A stretch of DNA of 63,574 bases, the filler included, from Methanobacteriota archaeon (GTDB lineage: Archaea > JACRDV01), in NCBI GenBank assembly GCA_024860865.1. It is 6 parts of 6 records of this genome, joined end to end, with 100 filler letters (N's around TTAATTAATTAA, not from the genome) between each part and the next. Parts side by side here need not be neighbours in the genome. Positions count along the whole stretch, not along the records: positions 37,262 to 54,896 come from JACRDV010000123.1; 5 more parts are not named here. One strand, given 5' to 3'. The notes below the pieces were generated by a model. That model made no database searches. It was not told the origin of the DNA and was given only the letters and a program-made list of their open reading frames with translations. Made by a program: the position numbers and the translations under genes. Positions 1 to 63,574 of this stretch are shown here, in pieces (the first letter of the stretch is position 1; the number at the start of each line of letters is the position of its first letter).

Positions 1-1
1 C

Positions 2-619
2 TTCGAAGATGGGGTATTTATCGAGCCGTTAGGATGTGTGGTGCGCGGACAAAGGTTAGCGCGCGTACAAGAGGACAATAGTGTACTCATCCTTGGTAGC
101 GGTATTTCTGGACTTCTCCATGTGCAACTTGCTCGCGTACGAGGAGCAGAACGGGTAATTGCGACGGATATAAATGAATATCGTTTGAACGTTGCAAAAA
201 AATTCGGAGCAGATGCGGTGATACGCGCTGAAGAGGATGTACCTGAAAGACTGCGTAAACTCAACGAGGGCAGACTTGCGGACAGGGTGATAGTTTGTAC
301 AGGAGCCACATCAGCAAGCAAACAAGCATTGCAGTGTGTGGATCGCGGAGGCACTGTTTTATTCTTTGCAGTACCGGAACCAAGCATTGATATTTCTATT
401 CCAATTAGTGACTTCTGGCGCAACGAAATAACAATAATGACTTCTTATGGCGCAAGCCCAGAAAATCTCAAAGAGGCGCTAAAACTGATTAGTGACCGTA
501 AGGTAAACGTGCACGAGATGATTACACATCGATTAAGTTTAGAAGAAACTGGTTTGGGTTTTAAGCTCGTCGTCGACGCTAAGGAATCTCTCAAAGTGAT
601 TATCGAACCGCAGAGATAA
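2..619 (+). CDS. Zn-dependent alcohol/sugar dehydrogenase (MDR family), 5' partial
   Basis: Frame open from the window edge (FEDGVFIEPLGCVVRG); Rossmann motif ILGSGISG; GGTVLFF; C-terminal ITHRLSLEE...KVII. Confidence 0.9.
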   Translation, partial: FEDGVFIEPLGCVVRGQRLARVQEDNSVLILGSGISGLLHVQLARVRGAERVIATDINEYRLNVAKKFGADAVIRAEEDVPERLRKLNEGRLADRVIVCTGATSASKQALQCVDRGGTVLFFAVPEPSIDISIPISDFWRNEITIMTSYGASPENLKEALKLISDRKVNVHEMITHRLSLEETGLGFKLVVDAKESLKVIIEPQR

Positions 620-1370
620 TTTTAGTTACAACCTCATAAGTATTAATAAAGTCTGCATATGGATCCAAACTGGGTCGATATTCTAGACATATTAGTTCTT
701 TAAACTTTTCACGAACAACTTTTAGTATAGGATCAAAGTCTATACTTCCCTGCCCTGGTGGTTTTGAGTTCGTGTCGTGTAGATGGAGTTCCGCAATTTC
801 TGTGGCATATTCCCTGATCGTCTCTGCCACATTTTCTCCGTTGGCATGGATATGCATGGTATCTGCCATTAGGCGAACGTGATCTGAGCCCAAGTCATGA
901 ACAAAGCGGTAAACTTCAGATATGCTGGGAAGAAATGTTGTTTTGTCTCTGCTTAATGCTTCAATAGAGATTGTAACATCAAGTTCCGCCCCAAGTTTAC
1001 CAAAGTGTCTGAATATATCGATGCATTTTTCCATCGGATTGTTAATTGTTGGTTCCCCATAGGTGGCAACTGTCACAACATTCTGTGCCCCAACTTTAGA
1101 GGCTATTTTTATCGTTTCTTCTACATGACTCAACGCAACTTTTCGGTCCCTGTTTTTCGCACTTAACATCCGTAGGTCATGCAATAGATATGCCTGGACG
1201 GACTTGATCGGGGTATTAAAACTCGGTAATATCCCTAAAATATTATTTAATTGTTTTTTATTAAAACCATCATTGACTAATTCTAACCACATTTTATGCG
1301 ACTCCAGCGCTCTTAACTTGTCCTCTAATGTGTTCCCAGGAACCGCAAATTCAACACATCCTAAAGCCAT
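600..1370 (-). CDS. Sugar-phosphate isomerase/epimerase (xylose isomerase-like TIM barrel)
   Basis: Motifs ISIEAL, ADTMH, LHLHDTN..PGQGSIDF, CLEY; ATG at 1370 preferred over the TTG at 1397. Confidence 0.85.
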   Translation of the reverse strand: MALGCVEFAVPGNTLEDKLRALESHKMWLELVNDGFNKKQLNNILGILPSFNTPIKSVQAYLLHDLRMLSAKNRDRKVALSHVEETIKIASKVGAQNVVTVATYGEPTINNPMEKCIDIFRHFGKLGAELDVTISIEALSRDKTTFLPSISEVYRFVHDLGSDHVRLMADTMHIHANGENVAETIREYATEIAELHLHDTNSKPPGQGSIDFDPILKVVREKFKELICLEYRPSLDPYADFINTYEVVTKIISAVR

Positions 1371-1493
1371 ACATCTCACCATTAAAATAGGGCTCAAGTA
1401 TTTAGTAATGATATTATTTCCTATGTTTTAAATTCAACATAATAGTATAAACTAAACTAATTGCCATAACCTTGCTGCATTAGAGGTTTACTT

Positions 1494-2039
1494 ATGCCTT
1501 TCGCAATTTGGATTTCTGGACTGCCTGGATCAGGAAAATCTGTTAGAGCCTTGGCTTTAAAAAATCTATACGAAAAGAATGGAATCGACGTTCAAATTCT
1601 AAGGTCTGATGAAATAAGAAAAGTATTAACTCCGCATCCAAAGTACACTGAAGAAGAAAGAGAGATTGTTTATAGAGCAATAGTTTATATGGCTAAACTT
1701 CTGGTTGATAATGGAAAAAACGTAATTATCGATGCTACTGCACACAAAAAAGAATGGAGAAATTTAGCAAGACAATTGATAAAAAATTTTGCTGAAGTTT
1801 ATTTGAGGTGCCCAATCAAAGTATGTATAGAACGAGAGGGAAAAAGAAAAGATATATTTGCTCCTTCTAAAATTTACAAAAAAGGTTTAACAGGAGAGTC
1901 AAAAACTGTACCTGGCATTGGTGTTGTTTACGAAGAATCAGAAAGTCCAGAGGTTATAATTGAAACAGATAAAATTGATCCCAAAGAATCCGCTAAAATA
2001 ATTTTCGAAAAAGTCTACAAGTTATGGGAGATTAGCTAA
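1494..2039 (+). CDS. Adenylyl-sulfate kinase family P-loop kinase
   Basis: WISGLPGSGKS P-loop, SDEIRK, VIIDAT, EVYLRCP..VCIER, VPGIGVVYE. Confidence 0.75.
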   Translation: MPFAIWISGLPGSGKSVRALALKNLYEKNGIDVQILRSDEIRKVLTPHPKYTEEEREIVYRAIVYMAKLLVDNGKNVIIDATAHKKEWRNLARQLIKNFAEVYLRCPIKVCIEREGKRKDIFAPSKIYKKGLTGESKTVPGIGVVYEESESPEVIIETDKIDPKESAKIIFEKVYKLWEIS

Positions 2040-2048
2040 ACTTAAGAG

Positions 2049-3314
2049 GTGTTTAAATTGTCTACAGAATATGAAGTGAAAAATCGAAATCTTGCTCCAA
2101 AAGGAAAACTAATGATCGAATGGGCAGAAGCTCATATGCCTGTGCTAATGAAAATTCGAGCTGTTTTTCAAAAAGAAAAACCTTTAAAAGGAATTCAAAT
2201 TGCATCGTGCTTGCACGTAACTAAAGAAACGGCTGTTTTGGTGAAAACATTAAAAGCAGGAGGGGCGGAGGTAGCTCTTTGCGGTTCTAATCCCCTTTCA
2301 ACTCAAGATGAAGTTGCAGCAGCTCTTACTTACGATAAAATAAATGTCTATGCATGGCGTGGAGAAACTGAAAAAGAGTATCAGCGGTGCATTGATAAAA
2401 CTCTAACTTATAATCCAGTCATTTTAATGGATGATGGAGCTGACCTGATATCAACTTCCCACAAAAAGGGAATTGTTAAAGGAATAACTGGAGCTTCTGA
2501 AGAGACAACTACAGGTATAACTCGCTTAAGATCAATGGAACAAGAAGGGGCTTTAAAATATCCCATAATTGCTGTTAATGATGCTTATACAAAATATCTT
2601 TTTGATAATAGGTTTGGAACTGGACAAAGTACTATTGATGGTATAATAAGAGCTACAAGTATTCTCTTAGCCGGAAAAAATTTTGTTGTTTGTGGTTATG
2701 GCTGGTGTGGACGTGGAATTGCAATGAGGGCAAGAGGGATGGGGGCAAATGTAATCGTAACTGAGGTTAATCCTATCAAAGCTTTAGAAGCAGCGATGGA
2801 TGGGTTTACTGTAATGTCAATAGATAGAGCTGCTAAAGTAGGAGATATTTTTGTAACAGTAACTGGCGATACCAGTGTGATTAGAAAAGAACACATGCTA
2901 AAAATGAAAGATAGCGCGATATTAGCGAATAGTGGACATTTTAACGTCGAAATCAGTATTCCAGACTTAGAAGCTATCTCTAAATCTAAGAGAACAATTA
3001 GACAGAACGTGCAGGAATATATGCTAAAGGATGGGCGGCGACTATACCTTCTTGCTGAAGGTCGATTGGTAAATCTCGTAGCAGCTGAAGGCCACCCACC
3101 TGAGGTTATGATGATGTCTTTTGCAAATCAAGCACTTAGCGCTGAATATTTAGTAAAATATGGAAAGGAATTAGAACCAAAGATATACAAAGTTCCAGAA
3201 GAAATCGATCAAAAGGTTGCAACGCTCGCGTTAAGTGCGATGGGTATCCAAATAGATAAGCTCACTGAAGAACAGGTTAGATATCTAAAGAGCTGGGAAT
3301 TGGGAACGACTTAA
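2049..3314 (+). CDS. ahcY: S-adenosylhomocysteine hydrolase
   Basis: [56 protein letters not shown]. Confidence 0.97.
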
Positions 3315-3355
3315 AAACCGAGACTTGGAGATAAAAGAGATTACATTATTTCAAT

Positions 3356-4231
3356 TTAACTATAGCCTACTAACATAATCTTTAACGCATCTTCAATCTT
3401 TGAAATAGGAGCTATTTCAATACCAGGAACAGCCAACCTAACATCACTTGGGACAAGCAGCACTCGATAGCCTTCATTTCTTGCAGCAATCGCTTTTTGA
3501 TTAACCCCGCCAACAGGACCAATACTATGATCGAGCTCGATAGTGCCAGTTATTGTGATATTAGACCGCAAGGTATAGCCGCCCATTGCTGAAATTAATG
3601 CAACAGTAAGTCCAGCTCCACCACTTTCTCCATCCACAACTACCGGCAATATCATACCTTCAATGTTTCTGGGCTCGCGAATTTTAAATAAAAATTGGTG
3701 CTTACTTGGTGAAGTCTTCAAAATTTCACATACAACTTTAACTGCTTTCATTCCAGCCTTTTCAGCCCCTACACCTGATAGAACCTCACTTATTTCAAAA
3801 TAGGTTCCAGATAAACCATGAGTTACAAATACGTTAGTTGGTATCATTATTCCCTCTCCCCAAGGATTAACAGCTGGAAGTTCTATGGATGTACTTTTTA
3901 CCTCTTTTAGTGTTTGCACTTCGCGCAGTAAATCTAAAGCAGTTTCTTCAGTTTTTTTCAGTTTAAATTCTAAACGCTCATTTGCATCTTTAAGCTCATT
4001 GACTTGATTTCCTAGTTTAGCTATCTGGTCTCTCAGCTCTATTGTTTCATTTTTAAGATGTGTGATGTTTTCTAAGAGCGCTTGATTTTCACTTCGAATG
4101 GCTAAGTTCTCACTTTGGAGAGTTTCAATTTCACGGTTATATTTTGTATTTAAATAAAATGAGTAGGCAAATATCGCTGAAGTAACTGCTAGTAATGCTA
4201 TTAGAGCTATAATAAGTTTATTTCTATGCAT
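3356..4231 (-). CDS. Membrane-anchored Lon-like (S16) protease domain protein with coiled coil, no ATPase
   Basis: N-terminal hydrophobic helix, ~80-aa heptad coiled coil, VDGESGG (catalytic Ser) and TGTI...IGPVGGVNQKA (catalytic Lys). Confidence 0.8.
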   Translation of the reverse strand: MHRNKLIIALIALLAVTSAIFAYSFYLNTKYNREIETLQSENLAIRSENQALLENITHLKNETIELRDQIAKLGNQVNELKDANERLEFKLKKTEETALDLLREVQTLKEVKSTSIELPAVNPWGEGIMIPTNVFVTHGLSGTYFEISEVLSGVGAEKAGMKAVKVVCEILKTSPSKHQFLFKIREPRNIEGMILPVVVDGESGGAGLTVALISAMGGYTLRSNITITGTIELDHSIGPVGGVNQKAIAARNEGYRVLLVPSDVRLAVPGIEIAPISKIEDALKIMLVGYS

Positions 4232-4352
4232 TTTTTACACTTGTTAAATATGTTTTTGATAGGTGCTGGCAATAAATATTTTTAGGATTAAAAATCCTAC
4301 TGGATTCTCTAATGAGTTAAAATTTTTTAAGATAAGCAAAGGAGGTGAATCT

Positions 4353-4538
4353 ATGAGTATTGTAGCTTTCTTTGCTGCCGGACTACAGCTTGTTCTAGCA
4401 ATAATCCTAGCTATAATTGCAATATACATCGGGCTATCAGTTTTCGGCAAACTAACGAAAGGAATAGATGAGATAGAAGAACTTAAGCGCGGCAATGTTG
4501 CGATAGGAATAATCTTTGCAGCATTAGTACAGGTATAG
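4353..4538 (+). pseudogene. DUF350-like membrane protein, apparently truncated
   Basis: Strong RBS GGAGGTGA; LTKGIDEIEELKRGNVAIGI motif; stops within the second helix. Confidence 0.55.
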
Positions 4539-4787
4539 CAGCAACTTTAATCGGATAATTTTAAAAGCAAACCTCTTTTCTTTTTATTTTATTGTTTTTT
4601 GGCTCAAAAAGCCTTGAAAGCCGTGATGTTGACCCCAAAAACAAGTAAAATCAATCAATAGCTAAATTAAAGCCTAATGTTCCTATATTCCGGATAATCA
4701 GCCCGTTCCTGGTTATTTGTGCGCATACTATTGAGAAGCTCTTTTAAAGCTTTCGCTATATAATACAAAAAGTTTTGGAGAATCTTT

Positions 4788-5372
4788 TTGGAGAAACCTG
4801 AGAAACCTAAAGCTATTATTAATATTGAAAATGTCGTTGCCTCTGCTTCTTTAAATCGGGAGCTTGATTTGGAAAAAGTGGCTGAAGCTCTCGAAAACAT
4901 TGAATATGAACCTGAGCAGTTTCCTGGTTTAGTATATAGGTTAAAGGAGCCAAAGACTGCTGCTTTAATTTTTAGGTCTGGTAAAATAGTGTGCACTGGA
5001 GCAAAGAGCATAGATGAAGTTCATCAGTCTATTGCTCAAACAGTTGAAAAAATGAAAAAGCATGGAATTGATGTAAGCCATGGCGTTGACATTCAAGTGC
5101 AAAACATAGTTTCTTCAGCAGATTTAAATGCTGAACTTAATTTAGATGCGATTGCTGTTGGCCTTGGTTTAGAAAATGTTGAATATGAACCTGAGCAGTT
5201 TCCTGGTTTAGTATACAGGTTAAAGGAGCCAAAGGTTGTAATTCTATTATTTGGTTCGGGCAAACTTGTCTGTACAGGGGCAAAGGATCCAAAAGATGCA
5301 GAAATTGCCGTGGCTAAAGTAACCGAAGAGCTAAAAAGGCTCGGTTTAATGGGTGAGCCAAGGCATGCTTAA
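4788..5372 (+). CDS. tbp: TATA-box-binding protein
   Basis: Two repeats of (I/V)(E/Q)N(V/I)V.S...EYEPEQFPGLVYRLKEPK...F.SGK.VCTGAK; TTG start. Confidence 0.98.
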   Translation: MEKPEKPKAIINIENVVASASLNRELDLEKVAEALENIEYEPEQFPGLVYRLKEPKTAALIFRSGKIVCTGAKSIDEVHQSIAQTVEKMKKHGIDVSHGVDIQVQNIVSSADLNAELNLDAIAVGLGLENVEYEPEQFPGLVYRLKEPKVVILLFGSGKLVCTGAKDPKDAEIAVAKVTEELKRLGLMGEPRHA

Positions 5373-6063
5373 TATATTTTATGAAACATTGGGCAAGTTA
5401 ACTCTCTTCTCAATCATAGCAATTTTTTTTCTAATGTTGCTAGGGTTGTACTTAGGATTGCTGGCTGTTAAGAAAGAAAAATTAATTTTACCAAAATTTG
5501 TTTTGTTTATTCTAGATTCCTTTTATCTTCCTTTAAAAAAATTTGCTCCCCACCTCGGGTTAAAAGAAGACATAGTTGACCAGATTGGAATACAAGTAAG
5601 AAATAAAATTCATCTCAAAAAATTCAAAAAAACTCTGCCAAATGAAAGAATTCTAGTTTTTCCACAATGTTTGAGGCATCCGGATTGCCCAGCTCGGCTC
5701 AAATCGCTCGGCTTAATTTGCCTTAGCTGTGGAAAATGCATTATATCTAAAATTAAAGCCGAGGCTGAAAAACTAGGTTACAGAGTTTTCATTGTTCCAG
5801 GTTCAAGCTTCGTTAAAAGAATTGTTAGAGAGTTTAAACCAAAGGGAGCCCTGGGAATTGCATGCTGCCAAGAATTAAATTTGACTATGCTAAAGACAGC
5901 CGAGCAAAAATGTAGCGTACAAGGCGTAGCTCTCTTAAAGGAAGGTTGCATAGAAACTCAAGTTGATATCTCTGAAATTCTCAGTAAATTGAAGTTAGGC
6001 TTGGAAGAATTCACTCCGCCAAAAAAGCCTGCTTGTGAAACTACCGAAAGTTTATCCAGTTGA
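5365..6063 (+). CDS. DUF116 family membrane-anchored Cys-rich protein
   Basis: PQCLRHPDCPA, CLSCGKC, IVPGSSFVKR, GIAC..EL, L.KEGC.ET.V. Confidence 0.85.
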   Translation: MLNIFYETLGKLTLFSIIAIFFLMLLGLYLGLLAVKKEKLILPKFVLFILDSFYLPLKKFAPHLGLKEDIVDQIGIQVRNKIHLKKFKKTLPNERILVFPQCLRHPDCPARLKSLGLICLSCGKCIISKIKAEAEKLGYRVFIVPGSSFVKRIVREFKPKGALGIACCQELNLTMLKTAEQKCSVQGVALLKEGCIETQVDISEILSKLKLGLEEFTPPKKPACETTESLSS

Positions 6064-6110
6064 TTTTGTTAGCTTAATATCAAAAAATTTAAATTTTCGA
6101 TAACCAATTC

Positions 6111-6662
6111 TTGTGCATGGAAATTGATGACTCAACTATTGCAAGAGTGTTCTCTTTTGATGAGCACCTCAAAGGAAGCGAAAAAACTAGATTTTACCGC
6201 AAGCTCTACGGTTATCGAAGTGTTATAAAGGGCAAGCTTTACCATTATTCTGGATTAGCTGATGAAATAGTGTGTTTCTACTTAGGAAAAAGTATAATTG
6301 CAACGCCAAATTATTTCACAGAAAAGCTCAGAAAATTCTTCAGGGATTGGTCGAAGGTTTCAGTGATTGAATTCGACGCCATTCTACCGAACCAAGAGCG
6401 CTGGAATGCTATTGACAAGCATGTGCTTGGCCTTAAAATCGAGTTTTTAAGTGGGACATCAATTTTAATAAATGAGATCGAAAACCTCCTAGAATTGCTA
6501 AGCTCTGGAAGAGAAAATTTAGGGCCATCTGAAGAAGAGAAAGCAGTTATCGTTGTGAAAGCAGTTAAAGAAATAGTGCAATACGATTGGACGGATGGAA
6601 AAGAGTACAGCAAGAAAATTTTAGAGAGAATCCAACCCATCACAAGTTTGATATCTAAATAA
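6111..6662 (+). CDS. Hypothetical protein with N-terminal FYRKLYGY...Y.GL...LGK domain
   Basis: 183-aa ORF; N-terminal half visibly homologous to the fragment at 14299-14544. Confidence 0.65.
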   Translation: MCMEIDDSTIARVFSFDEHLKGSEKTRFYRKLYGYRSVIKGKLYHYSGLADEIVCFYLGKSIIATPNYFTEKLRKFFRDWSKVSVIEFDAILPNQERWNAIDKHVLGLKIEFLSGTSILINEIENLLELLSSGRENLGPSEEEKAVIVVKAVKEIVQYDWTDGKEYSKKILERIQPITSLISK

Positions 6663-6843
6663 CAACTTTGAATTAGAATTTTAAGCCCATTTATAAAAAT
6701 TTATTTCAGTTTCAAACTTAGTTTGAGCATTTATTTGATTTCTTTCCTTCTTTTGATGAATACTTTCGATTACCTCCCCCTCTCTCTTAAAAAAGCTTAA
6801 ATAGAGCTCCGTATGCTTAATAAAGCCGGAAGAATGGAGCTTA

Positions 6844-6865
6844 ACCCCTTTACTTCCACTGGAAA
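6844..6865 (-). promoter_or_regulatory. Origin recognition box (ORB)-like element
   Basis: Minus strand TTTCCAGTGGAAGTAAAGGGGT matches the archaeal ORB pattern (TCCAGTGGAA dyad plus G-string); intergenic, next to an AT-rich tract, 46 nt upstream of mcm. Confidence 0.7.
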
Positions 6866-6911
6866 GGTTGTACACTAAAGATAAGCCAGGTAAATCCTCT
6901 GAGGTAGTAAT

Positions 6912-9900
6912 TTGGATATAACTACAGATATACCACAACGGCTAGGATTTGAGACTAAAGTTTCAAAGTTTGAGGAATTTCTTCAAAGGTATTGCAATGA
7001 AAATGTTCTAAATCTAGGTCTTTATCCGGAGAAAAAATCTCTAATTATAAATTTCGCAGATTTAGATAAGTTTGACAGTGCGTTAGCAGATGAACTGATT
7101 AAGTATCCAGATCAAACAATTCAGGCTGCTGAGGCTGCACTTAAGCAAATTATCTCACGCCATTGTGAATTGTCGAATGAAGTTAATTTTCATGTCAGGT
7201 TTAAGAATTTATTTGAAAAAACTCCAGTTAGAGAAATCAGAAGCGAACATATTGGAAAATTGATTGAAGTTGAAGGAGTTGTTAGAAAATCAACTGATGT
7301 TAGACCAAAGGTTGTAAAAGCAATATTCCGCTGCAAGCGCTGCGGGGAAGAAATAAGTATTTTACAATTTGAAAAATTCAGAACTCCTTTTGAGTGCACA
7401 AATTGCCAACGTACAGGACAATTCGATTTTTTAATTGAGAAGTCAAATTTTATCGATGCTCAAAAAATTAGAATTCAAGAGCCCCTTGAAGGTTTGCGAG
7501 GCGGAGAGCAACCTAAACAAATCGATATCTATCTTGAAGAAGATTTAACTGGAAAAGTAACTCCTGGCGATCCTGTTGAAATTGTTGGAATTTTAAAATC
7601 TCAGAGAAAGTTTGGAGATAATAGCACAGTTTTTGAGATTTTTTTAGATTGCAATTATGTTGAAACACTTGAAAAGGAGTTTGAAGAATTAGAGATTACT
7701 CCAGAGGATGAAAAGGCAATTAAAGCACTAGCGAATGATCCGGAAATTTACCGAAAAATCAGAGATTCAATTGCACCTCACATCTATGGTCATGATGAAA
7801 TAAAGGAAGCCATAATGTTGCAACTCTTTTCTTCTCCTGCAATTCACTTGCCCGACAAAGCACGAATTCGAGGAGATCCACATGTAATTCTCATCGGTGA
7901 ACCAGCGACAGGAAAATGCCTTACTAAAGATATGGAACTCATTCTGAGAGATGGTCAAGTAATTAAAATTGGAGAGTTTATTGAAAACGTCTTTAAATCA
8001 AACAAGTCAAAAATTTTCGAAACATCTGATGGGAGACAATATATTAAAATAAACAATTTGATTTCAGCTCTTTCATTATATCCAGATTTAAAAATAAAGC
8101 AAAGCAATATTTCTATTGTTTGGAGACGAAAATATTCAGGAAAAATACTCAATATTTTCACTAGATCGGGAAGGCAAATAAAAGTTACTCCTGAGCATCC
8201 GCTTTTTACTATCCAAGAAGGCAAAGTTGTAACGGTTCCAACTAGGGCTTTTGAAGTAGGGGATTATCTAGCGACCCCTAGAAGGATATCCATTGTTGGT
8301 AAATCTCAGGAATTAAACATCAAAATTCGAAGGGGTAAAACAAATGCCTTTCATATTTCTATACCTAACCAAACAACTCCTGGACTAATGCGATTTCTAG
8401 GATATTTAATTGGGGAAGGATCTAGCCTTGAGAGAGTAGCAAGATTTTCAAATTCAGATCCAATCTTAATAAATGATTTTATAAAGATATCTAAGAAATT
8501 GTTCGGGATAGTTCCACACCATTATATTTACTCTAGATCTAGAAGAGAAGTTCAAATAACATCTATAGAAGTAAAAGAATTTATTAAAAAATTAGGAAGA
8601 GAAATTCTAGAAAATTCCAATAAGAAAGCCCTGCCATGTTTTGTATTTAAATGTAGTGACGAGGAAATAGGAAATCTAGTAAAAGCAATTTTTGATGGAG
8701 AAGCAACAGTTTCTAAAACTGGCAAACAAATAGAAATTACATTAGGAAGTCGCTCATTAATAAAACAATTACAAATTCTTTTACTCAGGATGGGAATCAT
8801 TTCTTATTTTAGACCAACCTTTAAATATGCAACCAATTCAAAAAATAAAATCAAAAGAAAATATTTTAGGCTATGGATAACTGGCCGCGATAATTTAATT
8901 GCTTTTTACAAAAATGTTGGATTTCAGAGTCAAGAAAAAAGGAAGCGATTACAGAGGGCAATTAGCAAACTAGATTTAAAAATAATCCCTCAAACAAATG
9001 TGGATGTAATCCCGAAGATTGGAAAATTATTACGAAACTTACGTAAAGCAAGCAAACTAACAAAACATGATTTGGGCCTTTCTAACGTTGCACAATTTAG
9101 AGCCTACGAACTAGGAAAGAAAAACCCCTCCAGACAAAAATTGCTTAATATAGTTTTTGATCTATCTCGGAGTCAACAATTATCAAATGGAGGTTCATTA
9201 AACAAAGGAATTCAAAATCTAAAAAAATTGGCTGAATCAGACATTTACTGGGATAAGATAATAAAAATCAAAGAAACTCTCACTGATGAATACGTTTATG
9301 ATCTAACTATTGAGGGTACGCCTAATTTTATTGCAAATGGAATAATAGTTCATAACAGTGAGATCTTGCAATTTGTTGCAAATAACTTAGCTCCTCGCGG
9401 AATTTATACCAGCGGTAAGGGAAGCACGAAAGCAGGACTTACAGCGGCAGCTGTGCGCGATGAATTTGCTGAGGGTAGTTGGTCACTTGAAGCTGGAGCA
9501 CTTGTACTTGCTGATCGAGGATCTTGTGCAATTGATGAATTTGAGAAGATGAGCGAAGATGACCGTTCTGCAATGCACCAGGCGATGGAACAACAATCTT
9601 ACCACCCTTCAGTAGAAATACTGTTTACAGGTGGCGAAAAAATCAAAATTGGAACTTTCGTTGAAGGATTGTTTGAAAAATATTCTAAAAGAAAGATAAT
9701 TGGGTATAATTGTGAAATTCTCCCAATTAAAGAACTTAATATTCAATTATGGAGTACAGATTTTAACAAGACCTTTCCGATTAATGTAAATAGAGTGAGC
9801 AGGCATAAAGCTCCTCCATATTTCATCAGACTTAGGTTCTCAAATGGAAGAGAGATTATTGTAACACCTTCACATCCAATTTATGTCTCCAGAAACAGTA

Positions 9901-11972
9901 AAATAATCGAAGTTTTTGCTGAAGAGGTTGAAATTGGAGAATATGTACCAGCACCGCGAAAACTTCCACTTACTAGAAGTAAATTCACTTTGGACACTGT
10001 TGATCCATGGCATTTTAATCTAAAAAGGATCAAAATTCCGAATAAATTGTCACCTTCATTTGGAAGATTATTAGGTTATCAAATTTCGGAGGGGCATGCT
10101 TATTTTAATGAAAGTAATCGATATGCTGAACTTGGTGTCACGAATTCTGATGGAAAAGTAATTAATGAAATGACTGCCCTATTTTTAGAGAAATTTTCGT
10201 TGAATCCTTATACCCAAGTAAAGAACAATTGGGGGACCAGCGTATCCGTTCTTAGGTATCCCTCAAGAATTCTATATGCGTTTTATCAGAAAAACTTCCC
10301 TGAAATATTGAAAGGCGCTACTGCTAAGCGAATCCCAAAAAATATCTTTGGCACTAATATAAGGTGCAAAATCGAGTTTCTTAAAGCAGCATTTATTGGA
10401 GATGGTTTTGTCGATAGCGAAAGATTTGGGTACAGAACAGCTTCCAGAAAACTCGCTGAAGACATGCAAGACGTTTTTTGGCAAATTGGAATTGACTCGT
10501 ACATATCAAGAGATGATAATTATTTCAAAGTAGTTATAACTGGTACGCAAAGTATGTTAAAATTCGCTAATAAAATTGTTGAAGATTGGGATTGGAGATA
10601 TAAAAGAATTCAAAGATTGATAGCAAGAAGCAAGAAAGTTAACCGCTCACATGATGTATCACCGCCAGATGTAGTTATTGTTTTAAAAGATATGCTTAAA
10701 AAAATGCACATGGATGATGGTTACTTAAATGAACATATTAAACAGAATTATGGAATAACCCTCCCAACACTGCAAAAATACATTAAAAGGTTAGAAAATT
10801 CAGCAACAAAAGCAAAGAAGAAAATATCGACCTTAAATAACGCCAGAGAAATCAGAAAGATTTCAAAAATATCGCTCCTTGAAGTTGCAAAAGCAATGCA
10901 ACTCTCGACGAGCATGATTACTTACATTGAGCGAAATAAAGCTTCCAGATATAGAGAACTGCTAATAAAAGTCAAAGAGCTTGCAACAGAAAAATTAAAA
11001 GAACTAGAAAAGTCGATTTCAAGAATAAAATATGTATTTCTGAACTCTGATTTGCGTTGGGGTAAAATTGTAAAGAAAGAAATTATTCCTAATGCTGGTA
11101 ACTATAAAAATAATTTTGTCTATGACGTCACGGTAGAGCCAACAAATACATTTGTGAGTGAGGGATTAGTTCTTCATAATTCTGTTTCTATTGCAAAAGC
11201 AGGTATTGTGGCTACATTAAACGCTCGCACAGCGATTCTTGCAGCTGCAAATCCAAAGTACGGAAGGTTTGACAAATACAAATCAATGGCGGAGCAAATT
11301 AATTTAAGCCCGACGCTGCTTTCTAGGTTCGATCTCATTTTCTTTGTTGAAGATGATCTCTCAACAACTAGAGAGATGGCAAAACATATTTTAAATTCAG
11401 TCGTTGAGCCGGAAAAAATCTTACCTCCTATTGAACCTGAATTTTTAAGAAAATACATCGCATACTCTAGACAGCACATTGTCCCTCAATTATCAAAAGA
11501 AGCTAGAGATAAGATCGAAACTTTCTTCACTGTTCTAAGAGAGCAAGTCGCTGGAGATAGAAGTTCTCCTGTTCCAATGACTGCACGCCAACTATGGGCG
11601 ATCATTAGGTTGTCCAGATCAAGCGCTAGAGTTAGATTAAGCAATGAGGTTACTCTTGAAGATGTTGGGCGAGCTATTAGATTAGTCAATTTATCGCTCA
11701 AGCAAGCAGGAATCGATTTTGAAACAGGGAAACTTGACATAGACAAAATTGAAATTGGAATCACAATGTCACAGCGCGATAAAATTGTTACAATTCTAGC
11801 AATTATTGAAGCAGTTGAGGATCTCCATGAAGGGTTGGCTCCACTTGAAGAAGTTTTAGCAGAGACTGAAAAGAGAGGGATTGAGCGGCGAGTAGCTGAA
11901 GAATTGATTGAGATGTTAAGGAAGCGGGGTGATCTGATTTCACCTCGCCATGGTATTATAAAAAAAGCATGA
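6912..11972 (+). CDS. mcm: MCM replicative helicase precursor with two inteins (1686 aa; 678 aa spliced)
   Basis: Zn finger CKRC..CTNC, Walker A GEPATGK/S, IDEFEKM, AAANPKYGRF, SRFDL arginine finger, C-terminal wHTH; RBS GAGGT plus TTG start. Confidence 0.97.
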   Translation: MDITTDIPQRLGFETKVSKFEEFLQRYCNENVLNLGLYPEKKSLIINFADLDKFDSALADELIKYPDQTIQAAEAALKQIISRHCELSNEVNFHVRFKNLFEKTPVREIRSEHIGKLIEVEGVVRKSTDVRPKVVKAIFRCKRCGEEISILQFEKFRTPFECTNCQRTGQFDFLIEKSNFIDAQKIRIQEPLEGLRGGEQPKQIDIYLEEDLTGKVTPGDPVEIVGILKSQRKFGDNSTVFEIFLDCNYVETLEKEFEELEITPEDEKAIKALANDPEIYRKIRDSIAPHIYGHDEIKEAIMLQLFSSPAIHLPDKARIRGDPHVILIGEPATGKCLTKDMELILRDGQVIKIGEFIENVFKSNKSKIFETSDGRQYIKINNLISALSLYPDLKIKQSNISIVWRRKYSGKILNIFTRSGRQIKVTPEHPLFTIQEGKVVTVPTRAFEVGDYLATPRRISIVGKSQELNIKIRRGKTNAFHISIPNQTTPGLMRFLGYLIGEGSSLERVARFSNSDPILINDFIKISKKLFGIVPHHYIYSRSRREVQITSIEVKEFIKKLGREILENSNKKALPCFVFKCSDEEIGNLVKAIFDGEATVSKTGKQIEITLGSRSLIKQLQILLLRMGIISYFRPTFKYATNSKNKIKRKYFRLWITGRDNLIAFYKNVGFQSQEKRKRLQRAISKLDLKIIPQTNVDVIPKIGKLLRNLRKASKLTKHDLGLSNVAQFRAYELGKKNPSRQKLLNIVFDLSRSQQLSNGGSLNKGIQNLKKLAESDIYWDKIIKIKETLTDEYVYDLTIEGTPNFIANGIIVHNSEILQFVANNLAPRGIYTSGKGSTKAGLTAAAVRDEFAEGSWSLEAGALVLADRGSCAIDEFEKMSEDDRSAMHQAMEQQSYHPSVEILFTGGEKIKIGTFVEGLFEKYSKRKIIGYNCEILPIKELNIQLWSTDFNKTFPINVNRVSRHKAPPYFIRLRFSNGREIIVTPSHPIYVSRNSKIIEVFAEEVEIGEYVPAPRKLPLTRSKFTLDTVDPWHFNLKRIKIPNKLSPSFGRLLGYQISEGHAYFNESNRYAELGVTNSDGKVINEMTALFLEKFSLNPYTQVKNNWGTSVSVLRYPSRILYAFYQKNFPEILKGATAKRIPKNIFGTNIRCKIEFLKAAFIGDGFVDSERFGYRTASRKLAEDMQDVFWQIGIDSYISRDDNYFKVVITGTQSMLKFANKIVEDWDWRYKRIQRLIARSKKVNRSHDVSPPDVVIVLKDMLKKMHMDDGYLNEHIKQNYGITLPTLQKYIKRLENSATKAKKKISTLNNAREIRKISKISLLEVAKAMQLSTSMITYIERNKASRYRELLIKVKELATEKLKELEKSISRIKYVFLNSDLRWGKIVKKEIIPNAGNYKNNFVYDVTVEPTNTFVSEGLVLHNSVSIAKAGIVATLNARTAILAAANPKYGRFDKYKSMAEQINLSPTLLSRFDLIFFVEDDLSTTREMAKHILNSVVEPEKILPPIEPEFLRKYIAYSRQHIVPQLSKEARDKIETFFTVLREQVAGDRSSPVPMTARQLWAIIRLSRSSARVRLSNEVTLEDVGRAIRLVNLSLKQAGIDFETGKLDIDKIEIGITMSQRDKIVTILAIIEAVEDLHEGLAPLEEVLAETEKRGIERRVAEELIEMLRKRGDLISPRHGIIKKA
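7917..9356 (+). mobile_element. Intein 1 in MCM Walker A (480 aa) with LAGLIDADG endonuclease and Xre-like HTH
   Basis: GK|CLTKD... start, TPEHP block B, LGYLIGEG and KAIFDGEA blocks, ends VYDLTIE...IIVHN|S. Confidence 0.93.
9597..11180 (+). mobile_element. Intein 2 in MCM after MEQQ (528 aa) with LAGLIDADG endonuclease and Xre-like HTH
   Basis: MEQQ|SYHP start, TPSHP, LGYQISEG and KAAFIGDG blocks, ends VYDVTVE...LVLHN|SVSIAKAG. Confidence 0.93.
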
Positions 11973-11982
11973 AATAAAACTT

Positions 11983-12389
11983 TTATAACGACTTGAGGAT
12001 GCTCCTTGAATTGAAAGCGATTACTCCTTGCACTCTCTATATTTTTTTCTGGATGAAATCGCTGAGTTCGTCCAAATCTTCAAAAAACGCTCTAAATTCG
12101 ATGTTGTACTCCCGTCAACTAGGCTCACATCTTCAACTCCCTCAAGCTTTTTTAAGGAACCGACCACGCTGTCAAGCTTAGATGCTTCAATCCTCAGCGA
12201 AACTATTGTTGGTATGCTTTTCCCGAGCTTTTTGTAGTCTATGACTGGAACTACCTTTTTGATAATTCCAGCTCTTTCCATCTTCGAGAAGCGCAAGGAT
12301 ACAGTAGCAGTCGATAACCCCAACTTCTTTGCTATCCGTCTGAAAGACTGCCTGCCGTCCAACTTTAACTGCTCTATTATCTCTAAGTC
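11983..12389 (-). pseudogene. Lrp/AsnC family regulator with a frameshift and an internal stop; 5' end cut by the contig edge
   Basis: HTH DGRQSFRRIAKKLGLSTATV; after a 1-nt loss at GGG 12111-12113 the C-domain continues EYNIEFRAFFEDLDELSDFIQKKI*RVQGVIAFNSRSILKSL (TAG at 12037-12039). Confidence 0.75.
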
Positions 12390-12489
12390 NNNNNNNNNNN
12401 NNNNNNNNNNNNNNNNNNNNNNNNNNNNNNNNNTTAATTAATTAANNNNNNNNNNNNNNNNNNNNNNNNNNNNNNNNNNNNNNNNNNNN
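12390..12489. other. Artificial contig linker
   Basis: N run with central TTAATTAATTAA (stops in all six frames). Confidence 0.99.
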
Positions 12490-12971
12490 ACTTGTTCGAT
12501 TTTTTCCACAAAGTCCTCTGCTCTTACTTTATATTCTGGATACCCTGTATTCGGAGGTTCCACTAGTTGTAGGCCAGCCATTTCAGCAGCAATCGCGGTT
12601 GAATAATGGCATAAGGGATCTGCTACTATCACGTTTGTGTAGTCTTTTGATCCTTCAACTTTCAAGCTTTCAGCTATTGTTCTAACAACTGCGAATTGGG
12701 CTGCGCGGCATCCAAATGTATGTTCTGCGACATCTCCGCCAAAAAATTTTGCAACGTCTTGAAGGAAGTCTCTCACAGGTGGCTTTGCAATAAGACTTGA
12801 TCTTCCTTCGAGACAGTCGAAGCATGCTGTATAACCAACTTTAGTCCATTCTTCCTCCAAAAGCTTTTTTTGCACTTCTTGAGGCACAATTCCTCCAGTC
12901 ATAATTGGTTGGATTATCGTATGCGTACGATATTGATTGCGCATTAATTTGTATTTCTGTATTTCAAGCAT
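12490..12971 (-). CDS. pscS: Sep-tRNA:Cys-tRNA synthase (SepCysS), 3' partial
   Basis: QPIMTGG, GYTACFDCLEGR (CxxC), KPPVRDF..DVAKFFG.D, GCRAAQF, HYST.IAAE.AG, GYPEY.V. Confidence 0.85.
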
Positions 12972-12975
12972 AACA

Positions 12976-14004
12976 TTACACTTTGATTCCAATTTTTTGT
13001 AAATATCTCACCATATTGTTAACAACTTCTTTGATTGTGATTTCCATGCTCTTCCCGCTCTGGATATCAGCACCTAATTCATCAACGCTTGCCATTATAG
13101 ACAAGTCTAACCAGTAGCCACGTTGGCTGGCGCGATAAGGTCGTGATAAAATTTTTTCAAGCTTTTTTGTAGCTTCTTCAGCTTTTTCATCTGAGGGCAT
13201 TTTCACTGGCAAGTGAACAGTAATAAACTTAAGCTTACCCTGGAAGTCCTTGTTGAGATACACTCTAACATCTTGATTACTAATTCTCCCAAAGAAGTAA
13301 TCAGTGCTTTTTGAGAGACCTATTTTTTCAAACTCATTTATTACTCCAATCGGTATATCGCTTACGCGACAGCCACATAGAGCACCGCCAGTTTTCACAA
13401 GTCTCTCTATACTTTCTGCCAACTGAATATAGATTTCAGGCGGCGCTCCAAAGATAACCTCATTATCTCGATAATCCGAAAACACAACTCTAGCGCCATT
13501 GCACAAGAATGATAAATTTGGTTTACCTTCCATGTAAGGTTTTGCGGTAAATTCACCACAAGCCGCTTCGCCTCTAAATCCAACAGACAAAAGCTCCTCT
13601 TTTCCAGCCTGCAGAAGGGTAGTTATATCCATCATTTGTCTAGGAGTGAGTATAGCTAAAATAACATCTGGTTCCTCAGTAATCTGGTCTATTGAAGCAA
13701 CCAAGACTTTCTTCGTATCTGCAGGTTTCACTCTTGGTTCGATATCTACATACACTGGCGCTGTAAAGCCGAGACAAAGTTCAGCAGTTGGGCATGTTTG
13801 ATCCTCTTTATTAAATAGTAGAGCTTTACCCTGCGAAGCAATTCTAACTATTTGGCAATATGCTGCTGGCTTTTCAGGTTTAAACTGGGGCTCTCCTTGA
13901 GAGCCGTCTTTCATAATTTTTATACCAACCAAATGGTATCTTAACCCAAGATACGCTCTGACAGTTTCGTCGATTTTGCCCCAATTTATTTGCTTCTTAG
14001 CCAC
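12976..14004 (-). CDS. DUF169 domain protein with an extra C-terminal domain
   Basis: LGLRYHLVGIK, YCQ.V..A..G, TCP.A...LGF, AACGE, SFLCNGAR; about 130 extra C-terminal residues. Confidence 0.75.
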   Translation of the reverse strand: MAKKQINWGKIDETVRAYLGLRYHLVGIKIMKDGSQGEPQFKPEKPAAYCQIVRIASQGKALLFNKEDQTCPTAELCLGFTAPVYVDIEPRVKPADTKKVLVASIDQITEEPDVILAILTPRQMMDITTLLQAGKEELLSVGFRGEAACGEFTAKPYMEGKPNLSFLCNGARVVFSDYRDNEVIFGAPPEIYIQLAESIERLVKTGGALCGCRVSDIPIGVINEFEKIGLSKSTDYFFGRISNQDVRVYLNKDFQGKLKFITVHLPVKMPSDEKAEEATKKLEKILSRPYRASQRGYWLDLSIMASVDELGADIQSGKSMEITIKEVVNNMVRYLQKIGIKV

Positions 14005-14198
14005 TCTTTTACCTCGTATAGAATTTTTTGCTTATAAAGTTTATAAAATAAACTCTTTATCAAACTACCTTACATTAAACTGCACGAATCTATTTAATTG
14101 CTACCGAAATAGAAATACGAAATACCCAAACTATTAAAAATATGGTACTTGAAAGGAAAATAAAGTAACTAGAGCGGCCGTAGTCTAGCCTGGTTAGG

Positions 14199-14221
14199 AG
14201 AGCTTTTTGCAACTCTAACAA
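14199..14221 (+). other. tRNA intron 1 (23 nt, D-stem, about position 23/24)
   Basis: BHB: central helix GTTA/TAAC, bulges GG^A and AA^A, intron stem GAG/CTC; removal restores GGAC of the D stem. Confidence 0.85.
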
Positions 14222-14235
14222 ACTTTGGCCTTCCA

Positions 14236-14257
14236 AGAGAAATATTTACTCGCAGAA
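14236..14257 (+). other. tRNA intron 2 (22 nt, canonical 37/38)
   Basis: Relaxed BHB: CTTC/GCAG (one mismatch), bulges CA^A and AA^A, stem GAG/CTC. Confidence 0.88.
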
Positions 14258-14298
14258 AGCCAATAACCCGGGTTCAAATCCCGGCGGCCGCACCATAA

Positions 14299-14544
14299 TT
14301 TAATTCAAACTTAGCGGGACCACTTTCAGTTCAACGCGTTGCCCGAAGGGTTTATGGTTACAGCTCACACAAGCGCGTTGGCAGGCGTGTCAGAAAATGC
14401 CACTATTCAGGCCTGATAGATCGGAGGGACTGCTTCGTTCTCGGTAAAGGAGTCGTTGCCCTTCCTGCTGAAACAGCAAAGGGCTTCATCGAGTTTCTAA
14501 AAAACAATCATGTAAAGGTTGTCCAGCACGAGGTTTATATGTAA
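14299..14544 (+). pseudogene. Start-less gene fragment, same family as the N-terminal domain of 6111-6662
   Basis: Reads RRVYGYSSHKR...HYSGLIDRRDCFVLGKGVVALPAETAKGFIEFLKNNHVKVVQHEVYM*; no start codon after the TAA at 14296-14298. Confidence 0.6.
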
Positions 14545-14742
14545 CTAGCTATGACCACTTCCTACGAAGTTAAGAAAGTAAGGAGGTCTACATGTTTCCA
14601 AGCATTTTTAGTCTTGTAACGCTTACTTGCTCTACGTAGGTATTCTGATGACTTCAATCTCCCGACATTTAAGATATTTTTGAGTTGCTTGTCAAAATTA
14701 AACCAGCGGCTACACCATCATTATTTTCAGGTGATTTAATTT

Positions 14743-15864
14743 TTGCAGGATAGCTTGAAAAAAGATATCGAAGAACTTATTGAAATCTTAGAGAAACGTA
14801 AGGCGAGACCTAATGTTGTTATTATGCCAGACTTTTTTCTAGATCATTTTATTTCTTTTAAAGGGAACCCGCCATCTTTTTTGGAAAAAATTTCAAACAT
14901 TGTAGGGCAAGGCGGTGGAAATATCCCTTTTGTCAGCCAGTCTATTTTTAGAGGTGGAAATGCAGCTAACACAGCATCGGCTCTTGCTTCATTAGGTGCA
15001 AACGCGCATTTGATTGCCAGAACAAATCCAACAGGGCTCATTTTACTTAAACATCTTCTTAAAACCAAAGGCATGGATTTATCCCATGTTAAAGTGAACG
15101 GTAGGATTGCATTAACTACAGCGATTGAGCTAAGATACAAAGGAAAGCTAGTGAACTTAATGATAAATGACCCGGGTTCAGTTAAGGATTTTAGTTTCAA
15201 AATCTTAACTAAAGCTGACCTAGATTTAATTAAAAGTTCTAATTTTGTATGTGTTTTTAATTGGAATCAAAATTTGAGAGGGACAGAGCTTATTAAAAAG
15301 GTTTTCAGCTTTGTTAAGAAAAAAGGGAAAGGAAAAACTTTCCTCGATACCGGAGACCCTTCTTTTAAAAGGAATGAAATTCAAACTTTAATAAAAGAAG
15401 TTTTGTCTAAAGGTTTAGTTGATATTTTTAGTATAAATGAAAATGAAGCAATTTGGTTTGCTTCCTATTTTAACACAAGCATTCACAGGAAAAGTAAAGT
15501 AGTGAAACCTGACAAATTGGCTTTTAAATGCGCAGATCTTCTCCATGAAAGACTGGGTTCGAGGATAGACTTGCATACGATTAAATATTCTGCTACTTTC
15601 ACCAATGGTGAAAAATATATTGCTCCAATTTTTAAGGTACGAGCTTTAAGAACAACTGGTGCCGGTGATGCTTGGAAAGCTGCAGATATTTATGGAGAAG
15701 CTTTAGGACTAAGGCCTGAGCAAAGATTATTGTTAGCTAATGCAGCAACAGCCTATTATGTTTCAAGTATTAATGATGATCATGCCACAACCGAAAATGT
15801 AATTCAAATGTTAAAAATGAAATTAAAAGATTTCGATGAACTGTCACATGTGAAAGAAAAGTAG
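14743..15864 (+). CDS. PfkB/ribokinase family carbohydrate kinase
   Basis: RGGNAANTASALASLG, FLDTGDP, SINENEA, TTGAGDAW. Confidence 0.9.
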   Translation: MQDSLKKDIEELIEILEKRKARPNVVIMPDFFLDHFISFKGNPPSFLEKISNIVGQGGGNIPFVSQSIFRGGNAANTASALASLGANAHLIARTNPTGLILLKHLLKTKGMDLSHVKVNGRIALTTAIELRYKGKLVNLMINDPGSVKDFSFKILTKADLDLIKSSNFVCVFNWNQNLRGTELIKKVFSFVKKKGKGKTFLDTGDPSFKRNEIQTLIKEVLSKGLVDIFSINENEAIWFASYFNTSIHRKSKVVKPDKLAFKCADLLHERLGSRIDLHTIKYSATFTNGEKYIAPIFKVRALRTTGAGDAWKAADIYGEALGLRPEQRLLLANAATAYYVSSINDDHATTENVIQMLKMKLKDFDELSHVKEK

Positions 15865-15984
15865 TTTTCTTAGAATTCTTTGGTTTGTATTGGTTAAAGT
15901 TTCAGCTTTATAACTAAGTCGCCATGTAATCTGAAAACAAAAGCTTAAAATAGAAGAAGAAATTTGAAAGAAAATGGAAAAAAG

Positions 15985-16245
15985 ATGGAAAATAAAAAAT
16001 TACCAGAGAGAATTTATAAATTAGATGAAGATTTGAGCGATTATATATGCAAAGTTACTTATAAAAAAGATCAAGGTTCTATTCTTTGTAAATCAACATT
16101 AGTTGAAGGAATTGTAGAAAGTTATATTGGAACCCCTCCACTTGTTAAAGTAATTGAGAATATTATACGAGAAAGAGGGGGAAAAGTAGAGGTTTTTAAT
16201 AAAGAAACAAGAAGTTTAAATCCGAGAAAGAAAAAAACCGACTAA
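15985..16245 (+). CDS. Hypothetical protein
   Basis: 86-aa ORF of plausible composition; no motif recognised. Confidence 0.45.
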   Translation: MENKKLPERIYKLDEDLSDYICKVTYKKDQGSILCKSTLVEGIVESYIGTPPLVKVIENIIRERGGKVEVFNKETRSLNPRKKKTD

Positions 16246-16416
16246 ATTACAAATTTGATGAAGTTCCAACCTATTTACCGAAAAATTGGAGAGGCCCAAT
16301 ACCCGGGCCAGCTCCCGCTCACTCATCTCAACCTCGCGTTGGCTGAAGAGATAGGAGAGCAACTTTAACTTGGCATTGGAATCTAACATGCCATGCGCCG
16401 ATACATGAAACCGCAT
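16216..16416 (-). pseudogene. Truncated winged-HTH fragment (N-terminus of an HTH-nucleotidyltransferase-like protein)
   Basis: SNAKLKLLSYLF...MSERELARVLGLSNFSVNR, then similarity is lost. Confidence 0.55.
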
Positions 16417-16507
16417 GTTTTCACATGTTATTTTTTAATAACAGTATTTTATAAATATAACGGACGTTATTTAAACCTAACAATTAAACTTACCGCAACT
16501 TGTAACG

Positions 16508-16535
16508 CGGGTTCAAATCCCGGCGGCCGCACCAT
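16508..16535 (+). repeat. 28-nt exact copy of the tRNA-Gly 3' end (att-like)
   Basis: CGGGTTCAAATCCCGGCGGCCGCACCAT identical to 14269-14296. Confidence 0.92.
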
Positions 16536-16563
16536 TAGCTGATTTAGGTTCAATATATTATGA

Positions 16564-16934
16564 AATGTATTATTCAAGGAGATAGAAAATTTTGAACCAT
16601 TCATTTCCGAGATTACGGCTGCCGAAATTGAACGTACCCCTGATATGGAATTCCAAAGTAAAATGAAAGAAGTGGTATCGCAATTTTCAGTGCTCTTCCT
16701 AACTGATGACGTTGAATGGTTAGCAAACGAGTATATCCGCCATGGTGCAGTTCCAGAAGGTTACCCTGAAGATGCTTACCATATTGCTATCGCTGTTATA
16801 AACGAAGTAGACTATCTTTTGAGTTGGAACTTCAAGCACATTGTAAGGAGGAAAACGAGAGACATAGTGAAGATGGTAAATACTTTAAATAGATTCAGAC
16901 AAATAGAAATTTGACACCAGCAGAACTATTATAG
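16564..16934 (+). pseudogene. PIN-domain toxin, N-terminally truncated, frameshifted near the end
   Basis: FISEIT..EI, DAYHIAIAV...DYLLSWNFKHIV; terminal TPAELL lies out of frame; first PIN strand (xDT) missing. Confidence 0.75.
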
Positions 16935-16943
16935 GAGGTAAAC

Positions 16944-17147
16944 ATGAGCAAAATCACGGAAAAAAAGATGGAAGAGATAAGAAAAATGGTGGAAGAGGAA
17001 TTTCCTGATGATCCAGCTTTACAGCAAGTTCATATTGCAAGGAAAATCATTGCTAAGGAAGCGGAGCGTGAAGGATTAAGTTTTCTTGAATACATCAAAT
17101 TGTTGGGGAAGCAAGTTAAGGATGTCTCTCAAAGGCACGGCGTATAA
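16944..17147 (+). CDS. Small putative antitoxin partner of the PIN gene
   Basis: RBS GGAGG; EEEFPDDPALQQVHIARKII; stop codon overlaps the attC-like site. Confidence 0.65.
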   Translation: MSKITEKKMEEIRKMVEEEFPDDPALQQVHIARKIIAKEAEREGLSFLEYIKLLGKQVKDVSQRHGV

Positions 17148-17231
17148 CAGAGCGTATCCGTCTCCGTGCCTTGATACTTCGCCCAAATCCCGCCCATCTG
17201 CTGGACTTCAGATACGCTCGGGACGTTATAC
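17142..17231 (+). mobile_element. Integron attC-like recombination site (90 bp)
   Basis: Terminal GTATAAC/GTTATAC perfect complements, inner GAGCGTATC/GATACGCTC, asymmetric spacers (A vs GGGAC), upstream gene's TAA inside TAAC. Confidence 0.7.
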
Positions 17232-17315
17232 CAACAATAAGTTAACAGAACCATTTTTTCTTAGAATCCTCTTGGTGCTAAGCCTCAGAGAAATCCTGTT
17301 ATTCGCACAATATCG

Positions 17316-18038
17316 GTGATTGTTTTGCTCACTTTAATTTTGGCCGATTCTGAACTCGAGCTCGTTCCAAAAGAGCTTCGAGATAATCCAATCATTGTAG
17401 AATACTCACGCAGAAAAAAGAAAGACCCTTCAAAAATTTTGCTCGATTCTAACTTACATTATCAAGCGATGAAGGAGCTGAAAGATAGTAAAAGAAGAGG
17501 GCGGCCAGACATAATTCATATAACATTATTGAATGCCCTTGATTCTCCACTTAATCGATCTGGCTTGTTAAATGTTTATGTTCATACTAGAAATAATGAA
17601 ATCATTTCAATTAACCAAAGCACAAGACTTCCTCGAAATTATAATCGATTTGTTGGGCTGATTGAGCAACTTTTTGAGAAAGAGAAAGTTCCATCGGAAA
17701 ATCCACTCCTTGTTAAGCAAAACAAAACTATTGAAGAATTGTTGGCTGAATTGAATCCTGACTATGTAATTGTCTTTTCCGAAGATGGTGAGAAAATTTC
17801 TTCTCAAAAATTAATGCAAGAAGCAGCAAAATGCGATAAAGTTGTGGCTATAATTGGTGGATTTCCGCACGGAGATTTTCTCAGTGGTATTAAAAAAATT
17901 GCAGATAAAGTTGTTTGTATAGATCCGTCTCCACTAAATGCTTGGACTGTTGTTAATAGAATAATATTTTCATATGAAAATGCAATTGATTTAGCTGAAA
18001 GGAGGTTTGAAATTGCGCGCGCGAGCTCCAAAACCTAA
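17316..18038 (+). CDS. nep1: 16S rRNA pseudouridine N1-methyltransferase Nep1/Emg1
   Basis: ADSELELVP, LLDSNLHYQAM, RRGRPDIIH, RLPRNYNRFVGL.EQL, IGGFPHGDF. Confidence 0.95.
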   Translation: MIVLLTLILADSELELVPKELRDNPIIVEYSRRKKKDPSKILLDSNLHYQAMKELKDSKRRGRPDIIHITLLNALDSPLNRSGLLNVYVHTRNNEIISINQSTRLPRNYNRFVGLIEQLFEKEKVPSENPLLVKQNKTIEELLAELNPDYVIVFSEDGEKISSQKLMQEAAKCDKVVAIIGGFPHGDFLSGIKKIADKVVCIDPSPLNAWTVVNRIIFSYENAIDLAERRFEIARASSKT

Positions 18039-18363
18039 ATGGATGAAACAAATTGCTTTAGAGAGGATTATACGGTTGTTCCAATTGGCAGAGCAGGAGT
18101 TTAAGTTTCACCCCGAGCGCTCCCATCGATATGTTGAACTTGCAAGAAAAATTTCAATGAAATATAACGTAAGAATTCCAAAAGACTATAAAAGAAGATT
18201 TTGCGGGCATTGTTATAACTTTCTTAAGCCTGGAGTAAATTGCAAGGTTAGATTGCGAAAGATCCCTACAGCTTATGTCGCAATAATATGTTTAGATTGC
18301 GGCAATATTATGAGAATACCCTATAAGGGCAAGAGAAATAGAACAGTCCCCATCCAGGTCTGA
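18007..18363 (+). CDS. rnp4: Ribonuclease P protein component 4 (Rpp21)
   Basis: IALERI..LF..A, RYVELARKI, KRRFC..C...L.PG.N..VR, CLDCG...RIPY. Confidence 0.95.
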   Translation: MKLRARAPKPKWMKQIALERIIRLFQLAEQEFKFHPERSHRYVELARKISMKYNVRIPKDYKRRFCGHCYNFLKPGVNCKVRLRKIPTAYVAIICLDCGNIMRIPYKGKRNRTVPIQV

Positions 18364-18525
18364 AAGAATTAAAAGCGAAAGCATGCCATTTTAAATCCAT
18401 CTAGGTCGACATAGGCCAACCGAAGGTTTAATTAAAGAGATAATCAGAATTTTAAAAAAGGGACTTAATTAAGCTATTAAACACTAGGCTAGTAGAGATA
18501 AAAGAGTTCCAGCAAAAGCTGAACC
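18363..18525 (+). pseudogene. Decayed YhbY/CRM RNA-binding protein gene (boundaries approximate)
   Basis: Broken frames read KELKAKACHFKSI*...EGLIKEIIRILKK.GLIK...RDK; lies at the usual rnp4-yhbY-rps19e position. Confidence 0.6.
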
Positions 18526-18585
18526 TTCGCTAAACTTATTAACATTATCAACCTTCTATTCACCTAAATAATGAGGAGGATCTTA

Positions 18586-19023
18586 ATGGCTAATGTTTAC
18601 GATGTTCCAGCCACTCAATTAATAGAATTGGCTGCACTAGAACTAAAAAAAATGGATGTCTTTACCCCTCCCGTGTGGGTGCCTTATATTAAAACAGGAG
18701 CGCACAGAGAAAGAGTTCCTCAGCAGGACGAGTGGTGGTACACCCGTTGTGCATCTATACTCAGAAGAATATACATTGATGGCCCAATAGGAATCGAAAG
18801 GTTAAGAAGTTACTATGGAGGGCGAGAATCGCGCCCAGATAGACCTCACCACTTTAAAAAAGGTTCAGGCTCAATTGTTAGGAAGGCAATCCAACAGTTA
18901 GAGAAAGCAAAATTTCTCATTAAATCCAAAAAAGGTCGGTCAATAACTCCAAAAGGTCGAAGTTTCCTAGATAAAATTGCCACTCAGATTAAACCTCAAG
19001 CTCCGGTTTCAAAATCAGCTTAA
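18586..19023 (+). CDS. rps19e: 30S ribosomal protein S19e
   Basis: [15 protein letters not shown]...[24 protein letters not shown]. Confidence 0.97.
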
Positions 19024-19040
19024 TCAAAAACGGGATAAAC

Positions 19041-19382
19041 ATGGCAACTGATGAAGAAGAAATTGAAGCTCTTAGAAGGAAAAGATTGCAAGAGCTACAA
19101 CAGCAACAAGCTACTGCTGAGTTAATCAGGCAGGAGCAATTAAGACAGCAAATTGAGCTTCAAAAGCGAGCAATTTTGCGGCAGATATTAACCCCTGATG
19201 CTCGTGCTCGGCTGACAAATATAAAGATGGTAAAGCCAGAATTTGCTGAACAACTTGAGCTCCAATTAATCCAATTAGCTCAGACTGGGCAGCTCAAGAG
19301 CCAAATTAATGATGAGCAACTCAAAGAGTTATTGCGGAAGATTGAGGGGCGTAAAAAAGAAATTAAAATTAGGAGAGTTTAG
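19041..19382 (+). CDS. PDCD5-like DNA-binding protein
   Basis: [33 protein letters not shown]. Confidence 0.93.
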
Positions 19383-19538
19383 ATGAGCAGAAACAAACCT
19401 CTTGGTAAAAAATTGCGCTTATCTCGAGCAACAAAGTCTAATCAACGAGTTCCGATTTGGGTTGTTGCTAAAACCCGTGGTAAAGTTAGAACTCATGCAA
19501 AAATGCGCCATTGGCGTAGAACTAAATTAAAAGCTTAG
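19383..19538 (+). CDS. rpl39e: 50S ribosomal protein L39e (absent from the ORF track)
   Basis: [51 protein letters not shown]. Confidence 0.96.
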
Positions 19539-19808
19539 GTGAAAGCAATGCCAATTGAGAGAGTTTATACTGTCCCCCTTAGCAAAGTAAAATCAGTTCC
19601 AAGACAAAAACGCGCCCCTAGAGCGATTCGGTATATAAAAGAATTTTTAGCTCAGCACATGAAAGCTGATGAAGAAAATATTAAATTAGATCCATCAATT
19701 TCTGAAAAGGTGTGGGAGCGCAGCATAAAAAAAATCCCGTCTAAAATTAAACTTAAAGTCACAAAGCAAGATGATGGTTCAGTAATTGCCGTTTTGGCCG
19801 GAGAATAA
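19539..19808 (+). CDS. rpl31e: 50S ribosomal protein L31e
   Basis: [20 protein letters not shown]...[13 protein letters not shown]. Confidence 0.96.
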
Positions 19809-19816
19809 GAAGCTAT

Positions 19817-20485
19817 ATGCCTGTTCAACCACTTGATTTTGCCGGCAATCCCAATATTGGGGTTTTTGCAGCGGCTACAGATAAAGATGTGTTATTGCCA
19901 CCGATTCTAAGCAATAAAGCTGTAAAAATTATTGAGAATGTTCTCAAAGTGCCGGCTATTAGAACTAACTTATGTGGCAGCAACCTAATCGGGGTATTCT
20001 CAGTTGGAAATAACAATGGTCTAGTTGTTTCTAGGTTTGCACTTAATGAAGAAATTAAATTTTTAAAAGAAAGAATAAAATCTAATGTTGAACCGTTGCC
20101 AGATAAGCACACTGCGGTTGGAAATTTGGTTTTAGCTAATGATTATGGAGCAATAGCTAATCCGCTCTTATCTAAAACTGCAATTAAAGTGTTGGAGGAA
20201 ACATTGGGAGTTGAAGTGGTTAAAGGAACAATAGCTAAGATGAGAACTATCGGATCAGTAGCAGTTGCAACCAATAAGGGAGTTTTGGCTCATCCAAATG
20301 CTACTGAGGAAGAATTAAAGTGGCTGGAGGAAATTCTTAAGGTTCCAGCAAATGTAGGAACTGTAAACCGAGGGACTCCATATGTTGGAGCTTGTATGAT
20401 CGCTAATGTGGAGGGAGCAGTTGTTGGAAGCTTAACAACTGGTCCTGAACTCGCTAGAATTGAGGACACATTAGGATTTTTATGA
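19817..20485 (+). CDS. eif6: Translation initiation factor 6
   Basis: GNPNIGVF, GNLVLANDYGA, ATNKGVLAHP, GTVNRG, TTGPEL.RIE..LG. Confidence 0.97.
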   Translation: MPVQPLDFAGNPNIGVFAAATDKDVLLPPILSNKAVKIIENVLKVPAIRTNLCGSNLIGVFSVGNNNGLVVSRFALNEEIKFLKERIKSNVEPLPDKHTAVGNLVLANDYGAIANPLLSKTAIKVLEETLGVEVVKGTIAKMRTIGSVAVATNKGVLAHPNATEEELKWLEEILKVPANVGTVNRGTPYVGACMIANVEGAVVGSLTTGPELARIEDTLGFL

Positions 20486-20533
20486 ATAGTATAGTTCTTA
20501 AATTTTATATAGCATATTTATATACAAAAAAAC

Positions 20534-20737
20534 ATGGCCAAAACCATATCAGTCTCAAATGGTGTATACGATTTATTAGTAAAGGCAAAATTATCCAAAG
20601 AAAGCTTCAGCGAGGTTATAGTCAGATCTTTAGAAAAGAGAATGAAATTAACAGATATTGCAGGCTCACGTACAATTAGTAAAGAGGAATGGAGAAGGGT
20701 CAGCAAGGCTTTTGAAAAACAAAAAAGAAGCCGATGA
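20534..20737 (+). CDS. VapB-type antitoxin (DUF217-like), possibly frameshifted at the 3' A run
   Basis: KTISVSNGVYDLLVKAKLSKESFSEVIVR. Confidence 0.75.
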   Translation: MAKTISVSNGVYDLLVKAKLSKESFSEVIVRSLEKRMKLTDIAGSRTISKEEWRRVSKAFEKQKRSR

Positions 20738-20759
20738 GAAAAGGAGAAGGCATGTTAGC

Positions 20760-20942
20760 TAGAAGTAGGCGCAATTTTGAGGCTATTTGCCTTATAGCAT
20801 GAAATAGCTAAAGTAGCGCTGAAATAGATGTATCTTTTGCCTTAGAAGGTATAAGTACAAGTCTTACCTATGTTATCAAGCTGCTACGCGCAATGTAGAG
20901 CACTTTCAAAAAATTCGCGGTGTAAAAATTGAAACTTATTAA
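20760..20942 (+). pseudogene. VapC/PIN toxin remnant (5' boundary approximate)
   Basis: Only the C-terminus ATRNVEHFQKIRGVKIETY* (20883-20942) is recognisable. Confidence 0.65.
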
Positions 20943-20993
20943 CAAACTTAGTTTCAATAAATATGAAAGAAATTCATAATGTTGAGATATAAA

Positions 20994-21452
20994 ATGGCAA
21001 CTGAAAGAGAGCAATTACAAAAAATGTTGGCTGAGCTCGATTATTATCAAACTCAACTTCAAGTGCTTCAGCAGCAATCGCAGTTAATAGATGCTTCAAT
21101 TTCTGATATATTGATTGCAGACCAAACTTTAACCGAGATAGGAAAACTGCCTGAAGGTACTGAAATTCTAGTTCCAATAGGCGGATCTTCATTTATACAG
21201 GCTAAAATTACAAACACTAAGACAGTGATAGTTGGGCTAGGAGCTGATACTTCGACAAAGAAAACAATTGAAGACGCTCAAAAAACTCTTCAAGAAAGGC
21301 TAAGTGAAGCTCAAAAATTTAAAGAAAATGTTCAGCGTGGCCTAGTTGAAATAAGCCAAAGGATAGAAGTGTTGCGCCCTCAGGTAGAAGAATTAGTAGC
21401 CAAAATACGCGAAGCAAGCGGCAAACCTGGCGAGGCCAAGGGCAGTGTTTAA
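20994..21452 (+). CDS. pfdA: Prefoldin alpha subunit
   Basis: Coiled coils flanking EILVPIGGSSFI.A...VIVGLGA. Confidence 0.95.
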   Translation: MATEREQLQKMLAELDYYQTQLQVLQQQSQLIDASISDILIADQTLTEIGKLPEGTEILVPIGGSSFIQAKITNTKTVIVGLGADTSTKKTIEDAQKTLQERLSEAQKFKENVQRGLVEISQRIEVLRPQVEELVAKIREASGKPGEAKGSV

Positions 21453-22449
21453 TTCATTAAAAGAAAAGCTTGCTCAATTCACCAAAAAAATCGCTGAAGT
21501 TGCTGATAAAAAATCTGAGGCCGAAGTAGCTGCGGTAAAACCCACTTTGGTAGAAAAGACAAAGGCCCTTTTTAAAGGGGAGATTATTTTAGATGAAAAA
21601 GATTTAACTCCTGTTTTTGACGACTTAGAAACTTCCTTGCTTGAAAGCGATGTTGCCCTCCCCGTTATTGAAGAAATAGTAAAATCAATTAAAATGCAGC
21701 TTGTTGGCAAAAAAATCAAGCGTAATGAAAACCTTCCAACCTATGTACAAGGAGTTTTAAAAAACGCAATTCAGCAGGTTCTGATCTCTGCTAAACCAGA
21801 AGAAATACTCAATCGAATTAAAAAGCGTGATCCCGCTCGCCCATTTGTAATTATGTTTGTAGGAATCAATGGAACTGGAAAAACAGTTACTATTGCAAAA
21901 TTTGCAAAATTTTTGCAAGATCATGGTATCAAATCAGTAATGGCCGCCAGTGATACATTTAGAGCGGGTGCAATTGAACAGCTTGAAAAGCACGGCAAAA
22001 ATCTTGGGATTAGAGTAATCAAACATGAACCGGGAGCAGACCCAGCAGCAGTTGCATTTGATGCAATTGAGCATGCAAAAGCCAGAAAACTGGATGTGGT
22101 TTTAATAGATACTGCTGGCAGAATGCAGACTGATGTTAATTTAATGGAGGAAATGAAAAAAATTCACCGCGTTACAAAACCAGATTTAGTTATTTTTGTT
22201 GGGGATTCTCTAACTGGACATGATATGATAATGCAATCAAAGGAATTTAATGATGCTACTGAAATAGATGGTGTTATCCTGACAAAAATGGATTCTGATG
22301 CCCGTGGTGGATCTGCACTTTCAATCTCATATGTGATTAAAAAACCAATTCTTTTTCTAGGCATAGGTCAAAAATATGAAGATTTGATTGCATTTAACCA
22401 AAAATGGATGGCAAACCGTTTGTTAGGTGAAGCAAATGTCGCTGGATAA
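21445..22449 (+). CDS. ftsY: SRP receptor FtsY
   Basis: LLESDVA, GINGTGKT, DTFRAGAIEQL, DTAGR, TKMD.DARGG. Confidence 0.97.
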   Translation: MFNSLKEKLAQFTKKIAEVADKKSEAEVAAVKPTLVEKTKALFKGEIILDEKDLTPVFDDLETSLLESDVALPVIEEIVKSIKMQLVGKKIKRNENLPTYVQGVLKNAIQQVLISAKPEEILNRIKKRDPARPFVIMFVGINGTGKTVTIAKFAKFLQDHGIKSVMAASDTFRAGAIEQLEKHGKNLGIRVIKHEPGADPAAVAFDAIEHAKARKLDVVLIDTAGRMQTDVNLMEEMKKIHRVTKPDLVIFVGDSLTGHDMIMQSKEFNDATEIDGVILTKMDSDARGGSALSISYVIKKPILFLGIGQKYEDLIAFNQKWMANRLLGEANVAG

Positions 22450-23782
22450 ACTTGGGAGCTCATTGCGATCTGCTCTTAGAAAAATAATTGGGGCGCCTCT
22501 TGTTGACGAAGTCCTAGTCAAGGAGGTTGTTAAAGATATTCAACGGGCTTTAATCACATCAGACGTTAACGTCAAATTAGTTATGGATCTTTCAAAGAAA
22601 ATTGAAAAACGCGCACTAGAAGAAAAACTGCCAGCCGGTTTATCTAAGCGAGAGCATGTTATCAAAATTGTTTATGATGAGCTAGTGAAATTTGTCGGAG
22701 AAAAGCCATCAGAGCTCCGTATTTCAAAAGACGGATTCAAAATTATGATGATTGGAATCGAAGGGAGCGGAAAAACCACAAGCATAGCTAAACTTGCGAG
22801 ATTTTTCCAGAGGAAAGGGTATAAACCAGTTTTGATTTGTGCTGATGTACATAGACTTGGGGCCTATGAACAGCTTCAACAACTTGCGGCACAGCTTAAC
22901 GTTCCATTTCATGGAAACTTAAACTCAACTGATGCTGTAAAAATAGTTGAAGAATCTTTAAGCAAAATCGAGAAAAAAAATCTAGTTATTATTGATACAG
23001 CTGGTCGGCACAAATCTGAAACAGAATTGATGGACGAAATGAAAAAATTAGCCGAAGTTGCTCAACTTAACGAGAAATTGCTGACCATTGATGCGACCAT
23101 AGGACAACAAGCAGGAGTACAAGCTAAAGCATTTCACGAAGCAATTGGCATTACTGGTGTTGTTTTAACAAAACTCGATGGTGCGGCTAAGGGTGGAGGG
23201 GCATTATCTGCAGTTGCAACAACTGGAGTTCCTATTAAGTTCATTGGAGTCGGAGAAAAAATCGACGAATTTGAACTCTTTGATCCACAAAGTTTCATCT
23301 CTAGGTTACTTGGGATGGGAGACCTTAAGGCGCTACTTGAGAAGGCTGAAGAGCTCCCAAAAGAAATAAAAGAAGTAGATGTTACAAAATTCTTAGCAGG
23401 TAAGTTTACTCTTCAGGACCTTTACTCCCAGTTCGAAGCTATGCAAAAAATGGGTCCGCTTAAAAAAATTCTTCAGATGGTCCCGGGGTTTGGGCTTAGC
23501 GCAGAATTACCTGAGGATTTTTATAAATTAAGCGAAGAGAAATTAAAAAAGTTTAGAGTTATTCTGGATTCTATGACTGATAAAGAACTTGAGAGCCCAG
23601 AGATAATCAATCGAAGTCGAATGCAGCGAATTGCTAGAGGGTCAGGCACTAAAATGGAGGATATAAAAGAACTTCTCAAGCAATATCAAATAGCAAAAAG
23701 ATTGTTTAAATCTCTTAGGAAAGGTCGTTTTCCCGCATTAGACAAAGCTCTTAGGCAAATGGGCTTAAAGAAATTTAAATAG
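22436..23782 (+). CDS. srp54: Signal recognition particle protein SRP54
   Basis: GIEGSGKTT, DTAGRH, TKLDGAAKGGG, M-domain KMGPLKKILQMVPG, RIARGSG. Confidence 0.97.
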   Translation: MSLDKLGSSLRSALRKIIGAPLVDEVLVKEVVKDIQRALITSDVNVKLVMDLSKKIEKRALEEKLPAGLSKREHVIKIVYDELVKFVGEKPSELRISKDGFKIMMIGIEGSGKTTSIAKLARFFQRKGYKPVLICADVHRLGAYEQLQQLAAQLNVPFHGNLNSTDAVKIVEESLSKIEKKNLVIIDTAGRHKSETELMDEMKKLAEVAQLNEKLLTIDATIGQQAGVQAKAFHEAIGITGVVLTKLDGAAKGGGALSAVATTGVPIKFIGVGEKIDEFELFDPQSFISRLLGMGDLKALLEKAEELPKEIKEVDVTKFLAGKFTLQDLYSQFEAMQKMGPLKKILQMVPGFGLSAELPEDFYKLSEEKLKKFRVILDSMTDKELESPEIINRSRMQRIARGSGTKMEDIKELLKQYQIAKRLFKSLRKGRFPALDKALRQMGLKKFK

Positions 23783-23878
23783 CATTTTTTCCCAAAAGCT
23801 TTAAAATGAAGTTCCTTATCCAATGAAGTGCTATAGAATACTAAGTAATAATGTTATAAAGTTAATGAGGGTTTTCTT

Positions 23879-24169
23879 GTGGCTAGGCGTTCGCATGGCT
23901 TAAGAAGCAAATCTCGTTTAAAACTCAGAAGACATCCTCGAGAACGAGGATTATCTCCTATTAGCAAAATAATGCAAGAATTCAAAGAGGGAGATAGAGT
24001 TCACATTACGATAGACTCTAGCTTGCATAAAGGCCAGCCTCACCCTAGGTTTCATGGTCGAACAGGGGTTGTGACTGGAAAACGCGGGCGAGCATATATT
24101 GTTACTATTTCGGATGGAAATAAAATAAAAGAGATAATAACCTATCCGGAACATTTGAAACTTCAGTAG
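23879..24169 (+). CDS. rpl21e: 50S ribosomal protein L21e
   Basis: SHGLRSKSR, HKGQPHPRFHGRTG, PEHLK. Confidence 0.97.
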   Translation: MARRSHGLRSKSRLKLRRHPRERGLSPISKIMQEFKEGDRVHITIDSSLHKGQPHPRFHGRTGVVTGKRGRAYIVTISDGNKIKEIITYPEHLKLQ

Positions 24170-24178
24170 GGAGCACAT

Positions 24179-24517
24179 ATGCCAAAAAAGGTTTTAACTG
24201 AAAAAATAACTCCGCTATCGGAAGTTAAAGAAATTTTAGAAAGCAGAAGTAAGGAAGGTGAATTAAAATATGAACAACGGCTTACTTTGGATTACGCCTC
24301 CAAGTTTGCTAAAATAAAGAGCGGAAAAGCTGAAAAATTTATTAAAGAGCTGATGGAAGCCGTTGATAAAGTAAAAGAGCGCCAAGCAATTAAGATTGCT
24401 GATTTATTGCCTGTAACCCCTGATGATGTTAGAGTTATTTTTGCAAAAGAGAGATTCAGTCTCACTGAAAATGAAATAAAAAAGATACTAGAAATTGTGG
24501 ATAAATACCGTCCATAA
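24179..24517 (+). CDS. rpo4: RNA polymerase subunit Rpo4 (RpoF)
   Basis: LKYEQRLTLDYASKFAK, KIADLLP.T.DDVR.IF; follows rpl21e. Confidence 0.93.
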   Translation: MPKKVLTEKITPLSEVKEILESRSKEGELKYEQRLTLDYASKFAKIKSGKAEKFIKELMEAVDKVKERQAIKIADLLPVTPDDVRVIFAKERFSLTENEIKKILEIVDKYRP

Positions 24518-24548
24518 ATCTTATTTTGAAAATTTTGGTGGCAATCAA

Positions 24549-25124
24549 ATGGAAATGGAAGAGTATGCTATTGTGCTTGATTTTTTAGCAACTGGTTATC
24601 CTGAGAATACTAGACCCATTCACTTAAGAGAACCGATTGCTCAGGTAATTGGAGAAAAGCAATTTACATTGCTAGAGATAGTGCCGAGAAGGGAAGTTTC
24701 GTTCAAACCTTATGACCGAGTGTACATTGGCAAAGGACAAAGAGAACAGGTTGAATACGTTCGCGGCAGAATCCCCTATGAAAAGCTCACAGCTACAGCA
24801 AAAGTTGAGCTTCCCTATATTCTTGAGCAGATTGCAACAAAAGATGAAGCTAGATTTATTGAGTTCTTTAATAAATGTCAGCCGATCACAACTCGTTTGC
24901 ATCAACTGGAGCTTTTGCCTGGAATTGGAAAAAAACTAATGTGGTCAATAATAGAGGAAAGAAAGAAAAAACCATTTCAAAATTTTGCAGACATCAGTGC
25001 TCGTGTTCACTTATTACCAGATCCTAAAAAAATGGTAGTTAAACGAATTATACAAGAGCTCGAAGGGCGTGAGAAATATTATATATTCGTACCACCACCA
25101 AGGTCAGCTCGAGCTCCAACATAA
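24549..25124 (+). CDS. DUF655 family putative nucleic-acid-binding protein
   Basis: EEYAIVLDFL..G, QVIGE..FTLLE, TTRLHQLELLPGIGKK. Confidence 0.93.
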   Translation: MEMEEYAIVLDFLATGYPENTRPIHLREPIAQVIGEKQFTLLEIVPRREVSFKPYDRVYIGKGQREQVEYVRGRIPYEKLTATAKVELPYILEQIATKDEARFIEFFNKCQPITTRLHQLELLPGIGKKLMWSIIEERKKKPFQNFADISARVHLLPDPKKMVVKRIIQELEGREKYYIFVPPPRSARAPT

Positions 25125-25131
25125 GCCTTTT

Positions 25132-26265
25132 TTACCCTGATGGGATAAAGCGCATACGGCTTTCATATCTTTCAAATGCATCTTTTAGACTTTGAAACCT
25201 CGCTATATCGCCTCTATCGTAGGTATAGCAGAGAATTACTGATGTAGATTTGGTATCAGTTATATTTACACCATAATGGATTTCTTTCATTTGAGTTCCT
25301 GCGCAGATCTTTTCCTCAAGTTCAGCATGGTCTATCTTTTCTGCGATTTTTTTAGTTGTTTTCAAAATGCAAAGTGCTTTCATTGGTATTTTTCCTTTTA
25401 CCCCTCTGATTGATGATCTACTGATTGCCTTTTCGATTAACTGATTTATGTTGATTTCCTCTTGACTAAAGAGTGTTGCGGTTTCTTGTGTTGTTCGAGA
25501 TACTGAAGTCACTCCTATATAACTTCCATAAACACTGCCTAGGTTTAGGGCAGTTAGAAAATCCTTAGCATCAATCACTTTGTATAAATCACCGTGCATT
25601 TTTTCCTCTAGGAGCACTCCGAACATTATATCCTTTAAAGATTCAGCGATAACTTGATTAAAATCTGGGAAAAGATTGTATAATGTCCTTGAAGTTTTTG
25701 CTTTGGTGGTGAGCAAGTCATTATCTACCGTAATCAACCCGTCGCAAAGTCTGTGCTTAAAAACGTTCTGCAACCACCACCATGCATTTCTAAAGGGTAA
25801 ATCGCCCTCAACAGTTGCAGGTAAAACACAAATTACTACTGTAGGTATTTTAAGTTCATTGCGAAGCGCATCTAGTATAGTTAAAGAGACTCCACAGCCT
25901 GTGCCTCCACCAGCACCTAAAATCATCATTGCAAATGGCACAGGATTTTTGGATAAAACCTCTCTCTCCATCCAATCCAAAAAGGACTGCGTATGCTCAT
26001 GAGCCACTTCATTAGCATCATATGGATTTTTGCCAAATCCTGCAGCAACATAATGTTCAAATCCCTTTTGATATGGCATAAAACCTCTTTGTTTTGATAT
26101 TCCAAGCCAAAAATCTCTGTTGATATGCTTTAGCTTTAGTAGGTCTTTAATGGTAGAATTGAGGGTAACTGGATAAGCTAGGCTAAAGATCTTTTTTTCC
26201 GAAAAGACATCATCGGCAAGCGTGCCACCACACTGGCCTACACCTACAAATAAATCTATAGATAT
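25132..26265 (-). CDS. Divergent tubulin/FtsZ-superfamily GTPase (CetZ/TubZ-like); start codon non-canonical or uncertain
   Basis: Frame open from 26298: LFVGVGQCGGTLAD (T1), NST..DL (T2), AGFGKNP (T3), GAGGGTGCG (T4 signature), VLP...EG, VDND, FNQVIA, VIDAKD (T7); the ORF-track ATG at 26079 misses T1 and T2. Confidence 0.88.
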   Translation of the reverse strand: MSIDLFVGVGQCGGTLADDVFSEKKIFSLAYPVTLNSTIKDLLKLKHINRDFWLGISKQRGFMPYQKGFEHYVAAGFGKNPYDANEVAHEHTQSFLDWMEREVLSKNPVPFAMMILGAGGGTGCGVSLTILDALRNELKIPTVVICVLPATVEGDLPFRNAWWWLQNVFKHRLCDGLITVDNDLLTTKAKTSRTLYNLFPDFNQVIAESLKDIMFGVLLEEKMHGDLYKVIDAKDFLTALNLGSVYGSYIGVTSVSRTTQETATLFSQEEININQLIEKAISRSSIRGVKGKIPMKALCILKTTKKIAEKIDHAELEEKICAGTQMKEIHYGVNITDTKSTSVILCYTYDRGDIARFQSLKDAFERYESRMRFIPSG

Positions 26266-26385
26266 CCCTTCTCTGATTATTTCGGTATCAGCCCAAATTC
26301 AGATTATCTTTAAAAGTGTTATTAATATTATGTATACCAAGGTAATATAAAAATAACCCTCGTAAAAAGTGGCGTACTTAGAATT

Positions 26386-27024
26386 TTAGTCATCAATATC
26401 GAGCGCTGATGGCATTTTTATTTCTGAGCTTTTTTTTATTTCAAATATCATATCGCGCTCATCAATGAACTCAATTATTGTTTGAATATGGAGAGTTTTG
26501 GAACCCTTGGGGGGAACAAGTACAATTTTTAAGGATTTTGTTTCTCTCGGTTTAAGCTCAGGGATGGTCTCATCAATTTTCTTGATTTCTATTTCTTCTT
26601 CAGCCATCAGTCGGGCTGAAATATTTTTAACTGGAAAATAAGAGTTATTCATAATACGAATTGTCAAATATCCCTCCTTATCTGCACGGCGAAAAGAGGG
26701 AAAAATATCAATTTTTAATTCAGGTTTCGTTATAAGCTGTATTAACAGCTTGTCTATTTCTTCTAAACATTCCTTTTTTAATTTTAATGGAATAAAAGTT
26801 CCGAATGGCCAACTTATATCAAAGTCAAGTAGTGAAGCTTCATCATTTTTCTTTTCTATTTTTATTTTCCATGTTTCTTCCACATCATCTTTTTTTCTGA
26901 AGAGAACTATGTGATGTGGATAAATCTCTTCCTTGATAGCGTATTCTCTAAAATAAACCTTTAAATTTTTAAAAGTGCTATCGACATCACGGGATGTCTC
27001 CCTTGTTAAGTGGAGTTTTGGCAA
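26386..27024 (-). CDS. Cytoplasmic two-domain protein with a C-terminal Ig-like (CARDB/appendage-type) beta sandwich
   Basis: No signal peptide; LTIRIMNNSYFPVKNISARL...IPELKPRETKSLKIVLVP pattern. Confidence 0.6.
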   Translation of the reverse strand: MPKLHLTRETSRDVDSTFKNLKVYFREYAIKEEIYPHHIVLFRKKDDVEETWKIKIEKKNDEASLLDFDISWPFGTFIPLKLKKECLEEIDKLLIQLITKPELKIDIFPSFRRADKEGYLTIRIMNNSYFPVKNISARLMAEEEIEIKKIDETIPELKPRETKSLKIVLVPPKGSKTLHIQTIIEFIDERDMIFEIKKSSEIKMPSALDIDD

Positions 27025-27132
27025 TTTTTCACCAATTGTTAGAATGCTTTCTTGATTAAACCGCTCACTTTAGGTAATAAAAAGTTGTCTGATTATTTCT
27101 TTTCCTTAATCATGGAAAATGAGGGATTCTTT

Positions 27133-28071
27133 TCACTCCTCGAAAATCTCTTCTGTTTCTATTCTTTCTCTTATTCGTTTTCTAATGCGAATCATTCTAT
27201 AGCTAAACCCACCTGAGCCCCCTAAAACTACTATAAGACCTCCAATAAAGGAATAATAAAGCTTGTTAGCTCTTCTTTGCTTTTGTTGGGCATCTGTGAG
27301 TGCTTTCAGTGCCTTCTCTTTTCCTCCTGCATCACCGCTTTGTTCATAGGAGATTACAGAGTCCCGTAGGTCATTTACTGCATTAGAAAAATAACTTCTT
27401 GAAAAAATAAAAATGGTGCTTTCTCCCTTTATTTTTGAATCTAGGCCCTTATCAAAGCTGTTAATTGCAGCATTTCTTATTCTGTTATTAGCACTTAGGT
27501 AAAATGAAAGCGCATTTCTGACATAATCAATTGTCAAAGGATCTTTTGTGCGGTTACATACTTCAGCGGCATCTGAATAAAAACGAATTTTATCAGGATA
27601 GGCTGGGTAATTGTTAGCCTCATTAATTGACAGTTCAATGAACTTTAATGAAAGGCTAGCAACTAAAGATTCAGCATTAGATCGTATTTGGTGTTTTAAA
27701 CTGATGTTTCCATATTTTACTATCTTTTCATAGCTTTTTATACTCGAGTGTAAATTTTTTTTCGTCTCTTCACATCTTTTTGATTGCGCGCTCTCAACTG
27801 CAGCTTCCGATTGGTTCAAGAACAATAAAGTTATTTCAATAAATCCCCCAAGTTTGTTGGCTTCACTAGTGAGACCGCGCGCATTGAGACCTTTTTCTTC
27901 GTTAACCAGTGAGGCTAAATATCCAGATATGGCATGAACTTCTTCAGAAGATATTTTAGAGCGCCAATTATTCACTCTGTTTTCTTGGTTGATAACATCA
28001 TACGCTGCTCCAAATGGTGCATTCGAAATTAAGAATAATAATAAAACCAGTAAAATGGCAAATTTTTTCAC
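27133..28071 (-). CDS. Secreted alpha-helical (TPR-like) protein with C-terminal TM anchor and basic/EEIFE tail
   Basis: Signal peptide VKKFAILLVLLLFLISNAPFGAA; Ala/Tyr-rich helices; TM then RIRKRIRERIETEEIFEE. Confidence 0.7.
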   Translation of the reverse strand: MKKFAILLVLLLFLISNAPFGAAYDVINQENRVNNWRSKISSEEVHAISGYLASLVNEEKGLNARGLTSEANKLGGFIEITLLFLNQSEAAVESAQSKRCEETKKNLHSSIKSYEKIVKYGNISLKHQIRSNAESLVASLSLKFIELSINEANNYPAYPDKIRFYSDAAEVCNRTKDPLTIDYVRNALSFYLSANNRIRNAAINSFDKGLDSKIKGESTIFIFSRSYFSNAVNDLRDSVISYEQSGDAGGKEKALKALTDAQQKQRRANKLYYSFIGGLIVVLGGSGGFSYRMIRIRKRIRERIETEEIFEE

Positions 28072-28072
28072 T

Positions 28073-30051
28073 TTATTTCCCCTCAAATATCTCCTCTTCA
28101 ATTTTGCGCTTTTTAATTTCCTTCTTAATCTCTATCTTCCTTCTAGCAATCCACATTGCGACAGCTAAGGAAGCAGCACTAGTTGAGGAAAAGAACCCTG
28201 TTAATTTGTATGTTGCTTTTTTCTTTGCATTTGAAGCTAGCTTCAATTTTTCATTAATTTCGGTAGCCTTAGAATCACCTAAGTAAACATACGCATTGTG
28301 GGCATCGTTGTAGCAATTTACTGCCTGAGTATAGACTTCCCTTTCATCAAAGAAACCCTTTTCCTGTTTCATGAGCTGATCTCCCTTTACAGCCAAAAAG
28401 TCTGCTTTAGCAGTGTAGTTGAGTATATCATAGGTATACTTCACATATAGACCGCGGGAATAATCCATAGCCTCTGGATTTTCAGCAATCCTATAAGCCT
28501 GAAAGGCTAAAGCAAAAAATTTTTTCTTTTCTTGGAGAGTTTGCGTTTTATCAGTGGCATCCTTAAAGAAATCACCGTAATTTTGTGCAATTTTTTTCTG
28601 TAAGTAAGGAACAACAGTGTTGTAAACTTGAGATCTAAATTCTTTCTCTTCGGTAGAATAAATTTCCATACTTTTGGTGTGTTTATAACCGTTCATCAAA
28701 GTTTCAAAATTATCTTCGTAACTTCCAGCCGCTATGCCTTCGTTTAGTTTATTTATGCTTCTAAAGGTGTCTAAAGTTGTTGTAGCAAGCATTGATATAA
28801 CAACTGAGTGTGCAGTTTCAAGTTTTTTGTTAAAGAAATTCACAGCGAAAGCTTTAGCGTTATTCAATTCTGATGGTGCTGAGATTTCCTTTAGGCCATT
28901 TATAGCTCCGACAAATTCTTTGTCTACAAGATTAAATCGAACTTTAGCAGTCTTGGGCGTTATATATTTGGGGGATATTCCAACTCGCCAAACATATTCG
29001 CCCCAAACTGCTTTATAAGGATCAACATCTGGCTTTAAACTGATGTTACTGCTGGAGGATGGCATTATCCTGGAAATCGATGTGGGATTTGCTTTGAGCC
29101 AACCTCGCACTAACTTCTCATCAAGTTCTTTAGGCCTTTCTATGGATTCAACATCTATTTTCACATCTGATAACGGTGAATATCCACCGCTCTCTTTTAT
29201 TTTAATCGAACGAAGACTTTGATTCATACCAAAATCGATATTATCGCTTGAAATTTCCATAATAGGAAATGGGATGTTAAAGCTTAAAGAAACATTAAAA
29301 TTTTTAAGTTGTTCGCCAGTTTCAGAAGTTGGTCTAAAAATTAAAATTCCAGAATATTTACCAGGGGGTGTATCGAGCGTTGGTTTAACCTTAACTTTAA
29401 GAGAACTAGAGCTACCCCCACTAATTTTCCAAGGACTTGGCTCAATCGAAACAAAATTTTTTAGGCTTTCTGGAATATCTGTACCGATATCTATTGAATA
29501 GCCACCAGTTATTTCATCAGCATATACTAAATCTGTTTTATTCTCGGTGCACCTTAAATTCCCAAAATTGAGCGAGCTTCGATTAAAATAAAGTCTTGGT
29601 TGAGGCCATTTCAAAATTAGCGTAAAGCTCAAGGAACCATTTTTTCCTAACGGTGTAGAAGTTGCTTTAAGGGTTGCAGAAAACTCACCCTGTGTGAATC
29701 TTTTTGGTAGGTTTAATTTAATAGTATTGCTACTGCTATTGCGTCTCGCTAGATTGGAAATAGTAGGTGCAGAAAGAGAAGCATAGCTCGAAGCATTGCG
29801 TAATTCAAAAGTAACTTCAGTTGCATTAAGCTTTCCTTCATTCGCTACCGTAAAATCAATTACTCTTTCAATTGGATTAATAACGGCCTCCGGCATTATA
29901 ATAATAGGACTACTAATACCAGTTATCTTGAGTTTTGGTATTGCTTTTGTTATAGTGATGGTTTTGTTAGCGCTTCGTCCACTACCTAAAGTAATGTTAG
30001 CTGCTTGAGCCTCAACATAGATTTGTAGCGTCATGTTAGCCGAAAATTTAC
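28073..30051 (-). CDS. Large surface protein: tandem Ig-like domains, helical region, C-terminal TM, EEIFE tail; 5' partial
   Basis: Frame open to the contig edge; FTVANEGKLNATEV, LNFGNL, DTPPGKYSG.L, IDFG repeats; ends RRKIEIKKEIKKRKIEEEIFEGK. Confidence 0.7.
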
Positions 30052-30151
30052 NNNNNNNNNNNNNNNNNNNNNNNNNNNNNNNNNNNNNNNNNNNNTTAAT
30101 TAATTAANNNNNNNNNNNNNNNNNNNNNNNNNNNNNNNNNNNNNNNNNNNN
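30052..30151. other. Artificial contig linker
   Basis: N run plus TTAATTAATTAA. Confidence 0.99.
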
Positions 30152-30159
30152 CAGCTTGG

Positions 30160-30678
30160 TTGATTTTGGTCACAATTTTAACTTATACTCTATCGAAAAG
30201 AGAAATGAGTTTAGAATTGAAAAATCTGATGTTTGAATTGGGTAAAGTTTTTGGTTTCTTAGTTGCTTTAGGTCTACTGTTTACCTCTTGGAAAGTAATT
30301 ACAGCTATCATGAATCCTGCGAAGTTCGCCTATGTATCTCTTTTATTAACAGAGTCTTTCAGTTTATCATTCTGGGGCATTGAAATCCTATTAGGGGCGA
30401 TTGTTCCGTTCTTAATCGTTTTCATCCCAAGGACTGGCAAAACATTTTCAGGATTATCTGTAGCGGCTCTTTTATGTCTAATGGGTATATTCATGGTGAG
30501 ATATGATTGGACAGTTGCGGGCCAAGTTATTCCTGTTAGAGGATTGCCTTCCCTTTTGTATATTCCATCTTACATAGAGGCTCTAATCGTAGTTGGAATA
30601 GTGACACTTTGTGTTTTGCTTTATACATGGGGTGTAAGGAACCTTCCTTTAGAACATAAAGCAGTTATTCCTACATAA
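30160..30678 (+). CDS. NrfD/PsrC-family membrane anchor subunit, 5' partial
   Basis: FWGIEILLGAIVPF, GIFMVRYDWTVAGQ..P, YIPSYIE, LPLE. Confidence 0.82.
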   Translation: MILVTILTYTLSKREMSLELKNLMFELGKVFGFLVALGLLFTSWKVITAIMNPAKFAYVSLLLTESFSLSFWGIEILLGAIVPFLIVFIPRTGKTFSGLSVAALLCLMGIFMVRYDWTVAGQVIPVRGLPSLLYIPSYIEALIVVGIVTLCVLLYTWGVRNLPLEHKAVIPT

Positions 30679-30811
30679 CCAGAGTAATTTTTTAAGTATA
30701 TTAAATTGATTTTTTTTAAAATTAATTTAATTTTTAAGTCTCACTTTGCCATTACAATAAAGCTTACTTACCACAAACTTCTTTCTTCCCTTTACTTTTG
30801 TAAAAAATTAT

Positions 30812-31318
30812 TTATTTTTTTATTTTCTTTCCAATTTCTATGTATTCATGAATAATCTCTTTTGAAACCCAAGCAATTTCTTCATATCTTAAAACAAGTG
30901 TTGTATATTCTTCAAAAGAAATTTTGTTGAGTATCAGTGCCTCTAGTAGAATACCTAATGTCGATTTCCAATTTATCTTTAAATCCTCAGCAAAATGCCA
31001 AGCCTTTTTATCAGCGCATAAAAAAACCTTTTCATTTTTTTGAATACAAAGCACTAAAGCTTCTGCCTCGCCCTCTCCAAGGCTTTTTGCTAAGCTAACA
31101 ACTAAGTTTCGATATTTTTTTTCAATCGAGCTAATTTCCATCCAACCCTCTTCTAAAGCATTTTCGATGAATAAAATCTCACTAGGCTTAACCTTTGGCT
31201 TTTCAAATATTTCATGGTAAACTGCTTTTGGAATTAAAATTTTTTTATAAAGCTCTTTTAACAATGATAACTTGGCTAATTTTGCGAAATGAATTATTAC
31301 AGAGGAATTTGAAATCAT
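30812..31318 (-). CDS. DUF3368-type PIN-like toxin
   Basis: ISNSSVII.FAK...L.LLKELY.KILIPKAVY.E, LGEGEAEA, DKKA, STLGIL. Confidence 0.85.
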   Translation of the reverse strand: MISNSSVIIHFAKLAKLSLLKELYKKILIPKAVYHEIFEKPKVKPSEILFIENALEEGWMEISSIEKKYRNLVVSLAKSLGEGEAEALVLCIQKNEKVFLCADKKAWHFAEDLKINWKSTLGILLEALILNKISFEEYTTLVLRYEEIAWVSKEIIHEYIEIGKKIKK

Positions 31319-31338
31319 TAGATTACTTCTGCTTAAAA

Positions 31339-31358
31339 AGTAATATTTAAATATTACT
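31339..31358. promoter_or_regulatory. Perfect 20-bp palindrome between the divergent TA genes (putative operator/shared TATA)
   Basis: AGTAATATTTAAATATTACT. Confidence 0.6.
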
Positions 31359-31427
31359 AAATTACTAAATTTAAATAAAAAATAGCAAGTACCTGAAAAC
31401 TTTTGCTATCAAGAAAGAGGTTGAAAA

Positions 31428-31763
31428 ATGGATTCTACTGAAAAAATGGAAAGAACATCGGTGCTCCTGCCACATAAGTATTTAAAAGAAATCGATCAAA
31501 TAGCTGAGGAACAAGGGTTAGATCGAACGACTTTAGTTCGCCAGTTGTTGATTTCTGGAATTAAAGAATATAAAATAAAGTTAGCAGTTGAGCTCTATCG
31601 CGCTGAAAAAATTTCACTGGGCAAAGCTGCAGAAATTGCCGATATTTCAATTTGGGAAATGATGGATATACTTAGAGAACAAAAAATTCCGCTTGCTTAT
31701 CGGCTCTCTGATGCGCGTGAGGAAATAAAAAGGATACTGAAAGAACATAAAATTTCGATATAA
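31428..31763 (+). CDS. UPF0175 family antitoxin (RHH plus HTH)
   Basis: DRTTLVRQLL..G, AVELYRAEKISLGKAAEIADISIWEM. Confidence 0.88.
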   Translation: MDSTEKMERTSVLLPHKYLKEIDQIAEEQGLDRTTLVRQLLISGIKEYKIKLAVELYRAEKISLGKAAEIADISIWEMMDILREQKIPLAYRLSDAREEIKRILKEHKISI

Positions 31764-31807
31764 TATTAACAATTTGTATTAAAAAATGTAAAATAAAAAC
31801 TTTAATA

Positions 31808-32482
31808 TTATAATCCTAATGCACTAATAACTCCGGCAATTCCTTCTCCATCTCTACAACTTGTTTTCACTACTTTTGCATTTGGATTTATCGCATAAAC
31901 ATCTCTTTCTAATTTTTCTACAGCAACTTCCATCGCACTTGCCAAATCTATTTTATTGATAACAACTACATCTGTGCCCATAAAAATGAAAGGGTGTTTA
32001 ACCACCATATAAGGTCCTTCTGTTACACTAATTACAACAATTCGCTTTTCTGAACCTAGAGGAAAATCCGCTGGGCAAATTAGGTTTCCAACATTTTCAA
32101 TAAATAAGAGGTCCACATTGTTTAAATCGACTTTCTGAAGCGCCTTTTTCACAAGATTTGCATCTAGGTGGCATTCCTTTCCAGTATTTATTTGAATGAC
32201 TTCAACACCATGCCTTCCAACTCTATTTGCATCTATAGTGGTTGTTAGGTCGCCATTAAAAACAACAATTTTATATTTATTTTTTAATTTTTGGACTAGC
32301 AATTCAATAAGAGATGTTTTTCCAGATCCTATAGAACCCAAAATATCTATTGCTTTAACTCCATATTTTTTGAGTAATTCCTTGTTTTCTTCCGCAAGTT
32401 TTTCATTTGCTTTAAGCAAATCTGTTTCAAGCTCTATGTCATAAATTTCTCCTTCTTCTGCTTTGATTATTTCTTTAATCAC
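31808..32482 (-). CDS. hypB: Hydrogenase nickel incorporation GTPase
   Basis: GSIGSGKT, INTGKECHLDA, IENVGNLICPA.F.LG, SVTEG, NKID. Confidence 0.96.
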   Translation of the reverse strand: MIKEIIKAEEGEIYDIELETDLLKANEKLAEENKELLKKYGVKAIDILGSIGSGKTSLIELLVQKLKNKYKIVVFNGDLTTTIDANRVGRHGVEVIQINTGKECHLDANLVKKALQKVDLNNVDLLFIENVGNLICPADFPLGSEKRIVVISVTEGPYMVVKHPFIFMGTDVVVINKIDLASAMEVAVEKLERDVYAINPNAKVVKTSCRDGEGIAGVISALGL

Positions 32483-32491
32483 AATTAAACC

Positions 32492-32722
32492 TCATGTCGA
32501 TGTAATATCAGCGCTTAACATTTCGTTCCATAATTGGATCGTTTCTCTAGCTGCTTCCTCGTCTAATACTTGAATTGCAAAGCCAGCATGAACTATAACA
32601 TACTCTCCAACTTGAACATCTACTAGAGAAATGTTTACTTCTCTTGTTGTTCCTTGTCCAAAATCAACTTTTGCAAAATTTCCTTTTTTCTTAATTACTT
32701 TCCCTGGAATGGCTAAGCACAT
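32492..32722 (-). CDS. hypC: Hydrogenase maturation chaperone
   Basis: MCLAIPGKV...VGEYVIVHAGFAI. Confidence 0.97.
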   Translation of the reverse strand: MCLAIPGKVIKKKGNFAKVDFGQGTTREVNISLVDVQVGEYVIVHAGFAIQVLDEEAARETIQLWNEMLSADITST

Positions 32723-32767
32723 AACAATCAGTTTTATCTCTTTAGATATTATTTTTCAAAAAATAAA

Positions 32768-35035
32768 TCATTTTTCATAGCTAGTTGCAATCGCTTGTCC
32801 AAATGAAATTCCACCATCTCCAGGCGGTACTTGGACATTTGTGACAAACTTTAGCCCAGCCATTTCTACTTCCTTTTTTATCGCCAAAGTAATAAACTCG
32901 TTGTATGCAACTCCTCCTGAAAACCCGATTGTATCAATACCCAATTTCTTTGCCTCTTCTATAGCAAGTTGAGCTAGACCTATTGCAATGTAAGATTGTG
33001 CCGAGCATGCTAAGTCAGCAACGGGATATTTGCTCATATTATCATAAATTTGACTTAAAAGATAAGTAGTGTTTAAAGTATTTCCATTTGTTTCAGGAGA
33101 TAACTGAAGCGCATCCTTCCCTTTTATTGCTACTGACTCTAATTTCATTGCTGGTTCGCCTTCATAAGTCCGCTCATAACATATTCCTAATAGAGCCGAA
33201 ACAGCATCCAAAACTCTGCCACAACTTGTTGTTTTGATGAAATTCCCTTGCTTGAGTTGCTTAAGAACAATCTCGACCTCTTTTTCGCCATGTGGAAAGT
33301 GTTTAACATTTGAGAGTAGCCATTTTTCTATATCTGTTGCACTATGAAGTATTCCAACGACCATCCTTGCAGGATATTTAGTCGCTAGGTCGCCGCCGAT
33401 CATAGGTTGCTCTTGGAGATGCCCAACACGTTGGAACCCATTGGAATTACAAAATAAAACTTCACCTCCCCAAACATTGCCGTCTGAACCGTAACCAATG
33501 CCATCGCAGGCAATGCCAATAATCTCTGAAATATTATGCTCGCCCATTAATGATGCGATGTGTGCATGATGATGTTGAACTGGGATAACATTGCATCCAA
33601 GTTTATTCCCTAACTCATGGGCGAGTTTTGTTGTATGAAATCTAGGATGCAAGTCACAGGCCACAACTTCGACTTTACTATTTGTTAACTTTATCAAGTG
33701 ATTTGTGGCACTTTTTAAGAATTCAAAAGTTTCAAACTTCTCTATATCTCCAATATGTTGAGAAATAAAAGCTTTGTTTCCTAGTAGAACGCATGTAGTT
33801 GCATTGAGCTCTGCGCTAATTCCTAATGTACAATGGTTTATAGAATACTTCAAATGGATTGGTGCTGGTGCATATCCTCGAGACCTACGAATTATGCTTG
33901 GAATTTTATTATTAATGCGAACAACTGAATCATCACATCGCTGGGCAATTTTTCTATCGTGAAATAGGAAGAAGTCAACTACAGAACCTAGTTCCTTTAT
34001 AGCCCGGTCATTTTCCTTAATAATTGGCTCATTTGGGGGGTTTGCGCTGGTCATTATAAAAGCAGGTTCTTGCACTTGATCAAACAGCATTGAGTGTAAA
34101 CCAGTATATGGAAGCATAACTCCAATGTTATGTAAACCTGGCGAGATTAAATCTGAAAGATAATAATCATCACTTTTCCTCAATAAAACAATCGGTTTTA
34201 TATACGAAGTTAAAAGCTTGGCTTCCTCCTCGCTTACTTCTGCAAATGTCTTTATCGTTTCTAAATCGCGAGCCATTATTGCAAATGGTTTTTGGGATCT
34301 ATGCTTAGTTTTTCTCAATCTTTTTACCGGGTCGGACCTAGTAGTTGCAGCTGCAATATGAAAACCACCATTGCCTTTTATTGCAACAATATAGCCTTCT
34401 TCAAGCAACCTCCCAGCTTCCCTAATAGGATCTCCGCGTTTAATGAGTTCTCCACCGTTATTTGTTAAAAATATCTTTGGGCCACATTTTGAACATGCAA
34501 CTGTTTGCGCATGAAATCTTCGATTCGATGGATCAGTATATTCTATTTTACATTCGTTGCACATTAAAAATTCTTGCATGGTGGTGTTAGGTCTATCGTA
34601 AGGAAGTTCCTCAATTATACTGTACCTGGGACCACAGTCTGTACACGTGATGAAAAAATAATCGTAACGTCTATTATTTGAATCTCTAAGCTCAGCTAAA
34701 CATTCGTTACAAATTGAGACATCTGGTGGAATTACTGAACCAGAGAGCTCGCCACCTTCAGAGCTTTTAAGAATTGTAAACTTTTCAAACTCTTTCTTTT
34801 CTTCAGAATAATTTGTGATTAGATCATAAATTTGAGCTAAAGGGGGCTTTTTTTCCTCTAAATCGGTGAGAAATTGTTTAATATTATTATCATTTCCTTC
34901 AACAACTATTTCAACACCAGCGTCTCCTCTATTCCGTACAAAGCCAACCAATTTATTTTTTACGGCAATTCGATAGATAAATGGCCGAAAACCTACACCC
35001 TGGACAATTCCTTTAATAGTAATCTCGGCACGCAA
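32768..35035 (-). CDS. hypF: Carbamoyltransferase HypF
   Basis: GIVQGVGFRPF, Zn fingers CTDCGPRY and RRFHAQ..AC..CGP, QHHHAH, DGG.S.GQ. Confidence 0.97.
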   Translation of the reverse strand: MRAEITIKGIVQGVGFRPFIYRIAVKNKLVGFVRNRGDAGVEIVVEGNDNNIKQFLTDLEEKKPPLAQIYDLITNYSEEKKEFEKFTILKSSEGGELSGSVIPPDVSICNECLAELRDSNNRRYDYFFITCTDCGPRYSIIEELPYDRPNTTMQEFLMCNECKIEYTDPSNRRFHAQTVACSKCGPKIFLTNNGGELIKRGDPIREAGRLLEEGYIVAIKGNGGFHIAAATTRSDPVKRLRKTKHRSQKPFAIMARDLETIKTFAEVSEEEAKLLTSYIKPIVLLRKSDDYYLSDLISPGLHNIGVMLPYTGLHSMLFDQVQEPAFIMTSANPPNEPIIKENDRAIKELGSVVDFFLFHDRKIAQRCDDSVVRINNKIPSIIRRSRGYAPAPIHLKYSINHCTLGISAELNATTCVLLGNKAFISQHIGDIEKFETFEFLKSATNHLIKLTNSKVEVVACDLHPRFHTTKLAHELGNKLGCNVIPVQHHHAHIASLMGEHNISEIIGIACDGIGYGSDGNVWGGEVLFCNSNGFQRVGHLQEQPMIGGDLATKYPARMVVGILHSATDIEKWLLSNVKHFPHGEKEVEIVLKQLKQGNFIKTTSCGRVLDAVSALLGICYERTYEGEPAMKLESVAIKGKDALQLSPETNGNTLNTTYLLSQIYDNMSKYPVADLACSAQSYIAIGLAQLAIEEAKKLGIDTIGFSGGVAYNEFITLAIKKEVEMAGLKFVTNVQVPPGDGGISFGQAIATSYEK

Positions 35036-35168
35036 CTTATTTCTCCACTTATATTAGATAAGCATGATTCTATTTTATTTGAATTATTTAATTGATTTTA
35101 ATTTAGAAAAAGATTACAACAAAACCCTCGCGCTTGGATTGGCCAATAAAAAGGTTTCACCATAATCT

Positions 35169-35213
35169 GCTTTGACAGAAATCTTTATGGATATCTAATT
35201 CTATATACGGCAG
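35169..35213 (-). pseudogene. Possible IS110 transposase N-terminal remnant
   Basis: LPYIELDIHKDFCQS resembles the YIGLDxHK first RuvC strand of IS110 transposases. Confidence 0.35.
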
Positions 35214-35235
35214 CTCACTTTATTATTATTCTGAG

Positions 35236-35655
35236 TTAACTAATAGGATTTCTGAATTTTATCTCTCTGTTGTCAAGTTTTATACCCTTCAGATTGATAA
35301 TTTTTTTATCATTGGTCCACATTTCAGCTATTTTGTTATGGAGATAACAACCGATAATTAGAGAATCTCTGCCACCAAGATTATATTTCTCAGCGAGAGC
35401 CAAACAAAATGAAGTAGTTGTTTTTGTTTGGTTTATAAAAATTGTTCTCGAATCATTGATAAAATTTACTAGCTTTTTTCTTGCATCACTTGGTTTCATT
35501 TTGCTTATGAAAACTAAAGTGTGATAAGTTTCATGGATTGCAGTTGGATTAGTATACCAATTTTCCAATTTTGAAATGGCGTTTATCACCATTTTATTTT
35601 CAGGATACTTAGGATCCAAAAAATAAACTAAAATATTTGTATCTAGACCGATCAT
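35236..35655 (-). CDS. VapC/PIN toxin
   Basis: MIGLDTNILVY, IHETYH, LGGRDSLI, TND. Confidence 0.88.
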   Translation of the reverse strand: MIGLDTNILVYFLDPKYPENKMVINAISKLENWYTNPTAIHETYHTLVFISKMKPSDARKKLVNFINDSRTIFINQTKTTTSFCLALAEKYNLGGRDSLIIGCYLHNKIAEMWTNDKKIINLKGIKLDNREIKFRNPIS

Positions 35656-35669
35656 TTTTAAGCCCAATT

Positions 35670-35903
35670 TTAGAACATCTTCATTTCTTCCGGCCTAGCC
35701 AATCTAGGCTTGCCAGTTCGTGGTGGATCCCATCGCGCTATTTCTATCAATCGGTCTTTTTTCTTTGGTATTTTCTTCAAAACAAATCTACCGTTTACTT
35801 TCTCAAATCTCACCAGTTCTCCTTTTTTAAGCCCTAACTCCTCGAGGATATCCTTTGATAGCACTATTCTACCCTTTTCATCAATAGTCGATTCTATTTT
35901 AAT
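35670..35903 (-). CDS. AbrB/MazE-type antitoxin (start uncertain; ATT at 35903)
   Basis: STIDEKGRIVLSKDILEELGLKKGELV.F; the ORF-track start at 35864 cuts off the first strands. Confidence 0.8.
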   Translation of the reverse strand: MKIESTIDEKGRIVLSKDILEELGLKKGELVRFEKVNGRFVLKKIPKKKDRLIEIARWDPPRTGKPRLARPEEMKMF

Positions 35904-36279
35904 CCCACTTCTATTTGTGGGATAAACTATATTTATAATTTGCGCTATATTTATGGAAAAATCCCAGCTCTAGGAAACAAGTTTGGAAGGCCATTTGCTC
36001 ACTTTCTAGAGCTAGGTTATAAGTGATTGGTAAGAAGCTGAACAAAAGAACAAAACATGCTGCACTGTTGGAAGAAAAGAACAAATCTGGCGGCAAAATA
36101 GGTAGTACGTTGCCTCTGTTTTTATAAATTCTATTAACTCTGTGTTCCTACTAATTTTTCCTTTGATATACTCGCCTTAAAACAAATAGATTTTTGTATT
36201 CTTATGATTTGTGATTTTCATGAGGCATAGAAGGCTAGCGTAAGAAAATGATTTAAGTATTAAAATCTAATCATAGTAA

Positions 36280-36504
36280 GTGATGCTTATGGAGCCGAAA
36301 GAGTTTTGGGAAGATAAAAAATGGGCTAGGGAAAACTATTGTGAGCTACAGAAGCAGTTTAGGGATAAGTGGGTTGCCATCGTTGGTAAGAAGGTTGTTA
36401 GCTATGGTGAAAATCGCGGTGATGTTAAGAAGCGTGCTATGGAATTAACAGGCAAGAAGTACATTCCGTTGATATACGTGGAAAGTGGGGCGGCTATCTA
36501 TTAG
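36280..36504 (+). CDS. DUF5678-like small protein
   Basis: WARENY.EL.K.F.DKWVAIV.KKVVSYG. Confidence 0.75.
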   Translation: MMLMEPKEFWEDKKWARENYCELQKQFRDKWVAIVGKKVVSYGENRGDVKKRAMELTGKKYIPLIYVESGAAIY

Positions 36505-36949
36505 GGTCAATCTTGCTTTTGTTAAGCAGTTTGATGTTGAGCTTCTTAAGAAAGTTCCAGATTATGACGGATTATTAAGACTTGTGTGTGATATAAGCTT
36601 CAAGACGACAAAAGGATGGACTGAGGCAGAAGATGCGATAATAGATACTGGCGCACATACGAGCTTACTTCCACTGAGCTTATGGCAAGAACTAGATGTA
36701 AAAATAATCTCAGACCATTATGTGAGAGGACTTGTACCAAAGCCCGAGTGTAAGATAGACGTGAAGGTTGGTTGGGTTACAGGAAAAATCATTGATGAAC
36801 ATGAAAATTCTACTCCTGAAATAAAGTTTAGAGCATTTTTAGCCTTGGTTGATAATATTCCGCTCATAATGGGGTTTAAGGATTTGTTGGAAAGATACCA
36901 TATTGATATCGATGCAATGGTGAGTAAGGCATCTATCGAAACACAATGA
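36485..36949 (+). CDS. Retropepsin-like aspartyl protease family protein
   Basis: AIIDTGAHTSLLP and PLIMGFKDLL; paired with the DUF5678-like gene. Confidence 0.75.
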   Translation: MGRLSIRVNLAFVKQFDVELLKKVPDYDGLLRLVCDISFKTTKGWTEAEDAIIDTGAHTSLLPLSLWQELDVKIISDHYVRGLVPKPECKIDVKVGWVTGKIIDEHENSTPEIKFRAFLALVDNIPLIMGFKDLLERYHIDIDAMVSKASIETQ

Positions 36950-37161
36950 AAGTTATCTTACGAGGAATTGATAAGGACTTTGAAGGAAACTGCTGAAGAC
37001 TTGAGTTTGAGAAATATGAACAAGGAAAAGGTGAGAGAATGGTCAGGATAATTGTAAACTACAAGGATGAGACGTGATAAACAAAATCCGAGAGCTGGGC
37101 AAGGTAATCTACTCATCTGATTTAATTAACGTGATTGGAGCGGATATTCCCAAGGATAGTA

Positions 37162-37261
37162 NNNNNNNNNNNNNNNNNNNNNNNNNNNNNNNNNNNNNNN
37201 NNNNNTTAATTAATTAANNNNNNNNNNNNNNNNNNNNNNNNNNNNNNNNNNNNNNNNNNNN
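37162..37261. other. Artificial contig linker
   Basis: N run plus TTAATTAATTAA. Confidence 0.99.
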
Positions 37262-37262
37262 A

Positions 37263-37376
37263 ACTGTTTTCTTTTTTTGTTCTGGAAAATGTGAGTGCAA
37301 CTTGCTGAAGCTTAGGCGTGTTCCTCGAAAGGTAAAGTGGACTTCTTTTTATAAGGCAAAACTGGCGAAAAAATGA
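37263..37376 (+). CDS. rpl24e: 50S ribosomal protein L24e, 5' partial
   Basis: TVFFFCSGKCECNLLKLRRVPRKVKWT; immediately upstream of ndk. Confidence 0.9.
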   Translation, partial: TVFFFCSGKCECNLLKLRRVPRKVKWTSFYKAKLAKK

Positions 37377-37783
37377 ACGAGCGCACTTTTGTAATGATTA
37401 AGCCCGACGGCGTGGCTAAAGATTGTATCGGCGAGATAATTAAACGCTTTGAGCAAAATGGGTTTAAAATTTTGGCCATGCGAATGGAAAAACTAACGCG
37501 AGAAAAGGCTGAGGAGTTGTATTCTCCTCATAAAGGCAAGCAGTTTTTTAATGAATTAGTTGGTTTTGCAACTTCCGGTCCAGTTGTTTTGATGATTATT
37601 GGAGGGGACAATGCTGTAATTAGAACCAGGGAGATAATCGGGGCAACAGATCCGAAAAAAGCTACTAAAGGGACAATACGCGGTGATTTTGGCACAAGCA
37701 TAACACATAATGTAATTCATGCTGCCGATTCAAAAGAAAATGCTCGAAGAGAAGGTAAACTCTTTTTCAATGAATACTTTTAA
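37373..37783 (+). CDS. ndk: Nucleoside diphosphate kinase
   Basis: ERTFVMIKPDG, GATDP..A..GTIRGDFG, NVIHAADS. Confidence 0.97.
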   Translation: MNERTFVMIKPDGVAKDCIGEIIKRFEQNGFKILAMRMEKLTREKAEELYSPHKGKQFFNELVGFATSGPVVLMIIGGDNAVIRTREIIGATDPKKATKGTIRGDFGTSITHNVIHAADSKENARREGKLFFNEYF

Positions 37784-37913
37784 TAATGAACTCTTAATAG
37801 ATAAGCTTAGGAAAAGCTAATCTACGATTCACGTTCTAAAGATAGCAAATTTGGCGTTCTTTCAAAAGGTTGAAGAAGAAGTTCATGTTTTAAAAAAATT
37901 TAGAGGAGTTAAC

Positions 37914-39722
37914 ATGATTCGTCAACTTATAGTGGCAGTGCTCGGTCATGTCGATCACGGAACGCGTTAAAGCTATAGCTTAACGCCCGGTAAGACAAGT
38001 TTACTCGACAAGATCAGAGGCACAGCGGTTGCTGAAAGAGAGGCGGGTGCAATAACCCAGCATATAGGAGCAACAGAAATTCCAATTGAAGTTATCAAAA
38101 AAATTTGTGGTCCATTTATCGAACAGCTTAAAGCAAAGATAACAATACCAGGTCTACTCTTCATAGATACTCCGGGTCATCGAGCTTTTACAAATTTAAG
38201 AAGGAGAGGTGGTGCGTTAGCGGATTTAGCGATTTTAGTCGTTGATGTCACTGCTGGCTTTCAGCCTCAAACGATTGAAGCGATTAGCATTCTTAAGAGA
38301 TACAAAACGCCGTTCATTATCGCTGCTAATAAAATTGATTTGATTTACAAATGGCGTATCTTTGAAACGACTTCTTTTCTTGAAAGCTTTAAAAAACAAG
38401 AATTAGAAGTGCAAGGGTATCTTGAAAAGAAAATCTATGAGATGGTTGGAAAACTTTACGAGCAAGGTTTTAATTCAGAGCGCTTTGACCGAGTAAAGGA
38501 TTTCACTAAACAGTTAGCAATTGTGCCGGTTAGTGCCAAAACGGGAGAGGGTATACCTGAACTTTTAATGATGCTCACCGGCTTAGCTCAACAATTCCTT
38601 GAGCAACAGCTCAAGATTGAGGTTACTGGGCCTGGAAAAGCCACAGTGCTTGAAGTCAAAGAAGAAGTTGGCCTAGGAAAAACCATCGATACAATTCTCT
38701 ATGATGGTACTATTAGAAAGGGAGAAACAATTGTAATTGGTGGACTAAAAGAACCTATCGAAACAAAAGTCCGGTCAATTCTAAAACCTCAACCATTAGA
38801 CGAAATTCGAGATCCGCGATTTAAATTTAAATCAGTTAATGAAGTTCAAGCTGCAGCAGGTATTAAAATTTCAGCTCCGAATTTAGATAATGCAATTGCA
38901 GGAGCTCCATTAAGGATTGTTAGAGAAGAAAGTGAGATTGAAAAATTAAAGGAAGAAGTTCAAAAGGAAATAGAAGAAGTAAGAATTGAAACGGACATAA
39001 CCGGAATTATTTTAAAGGCTGATGCTATTGGTTCGCTTGAGGCGTTAGTCAATGAACTCAAGGGATTAAATATCCCAATTAGAATTGCAGATGTTGGGGA
39101 TGTTTCAAAGCGAGATATAGTTGAAGCTCATACTGTTAAAGAGACTGACCCTATTAAGGGAATAGTTCTTGCATTCAATGTTAAAATTTTGCCTGATGCA
39201 AAGGTTGAGGCAGAGAGATTAGGCGTTCTAGTTTTAGCTGGAGATATAATTTATAAGTTAATTGAGGATTATCAAAAGTGGGCTGAAGAGACTAGAAAAG
39301 AAATGATCAGAAAACAACTCGAGGCTATTGTAAGACCTGCGAAAATTAAGCTATTGCCTGGCTTTGTTTTTCACGTGAGCAAACCTGCCATAGTAGGGGT
39401 TGAAGTTTTAGCCGGTGCGATAAAACCCGAGTATAAACTAATCAAAAAAGATGGCTATTTAGTGGGCGAATTAAAGAGTATTCAGGATAAGGGGCAATCG
39501 CTGAAAGAGGCATCGATTGGGCAGAAAATAGCTATTTCAATAGAAGGACCAACCGTTGGGCGACAAATCAAAGAAGGGGATGTTCTTTATACCGATATTC
39601 CGCCTCGACAAATTGATTTGATTGAGGAAAAACTGAAAGATGTTTTAACGGCTGAAGAAATTCAAACTTTGCAGGAAATTAAACAAATTAAAGAGAAATT
39701 AGCAGCTGAGGCAAAGAAATAG
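37914..39722 (+). CDS. infB: Translation initiation factor aIF5B/IF2, join(37914..37962,37993..39722), 592 aa after removing a 30-nt insert
   Basis: RBS GAGGAG; MIRQLIVAVLGHVDHG[insert]KTSLLDKIRGT...EAGAITQHIGA, DTPGH, ANKID, VSAKTGEG; no other stop in frame. Confidence 0.93.
37963..37992 (+). other. Putative bulge-helix-bulge mRNA intron (30 nt) in the aIF5B P-loop
   Basis: CGCGTTAAAGCTATAGCTTAACGCCCGGTA; in-frame TAA at 37968-37970; stem GCGTTAA/TTAACGC; central helix ACGG/CCGG; bulges AA^C and TA^A. Confidence 0.85.
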
Positions 39723-39726
39723 TTAA

Positions 39727-40641
39727 ATGGGTCTTAGATTGAGAATCGTACCAGTTGCTTTTGACTCGTTTGGCACAAGAAGTATGTCCACTTTTGTCGA
39801 GACTAAAGATTGCAAAATAATGATTGATCCAGGAGTTTCTTTAGCACCACTACGTTATAAGCTCGAACCTCATCCAATAGAATTTCAAAGAATGGATGAG
39901 CATTGGAATGAAATTAAAAAATTTGCAAATAAAGCAGATGTTCTAATTGTAACTCACTACCACTACGATCATCATGATCCAAACGAGCCAGAAGTATACA
40001 AAGACAAAATCACTTTTTTAAAGCACCCTACAGAAAAAATTAATCTCAGCCAAAAAGGAAGAGCAGCTTATTTTCTTGAACAAATAAAAGGATTGCCAAA
40101 AAAATTGGAATATTCTGATGGGAAAGAATTTTCCTTTGGTAATACAAAAATAAAGTTTTCTCAGCCAGTTTATCATGGGACTAACCCGCGTTTGGGATTT
40201 GTTGTTGAAGTCTTGGTAGATGATGGGAATTACAAGTTTATTCATACTTCTGATATCGAAGGTCCCAGCATTAAAGATCAAGCTGATTTCATTTTACAGA
40301 ACAAACCTAACCTTGTCATACTTGATGGCCCTTTAGGTTACATGCTTGGTTATCGCTATAGCTATACAAGTTTGAATATTTCCGTAGAGAACATGGTAAA
40401 AATTATTCAAAGCTGTCCGCTAGAAGCATTGGTGGTGGACCATCACTTTCTTAGAGATTTAAAATGGAAAGAAAGAATTGCTAAAGTTTTTGAAGCGGCA
40501 AATAAAAAGAAGGTCAAGGTTCTGACAGCCGCCGAATTTGCAAATAAACCAATAGAGATGCTAGAGGCCCATAGGAAAGAGTTATATCAAGAATATCCAG
40601 AGATGGAAATGCCGAAAACAAGAAAGATTGTTGAGGAATGA
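39727..40641 (+). CDS. Metallo-beta-lactamase-fold hydrolase (UPF0282-like)
   Basis: DSFGTRSM.T.VE, IDPGVSLAP.RY, THYHYDHH, VVDHHFLRD. Confidence 0.88.
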   Translation: MGLRLRIVPVAFDSFGTRSMSTFVETKDCKIMIDPGVSLAPLRYKLEPHPIEFQRMDEHWNEIKKFANKADVLIVTHYHYDHHDPNEPEVYKDKITFLKHPTEKINLSQKGRAAYFLEQIKGLPKKLEYSDGKEFSFGNTKIKFSQPVYHGTNPRLGFVVEVLVDDGNYKFIHTSDIEGPSIKDQADFILQNKPNLVILDGPLGYMLGYRYSYTSLNISVENMVKIIQSCPLEALVVDHHFLRDLKWKERIAKVFEAANKKKVKVLTAAEFANKPIEMLEAHRKELYQEYPEMEMPKTRKIVEE

Positions 40642-40707
40642 ACTAAAGTTAGGGAAATTTTAAAATAATCGGTACAATATGGTGATAGATACCTAAGAGG
40701 AAAAATA

Positions 40708-41115
40708 ATGCCAGCATTTAAAGTGGTGATTTCAGATCCAACTACTGGAAAAGCATATCAAACAGAGCTTAGCGGACCTAGTGCGACTAGGCTAGTTGGA
40801 GCGAAAGTCGGAGAGACGATTGATGGGAAAGCATTAGGGCTTGCTGGTTACAAACTCCAAGTCACTGGCGGAACCGATAAAGATGGTTTTCCAATAAGAC
40901 CAGACATCCATGGATCCGGCAGACCCAGTGTTGTTTTATCTAAACCACCGACCTTCTACCCAAGTAAGAAAGGCATGCGCAAGCGAAAGACCGTTCGAGG
41001 AAATATAATATCAGAGGAAATCGTACAAGTAAACATTAAGGTCCTTGAAAAAGGGGAAAAGGCATTAGAAGAATTATTTGGGAAAAAGGAAGAGCAGAAG
41101 AGCAAAGGAAAATAA
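40708..41115 (+). CDS. rps6e: 30S ribosomal protein S6e
   Basis: FKVVISDP, TGGTDKDGFP.RPD, GMRKRKTVRGN. Confidence 0.97.
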   Translation: MPAFKVVISDPTTGKAYQTELSGPSATRLVGAKVGETIDGKALGLAGYKLQVTGGTDKDGFPIRPDIHGSGRPSVVLSKPPTFYPSKKGMRKRKTVRGNIISEEIVQVNIKVLEKGEKALEELFGKKEEQKSKGK

Positions 41116-41141
41116 TCTCATTAAACCGTTTTTTCGCATGT

Positions 41142-42329
41142 TCAAGATCCCTTGTTTTTCAGCAAAATAATAAGAAGAATAGTTGATAGAAAAGCAAGAG
41201 TGGCTCCATAAAGAAATGTGGCTGTTGCGCCAAAAGATTGCCATAAAACTCCGGCAACTATGCTTGCCGGTAAGGCTGCCATTCCAACAGCAGCATGAAA
41301 TGTTCCAAGCGCTGTCGCTCTTAACTCTGCTATAGTTAAATCTGAAACAAGTGCACGTTGAACTGTTTCTGTGATTGCATTAAATATACCATATAAAGCA
41401 AACATTACAATTACTAAAATAGATGAGGTTGCGACTGCAAATCCGAGGCACATTATTCCGAAAGTTGTATAGCCAAGAGCAATAACAGGCTTTCTACCAA
41501 TTTTATCAGATAAAATACCTGCTGGAATTGAAAAGAGCGCGTAAACTGTGTTAAATAGCAAGTACAATAGTGGGATCAGTTCTGGAGTAATGCCTACATC
41601 CTGTGCACGCAAAATGATGAAAGCATAGCTAAAATTACCCAATGCAAATAACGCTGCAAGAATAACAAAAATTTTGAATTCTTTGCTCAGTGATTTAAAA
41701 CTAAACTTTATAGGCTGTGGATTATTCTTTCGTATAGGTCTTTCTCTTTCTTTCACAAAGGCAAGAATAAGAAAAACAGCTATTACTCCCGGAATAGTGG
41801 CCAACAAAAATATGTTCCTATAGCCAAAGAGCGGAAACAATAAAAAGGCAATCGAAGGCCCTATCATCGCACCAAGCGTATCCATAGATCTATGAAAACC
41901 AAATGCTTTTCCGCGCACTTTTTCATCAGTTGAGTCAGCAATCATAGCATCTCTTGGTGAAGTTCTAATCCCTTTACCAACTCTATCAGCAAACCTAACT
42001 GCTAAAACATGAAACCAAGAAGTAGCTAATGCAAGAAATGGCTTTACAAAAGTTGAAACTCCATAACCAGAAAAAATAATAGGTTTTCTTTTTCCAATTT
42101 TATCTGAAAACCAACCAGAAAATACTTTCAAGATACTTGCTGTGCTCTCTGCAATCCCTTCTATTAACCCGACAATTGATTTCTCTGCAGCTAAAACATT
42201 CACTAAAAATAAAGGCAAGAGAGGGAAAATCATTTCACTGCTTGTGTCCGTTAGAAGACTTGCTATCCCTAAGACTATTACATTCCGTGTGATTCCACTT
42301 AACAAACCTATTTTAGCTGGTTTTTCCAT
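41142..42329 (-). CDS. MFS transporter
   Basis: About 12 TM helices; SDKIGKRK and SDKIGRK motifs; DRVGKGIRTSPRDA. Confidence 0.92.
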   Translation of the reverse strand: MEKPAKIGLLSGITRNVIVLGIASLLTDTSSEMIFPLLPLFLVNVLAAEKSIVGLIEGIAESTASILKVFSGWFSDKIGKRKPIIFSGYGVSTFVKPFLALATSWFHVLAVRFADRVGKGIRTSPRDAMIADSTDEKVRGKAFGFHRSMDTLGAMIGPSIAFLLFPLFGYRNIFLLATIPGVIAVFLILAFVKERERPIRKNNPQPIKFSFKSLSKEFKIFVILAALFALGNFSYAFIILRAQDVGITPELIPLLYLLFNTVYALFSIPAGILSDKIGRKPVIALGYTTFGIMCLGFAVATSSILVIVMFALYGIFNAITETVQRALVSDLTIAELRATALGTFHAAVGMAALPASIVAGVLWQSFGATATFLYGATLAFLSTILLIILLKNKGS

Positions 42330-42471
42330 GTTTTTTTCGCCTGGAAGTTTTTATAAGGTTTAACAAATAACTACAAATATTAGGCTATCTCGAAATGAGA
42401 TTTTCACGGATAAAATAAGCTCCATTTCTACTAAAAGAGCTTTATATACCATTTTCTGGAGGAGCATAAAA

Positions 42472-43695
42472 ATGAAACAAGCAGAAGTCAACGTCGGAAC
42501 CGCGGGCCACATAGACCATGGAAAGACGACGCTTGTAAAGAGCCTAACTGGCGTATGGACGGACAAACATTCTGAAGAAATTAAGCGCGGCATTACGATT
42601 AAGCTAGGTTACGCTGACATGGAAGTCAAAAAGTGCCCAAAGCATGAGCCTCCTGAAGCATATTCTACCGAAAAAAATTGTCCTATATGCAGGTCAAAAA
42701 CTGAAAGCATTAGAACAATTTCCTTTGTTGATGCTCCCGGTCATGAAATGCTGATGGCAACAATGTTGTCTGGTGCTGCAATAATGGATGGAGCAATTTT
42801 GGTCATTGCTACAAATGAGGAATGCCCTCAACCCCAAACTAAGGAGCATTTGATGGCCCTAGAGATAATTGGAATAAAAAAGGTAATTATCGCTCAAACG
42901 AAAATTGACTTAGTTTCTGGAGAAAATTTGTCAAGAAATTACGAACAAATTAAAAAGTTTATCAAAGGAACATGCGCTGAAAATGCTCCGATTATCCCAG
43001 TTTGCGCGCATACTAAAGCGAATATTGATGTTTTAATCAATGCAATCCAAGATTTTATTCCAACACCTAAACGCGATTTAGAAAAGCCTCCGAAAATGTA
43101 CATTGCAAGGTCATTTGATGTAAATTTGCCTGGTGCACATCCTGAAAAATTATGCGGAGGAGTAGTTGGGGGTTCATTGATTCAAGGAAAATTCAAAGTT
43201 GGAGAAGAAATTGAGATAAGACCAGGTCAAAAGATTGAGCACGGCGGTAAAACTTTCTGGCAACCGATAACCACAACTATCGTTTCATTGCATGCTGGTG
43301 GCAAACAAGTCGAAGAAGTTGGTCCTGGAGGGCTCATTGGAATTGGGACAAAGCTTGATCCTTCTATGACAAAGGCTGATGCATTGGTAGGAGGTGTAGT
43401 TGGGAAGCCCGGTCAATTGCCGCCAACTAGGGAAAGCTTGACCCTTGAAACGCATTTATTAGAAAGGGTTGTTGGATTGCTTGAAGAAACGATGGTTGAG
43501 CCAATTAAAGCTGGTGAGCAATTGATGCTAAATGTTGGCACAGCCACAACTGTTGGAGACGTTACCAATGCTAAAAAAGATGAAATTATAATTAAACTGA
43601 AAATACCTGTTTGCGCTGAGAGCAAGGATCGAGTTGCAATTAGCAGGCGGATAAAAGCTCGTTGGCGGCTGATCGGCTACGGCATAATAAAATAA
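42472..43695 (+). CDS. eif2g: Translation initiation factor 2 gamma subunit
   Basis: [46 protein letters not shown]. Confidence 0.98.
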
Positions 43696-43910
43696 ACTTG
43701 ATTTTTTAGAAATATTTAGGACAGCAAATAAGAAAAATTTAGGCAATTTGTAAAGCAGATTTGATACGAATTTTGAAAAATTTAAATCCAATTTTTGAAC
43801 GTTTGGCTATCACTATCGATTTGCCTTAAAAAAGTAAAGAAAGAAATAAAATCTCCGCGTATTGAATACAAAATTAAAATCATTAAATAATAATACACGA
43901 ACTGAAATAT

Positions 43911-44525
43911 GTGACCTCTATGATAGAAAGAATTTTAGATTTTTTATCGACTGATCAGGGGCGAATATCTGCTATTATATTTTTTATATCTTTTATAATT
44001 CCAGCAATAGCAATACTGTCTTTAATTAGTAGCAGTTTAAAATCGTTTTTTACAGGAGTTAATCCTAAAGTAGAGATGCAGCTAAAATTACTTGAAGATA
44101 CAGATAGAGAATTATCTCAGCGAATAACAGGTTTAAAATCAACTATGCTAGAACAAATCCAAAAACTTGAAGTTGCAGTGCAAGAGACCTCTAAGCGCTT
44201 AGATGGCGAATTATCTAGACAAGTCGGCGAATTATCTAGACAAGTCTCGGAGGTAAATAAAAAGCTTTCAGACGAAGTCAAAAAATTAGAGGATGTTGAT
44301 AAGTCAATATCACATTCAAATAGAGAAATTAGAGATTTGTTGCTCAGCATATTCACTTATCCATGTCCTAAGTGCACATATCCGATTCAAATATCGACAC
44401 CTCGTATAATGGTAAAGGATATTCATGAAGATGATGGCCGACCTATTAGAAAGTTAAAGACTAGAAAAGAATCAAAAGTTATTTGCGAACAGTGTAAGGG
44501 AACGTGGCATATAGTATATCCATAA
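43911..44525 (+). CDS. Hypothetical protein: TM helix, coiled coil, C-terminal Zn ribbon
   Basis: Hydrophobic residues ~20-42; heptad repeats; CPKC...CEQC. Confidence 0.65.
   Translation: MTSMIERILDFLSTDQGRISAIIFFISFIIPAIAILSLISSSLKSFFTGVNPKVEMQLKLLEDTDRELSQRITGLKSTMLEQIQKLEVAVQETSKRLDGELSRQVGELSRQVSEVNKKLSDEVKKLEDVDKSISHSNREIRDLLLSIFTYPCPKCTYPIQISTPRIMVKDIHEDDGRPIRKLKTRKESKVICEQCKGTWHIVYP
44205..44246 (+). repeat. Exact 21-nt tandem duplication (GELSRQV x2)
   Basis: GGCGAATTATCTAGACAAGTC twice. Confidence 0.9.
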
Positions 44526-44744
44526 AATTTTAGTTCAAAATTCTACATAGTTTTTTTAATCTATATTTTAATGGCAAACTAGTTTCAAGTGTTAGCAATG
44601 ATTTATAAGAAAAACTTAGAACAAGAATTCGGTTATTTGTACTGCCGATAGTGTACTAAAAAAATGCGGTAACTATGTTTGCCTATAATTTACTTACAGG
44701 CTGGATCGCATTTGGCATTAGAAGGCTGTGTGAAGGGGTAGATA

Positions 44745-45287
44745 ATGGTCAATCTTTGGAAGGATATACCAACCGGACCAAAAGGCGAGGTTCCAAACGT
44801 AATTTATGCTGTGATAGAGATTCCTAAAGGCAGTAGAAATAAATATGAGTATAACATAGAGGACGGGTACTTTGTCCTTGACCGGGTGCTTCAATCGCCA
44901 TTCCATTATGTCGCTGATTACGGAATAATTCCTCAAACTTGGTGGCCAGATGGAGATGCGCTAGATATTCTAGTGATGACAGAGCAACCAACTTTTCCAG
45001 GTTGTATAAGCGAGGTCAGACCAATTGGGCTCATAAATCTAATAGATGAGAATAAACGAGATGATAAGATATTGTCAGCTCTGAGATATGACCCCAGATT
45101 TGATGAGGTTAAAGATATTAAAGATGTCCCACAGCATTTGTTAAAAGAAATTGCTCATTTCTTTAGCCAATATAAAGTTTTAGAGGGCAAAAAAGTGGAA
45201 GTCTTAGGTTGGGATAGCGCGGCTGCTGCTAAAAAAACAATATTAGATGGAATCAAATTTTTTAAAGAAAAATTTGGATTAGAGTAA
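44745..45287 (+). CDS. ppa: Soluble inorganic pyrophosphatase (family I)
   Basis: IEIPKGSRNKYE, LDRVL, YG.IPQT, DGDALD, DDKI. Confidence 0.96.
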   Translation: MVNLWKDIPTGPKGEVPNVIYAVIEIPKGSRNKYEYNIEDGYFVLDRVLQSPFHYVADYGIIPQTWWPDGDALDILVMTEQPTFPGCISEVRPIGLINLIDENKRDDKILSALRYDPRFDEVKDIKDVPQHLLKEIAHFFSQYKVLEGKKVEVLGWDSAAAAKKTILDGIKFFKEKFGLE

Positions 45288-45309
45288 AGCAATTTCTTGA
45301 GGATGACTT

Positions 45310-47283
45310 ATGTATTCAACTATTATTGCACCAATCTCGTCAGCAATAGCCTTGGCGGTGGTAGGTCTACTAGCATACCTTATCTTAAAAGAAGAAAATG
45401 CAAACCCAAAAATGGTTGAGATAGCTAACGCAGTAAAAGAGGGAGCGATGGCCTATTTGATAAGACAATACAAGACGCTAGTGGTGATAATGTTGATTAT
45501 TGCAGCTGTACTAACAGCAACAGTAGGCTATTCAGTAGCTTTGGCATTTACATTCGGAGCAACCCTATCAGGCATAACAGGCTACATAGGAATGAAAATA
45601 GCAGTAGAATCAAACTCGAGAACAGCCTATGCAGCATCCACAAAAGGACTGGGCAAGGCATTAACAATAGCATTTAGAGGAGGGGCTGTGATGGGCTTAG
45701 GAGTAGTGGGAGTAGGGTTAGCGGGAATAGTCATAGCATCCTACTTTTATGGATTAAACCCAGAAACAGTAACGGATATATTAGGATTCAGCTTTGGGGC
45801 AAGCACAATAGCACTATTCATGAGAGTAGGAGGGGGAATATACACAAAAGCAGCAGATGTTGGAGCAGATTTAGTAGGAAAAGTAGAGGCAGGAATACCT
45901 GAAGATGATCCACGCAACGCAGCAGTAATAGCGGATAATGTAGGCGATAATGTAGGTGATTGTGCTGGTGTAGGAGCAGACTTATTCGAATCATATGTAG
46001 GAAGCATAATCGCAACGATGGTCCTTGGCATTGTAAAATTTGGAAAGCCTGGAGCAATCTTGCCCATGGCAGTGGCTGGAGTAGGCATTTTAGCTTCGAT
46101 AATGGGAGTGTTCATGATAAGGTCAAGTTCGAAAGACCCTGGCAAAACAATGAACTTAGCTACAGCAATAGTTTTTGTAGTTATTCTAGTAGCAATGTAT
46201 CCATTAGCAGTAGGTATGCTACCAGATGGATTTTCAATTTATCTTGCATTGCTATCAGGACTCTTAACGGGTGTAGTAATAGGTGTAACAACAAGTTACT
46301 TCACAACAGGAAGCTATAAGCCAACACTAGCAGTAGCAGAAGCAGCGAAGAGCGGAGCAGGCATAAACATAATTATGGGATTCAGTATGGGATTGTTAAG
46401 CACAGTGATTCCCGTCATTGCAATCGGCATAGCAGTGCTAGTATCATACTTTACAGCAGGAATCTACGGAGTAGCGATATCGGCGGTAGGAATGCTCTCA
46501 GTAACAGGAATGATTTTAGCAGCAGACTCTTATGGACCAATAAGCGACAATGCAGGAGGCATAGCAGAAATGAGCGGAGCGGGTGAAGAAATTCGAAAAA
46601 TCACAGACACCTTAGATGCATTAGGAAACACAACAAAGGCAATCTCGAAAGGATTTGCAATAGGATCAGCAGCATTAACAGCACTAGCATTATTCGCAAC
46701 ATATACTGAGGTGGCAAAAGTTCAAATGTTGGACTTGCTTAATCCAAAGGTCATTGCAGGGGTATTCATAGGAGCAGCAATAGTAGCATTCTTTATAGCA
46801 ATCACGCTAAGAGCAGTAGGAAAAAATGCATTCCTAATAGTCGAAGAAGTGAGGAGACAATTTAGGGAGATACCTGGAATAATGGAGTTCAAAGCAAAAC
46901 CAGACTATGCGAAATGCGTAGACATTACAACAACAGGGGCGCTGAGATCACTAATACTCCCAGGAGTAGTGGCAATAATCACGCCACCGCTCGTAGGCTT
47001 GGTAATGGGCAAAGAAGCAGCAGGTGGCTTATTAGTAGGGGCAATCACAGTAGGACTAATATTTGGATTACTGATGGCTAATGCTGGTGCCACCTGGGAT
47101 AATGCTAAGAAACTAATCGAGCAAAAAGGACTATATGGTGGAAAGAGAAGCACAGCACACCAAGCAGCAGTCGTAGGAGATACAACAGGAGATCCATTTA
47201 AAGATACATCAGGGCCATCGCTAAATATACTTATCAAGCTGATGTCTATTGTCGCTGTAGTTTTTGCTCCTCTGTTTATTTAG
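45310..47283 (+). CDS. hppA: Membrane-bound H+-translocating pyrophosphatase, predicted K+-independent
   Basis: [35 protein letters not shown] (Lys at the K+-dependence site), [10 protein letters not shown]. Confidence 0.93.
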
Positions 47284-47306
47284 AAAAGCAGGAGGAGGAG
47301 GAGTTT

Positions 47307-47921
47307 TTGTATAAATCAGTTGTATTGAAGGATGTAATTCGAGTTCCGCCTGATAAATTTTCGAAAGATTTACAAAAAGTAGTTAGAGAAATTTTGTGCG
47401 AGAAATATGAAGGAATTCTCGATAAAGATCTTGGAATGTTTTTAGCAATAACTGATGTAAAAGAAGTTGGAGTTGGAAAATTAATTCCTGGAGATGGAGC
47501 CGCCTACCACGAAGCTACATTTGAAGCTTTGATGTTTAAGCCAGAGATGCAGGAAGTGCTTGATGGTGAGGTAATAGAAATAGTTGAGTTTGGGGCTTTT
47601 GTGCGTTTAGGTCCACTTGATGGATTGATACATGTTTCACAAATTACTGATGATTTCATATCTTATGATGCGAACCGCGGTGCTTTAATCGGCAAAGAAA
47701 CGAAAAGAGTGTTACAAAATGGAGATCGAGTAAGAGCTCGCGTTGTGGCCATTAGTTTGGATGAGGAAAAAATACGCGAGAGCAAAATTGGCTTAACTAT
47801 GCGCCAAGCCGGTTTAGGAGCTATTAAATGGCTGGAAGAAGAGTATGGAAAAGTAACTGAAGAGAAAGAAGAAGTCAAGAAACCAAGGCGCGAAAAGAGG
47901 GAGAAAGCAGAAAAAGAGTGA
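47307..47921 (+). CDS. rpo7: RNA polymerase subunit Rpo7 (RpoE')
   Basis: VRVPP, GDGAAYH, S1 domain FGAFVRLGPLDGLIHVSQI, GLTMRQ.GLG. Confidence 0.96.
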   Translation: MYKSVVLKDVIRVPPDKFSKDLQKVVREILCEKYEGILDKDLGMFLAITDVKEVGVGKLIPGDGAAYHEATFEALMFKPEMQEVLDGEVIEIVEFGAFVRLGPLDGLIHVSQITDDFISYDANRGALIGKETKRVLQNGDRVRARVVAISLDEEKIRESKIGLTMRQAGLGAIKWLEEEYGKVTEEKEEVKKPRREKREKAEKE

Positions 47922-47925
47922 GAAA

Positions 47926-48117
47926 ATGGCGCAAAAAGAAAAAGCATGTAGAAACTGCAGGCGAATCATAAAAGGCGATGTTTGCCCGATCTGTAAGTCT
48001 ACAACATTGACCGACGATTGGAGTGGCTATCTGATAATAGTTGACCCAAATACATCTGAGATTGCAAAAACAATGAGAATCAATGTTCCTGGCAAGTATG
48101 CTCTTCGTGTTAGGTAA
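47926..48117 (+). CDS. spt4: Transcription elongation factor Spt4 (RpoE'')
   Basis: ACRNC...CPIC, W.G.LII.DP..SEIA, PGKYALRVR. Confidence 0.96.
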   Translation: MAQKEKACRNCRRIIKGDVCPICKSTTLTDDWSGYLIIVDPNTSEIAKTMRINVPGKYALRVR

Positions 48118-48156
48118 ATATTTATGTTACAATTTATGCTCTGAGGGCACCTAATT

Positions 48157-48699
48157 TTGATAGAGAAAAATTTAAAGCTACCAGACCATCTTAGGCCTGA
48201 ACTTAAAAAACCATTTGGTTTGCTTTTAACCGGTTCTCAAACCAAAATCATAAATGAACTTCAATCTTTAATTCAAAAGATCAATCCTCCTAAAATTATT
48301 GCAGTTGGTGACGTTACTGCTCTTACCCTTTATTTTGCAAAAATGCAACCGAATCTTTCGATTATAGATGAAAAAGTTGAAAGATTTGAGTTGGAAGAGC
48401 CAGTAAAGAAAATGCTTGAAGAAATTCCAGCAAAAAAAATTGAAATAGAGAATCCTGCAGGGCAGGTGACAGTAGCTTTATGGAAAGCAATTGAGAGCGC
48501 ATTAAAAGAGAATGAGCCAATTAAAGTTTTAGTTAAAGGTGAAGAAGATTTAGCAACTATCCCAGCAGTTATTCTTGCTTCAGAACGTTCGATTATAATC
48601 TACGGTCAACCAGAGAAAGGAGTAGTTGTTATAGAAGCAAATGCTGATAAAAAGAAAGCTGCAGAGGCAATATTAAATCAAATGCTGCCGGTTGAGTGA
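48157..48699 (+). CDS. GTP-dependent dephospho-CoA kinase (DUF359)
   Basis: LRPELKKPFG, VGDVT, NPAG, GEEDL, YGQP..GVV. Confidence 0.9.
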   Translation: MIEKNLKLPDHLRPELKKPFGLLLTGSQTKIINELQSLIQKINPPKIIAVGDVTALTLYFAKMQPNLSIIDEKVERFELEEPVKKMLEEIPAKKIEIENPAGQVTVALWKAIESALKENEPIKVLVKGEEDLATIPAVILASERSIIIYGQPEKGVVVIEANADKKKAAEAILNQMLPVE

Positions 48700-48750
48700 A
48701 AAAGTTTATAAAATGTGTTTGAAGTAGTAATTCCCTAATTCGTGATCAAT

Positions 48751-49107
48751 ATGGAAGTTCAAATAATAAACCGCAAAGAAAATCCGCTGTTACAAAGAAG
48801 TGAAATCGAATTTAAAGCAACCTACCCAGGAAAGCCAACTCTAACTAGAAAGGATTTACAAGAAAAATTAGCAGGTATTTTGAATGTTGACAAAGAGCTT
48901 GTGGTAATTGCAAAGTTGAAGCCAGCATATGGCAAACAAGAAGCAACGGGTTATGCGAAAGTCTACCAAGAAAAAGAGCGATTGGCTAAAGTTGAGCCAA
49001 AATATATTTTATCTCGCGGGCAACCAAAAGAAAAGAAAGCTGAAGAAAAACCTGCAGAAAAAGAAAAACCTGCTGAAGCTAAGAAGTCTGAGGAGAAAAA
49101 GAAATGA
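48751..49107 (+). CDS. rps24e: 30S ribosomal protein S24e
   Basis: ENPLLQR.E, GYAKVY, EPKYIL.R. Confidence 0.95.
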
Positions 49108-49268
49108 AGAAGTCAGTGTTTTACGAGATAAAAGGCGAGAAAATTGAGAGGAAAAATCCTTCTTGTCCTCGCTGCGGGTCAGGAGTTTTCTTAGCTAATC
49201 ATAAAGACAGATACAGCTGCGGTCGATGTGGCTACACTCTTTTCAAACAGGCTGAAAAGAAAAAGTAA
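49104..49268 (+). CDS. rps27ae: 30S ribosomal protein S27ae (absent from the ORF track)
   Basis: [45 protein letters not shown]. Confidence 0.95.
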
Positions 49269-49310
49269 TGTGGAAATTTTTGTTTTATTTTATCAACTTA
49301 CAGGCTAATT

Positions 49311-49472
49311 TTACTTGTAGACCATTGTTTCCTTATCGTATTTCTCTGGTTTTCCTTTGCTCTTTATAATTTCATAATCGCCAATTATTTTTATAGATTT
49401 GACTTTAGAATCAACTTTAATTTCTAGTGTAAGCCCCCGCTTACAACAAGGACATACTATTTCATGCTTCAA
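49311..49472 (-). CDS. Possible 53-aa protein with a CPCC motif
   Basis: TTG-started MKHEIVCPCCKRGLTLEIKV...; fills the rps27ae-kae1 gap. Confidence 0.3.
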   Translation of the reverse strand: MKHEIVCPCCKRGLTLEIKVDSKVKSIKIIGDYEIIKSKGKPEKYDKETMVYK

Positions 49473-49527
49473 CTTTTATCCCAATTTAATTTAAATTGTA
49501 TGACATAGAAATAAATATAGAAGACGG

Positions 49528-50535
49528 TTGTCTGACACTAAATTGGTGAATAGATTGACAATTTGTTTAGGAGTGGAGGGAACTGCTCATACAATAGGGG
49601 TTGGTATAGTTTCTGGTTCTAAAATTTTGGCTAATGTTAGTCGAACTTATGTTCCAACTAAGGGTGGAATCCATCCGAGAGAGGCTGCTAGGTTTCATGC
49701 GGATAAATTGAAAATTGTTCTGGAAGAAGCTTTGCAAAAATCAAATATTAATTTAAAACAGATCGATGTAATTGCCTTTTCAATTGGTCCGGGATTGGGC
49801 CCTTGCCTTCGAACTGTTGCGACTGCTGCTAGAGCCCTTGCTATGAGATTAGAAGTTCCAATTCTCGGTGTGAATCATTGTGTCGGCCATGTAGAAATTG
49901 GCAGGCTAACAACGGGTGCTCAAGATCCTCTTACGCTTTATGTCTCAGGGGGCAATACTCAGGTAATTGCTTTCGAGAGCGGACGCTATAGGATTTTTGG
50001 AGAAACTTTAGATATTGCAGTTGGAAATTGCCTTGATAGATTTGCAAGAGAAGTGGGTTTGCCCCATCCTGGCGGTCCACAAATTGAAAAACTTGCTGCG
50101 CAAGCAAACGAATACATTTCACTTCCGTATTCCGTAAAAGGTATGGACCTTGCTTTTTCAGGTCTTTTAACAGCCGCCTCAAAAGAATATTACAAAACAA
50201 AAAAACTTCCTGAAATTTGCTATAGCTTGCAAGAGACTGCATTTGCAATGCTAACTGAGGTTACTGAGAGAGCTCTTGCCCATACAGGTAAATCTGAAGT
50301 TTTATTAACTGGTGGAGTTGCTGCTAATAAAAGATTACAAGGAATGTTGAGATTAATGAGCGAAGAGCACAATGCTAATTTTCTTGTTGTGCCATTTGAA
50401 TATGCAATGGATAATGGAACAATGATCAGTTGGCTTGGTTTATTGATGCTTCAACACGGGGTTAGGCACACAATTGAGGAGACAGCTGTAAGACAAAGGT
50501 TCAGAACTGATGAAGTCGATGTAGTATGGAGATAG
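49528..50535 (+). CDS. kae1: KEOPS t6A transferase Kae1
   Basis: GVEGTAH, GGIHPREAA, GPGLGPCL, NHCVGH.E, YVSGGNTQ, DNG.MI. Confidence 0.97.
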   Translation: MSDTKLVNRLTICLGVEGTAHTIGVGIVSGSKILANVSRTYVPTKGGIHPREAARFHADKLKIVLEEALQKSNINLKQIDVIAFSIGPGLGPCLRTVATAARALAMRLEVPILGVNHCVGHVEIGRLTTGAQDPLTLYVSGGNTQVIAFESGRYRIFGETLDIAVGNCLDRFAREVGLPHPGGPQIEKLAAQANEYISLPYSVKGMDLAFSGLLTAASKEYYKTKKLPEICYSLQETAFAMLTEVTERALAHTGKSEVLLTGGVAANKRLQGMLRLMSEEHNANFLVVPFEYAMDNGTMISWLGLLMLQHGVRHTIEETAVRQRFRTDEVDVVWR

Positions 50536-50591
50536 TAATGGAGTTAATTAAAAAAGGCACAGAAGCTAACAAAAAGAATCGAATTCAAAAG
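50517..50591 (+). repeat. Degenerate copy of the kae1-stop/bud32-start junction; second copy at 51546-51656
   Basis: CGATGTA(G/A)TATGGAGATAGTAATGGAGTTAATTA(A/G)AAAAGGC(A/G)CAGA(A/G)GCTAACA, then AAAGAATCGAATTCAAAAG, on both sides of the TA pair. Confidence 0.88.
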
Positions 50592-50681
50592 CTTAAAATT
50601 CTGAAACGCATCTAAGCAGTTAATTGAAAAATAAAATCATCATCCATTTGCACTAAATTATAAAAGAGTAAAGGTAATAAA

Positions 50682-50990
50682 ATGGACATCGATCAAATTA
50701 AAAAGGCAATAAAAGAAGGAAGAATAAATATCACCGAACATGCTGATGAAGAACTCGCTAATGACAACATCTCAAACGAATTGCTTTATCAGTCTGTTTT
50801 AAATGGCGAGATAATTGAAGATTATCCAAACGATTTTCCATTTCCAAGTTGCCTTATACTCGGAAAAGATGAAAAAGGCAGGCCTATTCATAGTGTATGG
50901 GCTTTTGCAGAAAAGTATAATATAGCGATACTTATTACAGCATATATTCCAGCTATTAATAAATGGGTAGATTATAAGCGGAGGAAATGA
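50682..50990 (+). CDS. DUF4258 family putative toxin
   Basis: ITEHADEE, GEIIEDYP.D.PFPSCLILG, PIHSV, ITAY.P...W. Confidence 0.88.
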   Translation: MDIDQIKKAIKEGRINITEHADEELANDNISNELLYQSVLNGEIIEDYPNDFPFPSCLILGKDEKGRPIHSVWAFAEKYNIAILITAYIPAINKWVDYKRRK

Positions 50991-50991
50991 A

Positions 50992-51246
50992 ATGGAAGAA
51001 ATTGTTCCTATTTGTCCAATCTGTGGCGGGAATGTGATGATTAAAGAAGTTGAAAAAATTGTAAAAGGCGGAAGCAATGTTGCTATTCTTAAAGTTAAAG
51101 CAGGCGTATGCTCAAAGTGCGGAGAAAGAATTTATTCGAAAGATATTCATGAGAAAATCCAGAAGGTAAGAGAGGAACTAGAACTCGGTAGGACAGAAGG
51201 ATTTGAAGTTGTGGGACGTACCTACAGGTATAAGGTTACAGCCTAA
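50992..51246 (+). CDS. YgiT/MqsA-type zinc-finger antitoxin
   Basis: CPICGG...VKAGVCSKCGERIY. Confidence 0.88.
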   Translation: MEEIVPICPICGGNVMIKEVEKIVKGGSNVAILKVKAGVCSKCGERIYSKDIHEKIQKVREELELGRTEGFEVVGRTYRYKVTA

Positions 51247-51566
51247 AGAAAAACGGTTTTCAATTAGCCCAATAAAGGGCACTACAGAGATGTGATGTTG
51301 AGGAAGGCTGTTTGTGAGCTTAAGAAGTTAGTTTTCAAATGCCATAATTTTATTTCAATGTAACTCTGAGATAATTTCTACAAAATAATATTTTTCGATT
51401 GAAATTACATAAGCTATTAAGAGATCTTACAAACCTACAGAAAATTCTAATTAAAAAATAAAACAAAAAAATAGAAACACGATTATTGGTTTAGTATCCG
51501 CAAAATTGCTAAAAGATGGAGTAAAAGGTGAATAACAATTAGAACCGATGTAATATGGAGATAGTA

Positions 51567-52205
51567 ATGGAGTTAATTAGAAAAGGCGCAGAGGCTAACA
51601 TTTTACTTGAAAAAAGAAATGGAGAAAAAATAGTTCTAAAGAATCGAATTCAAAAGAAATATCGAGTACCACAGCTTGACTTTGTGATTCGAGACACTAG
51701 AACTAAAGGAGAAACAAAATTAATTACAGATGCTAGGAGAGCTGGGGTTCCAACTCCAATTATTTTTGAAATAGACCGCAAAAATACAACAATAGTTATG
51801 CAGTATATAGAAGGTGAAAGATTAAGGGAACTCCTAGAAAAACTGCCTGACAACCAGCGTGCTGAAATTTGTGAAAAAGTTGGGCAGCAAATTGGCAAGC
51901 TTCATAATTCAAAAATAATTCACGGCGATTTAACTACTTCAAACATGATCTATTCAAGGGATTGTATTTATTTTATTGATTTTGGGCTTGGATATTATTC
52001 CTTAGATATTGAGGACCAGGGAGTTGATTTGCTATTATTAAAACGTGCCTTTTTAAGCACTCATTATAAATTTGCTGATCAAGCTTTTGAAGCGGTGCTA
52101 AGAGGGTATAGAAAAGTTTTAGGTAGAAGAGCTGAGGCTGTAATTAATAGAACAAAAGAAATTGAAGCAAGAGCAAGATATGTTGTTGAGAGAGTTACTA
52201 GATGA
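51567..52205 (+). CDS. bud32: KEOPS kinase Bud32
   Basis: KGAEA, K.R..K.YR, GVPTP, HGDLTTSN, IDFGL. Confidence 0.96.
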   Translation: MELIRKGAEANILLEKRNGEKIVLKNRIQKKYRVPQLDFVIRDTRTKGETKLITDARRAGVPTPIIFEIDRKNTTIVMQYIEGERLRELLEKLPDNQRAEICEKVGQQIGKLHNSKIIHGDLTTSNMIYSRDCIYFIDFGLGYYSLDIEDQGVDLLLLKRAFLSTHYKFADQAFEAVLRGYRKVLGRRAEAVINRTKEIEARARYVVERVTR

Positions 52206-52759
52206 TTTTATTTGCAACTTCTAACTTGCATAAATTTAAAGAAGCAAAAGAAATTTTCAAAAGATATGATCTAAAAATAAAGCAAGTTGGTATAAAGTAT
52301 CCAGAGCTTCAATCTGATAAACTAGAAGATGTTGCAAAATATGGAGTTGAGTATTCTGTCCAGCTTACTAGCGCACCAACTATTGTTGAGGATTCAGGCT
52401 TATTTATTGAGGCCTTGAGAGGTTTTCCCGGGCCATATTCTGCCTTTGTATACAGAACAACCGGAAAAGAAGGAGTGCTGCGGTTGATGGAAAATTTGAA
52501 AAATAGAAAGGCCGAATTTCAATCAGTTATAGGATATTGTGAGCCAAATAAGAAACCAATAATTTTCAAAGGTAAAGTAAAAGGAAAAATATCATATGAA
52601 ATCCGAGGAAAATTTGGATTTGCTTTTGATAGTATTTTTATTCCAAATGGAATGACTAAAACTTTTGGTGAAATCTCTCTTGGAGAAAAAAATAAATTCT
52701 CTCACCGCGGCAAAGCATTCCGGAAATTGTGCCAATGGTTAAAACAAAAATTACGTTAA
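52202..52759 (+). CDS. rdgB: dITP/XTP pyrophosphatase (HAM1/RdgB)
   Basis: FATSNLHKF.E, VEDSGLFI.AL.GFPG.YS, GFAFDSIF.P, KNKFSHR. Confidence 0.94.
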   Translation: MILFATSNLHKFKEAKEIFKRYDLKIKQVGIKYPELQSDKLEDVAKYGVEYSVQLTSAPTIVEDSGLFIEALRGFPGPYSAFVYRTTGKEGVLRLMENLKNRKAEFQSVIGYCEPNKKPIIFKGKVKGKISYEIRGKFGFAFDSIFIPNGMTKTFGEISLGEKNKFSHRGKAFRKLCQWLKQKLR

Positions 52760-52809
52760 ACTAGTATTTCTTCATCAATTCTACTCTATCTTTTAGAATA
52801 AAGACAAAC

Positions 52810-53544
52810 TTATTTTAACTTTAAGTAACGCCACTCTTGTAAAACTCTGCTCCAATCACTAAATTTAGCACTGTAAAAAATATCAGTTATGATATACGTC
52901 GCAAAAAGAGTCCAGAGCGCTGTTATGGCCCAAATGGAAGCACCAAATTGTATCGCAATGATTGCAACTGTAAAAGGCATAATTTTCGTGACAATAGGTC
53001 CTGAGGCGTGCATAACCACTCTAGCCAATGGTGAAGCGCGAAGATAAGTGGCATAATCTAATTTAAGACTGGGTTCTATTTTCAATCCTTTTCCTTGTTT
53101 TCTGAAAAAAATGTAAAGTCCATGAGGAAAATAATATAGAAACTGTATTCCAACCAATCTTCCCACCACAAAGTGAGTTAAAGGGTGGAGAGTTGTTGAT
53201 AAGGTGAATGCACCAACTAAAAGCGAAATGCCGCCAATAATTTCTTTTGGATAGCTTAAGCCGATATAGATTAACCATAGACCAAATATTGTTCCTAAAA
53301 TTTCAATTAGATGCCCAACCCAGATATTAACAGCAAACCATCTTTTCCTATGTACTTCTTGATCGATTTTTCCAATTTGATCTGCAAATTTTTCGATTAA
53401 ATTTAGATCTTTTTTAACTTCAGAAACAACTTTCCAAAATCCAAGCTCTTTGAGCGAATAATTTCCTTTAGATACTTCTTGCTTTATTCTCTCAAATTCA
53501 GCTTGTATTTTTGATGCTTCGTTGCTTGGAGTTGGTTCTGACAT
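52810..53544 (-). CDS. Conserved hypothetical membrane protein
   Basis: Several TM helices; HPLTH, MHASG, SDW motifs (M50-like HxxxH lacking Glu). Confidence 0.7.
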   Translation of the reverse strand: MSEPTPSNEASKIQAEFERIKQEVSKGNYSLKELGFWKVVSEVKKDLNLIEKFADQIGKIDQEVHRKRWFAVNIWVGHLIEILGTIFGLWLIYIGLSYPKEIIGGISLLVGAFTLSTTLHPLTHFVVGRLVGIQFLYYFPHGLYIFFRKQGKGLKIEPSLKLDYATYLRASPLARVVMHASGPIVTKIMPFTVAIIAIQFGASIWAITALWTLFATYIITDIFYSAKFSDWSRVLQEWRYLKLK

Positions 53545-53665
53545 CAGTTATCCCAACTTTGTATTCAGGACAAAAAATATCTAAATAGATTCCTAAAATG
53601 ATCATTTTGCCATAGCGAATATATCTAGGAAACGTAATCATTTAGCAAGTAATGTTGGTGCTTAA

Positions 53666-54409
53666 ATGGGTTTTATTAGAGAGTTTGGAAGCTTAATAAG
53701 CTTTTTAACAACGATTCCAATTCCAAATAACAGGAAGCTTGAAGAAGCGGCTAAACTCATTTGGCTATTTCCAGTCATAGGAGCTTTTATTGGAGGAATT
53801 GCAGGAATCCTCGGTTGGATTTTATTTCAATTTTTTCCAACACTTGTTGCATCCATAATTATTTTAGCATCTTTGATTCTAGTTTCAGGATTTAATCATT
53901 TGGATGGATTATCTGACTTTGGAGATGGAATAGCAACAGTAGGAGATGCGAATAAAAAAATTCAAGCTATGCATGATATCCATGTTGGAGTTGGTGGAAT
54001 AATTTTTGTAGTGTTTGTTTTACTTTCGATTTTGATTTGTTTATCAGAGTTAAGTGTTAAAACAATTTTGCCAGCACTGATAATTTCTGAAGTTTCTGCA
54101 AAACTTGGTATGGTTACTGGCGCAACTTTTGGGAAGCCTGCGCATAAAGGAATTGGAGCGTTTTTCGTAGAAAATGCAACTAAACTTAAATTTGGAGTTG
54201 CAGTTTTTATTTCGTTTTTGATTGGATATCTTGCTTTTAAAATAGTTGGAATTATAGCAGTAACAATTGGAATTGTTGTTGGATTTTTTATTCTTTTAGT
54301 TGCCCATAAACAATTTAATGGCGTAACGGGAGATGTTTTTGGAGCAACAAATGAATTTGCAAGACTTTTAACATTAATAGTTCTAGTTGGGATTTTAAAA
54401 TGGCTGTAA
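53666..54409 (+). CDS. cobS: Adenosylcobinamide-GDP ribazoletransferase
   Basis: FLTTIP, HLDGLSDFGDG, MHD..VG.GG, GVTGDVFGA.NE. Confidence 0.95.
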   Translation: MGFIREFGSLISFLTTIPIPNNRKLEEAAKLIWLFPVIGAFIGGIAGILGWILFQFFPTLVASIIILASLILVSGFNHLDGLSDFGDGIATVGDANKKIQAMHDIHVGVGGIIFVVFVLLSILICLSELSVKTILPALIISEVSAKLGMVTGATFGKPAHKGIGAFFVENATKLKFGVAVFISFLIGYLAFKIVGIIAVTIGIVVGFFILLVAHKQFNGVTGDVFGATNEFARLLTLIVLVGILKWL

Positions 54410-54460
54410 CTGCTTTGATAATGGCAGGCGGAAAAGGCGAGCGATTAAACTTTAAAACAA
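54400..54460 (+). pseudogene. Aborted 5' end of a CobY-type NTP transferase
   Basis: MAVTALIMAGGKGERL overlapping the cobS stop, followed by unrelated sequence. Confidence 0.75.
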
Positions 54461-54627
54461 AATTGGTATATTTTTCATTCTTTTTCTTCTTTAAATCATC
54501 TGAACTGCTCTTTCCAAAAGCAATTAGAAACGGTATCTGCTCTCTCTTCGTATTGAAATAGTGCTTCAGCTCAATTGCAAAGTTACTTTTATATCTTCTT
54601 GAAGCGGAGATAAACTTAGGTGGCAAC

Positions 54628-54894
54628 ATGGCAACTGTCCAAATCAAAGTTTCTAAAAAGCTATTGGATCAGCTGGCTATAAAAGACGAGGCACTAATAG
54701 AGAAATTGATAGAAATAGGCGCAAAACAGGTTAAAATAGAAGAGGCATTAGCAATTTTTAAAACAGGGAAAATATCCCTCTGGAAGGCAGCGAGAATGGC
54801 AGGTGTTCCTTTGAGAGAGATGATTATCCATGCTTCCGTTCATGGTCTCAAACCAAAAGTTAACGAGGAAATGTTGGAAGATGAAACCAGATGA
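54628..54894 (+). CDS. UPF0175 family antitoxin
   Basis: ALAIFKTGKISLWKAARMAGVPLREM; ATGA overlap with a next gene lost at the contig edge. Confidence 0.82.
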   Translation: MATVQIKVSKKLLDQLAIKDEALIEKLIEIGAKQVKIEEALAIFKTGKISLWKAARMAGVPLREMIIHASVHGLKPKVNEEMLEDETR

Positions 54895-54896
54895 AG

Positions 54897-54996
54897 NNNN
54901 NNNNNNNNNNNNNNNNNNNNNNNNNNNNNNNNNNNNNNNNTTAATTAATTAANNNNNNNNNNNNNNNNNNNNNNNNNNNNNNNNNNNNNNNNNNNN
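54897..54996. other. Artificial contig linker
   Basis: N run plus TTAATTAATTAA. Confidence 0.99.
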
Positions 54997-54997
54997 A

Positions 54998-55141
54998 CAT
55001 ACAACCAATTTTGAACAGAAAGTAGAGTCTATGCAAATAGAAAAAGCCTCAGTTCAAAGAGCAGAGAAAGGGCAATCCATTGGACTCAAAGTGAAAGACA
55101 AAGTGAGAGCTGGTGATGTAGTATACAAAATACTACCTTAA
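54998..55141 (+). CDS. Translation-factor-like beta-barrel protein, 5' partial
   Basis: HTTNFEQKVESMQIE...AEKGQSIGLKVKDKVRAGDVVYK. Confidence 0.75.
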   Translation, partial: HTTNFEQKVESMQIEKASVQRAEKGQSIGLKVKDKVRAGDVVYKILP

Positions 55142-55223
55142 AGACAAAACTAAATTTGAATTGCAAAGAGTTTAAGAGACATTATATCAACAAAAATTAA
55201 AGGCCTTAGAGATTTTTAGAAAA

Positions 55224-56504
55224 TCATATTTGAGATTCTCTCTTCCATATTATGTAGGGTGCTGCGTTCCACCCAGAAATCGCCCAAGCTAACCATTTTG
55301 CCAATCCTTCAAGGTCACCCTTAATAACTTCGATTTCAGTTGAAGTATTGTATAGTGGGAAGGAGAGCGGCGAGGCATTTGAAAGGGTTTCGGCCAATTT
55401 TAAAGCCGCAATTGGAGTCATACTAGTGAAACCAAGAGCAAATGTATAGTCGGTAAAATTATAAGTTGTAGAAATTCTAGAATTAATTTCCGCTAAAATT
55501 TTATCAATTATCTCATTTGCTCTTCCAGCTCCATCATATGCACCTTTGATGTCCATTCTATTCGAGCACTTCTGAATTTCTATTAAAACCTTGAAATTCT
55601 CTTTCACTTCATCTATGTCCTCAACTTTCTTCACATATTCTAAAGGAGGGCAATTTTCTGGATAGCTGTAGTCCATAGTTTTCTTAAATTCGGCCACTAA
55701 AGCTCTGCTACAAGTTACAAAACTCGTGGGATGAGCATAAGGAACAAGCCTTTCAAAAAACTTTTGTAGTTCTACAAAGTGCTCTCGGTTACGACTTGTA
55801 TACCCGCCGAGAGAAATGAACATTGGGTTAGTGAGAAGGCTTGAGAAGCAAGCGCACTGGAGCGCATCATCTATAGAATTAAAACTTAATATGGCGCTCG
55901 CAACTTGATCTAAGCCTAATAGCCTAAGGCTGCTGATATCGTTTGTAAGATATTCGTATACCTCTTCTTTAATTTCAAAAGTTTTGAAAATTTCTTGTAG
56001 CCGTAAACTTACACTGCCTTTAAACTTCTTTACATCTTCAAAAACTTTCTTTGAAAAAAGGCTCCATTCTTCCCCATGTTTTAAGCCCGCTAAAATAAAA
56101 CTTAAACGCAATATCGGCGGTATATGTCTTTGCTCTTTTAACTCCATCTCTTCGAAAAACTTGTTGAACCAGCTACCATATTTATCTAGATCACTTACCA
56201 AAATAGGAATGATTTTCTCATCTCTTACCAACTGAGCGAATTCGCTCAATTTCAATCTATAAACTTTTTCAAACAACTCTTGGTTCCTGAAGGGAATTAG
56301 CGGAACTATTATTTTTTTCATAAAAGGTAGTTGGAAGTGTACTGGCACCCCAGAAAACCAGTTCCCATACGGTTCCTCAAACATAAAGTCTGGGAAAATG
56401 CTCTTAACGTCAAATTTTTCTTTCTTTGAAAGATCTTCTGAAGCCCTGATCAATGATTCTTTTTCCTTTTCCCACCAAACTTCGCGCCAATCTGTATTAG
56501 GCAT
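55224..56504 (-). CDS. Hypothetical protein (426 aa)
   Basis: Long ORF; no family recognised. Confidence 0.7.
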   Translation of the reverse strand: MPNTDWREVWWEKEKESLIRASEDLSKKEKFDVKSIFPDFMFEEPYGNWFSGVPVHFQLPFMKKIIVPLIPFRNQELFEKVYRLKLSEFAQLVRDEKIIPILVSDLDKYGSWFNKFFEEMELKEQRHIPPILRLSFILAGLKHGEEWSLFSKKVFEDVKKFKGSVSLRLQEIFKTFEIKEEVYEYLTNDISSLRLLGLDQVASAILSFNSIDDALQCACFSSLLTNPMFISLGGYTSRNREHFVELQKFFERLVPYAHPTSFVTCSRALVAEFKKTMDYSYPENCPPLEYVKKVEDIDEVKENFKVLIEIQKCSNRMDIKGAYDGAGRANEIIDKILAEINSRISTTYNFTDYTFALGFTSMTPIAALKLAETLSNASPLSFPLYNTSTEIEVIKGDLEGLAKWLAWAISGWNAAPYIIWKRESQI

Positions 56505-56626
56505 AGGGTATTGTATGCTCTGTAAATTTTAATACTTATCGTCATTTTAATTTCTATTTTTTTAGACAAAATAATTTCAGAAAACTAAGAAAAATAGCTT
56601 TAATTAAGAAAACTAAAATTCATTTT

Positions 56627-57535
56627 ATGCCAGTAAAATACGAATTAATCCACTGTAAAAGCATTTTGAATCGATTGAAACGGCCGGATGATTGGTTTTT
56701 GTGCAGTTACACTTTAAATCCTTACAGAGGATGCCAACATGCGTGCCAATACTGTTATGTTCAAAGCGAGAAATACCTGCCATTTAGCAATATTGAAGAG
56801 TTCTCTAAGACTATTCAAGTCAAAGTTAATGCGCCACAAGTGCTCAAAAAAGAGTTATCGAAATTAAGAGACAAGGCTATTGTGGCAGTAGGCAGCGCAA
56901 CAGATCCATATCAACCTGTGGAACAAGAATATCGCATAACTCGAAAAGTTTTGGATGTACTAAATGACCGCAACTTTCCGTGTCACATTTTAACAAAATC
57001 AGATTTGGTTTTACGTGATGTAGATATATTATCAGAAATTTCTAAAAAATCTTGGTGCGTAGTCTCGTTTACCATAACAACGTTAGATGCAAATTTAGTA
57101 AAAATGCTCGAGCCTCGTGCTCCATCTCCAGAGAGAAGATTGCAAGCGATAAAAAAATTATCTGATGTTGGAATAGTAGCTGGTGTTACATTTATGCCAA
57201 TCATTCCATATCTTTGCGATACTAATGAAAATTTGGAGAAAGTTGTTAAAGGATCTGCCGCTAGCGGTGCAAAATATGTTATAGCTGGAGGAATGACATT
57301 AAGGGATAACCAAAAGATTCGCTTTGTGAATTTACTTAAAACAAACTTTCCGAAGCTGATTAAAAAATATGAAAAATTGTATGGTGACAAAATCAGCCCA
57401 GATAGAGCATACGAAACAAAAATAGAGCAAAAAGTTGCGGATTTCTGCAAAAAATATAGAGTAAGGGATAGAGTTCCAAAATATATTCCAAGCAGTCGAA
57501 AAATACAAACGAAAATTGATTACCAATACCAATAA
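56627..57535 (+). CDS. Radical SAM protein (SplB-like, DNA-repair-associated family)
   Basis: NPYRGCQHACQYCY, SATDPYQP.E, LTKS.LV.RD, LEPRAPSP..RL. Confidence 0.9.
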   Translation: MPVKYELIHCKSILNRLKRPDDWFLCSYTLNPYRGCQHACQYCYVQSEKYLPFSNIEEFSKTIQVKVNAPQVLKKELSKLRDKAIVAVGSATDPYQPVEQEYRITRKVLDVLNDRNFPCHILTKSDLVLRDVDILSEISKKSWCVVSFTITTLDANLVKMLEPRAPSPERRLQAIKKLSDVGIVAGVTFMPIIPYLCDTNENLEKVVKGSAASGAKYVIAGGMTLRDNQKIRFVNLLKTNFPKLIKKYEKLYGDKISPDRAYETKIEQKVADFCKKYRVRDRVPKYIPSSRKIQTKIDYQYQ

Positions 57536-57751
57536 TTAAAGATAGGTTTTTCTATTTCACCTTTTGTTCCACATACTTTTCCGTTAATCTAACTATTTTG
57601 AGCCCAAAATAAACTGTTAAGATTAGTATTGTTGTAAAGAATACTATCGACATATCTTTGACTGAACTTGCTGGAAAGTTACATATTTCAAAGTCAACTT
57701 TATGGGAACACTTGAGAACGATTGAAAAGAAAATCCTGTCGAAATCTTAGT

Positions 57752-58165
57752 TCACGGTAGGATTGAGAATCCATACTGTTTAAAATGTTCATCGTAAGCA
57801 AATGCTGTTTGTATTCCCTCTGCCTCCATAATTGCAAAAGATGTACAATCAGTAAAACTAAAATCCTTGTCAGAATACTCTTTAAAAATTTTCCATGCTT
57901 TTTCTTCAACTTCCTCAGAAATCCTAAGTATTTTTATAGCCTTAGACTTTCGCATTTTTTCTCCAAAAGTAACGGCAGCTTTATGGTTACATGCATATCT
58001 AAGTAAAGTCAATGTTTCATCAATAGCATAATTGGAAGTATACAAAAAGCGGAACTTTGTCCCCTTTTTTCGCAGCTCATCCCTAAAATCAATTGCTGAG
58101 ATATGATTCTTATCAGACTCATCTTCAAGGGCTAGAAAAGCGCTAGTATCTATGAACAGTAGCAC
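57752..58165 (-). CDS. VapC/PIN toxin
   Basis: FIDTSAFLA, TSNYAIDET, FSFTDCTSF, DEHF. Confidence 0.92.
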   Translation of the reverse strand: MLLFIDTSAFLALEDESDKNHISAIDFRDELRKKGTKFRFLYTSNYAIDETLTLLRYACNHKAAVTFGEKMRKSKAIKILRISEEVEEKAWKIFKEYSDKDFSFTDCTSFAIMEAEGIQTAFAYDEHFKQYGFSILP

Positions 58166-58167
58166 TT

Positions 58168-58404
58168 TTATTTCCTCTTTTTGTAAAGGTATTTATCGTG
58201 TTTTTCAGAGATGTCGGTCACTCCACTTTTACCAGAAGGCGGTTCCGTGAAAAATGGATCGCCTGCATTTATTTCAATCTCATGAATGATGTAGCGCCTT
58301 ATCGCCTCCCTTAAGCCGTCCTTTAGACTTAATCTTTTTGCTCTCAATGCCGCCAAAAGTGCCTTATATTCTTCTTTCTCCAGCTTTGTTTGTACTACTT
58401 TCAT
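58168..58404 (-). CDS. RHH-type antitoxin
   Basis: VVQTKL...SLKDGLREAIRRY...DISEKHDKYLY. Confidence 0.85.
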   Translation of the reverse strand: MKVVQTKLEKEEYKALLAALRAKRLSLKDGLREAIRRYIIHEIEINAGDPFFTEPPSGKSGVTDISEKHDKYLYKKRK

Positions 58405-58436
58405 GTTTTTTCACTTCTAAACATTTTTATTTTAAT

Positions 58437-58483
58437 TACATGTATTTGAGTTTTGCATGTATTTAAGCAATACATGTATTTGA
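58437..58483. promoter_or_regulatory. Three operator-like repeats at 17-bp spacing upstream of the antitoxin
   Basis: TACATGTATTTGA (58437), TGCATGTATTTAA (58454), TACATGTATTTGA (58471). Confidence 0.7.
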
Positions 58484-58578
58484 AAAAGTTGTATATAAAG
58501 ACATATCCTCAAAATCCTAAAAACCTTACTGCCACATGTAAAAAACAGGCAAAAAAGTTGGCAGTAATTAAATGCCAT

Positions 58579-59856
58579 TTATTTTTTTAAATATTCATTG
58601 ATTATTTTTATAGCACATAAATCTGAGCACATTGTGCAGACGCGGGGGTTTTTAGGCAAACATTTTTCTCGATAGGCTCGAGCTCTTGGAGGGTAGACTG
58701 AAAGCTCAATTTGCCTTCTCCAATTTTGCGCTTTCCTTGCCTTTGCAATGGCTAAATCTTGTTCAGCTCCAATTCCTTTAGCTATATCGCCAGCATGAGC
58801 AGCAATCTTTGCAGCAATAACCCCTTCTCTAACATCCTCGACATCAGGTAAAGCAAGGTGTTCAGAAGGTGTAACATAACAAATGAAATCAGCTCCAGCC
58901 GCAGCTGCAATTGCTCCCCCAATGGCTGAGGTAATATGGTCGAAACCAGGCGCAATATCAGTTACAATTGGTCCAAGTAAATAGAGTGGAGCATTTTTGC
59001 TCAATTTTTTTGCTGAGAGCACGCTAGCTTCAACTTGATTAAGCGGAACATGGCCCGGTCCTTCTACAATTGTCTGAACATTTTTCTCTCTAGCTTTATC
59101 AACAAGTTCCCCTAAAATAATAGTCTCCTCAATCATAGGTCTATCCATAGAATCAGCTATACACCCGGGCCTCATCCCATCTCCTAGACTCAGAGTTAAG
59201 TCATATTTCTGAGCAAGCTCTAGCAGGTAATCAAAATTAGAATAAAGAGGATTTTCTTTTTTGTTGTGAATCATCCAAGCCGCATGGAAAGAACCCCCTC
59301 TGCTAACTATATCTAAAACCCTACCTTGCTTAATTAGCTCTTGCAAGCTCCGTTGTGTAACTCCGCAATGAACTGTGACAAAATCTACTCCATCTTTTGC
59401 ATGTTTTTCAATTGCATTAAAAATATCATCTTCAGACATTTGAACTATCGCGCCTTTTTTTTGGATTGCCTCAACAGCAGCTTGATAAATTGGAACTGTA
59501 CCAATGGGTACTTGAACTTCTTTTAAAATGGATTTTCGAATTTGGTCTATATCTCCTCCAACGCTCAGGTCCATTACAGCATCTGCACCGGCTTCAACTG
59601 CAATTCTTGCTTTCTCAAGCTCCTTTTTGAGATCTATCAAATCCGTCGAAGTTCCAATATTGGCATTTATTTTTGTGCGCAAACCCTCTCCAATTCCAAC
59701 TAATTTAACATTGGTTCGGTTGACATTTTTAGGAATAACCAAGCTACCCCTAGCTAGGCGTTGTCTAACAGCTTCTGCTGATTGTTTTTCAGCTTCAGCT
59801 ACTGCCTTAATTTCCTCAGTAATTATCCCTCTTTTTGCGGCAGCCATTAAACTCAT
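58579..59856 (-). CDS. thiC: Phosphomethylpyrimidine synthase ThiC (or a Bza-type paralog)
   Basis: KINANIGTS, MDLS, GTVPIYQ, SRGGS, SLGDGMRPG, EGPGH, CTMC..LCA. Confidence 0.9.
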   Translation of the reverse strand: MSLMAAAKRGIITEEIKAVAEAEKQSAEAVRQRLARGSLVIPKNVNRTNVKLVGIGEGLRTKINANIGTSTDLIDLKKELEKARIAVEAGADAVMDLSVGGDIDQIRKSILKEVQVPIGTVPIYQAAVEAIQKKGAIVQMSEDDIFNAIEKHAKDGVDFVTVHCGVTQRSLQELIKQGRVLDIVSRGGSFHAAWMIHNKKENPLYSNFDYLLELAQKYDLTLSLGDGMRPGCIADSMDRPMIEETIILGELVDKAREKNVQTIVEGPGHVPLNQVEASVLSAKKLSKNAPLYLLGPIVTDIAPGFDHITSAIGGAIAAAAGADFICYVTPSEHLALPDVEDVREGVIAAKIAAHAGDIAKGIGAEQDLAIAKARKAQNWRRQIELSVYPPRARAYREKCLPKNPRVCTMCSDLCAIKIINEYLKK

Positions 59857-59913
59857 ACTACCACGCAAACAAAGTTTTTTCTTAAGAGAAATAGATTATT
59901 TTAGAGGTATTTT

Positions 59914-60294
59914 ATGTCTCTTTCTGAGCTTAGGGCAAAGGATGTAATGATTAGAGAACTTTTAACTATTACTCCAGAAGAACGAGTAGCAGCAGCTAGA
60001 TTAAGAATGGTTCGAAATAATATTGGAGCTTTACCTGTGGTTGAAGGGGATATTTTAGTAGGTATAATCACCCACCGCGATACTACTTTGGTTGAACCAA
60101 ATGGCTTGCTTTTAAAGGTTCGGGATATAATGTCAAAGAATATTATAACAATAACAAAAGAAACTACGCTAAAAGAAATCACAAATATTATGAAGCAAAC
60201 AGGTTTCCAAAGGCTTCCTGTGGTTGAAAATAAAAAGTTAGTAGGGCTGGTAACACAAAGTTGCATCATCAATGCAATAGCAGACAGCCTTTGA
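59914..60294 (+). CDS. CBS domain protein
   Basis: Two CBS repeats (LPVVE...LVGIIT, LPVVE..LVGLVT). Confidence 0.9.
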   Translation: MSLSELRAKDVMIRELLTITPEERVAAARLRMVRNNIGALPVVEGDILVGIITHRDTTLVEPNGLLLKVRDIMSKNIITITKETTLKEITNIMKQTGFQRLPVVENKKLVGLVTQSCIINAIADSL

Positions 60295-60304
60295 TGGTGA
60301 TAAC

Positions 60305-61102
60305 TTGAAGTTGATTACATTATTGACTGACTTTGGAACGAAAGATGCATACGTTGCTGAAATGAAAGGGGTAATTCTTTCTATTAATCCTTCAGTTCAA
60401 ATTATAGATATAACTCACGATATTCAAAAATTTAATATATTACAAGGAGCTCACGCTCTTGCTTCAGCCGCCCAATATTTTCCGAAAGATACAATCCACG
60501 TTGCAGTTGTTGACCCAGGAGTTGGAACAAAAAGACGGCCAATAATTGTTCAAACTAAACATTGCTATCTAATAGGTCCAGACAATGGCTTACTCTATTA
60601 TGTTGCCGAAAAGTTTGGAGTTATAAAGTCTGTTGAAATTACCAATAAAAAATACATGTTAAATGCAGTTTCATCAACGTTCCATGGGCGCGATATCTTT
60701 TCTCCTGCTGCAGCATGGCTTGCAAAAGGGATCTCACTAAAAGAGTTTGGACCTGAAATTTCGGATATAGTAAAATTAGAAATACCAATGCCTCAAATAA
60801 CGAATAACAAAATAATTGGAGAAGTTTTGCATACAGATGAATTTGGTAACATTACAACTAACATTCCAAGTGAAGTTCTTAATAAATTAGAAATAAAATT
60901 TGGAGATAAAATTAACCTTAAGTTTGGAAAAAATACCCTGAGTATACCGTTTTTAAGGACATATGGTGAGATCGCAGTTGGAAAAATGCTTGCTTTAATT
61001 GGAAGCGAAAATTTGTTAGAAATAGCTATAAATCAAGGAAATGCAGCACAGTTCTTAAGCATGCAAATTGGAACACGAATTGAAATAATCAAGGGAGTAT
61101 AA
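60305..61102 (+). CDS. SAM hydroxide adenosyltransferase (DUF62)
   Basis: LLTDFG, VVDPGVGT.R, GPDNG, TFHGRD.F.P, DEFGN, LEIAIN.GNA. Confidence 0.93.
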   Translation: MKLITLLTDFGTKDAYVAEMKGVILSINPSVQIIDITHDIQKFNILQGAHALASAAQYFPKDTIHVAVVDPGVGTKRRPIIVQTKHCYLIGPDNGLLYYVAEKFGVIKSVEITNKKYMLNAVSSTFHGRDIFSPAAAWLAKGISLKEFGPEISDIVKLEIPMPQITNNKIIGEVLHTDEFGNITTNIPSEVLNKLEIKFGDKINLKFGKNTLSIPFLRTYGEIAVGKMLALIGSENLLEIAINQGNAAQFLSMQIGTRIEIIKGV

Positions 61103-61424
<322 letters not shown>

Positions 61425-61524
61425 NNNNNNNNNNNNNNNNNNNNNNNNNNNNNNNNNNNNNNNNNNNNTTAATTAATTAANNNNNNNNNNNNNNNNNNNN
61501 NNNNNNNNNNNNNNNNNNNNNNNN
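61425..61524. other. Artificial contig linker
   Basis: N run plus TTAATTAATTAA. Confidence 0.99.
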
Positions 61525-62142
61525 AATTGTTATGTTTTCCCATCTGCCTGTTCCAGTGTATGTGTAAGTGGTTGTACCACCAGGTTGGTTTTGATTGGTA
61601 CCAGAGTAAGTGTAAGATGTTTTATAAAGCCCAGCAAGTGGAAATGTAAGTGTTCTACTTTTGTTTGTAACGTTTGCATTTGAAGAAGTCCAAGCTGGGT
61701 ATTTAACAACACCCTTTGCACTAACTCTTAGCGACCAAACAGCGCCATCAGCTCTTGTTGGATATTGGGTTGTGTTACTGAAATAAGCAGTGTTAGAGTT
61801 TATTGCTCCTGTGTTGTTACTCCCAGACAAAACTATCTCCGGGGTTTCGTAGTAACCAGTTAGCTCTACTGCACTTGGATCTGCTGTGACAGTTGTTGTT
61901 ACAAATGCAAGGTTTCCAATTTGAGCTGCAACATCCGCGCCAGCAATTGTATCGCTTGCTCCGCCAGGAGCTTTCTCACCGACAACTACTACGCTGGAAG
62001 GAGCACCAGTGGTTGTGTCAACGAAGCCGAATTTGGTGTAATCTCCGCTATAGCTAACAGGGGCAGCAACAGCACCTGCCAATGTGATACCGAGCATCAA
62101 AGCACTCGTAGCTGCAGCAGTGATTTTTCTGAAAACGCTCAT
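61525..62142 (-). CDS. S-layer protein (Methanococcales/Thermococcales-like N-terminus), 3' partial
   Basis: RBS GGAGGT; RKITAAATSALMLG.TLA signal; VVVGEKA...SD.IAGADVAA; many NxS/T sequons. Confidence 0.8.
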
Positions 62143-62374
62143 TTTATACCTCCTTATAGTTATTGAGCCATTTTCCTAGTCGCAAATCTTTTTATATTTG
62201 CTTTTCGAATCGAATCAGAGTCAGACGTTTGTCAGACCCTTTCATTTTCTCATTCATAATTTGTTATTCCTCTGTTGAGGTAACAGAGCAAGTAGGTCAA
62301 GTAGTGCGAATCTAGAACAGATTTGGCACCACCAATAACTTGCTCGAGCATCATAATAGTATTTCCCTTTTAAA
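62143..62374 (-). promoter_or_regulatory. S-layer promoter and long structured 5' leader
   Basis: Minus strand CAAAAAGG-TTTAAAAG (BRE/TATA-like, TATA at 62367-62374); hairpin 62286-62345 closed by GAGCAAGT/ACTTGCTC. Confidence 0.5.
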
Positions 62375-62657
62375 CCTTTTTGCCCTAAATGTTGCAATAT
62401 TAAAATAAAAAACTAAGATAAAAGGAGATTATAATCTAAAAGAGTTTATTACAGGTTTTTTTGGTTTCAAAGGAAATTTAAACATATTATTTTTGAAATA
62501 AAGCCTTTCTAGCAGTTTTAATTTAGCAATAGAACAATGGGCTTAAAAAGGCTCTTATTTAAGCTCATAAAAAATCCTAGAATACTTGTTTTTCTTGGTT
62601 TTTAATTTCAAGATAATTTAAATACAAGAATTATATAATATCTTGCGTGGAATCTTA

Positions 62658-62906
62658 ATGGCCGAAGCAACTGTTTCTGAGAAATATCAAATTCAAATCC
62701 CTAAAGAAGTTAGGGAGAAGCTCGGAATCGAGCGGGGAGATAAAGTAATTTTCCAAGAAAAGGATGATATGCTATTCGTTAAGGTAAAAAAACTGCCAAA
62801 GAATCCCGTAGCGAATATCGATGGGATATTAGAAGGGTTAGATCTAAAAAAACTCAAGGCTCGAGCAACTCAAAAATTGCTCAAAAATAAGTTGGGATTA
62901 GTCTGA
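62658..62906 (+). CDS. AbrB/MazE-type antitoxin
   Basis: ATVSEKYQIQIPKEVREKLGIERGDKVIF. Confidence 0.9.
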   Translation: MAEATVSEKYQIQIPKEVREKLGIERGDKVIFQEKDDMLFVKVKKLPKNPVANIDGILEGLDLKKLKARATQKLLKNKLGLV

Positions 62907-63322
62907 GATTCATTGACGTTGGAATTTTTTTATGTGTAGCTTTAAAAAGCCCTCAAGAATATTATGAAGGATGCAAAGCTCTTTTAGAGAGATTAGAATT
63001 TCGAGCAGGGAAAGTAAAGGAGAAAGCCGCAACGACTGCACTCACTCCTACTGTTTTTTATTTTATCCTTGAAAACAGAGAAGATCTAACCAAGAGCAAA
63101 ATTACGCAAGCGATCTTAAGCATGAAAGCATTAAATATTTCATTTTTACCTTTAACCGATGGAGATTTAGTTGAGGAAGCTGCAAGATTAGCTGAAGAAA
63201 AAGAGACAGATTTTGATGATGCAGTTAATGCTTTAATAATGAAAAGAAGCAAGATAAAAGAAATTTATGCTTTAGACATGCATTATGATCGTTTTGAATG
63301 GATTAAACGAGTAGTACCATAG
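62903..63322 (+). CDS. VapC/PIN toxin (probable CTG start overlapping the antitoxin TGA)
   Basis: LRFIDVGIFL...DFDDA...IYALD.HYD; frame open 73 codons upstream of the ORF-track ATG. Confidence 0.8.
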   Translation: MRFIDVGIFLCVALKSPQEYYEGCKALLERLEFRAGKVKEKAATTALTPTVFYFILENREDLTKSKITQAILSMKALNISFLPLTDGDLVEEAARLAEEKETDFDDAVNALIMKRSKIKEIYALDMHYDRFEWIKRVVP

Positions 63323-63329
63323 TTTTTTA

Positions 63330-63480
63330 TTGATACTTCAGGAGCAGTTTCAACTACTCTGAAAATTTCTTCCGCCACTGGGTAAAGCCGCTCATGCTCT
63401 AAATTGCTCTTTGCTGAGTCTAGGTATTCCTCTGCCTTTTTCATGCTCCACTTAACCAAATCTTCTCGGCTTTTCCCCAT
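63330..63480 (-). pseudogene. HEPN-domain gene, 3' truncated (3' boundary approximate)
   Basis: KKAEEYLDSAKSNLEHERLYPVAEEIFRVVETA, then runs into the convergent PIN gene. Confidence 0.65.
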
Positions 63481-63574
63481 AGAGCAATTCACCTTTAGCT
63501 TGGGCTTCGAGTATTAGGGGGTTGTCTTTAAGTCCTCTCAAGTAGTCCTCTACCGACAAAACGATTGGATAGAC
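63452..63574 (-). CDS. Minimal nucleotidyltransferase (MNT) C-terminus, 5' partial
   Basis: VYPIVLSVEDY...NPLILEAQAKGELLYG, directly upstream of the HEPN gene. Confidence 0.65.
   Translation of the reverse strand, partial: VYPIVLSVEDYLRGLKDNPLILEAQAKGELLYGEKPRRFG

Follow-up and report, generated by a model that had tools for sequence, protein, structure and literature searches.

How can an archaeon make a translation initiation factor from a gene whose reading frame is broken by a stop codon within the P-loop of the GTPase domain? This question is raised by a locus on the plus strand of the window (by which we mean the whole stretch of DNA analysed, 63,574 nucleotides with filler). Starting with the ATG at position 37914, which has a GGAG-type purine-rich stretch 6 nt on its 5′ side, the frame reads MIRQLIVAVLGHVDHG, then TR*SYSLTPG, and then KTSLLD. 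Re-reading the frame bears out what a first-pass annotation of this DNA had described, namely GHVDHG and KTSLLD separated by 30 nt that carry an in-frame TAA at 37968–37970. Judging from the sequence, splicing of a BHB intron is the best-supported explanation of this insert, and a probable one.

An insert in the P-loop of the aIF5B gene

By its sequence the gene is identified as coding for the translation initiation GTPase aIF5B/IF-2. Downstream of the insert the frame is open over 575 aa (37995–39722), and Pfam finds in exon 2 the domains PF00009 (GTP_EFTU), PF03144 (GTP_EFTU_D2), PF11987 (IF-2), and PF14578 (GTP_EFTU_D4), that is, the G domain, domain II, the IF-2 domain, and domain IV of the aIF5B domain set. 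The identity to full-length aIF5B proteins amounts to 62–63% in an HMM-ranked homologue search. The N-terminus encoded by exon 1 is colinear with MIRQ..GHVDHGKT of the relatives, and the G1 motif becomes contiguous only once the insert is removed. Removal in silico yields a stop-free ORF of 592 aa with a contiguous GHVDHGKT; in its alignment with two relatives of 593 aa the first 60 columns are free of gaps, with 45 and 47 identical positions. The earlier claim that the 592-aa frame is intact apart from the insert agrees with this alignment.

By sequence the register of the insert is ambiguous, since 37958–37987 up to 37963–37992 are equal. The protein is restored solely by a deletion of 30 nt in one of these six equivalent registers (last exon base 37957–37962), and the BHB rule selects one of the six and removes exactly 37963–37992. 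With this choice, the Lys codon is split after its first base: the putative exon 1 (37914–37962) comprises the start codon, 16 codons, and this base, and the putative exon 2 (37993–39722) extends from the two remaining bases to the TAA stop. Translation of the unspliced mRNA would stop after 18 residues at the TAA of the insert. TAA is the commonest stop in the window, where it ends 26 of the 46 Pfam-supported ORFs; thus it is a genuine stop codon in this organism.

Gene callers overlook the interruption, as had been noticed at first pass. The table-11 ORF list for aIF5B begins only with the TTG at 38340. There is no in-frame ATG, GTG, or TTG between the TAA at 37968–37970 and position 38340, so that a restart of translation would cost 115 conserved and open codons of the G domain. 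The public gene call of a 99%-identical strain is likewise too short, at 437 aa, and has no GTPase domain. The promoter and terminator scan used a bacterial-type consensus and is uninformative for an archaeon.

The insert is real DNA, as two studies yielded independent assemblies in which its sequence is the same. Contigs from four DNA runs were compared, of which two (X3 and X4) do not span the insert. It is bridged by contigs of the other two runs (X1 record 4, 1409 nt; X2 record 9, 13719 nt; depths ∼8 and ∼12), which show no indel or substitution between 37914 and 38081. The substitutions that separate these assemblies from the window number 6 and 19 over the covered 1409 and 2501 nt, respectively. 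Both carry the insert unchanged, which speaks against the assembly error that the first description had named as a possible refutation. The core of the insert is present as a single copy in the window when up to 3 mismatches are allowed, and it has no match in the viral contigs or in the 56 loci compared. A search of Rfam with 37850–38100 gave three matches at E ≤ 10, all of chance level.

Predicted fold, cut sites, and a tRNA gene with two introns

The fold that had been proposed for the insert (a GCGTTAA/TTAACGC stem, a central helix with three of four pairs, two 3-nt bulges, and a weak exon–exon stem) was reproduced. The 5′ strand of the central helix H lies in the exon (37957–37960) and is predicted to pair with the 3′ strand in the intron (37987–37990) in three of four positions, with a mismatch of A37957 and G37990; these three pairs have a probability of 0.95–0.99 in all four folding contexts. 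The 5′ three-base bulge (37961–37963), with the predicted cut after 37962, is unpaired with a probability of 1.0 in all contexts. It is followed by the intron hairpin h′ (37964–37986) with a 7-bp stem (37964–70/37980–86), a 9-nt loop, and the possibility of two more G–C pairs; the five outer pairs have a probability of 1.0 each, the two inner ones of 0.65 and 0.32. The 3′ three-base bulge is formed by 37991–37993, with the predicted cut after 37992. Its closure on the exon side consists of C37956–G37994 and U37955–A37995 only (h = 2 bp), with a pair probability of ∼0.01. This bulge is unpaired with a probability of 0.74–0.79 in the 73-nt context and of 0.08–0.11 in contexts of at least 127 nt, in which a small hairpin (37990–38004) competes at the 3′ site. 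In the same longer contexts a distal exon–exon helix (37949–38010; 37949–54/38005–10) encloses the whole motif at a distance of 3 nt and 15 nt from H with a pair probability of 0.86–1.0, and is extended by imperfect pairing of 37918–37948 with 38011–38037.

The spacing of the motif, i.e. two 3-nt bulges with a helix of four positions between them, is exactly that of a BHB, and on the 5′ side it conforms to a textbook H-B-h′, which stays stable in all the folding contexts. According to this structure model the motif is a relaxed HBh′-type BHB and not a strict hBHBh′. We took the rule that the cut falls after the second base of each bulge from the available text of two papers (PMC4090602; PMC5829648). 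Cutting in this way restores the frame in silico: precisely 37963–37992 are removed and H-G-K-T becomes contiguous, in accordance with the cut sites put forward at first pass. The 127-nt fold has an energy of −37.7 kcal/mol (z −2.2) and 6 of 200 shuffles were as good. We discarded the exon–exon duplex as a sign of structural selection: it reaches −27.3 kcal/mol in the window, yet 5 of 36 distinct intron-less relatives have an equal or stronger one.

How much weight the geometry can bear depends on its frequency. When motifs with H of at least 3/4, h′ of at least 7, h of at least 2, and an intron of 12–60 nt were searched, with G·U allowed, the window contained 101 on the plus strand and 68 on the minus strand, and ten block shuffles yielded 48–75 motifs under the same criteria. 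Taken alone, a BHB-like geometry as good as this one often arises by chance. For a random insert, the chance of a motif with the length defined by the protein and in one of the six registers is ∼1e-4, as calculated arithmetically from the motif counts. If the same hairpin is dropped at random sites, a central helix of at least 3 pairs arises in 10% of the cases, and such a helix together with a 2-bp outer helix in 1.7%. A mechanical scan for BHB motifs joining broken frames was abandoned, as 5236 matches on the plus strand alone are too unspecific.

The same window contains a tRNA gene that serves as an internal control. A tRNA-Gly(UCC) gene with two BHB introns is located on the plus strand at 14174–14292 and is recognized by the Rfam tRNA model with 43.9 bits and two insertions. 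Intron 1 (14199–14221, 23 nt) is placed at the non-canonical position 23/24 and has an H of 4/4, an h′ of 3 bp, and an h of 1 bp; intron 2 (14236–14257, 22 nt) is placed at position 37/38 and has an H of 3/4, an h′ of 3 bp, and the anticodon stem as h. After both introns are cut by the rule given above, ARAGORN reports a canonical 77-nt tRNA-Gly(tcc), whereas the unspliced gene gives none. An alternative reading by ARAGORN, a Gly-GCC tRNA with one 42-nt intron, was rejected because its D-stem contains a mismatch and its variable loop is long; its borders show no BHB. The organism demonstrably uses BHB introns in a tRNA.

The aIF5B insert resembles archaeal tRNA introns (BHB and HBh′, including those at non-canonical positions) in architecture and cut rule. 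In fact it shares with both tRNA-Gly introns the 3-nt bulge, the central helix of four positions, and the intron hairpin, and all three are built in the same order of one bulge base, stem, 9–10-nt loop, stem, 4-nt H strand, and two bulge bases. The differences are that the aIF5B insert is part of an mRNA that has no tRNA body, that its intron stem has 7 bp instead of 3 bp, and that its outer exon–exon helix adjoining the 3′ bulge has only 2 bp.

Taking fold, frame, and tRNA gene together, we consider it fairly likely that the 30 nt from 37963 to 37992 are a tRNA-type (BHB) mini-intron of the aIF5B pre-mRNA which is spliced by EndA and RtcB. We infer the following course of cleavage and ligation. 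Exon bases 37958–60 would pair with intron bases 37987–89, so that the central helix adjoins the 7-bp intron hairpin; the 5′ splice site would be presented in a well-formed 3-nt bulge and the 3′ site, four helix positions further on, in a bulge or loop of 3 nt. The host EndA would cut after 37962 and after 37992, and an RtcB-type ligase would join the exons and probably circularize the 30-mer. The codons of GHVDHGKT would thereby become contiguous and the 592-aa aIF5B could be made, whereas the unspliced mRNA would give the 18-residue peptide only. Lineages with a loop-bearing α4 EndA and many disrupted tRNA genes are described in the available text of PMC5829648. Among the 59 ORFs of the window that were scanned, neither an EndA gene nor an RtcB-type ligase gene was found; EndA is present in four of five genomes of distant relatives. 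That the host has both enzymes and uses them is supported indirectly by its intron-bearing tRNA gene.

Selection, relatives, and rival explanations

Although a stop codon interrupts it, the gene is not decaying but is kept under purifying selection. Exon 2 harbors 20 distinct strain SNPs, 15 of which are synonymous and 5 non-synonymous, at an expected synonymous share of 31.7% (p 8.7e-5); the run X2 alone gives 11 synonymous out of 16 (p 0.0026). As all these strains carry the insert, the synonymous excess rejects neutral drift after the insertion.

The insert was absent from all 22 genome loci (of 29 returned) and from all 19 metagenome loci (of 22 returned) that were examined at this site. 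With no insert in these 41 related loci, the variable insert with covarying BHB pairs that the first-pass annotation had proposed to look for did not turn up and there is no covariation support; the two strains with the insert are identical there. All 119 other protein homologues among the matches listed are full-length and have the GTPase domain. With a full-length aIF5B as query we also surveyed the phylum of locus L001 in 401 genomes, including the unpublished G246, G247, G325, G336, G363, and G399. Matches were obtained in 397 genomes (404 matches), and no interrupted aIF5B was found among the 150 matches listed of the 404. Among the matches listed, 15 have one internal stop and all of these reach query position 592–593, past the natural end; in L066, the one such match checked, the stop falls on residue 600 of 601. 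The best named matches of aIF2-gamma (Methanococci, Methanobacteria, Thermococci) and of aIF5B (Methanopyrus, Hadesarchaea, Hydrothermarchaeota), at 57–68%, are euryarchaeal-type. An affiliation with DPANN was dropped, as the pattern-based loci are at most 55–58% identical, the HMM-ranked matches reach 62–63%, and the named matches are of the type just mentioned. Pfam coverage of the 59 ORFs of the window revealed no second interrupted gene; the only oddity among them is an ORF of the tubulin family that lacks a canonical start.

Could the stop codon simply mark a gene that was recently destroyed? At its core the insert has an almost perfect DNA palindrome with the direct repeat CGG on either side, as might be left by a replication or repair hairpin or as the footprint of a mobile element. 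Such an insertion into the P-loop, absent from the relatives examined, could have created a young pseudogene, and the frequency of BHB-like geometry by chance, with a compatible helix at 10% of random landing sites, fits this explanation as well. We nevertheless regard it as unlikely: the synonymous excess stems from insert-bearing strains, the 575 downstream codons are still open, exon 1 is intact and colinear with the relatives, and both studies assembled the allele with the insert. The designation of aIF5B as essential, made at first pass, points in the same direction. It is documented for Haloferax volcanii, where according to the available text deletion of aIF5B was not achieved (PMC3828320), but is not documented for the archaeon studied here. 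A related possibility is that a second intact aIF5B or a minority allele free of the insert supplies the factor and that the selection signal is a trace of the past or of recombination with intact alleles. The aIF5B copy count is known from the 63.5-kb window only and contigs drop rare variants, so that an insert-free minority could exist. However, the window has a single aIF5B, and the protein search is empty between 99% and 63% identity, which means that no close second form of aIF5B is on record. Other contigs touching this stretch match just 34–58 nt of the conserved G domain. In the survey of the phylum, seven genomes had two matches, and the five checked turned out to be genes split at contig ends. 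We therefore find a source of the factor elsewhere improbable, slightly more so than a young pseudogene.

Two further explanations leave the RNA unspliced. Known cases of translational bypassing come from T4 gene 60 and certain yeast mitochondria and, to our knowledge, not from archaea. In the present case the peptidyl-tRNA-Gly would take off at GGA (37959–61) and land 30 nt further on before AAG; a stop soon after the Gly codon, a gap that contains a stable hairpin, and another Gly codon, GGT (37989–91), directly before the Lys codon would suit such a hop. The type of bypass seen in T4 gene 60 needs matched take-off and landing codons and a stop directly after the take-off codon. Here GGA and GGT differ and the stop is two codons past the take-off codon; in addition, the organism has BHB introns in its tRNA-Gly gene. 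This makes a hop very improbable. Hardly any credit can be given to an artefact of assembly or sequencing, which two independent assemblies from two studies at depths of ∼8 and ∼12 contradict, or to read-through of the TAA. The insert is in frame, so that read-through would keep the frame and add 10 residues to the P-loop, but TAA terminates 26 of 46 ORFs, and the Walker A spacing GxxxxGK[ST] would be lost with ten residues added between G and K.

Relation to known introns, splicing systems, and inteins

If the insert is spliced as a BHB intron, its nearest counterparts are the introns in the cbf5 pre-mRNA of Crenarchaeota, which have relaxed motifs (Watanabe 2002; Yokobori 2009, PMC2738675). 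As far as described in the text available, these introns are also short, lie inside an archaeal protein gene, often have a relaxed BHB-type motif, depend for their removal on the tRNA splicing endonuclease together with a ligase, and fall into the size range of tRNA introns (PMC2738675). The aIF5B insert differs in its host gene and its site, the GTPase P-loop, and in its lineage, which is not crenarchaeal. In addition, its splicing is predicted only, and it is confined to one sparsely sampled lineage. The insert would work like the cbf5-type intron family but is not a member of it. A euryarchaeal splicing endonuclease acting on an mRNA is reported from Haloferax volcanii, where EndA cleaves the HVO_1309 mRNA in vivo and in vitro (Schwarz 2020, PMC7714728); in the parts of that report available this is one additional mRNA that is cleaved, whereas in aIF5B excision would be needed to make the protein. 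In the literature searched, BHB introns internal to coding sequences occur only in crenarchaeal cbf5, plus the Haloferax substrate HVO_1309. This is in line with the first-pass remark that archaeal mRNA introns are known mainly from crenarchaeal cbf5. The accompanying remark that no described aIF5B intron is known can be upheld to the extent that the same search found no report combining aIF5B, intron, and splicing endonuclease.

The splicing of HAC1 and XBP1 in eukaryotes by IRE1 and RtcB or Trl1 offers a functional parallel. According to the text available, a short intron in a coding mRNA is removed independently of the spliceosome, the endonuclease reads stem–loops, the exons are joined by a tRNA ligase, and the product depends on splicing (PMC4090602; PMC13149111). 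The enzyme and the motif are different, as IRE1 takes the place of EndA, and regulation by stress is proven for HAC1/XBP1, whereas any regulation of aIF5B is purely speculative. One may speculate that splicing provides a regulatory coupling of translation initiation to the tRNA splicing machinery. On balance we lean, with modest conviction, towards the broader reading that a core initiation-factor mRNA outside Crenarchaeota carries a spliced BHB intron which makes aIF5B dependent on EndA and ligase. The unspliced, stop-containing transcript would possibly be a switch tying initiation capacity to the state of tRNA processing, an archaeal counterpart to HAC1/XBP1, and the P-loop site shared with inteins would mark conserved GTPase motifs as landing pads for self-removing elements at the RNA and the protein level.

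If this holds true, a second and unrelated host gene in another lineage would show that mRNA splicing by EndA and RtcB is not a crenarchaeal oddity and that stop-containing inserts are possible in essential genes. Gene callers would silently shorten such genes, as illustrated by the lost GTPase domain of the sister strain, and there is a case for scanning the broken conserved genes of archaeal MAGs for relaxed BHB motifs before they are called pseudogenes. For experiments the locus offers a precise and cheap target, namely one junction and one 30-nt circle.

The P-loop of aIF5B is also known to harbor inteins in other archaea. One protein (P0101) reads GHVDHGK, intein, TTLLDK, and in another (P0074) the intein ends before TTLLDK. 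These self-removing elements occupy almost the same place as the insert. In contrast, the inteins comprise more than 100 residues, follow the Lys codon, and are removed at the protein level, whereas the insert has 10 codons including the TAA, is placed ahead of or inside the Lys codon, and would have to be removed from the RNA; it has no in-frame protein-splicing domain free of stops as an intein would. The two kinds of element suggest that this conserved P-loop site tolerates inserts which are removed before the protein must work.

The interrupted aIF5B reading frame

The aIF5B reading frame opens at the ATG at position 37914, reading MIRQLIVAVLGHVDHG, and is followed by ten in-frame codons including a TAA (37968–37970) before it resumes with KTSLLDKIRG... 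and continues for 575 open codons up to position 39722; the aIF5B domain set is found on this downstream frame. Joining 37962 to 37993 yields an ORF of 592 amino acids without stop, which aligns gap-free over the first 60 columns with the two full-length proteins nearest to it (593 aa, 62–63% identity). The repair of the frame requires a deletion of exactly 30 nt, for which six sequence-equivalent registers exist and no other deletion works, and the cleavage rule for a bulge–helix–bulge (BHB) structure picks one of the six. The first-pass annotation had proposed, from the sequence alone, that this rule excises exactly 37963–37992 (+); this excision indeed leads to the stop-free ORF, and the coordinates and base pairs given in that annotation were all correct on re-checking. 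Gene callers do miss the gene as claimed: no in-frame ATG, GTG or TTG lies between the TAA and 38340, and the protein called in a 99%-identical sister strain has only 437 aa. The latter lacks the GTPase domain and is the single shortened one among the best 120 aIF5B proteins, the other 119 having 575–775 aa and the domain present. A restart at 38340 would forfeit the P-loop, the switch regions and the DxxG motif, although this stretch of 115 codons is conserved and free of stops.

Five public DNA runs contain the stretch or part of it, and the four best were compared with the window as assembled contigs. A contig of run X1 spans 37727–39135 (1409 nt, six substitutions) and a 13.7-kb contig of run X2, from a separate study, spans the entire 2.5-kb stretch, differing by 19 substitutions and a 1-nt deletion (37888). 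Since both bridge the insert with zero indels and zero substitutions across 37914–38081, the contigs, as far as such evidence reaches, exclude an assembly artefact, which the first-pass annotation had named as a possible error. An A-rich tract just 5′ of the aIF5B start (37888–37898) differs between strains: X2 has the 1-nt deletion here, and A>G at 37893 as well as 37898. If the mRNA is leaderless or has a short leader, its promoter/TATA region may lie in this tract.

Predicted fold of the insert and comparison with a tRNA-Gly

In all folds three G–C pairs of the central helix (37958–37960/37987–37989) form with a probability of 0.95–0.99, the bulge 37961–37963 is unpaired and the 7-bp intron stem is present; the 5′ site is predicted to be a clean helix–bulge–intron stem motif. 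The fourth pair of the central helix is an A·G mismatch, and the exon-side closure of the 3′ bulge (37991–37993) consists of two pairs only, with a probability of 0.01. Of the fold as originally claimed, the stem, the central helix with three of four pairs and the 5′ bulge stand, and the exon–exon pairing that closes the 3′ bulge, already described there as weak, is weak. In contexts of at least 127 nt the energy model favours a small hairpin at the 3′ bulge (37990–38004), and a longer exon–exon helix (37949–37954/38005–38010, extended outward) surrounds the whole motif; the 127-nt fold has a z of −2.2. Because of the mismatch and the weak 3′ closure the motif is modelled as a relaxed BHB, a type reported to require broad-specificity endonucleases (PMC5829648, PMC4090602).

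The geometry alone proves little, because the window holds 101 and 68 motifs of equal or better geometry on its two strands versus 48–75 in shuffles; a scan for BHB motifs joining broken frames was dropped as hopelessly unspecific. What is informative is that the motif coincides with the length and register set by the protein; by our arithmetic a random insert would do so with a chance of ∼1e-4. The same hairpin landing at a random site gives a compatible motif in 10% of cases, or 1.7% with a 2-bp outer helix. The strength of the exon–exon duplex is matched or exceeded in 5 of 36 intron-less relatives.

Rfam detects a tRNA with two insertions at 14174–14292, which ARAGORN in default mode missed in the window. 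Both insertions show BHB geometry: 23 nt at position 23/24 (14199–14221; central helix 4/4, intron stem 3 bp, outer helix 1 bp) and 22 nt at position 37/38 (14236–14257; central helix 3/4, intron stem 3 bp, the anticodon stem as outer helix). Cutting both after the second bulge base gives a canonical 77-nt tRNA-Gly(UCC). ARAGORN offers an alternative with anticodon GCC and a single 42-nt intron, but its cloverleaf is poorer and, on inspection, its borders show no BHB. Because removal of both introns by the BHB rule restores a canonical tRNA, the host organism splices mini-introns built like the aIF5B insert: 14236–14257 likewise has three of four central pairs, and 14199–14221, which lies at a non-canonical position, likewise has nearly no outer helix.

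Selection, rival explanations and relatives

Among 24 strain-variable places 20 fall in exon 2 (37993–39722), and 15 of these are synonymous and 5 non-synonymous. Against a neutral expectation of 31.7% synonymous, computed with the observed transition/transversion mix, the excess is significant (p = 8.7e-5; X2 alone p = 0.0026). Because the insert is shared by all compared strains, the constraint acted with the insert present, unless the insert spread by recombination. Of 46 Pfam-supported ORFs in the window 26 end in TAA, the most frequent stop, which is therefore not a sense codon, and in Haloferax volcanii a deletion of aIF5B was not obtained (PMC3828320). Because of this selection, the true stop, the missing restart codon before 38340 and the undeletable Haloferax gene, a working aIF5B gene would have to have the insert removed or skipped.

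We consider a BHB mini-intron spliced by EndA and RtcB the best explanation and a likely one. The in-frame TAA would also fit a young pseudogene; this decay of the copy, an alternative already raised in the first-pass annotation, is countered by the synonymous excess in exon 2, and we regard it as improbable. Slightly less probable still is that aIF5B function comes from another copy or allele, for example, a minority allele free of the insert. Translational bypass would skip the insert but is very unlikely, and least credit goes to read-through or, given the bridging contigs, an artefact. The leftover probability is assigned to mechanisms that we have not thought of.

The variable insert that was to be looked for in related aIF5B genes did not appear: none of the 22 genome loci examined carries it (29 returned; L016 and L024, without N-terminus, and L025–L029, bacterial or partial, were left out), nor do the 19 metagenome loci examined (22 returned; the fragments L049–L051 left out). 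In a 401-genome sample of one phylum, six unpublished genomes included, no internally interrupted aIF5B occurred among the 150 matches listed. A second copy of the insert core was found neither in the window nor in viral contigs or the 56 loci searched. As no aIF5B among the best 120 proteins has an identity above 63% and below 99%, sampling of the lineage is very thin; the putative intron is either of recent origin or has simply not been sampled elsewhere. The named best matches are Methanopyrus, Hadesarchaea and Hydrothermarchaeota for aIF5B, and Methanococci, Methanobacteria, Thermococci and Hadesarchaea for aIF2-gamma. Two other aIF5B loci (L011, L041) match over 2.5 kb, hinting that the gene holds another insertion at a different place.

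In another archaeal aIF5B (P0101) an intein separates GHVDHGK from T in the same P-loop, and in P0074, whose N-terminus is missing, an intein ends immediately before TTLLDK. These inteins sit one codon away from the insert, which suggests by analogy that the site tolerates self-removing elements.

That archaeal mRNA introns are mainly those of crenarchaeal cbf5 (PMC2738675) agrees with the accessible literature, which adds only one Haloferax mRNA, HVO_1309 (PMC7714728). A search of articles on aIF5B, intron and splicing endonuclease was empty, in line with an undescribed aIF5B intron. Literature on BHB introns in DPANN was found, none concerning mRNA, and the titles and abstracts of the BHB, RtcB and mRNA-splicing literature since 2015 name no new mRNA intron.

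Other features of the window

The 63.6-kb window has a G+C content of 36.6% and carries housekeeping genes (TBP, S19e, S6e, S24e, eIF6, FtsY, SRP54, aIF2-gamma, MCM, Kae1 and others). Genes of hydrogenase maturation (HypF and a HypB/UreG-type GTPase) and several small toxin–antitoxin-type genes (PIN, UPF0175, DUF4258), all dispersed between housekeeping genes, jointly occupy 31808–35035 (−), 35236–35667 (−), 57752–58165 (−), 31428–31763 and 50682–50990. The N stretches at the record joins (12390–12489, 30052–30151, 37162–37261, 54897–54996 and 61425–61524) each consist of two runs of 44 N around 12 bases, and at least two cut into ORFs (12438–12992 and 61477–62142).

A 42-nt direct repeat of the tRNA-Gly 3′ end (14264–14305) lies 2239 nt downstream (16503–16544, 88% identical). 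It could be a tRNA 3′ half, or an att-type scar left by an integrated element; a PfkB-family kinase and small ORFs are encoded in between, and no integrase was seen. The tubulin/FtsZ-family ORF at 25132–26298 (−) has a stop-to-stop frame of 388 aa with no canonical start near its beginning, and the first ATG/GTG/TTG (26079) is found only downstream of the N-terminal GVGQCGG, which is conserved. This suggests a non-canonical start codon or another peculiarity. The MCM helicase gene (6912–11972, +; 1686 aa) contains two intein-splicing stretches and two LAGLIDADG domains, and these intein-type insertions break up the MCM P-loop domain.
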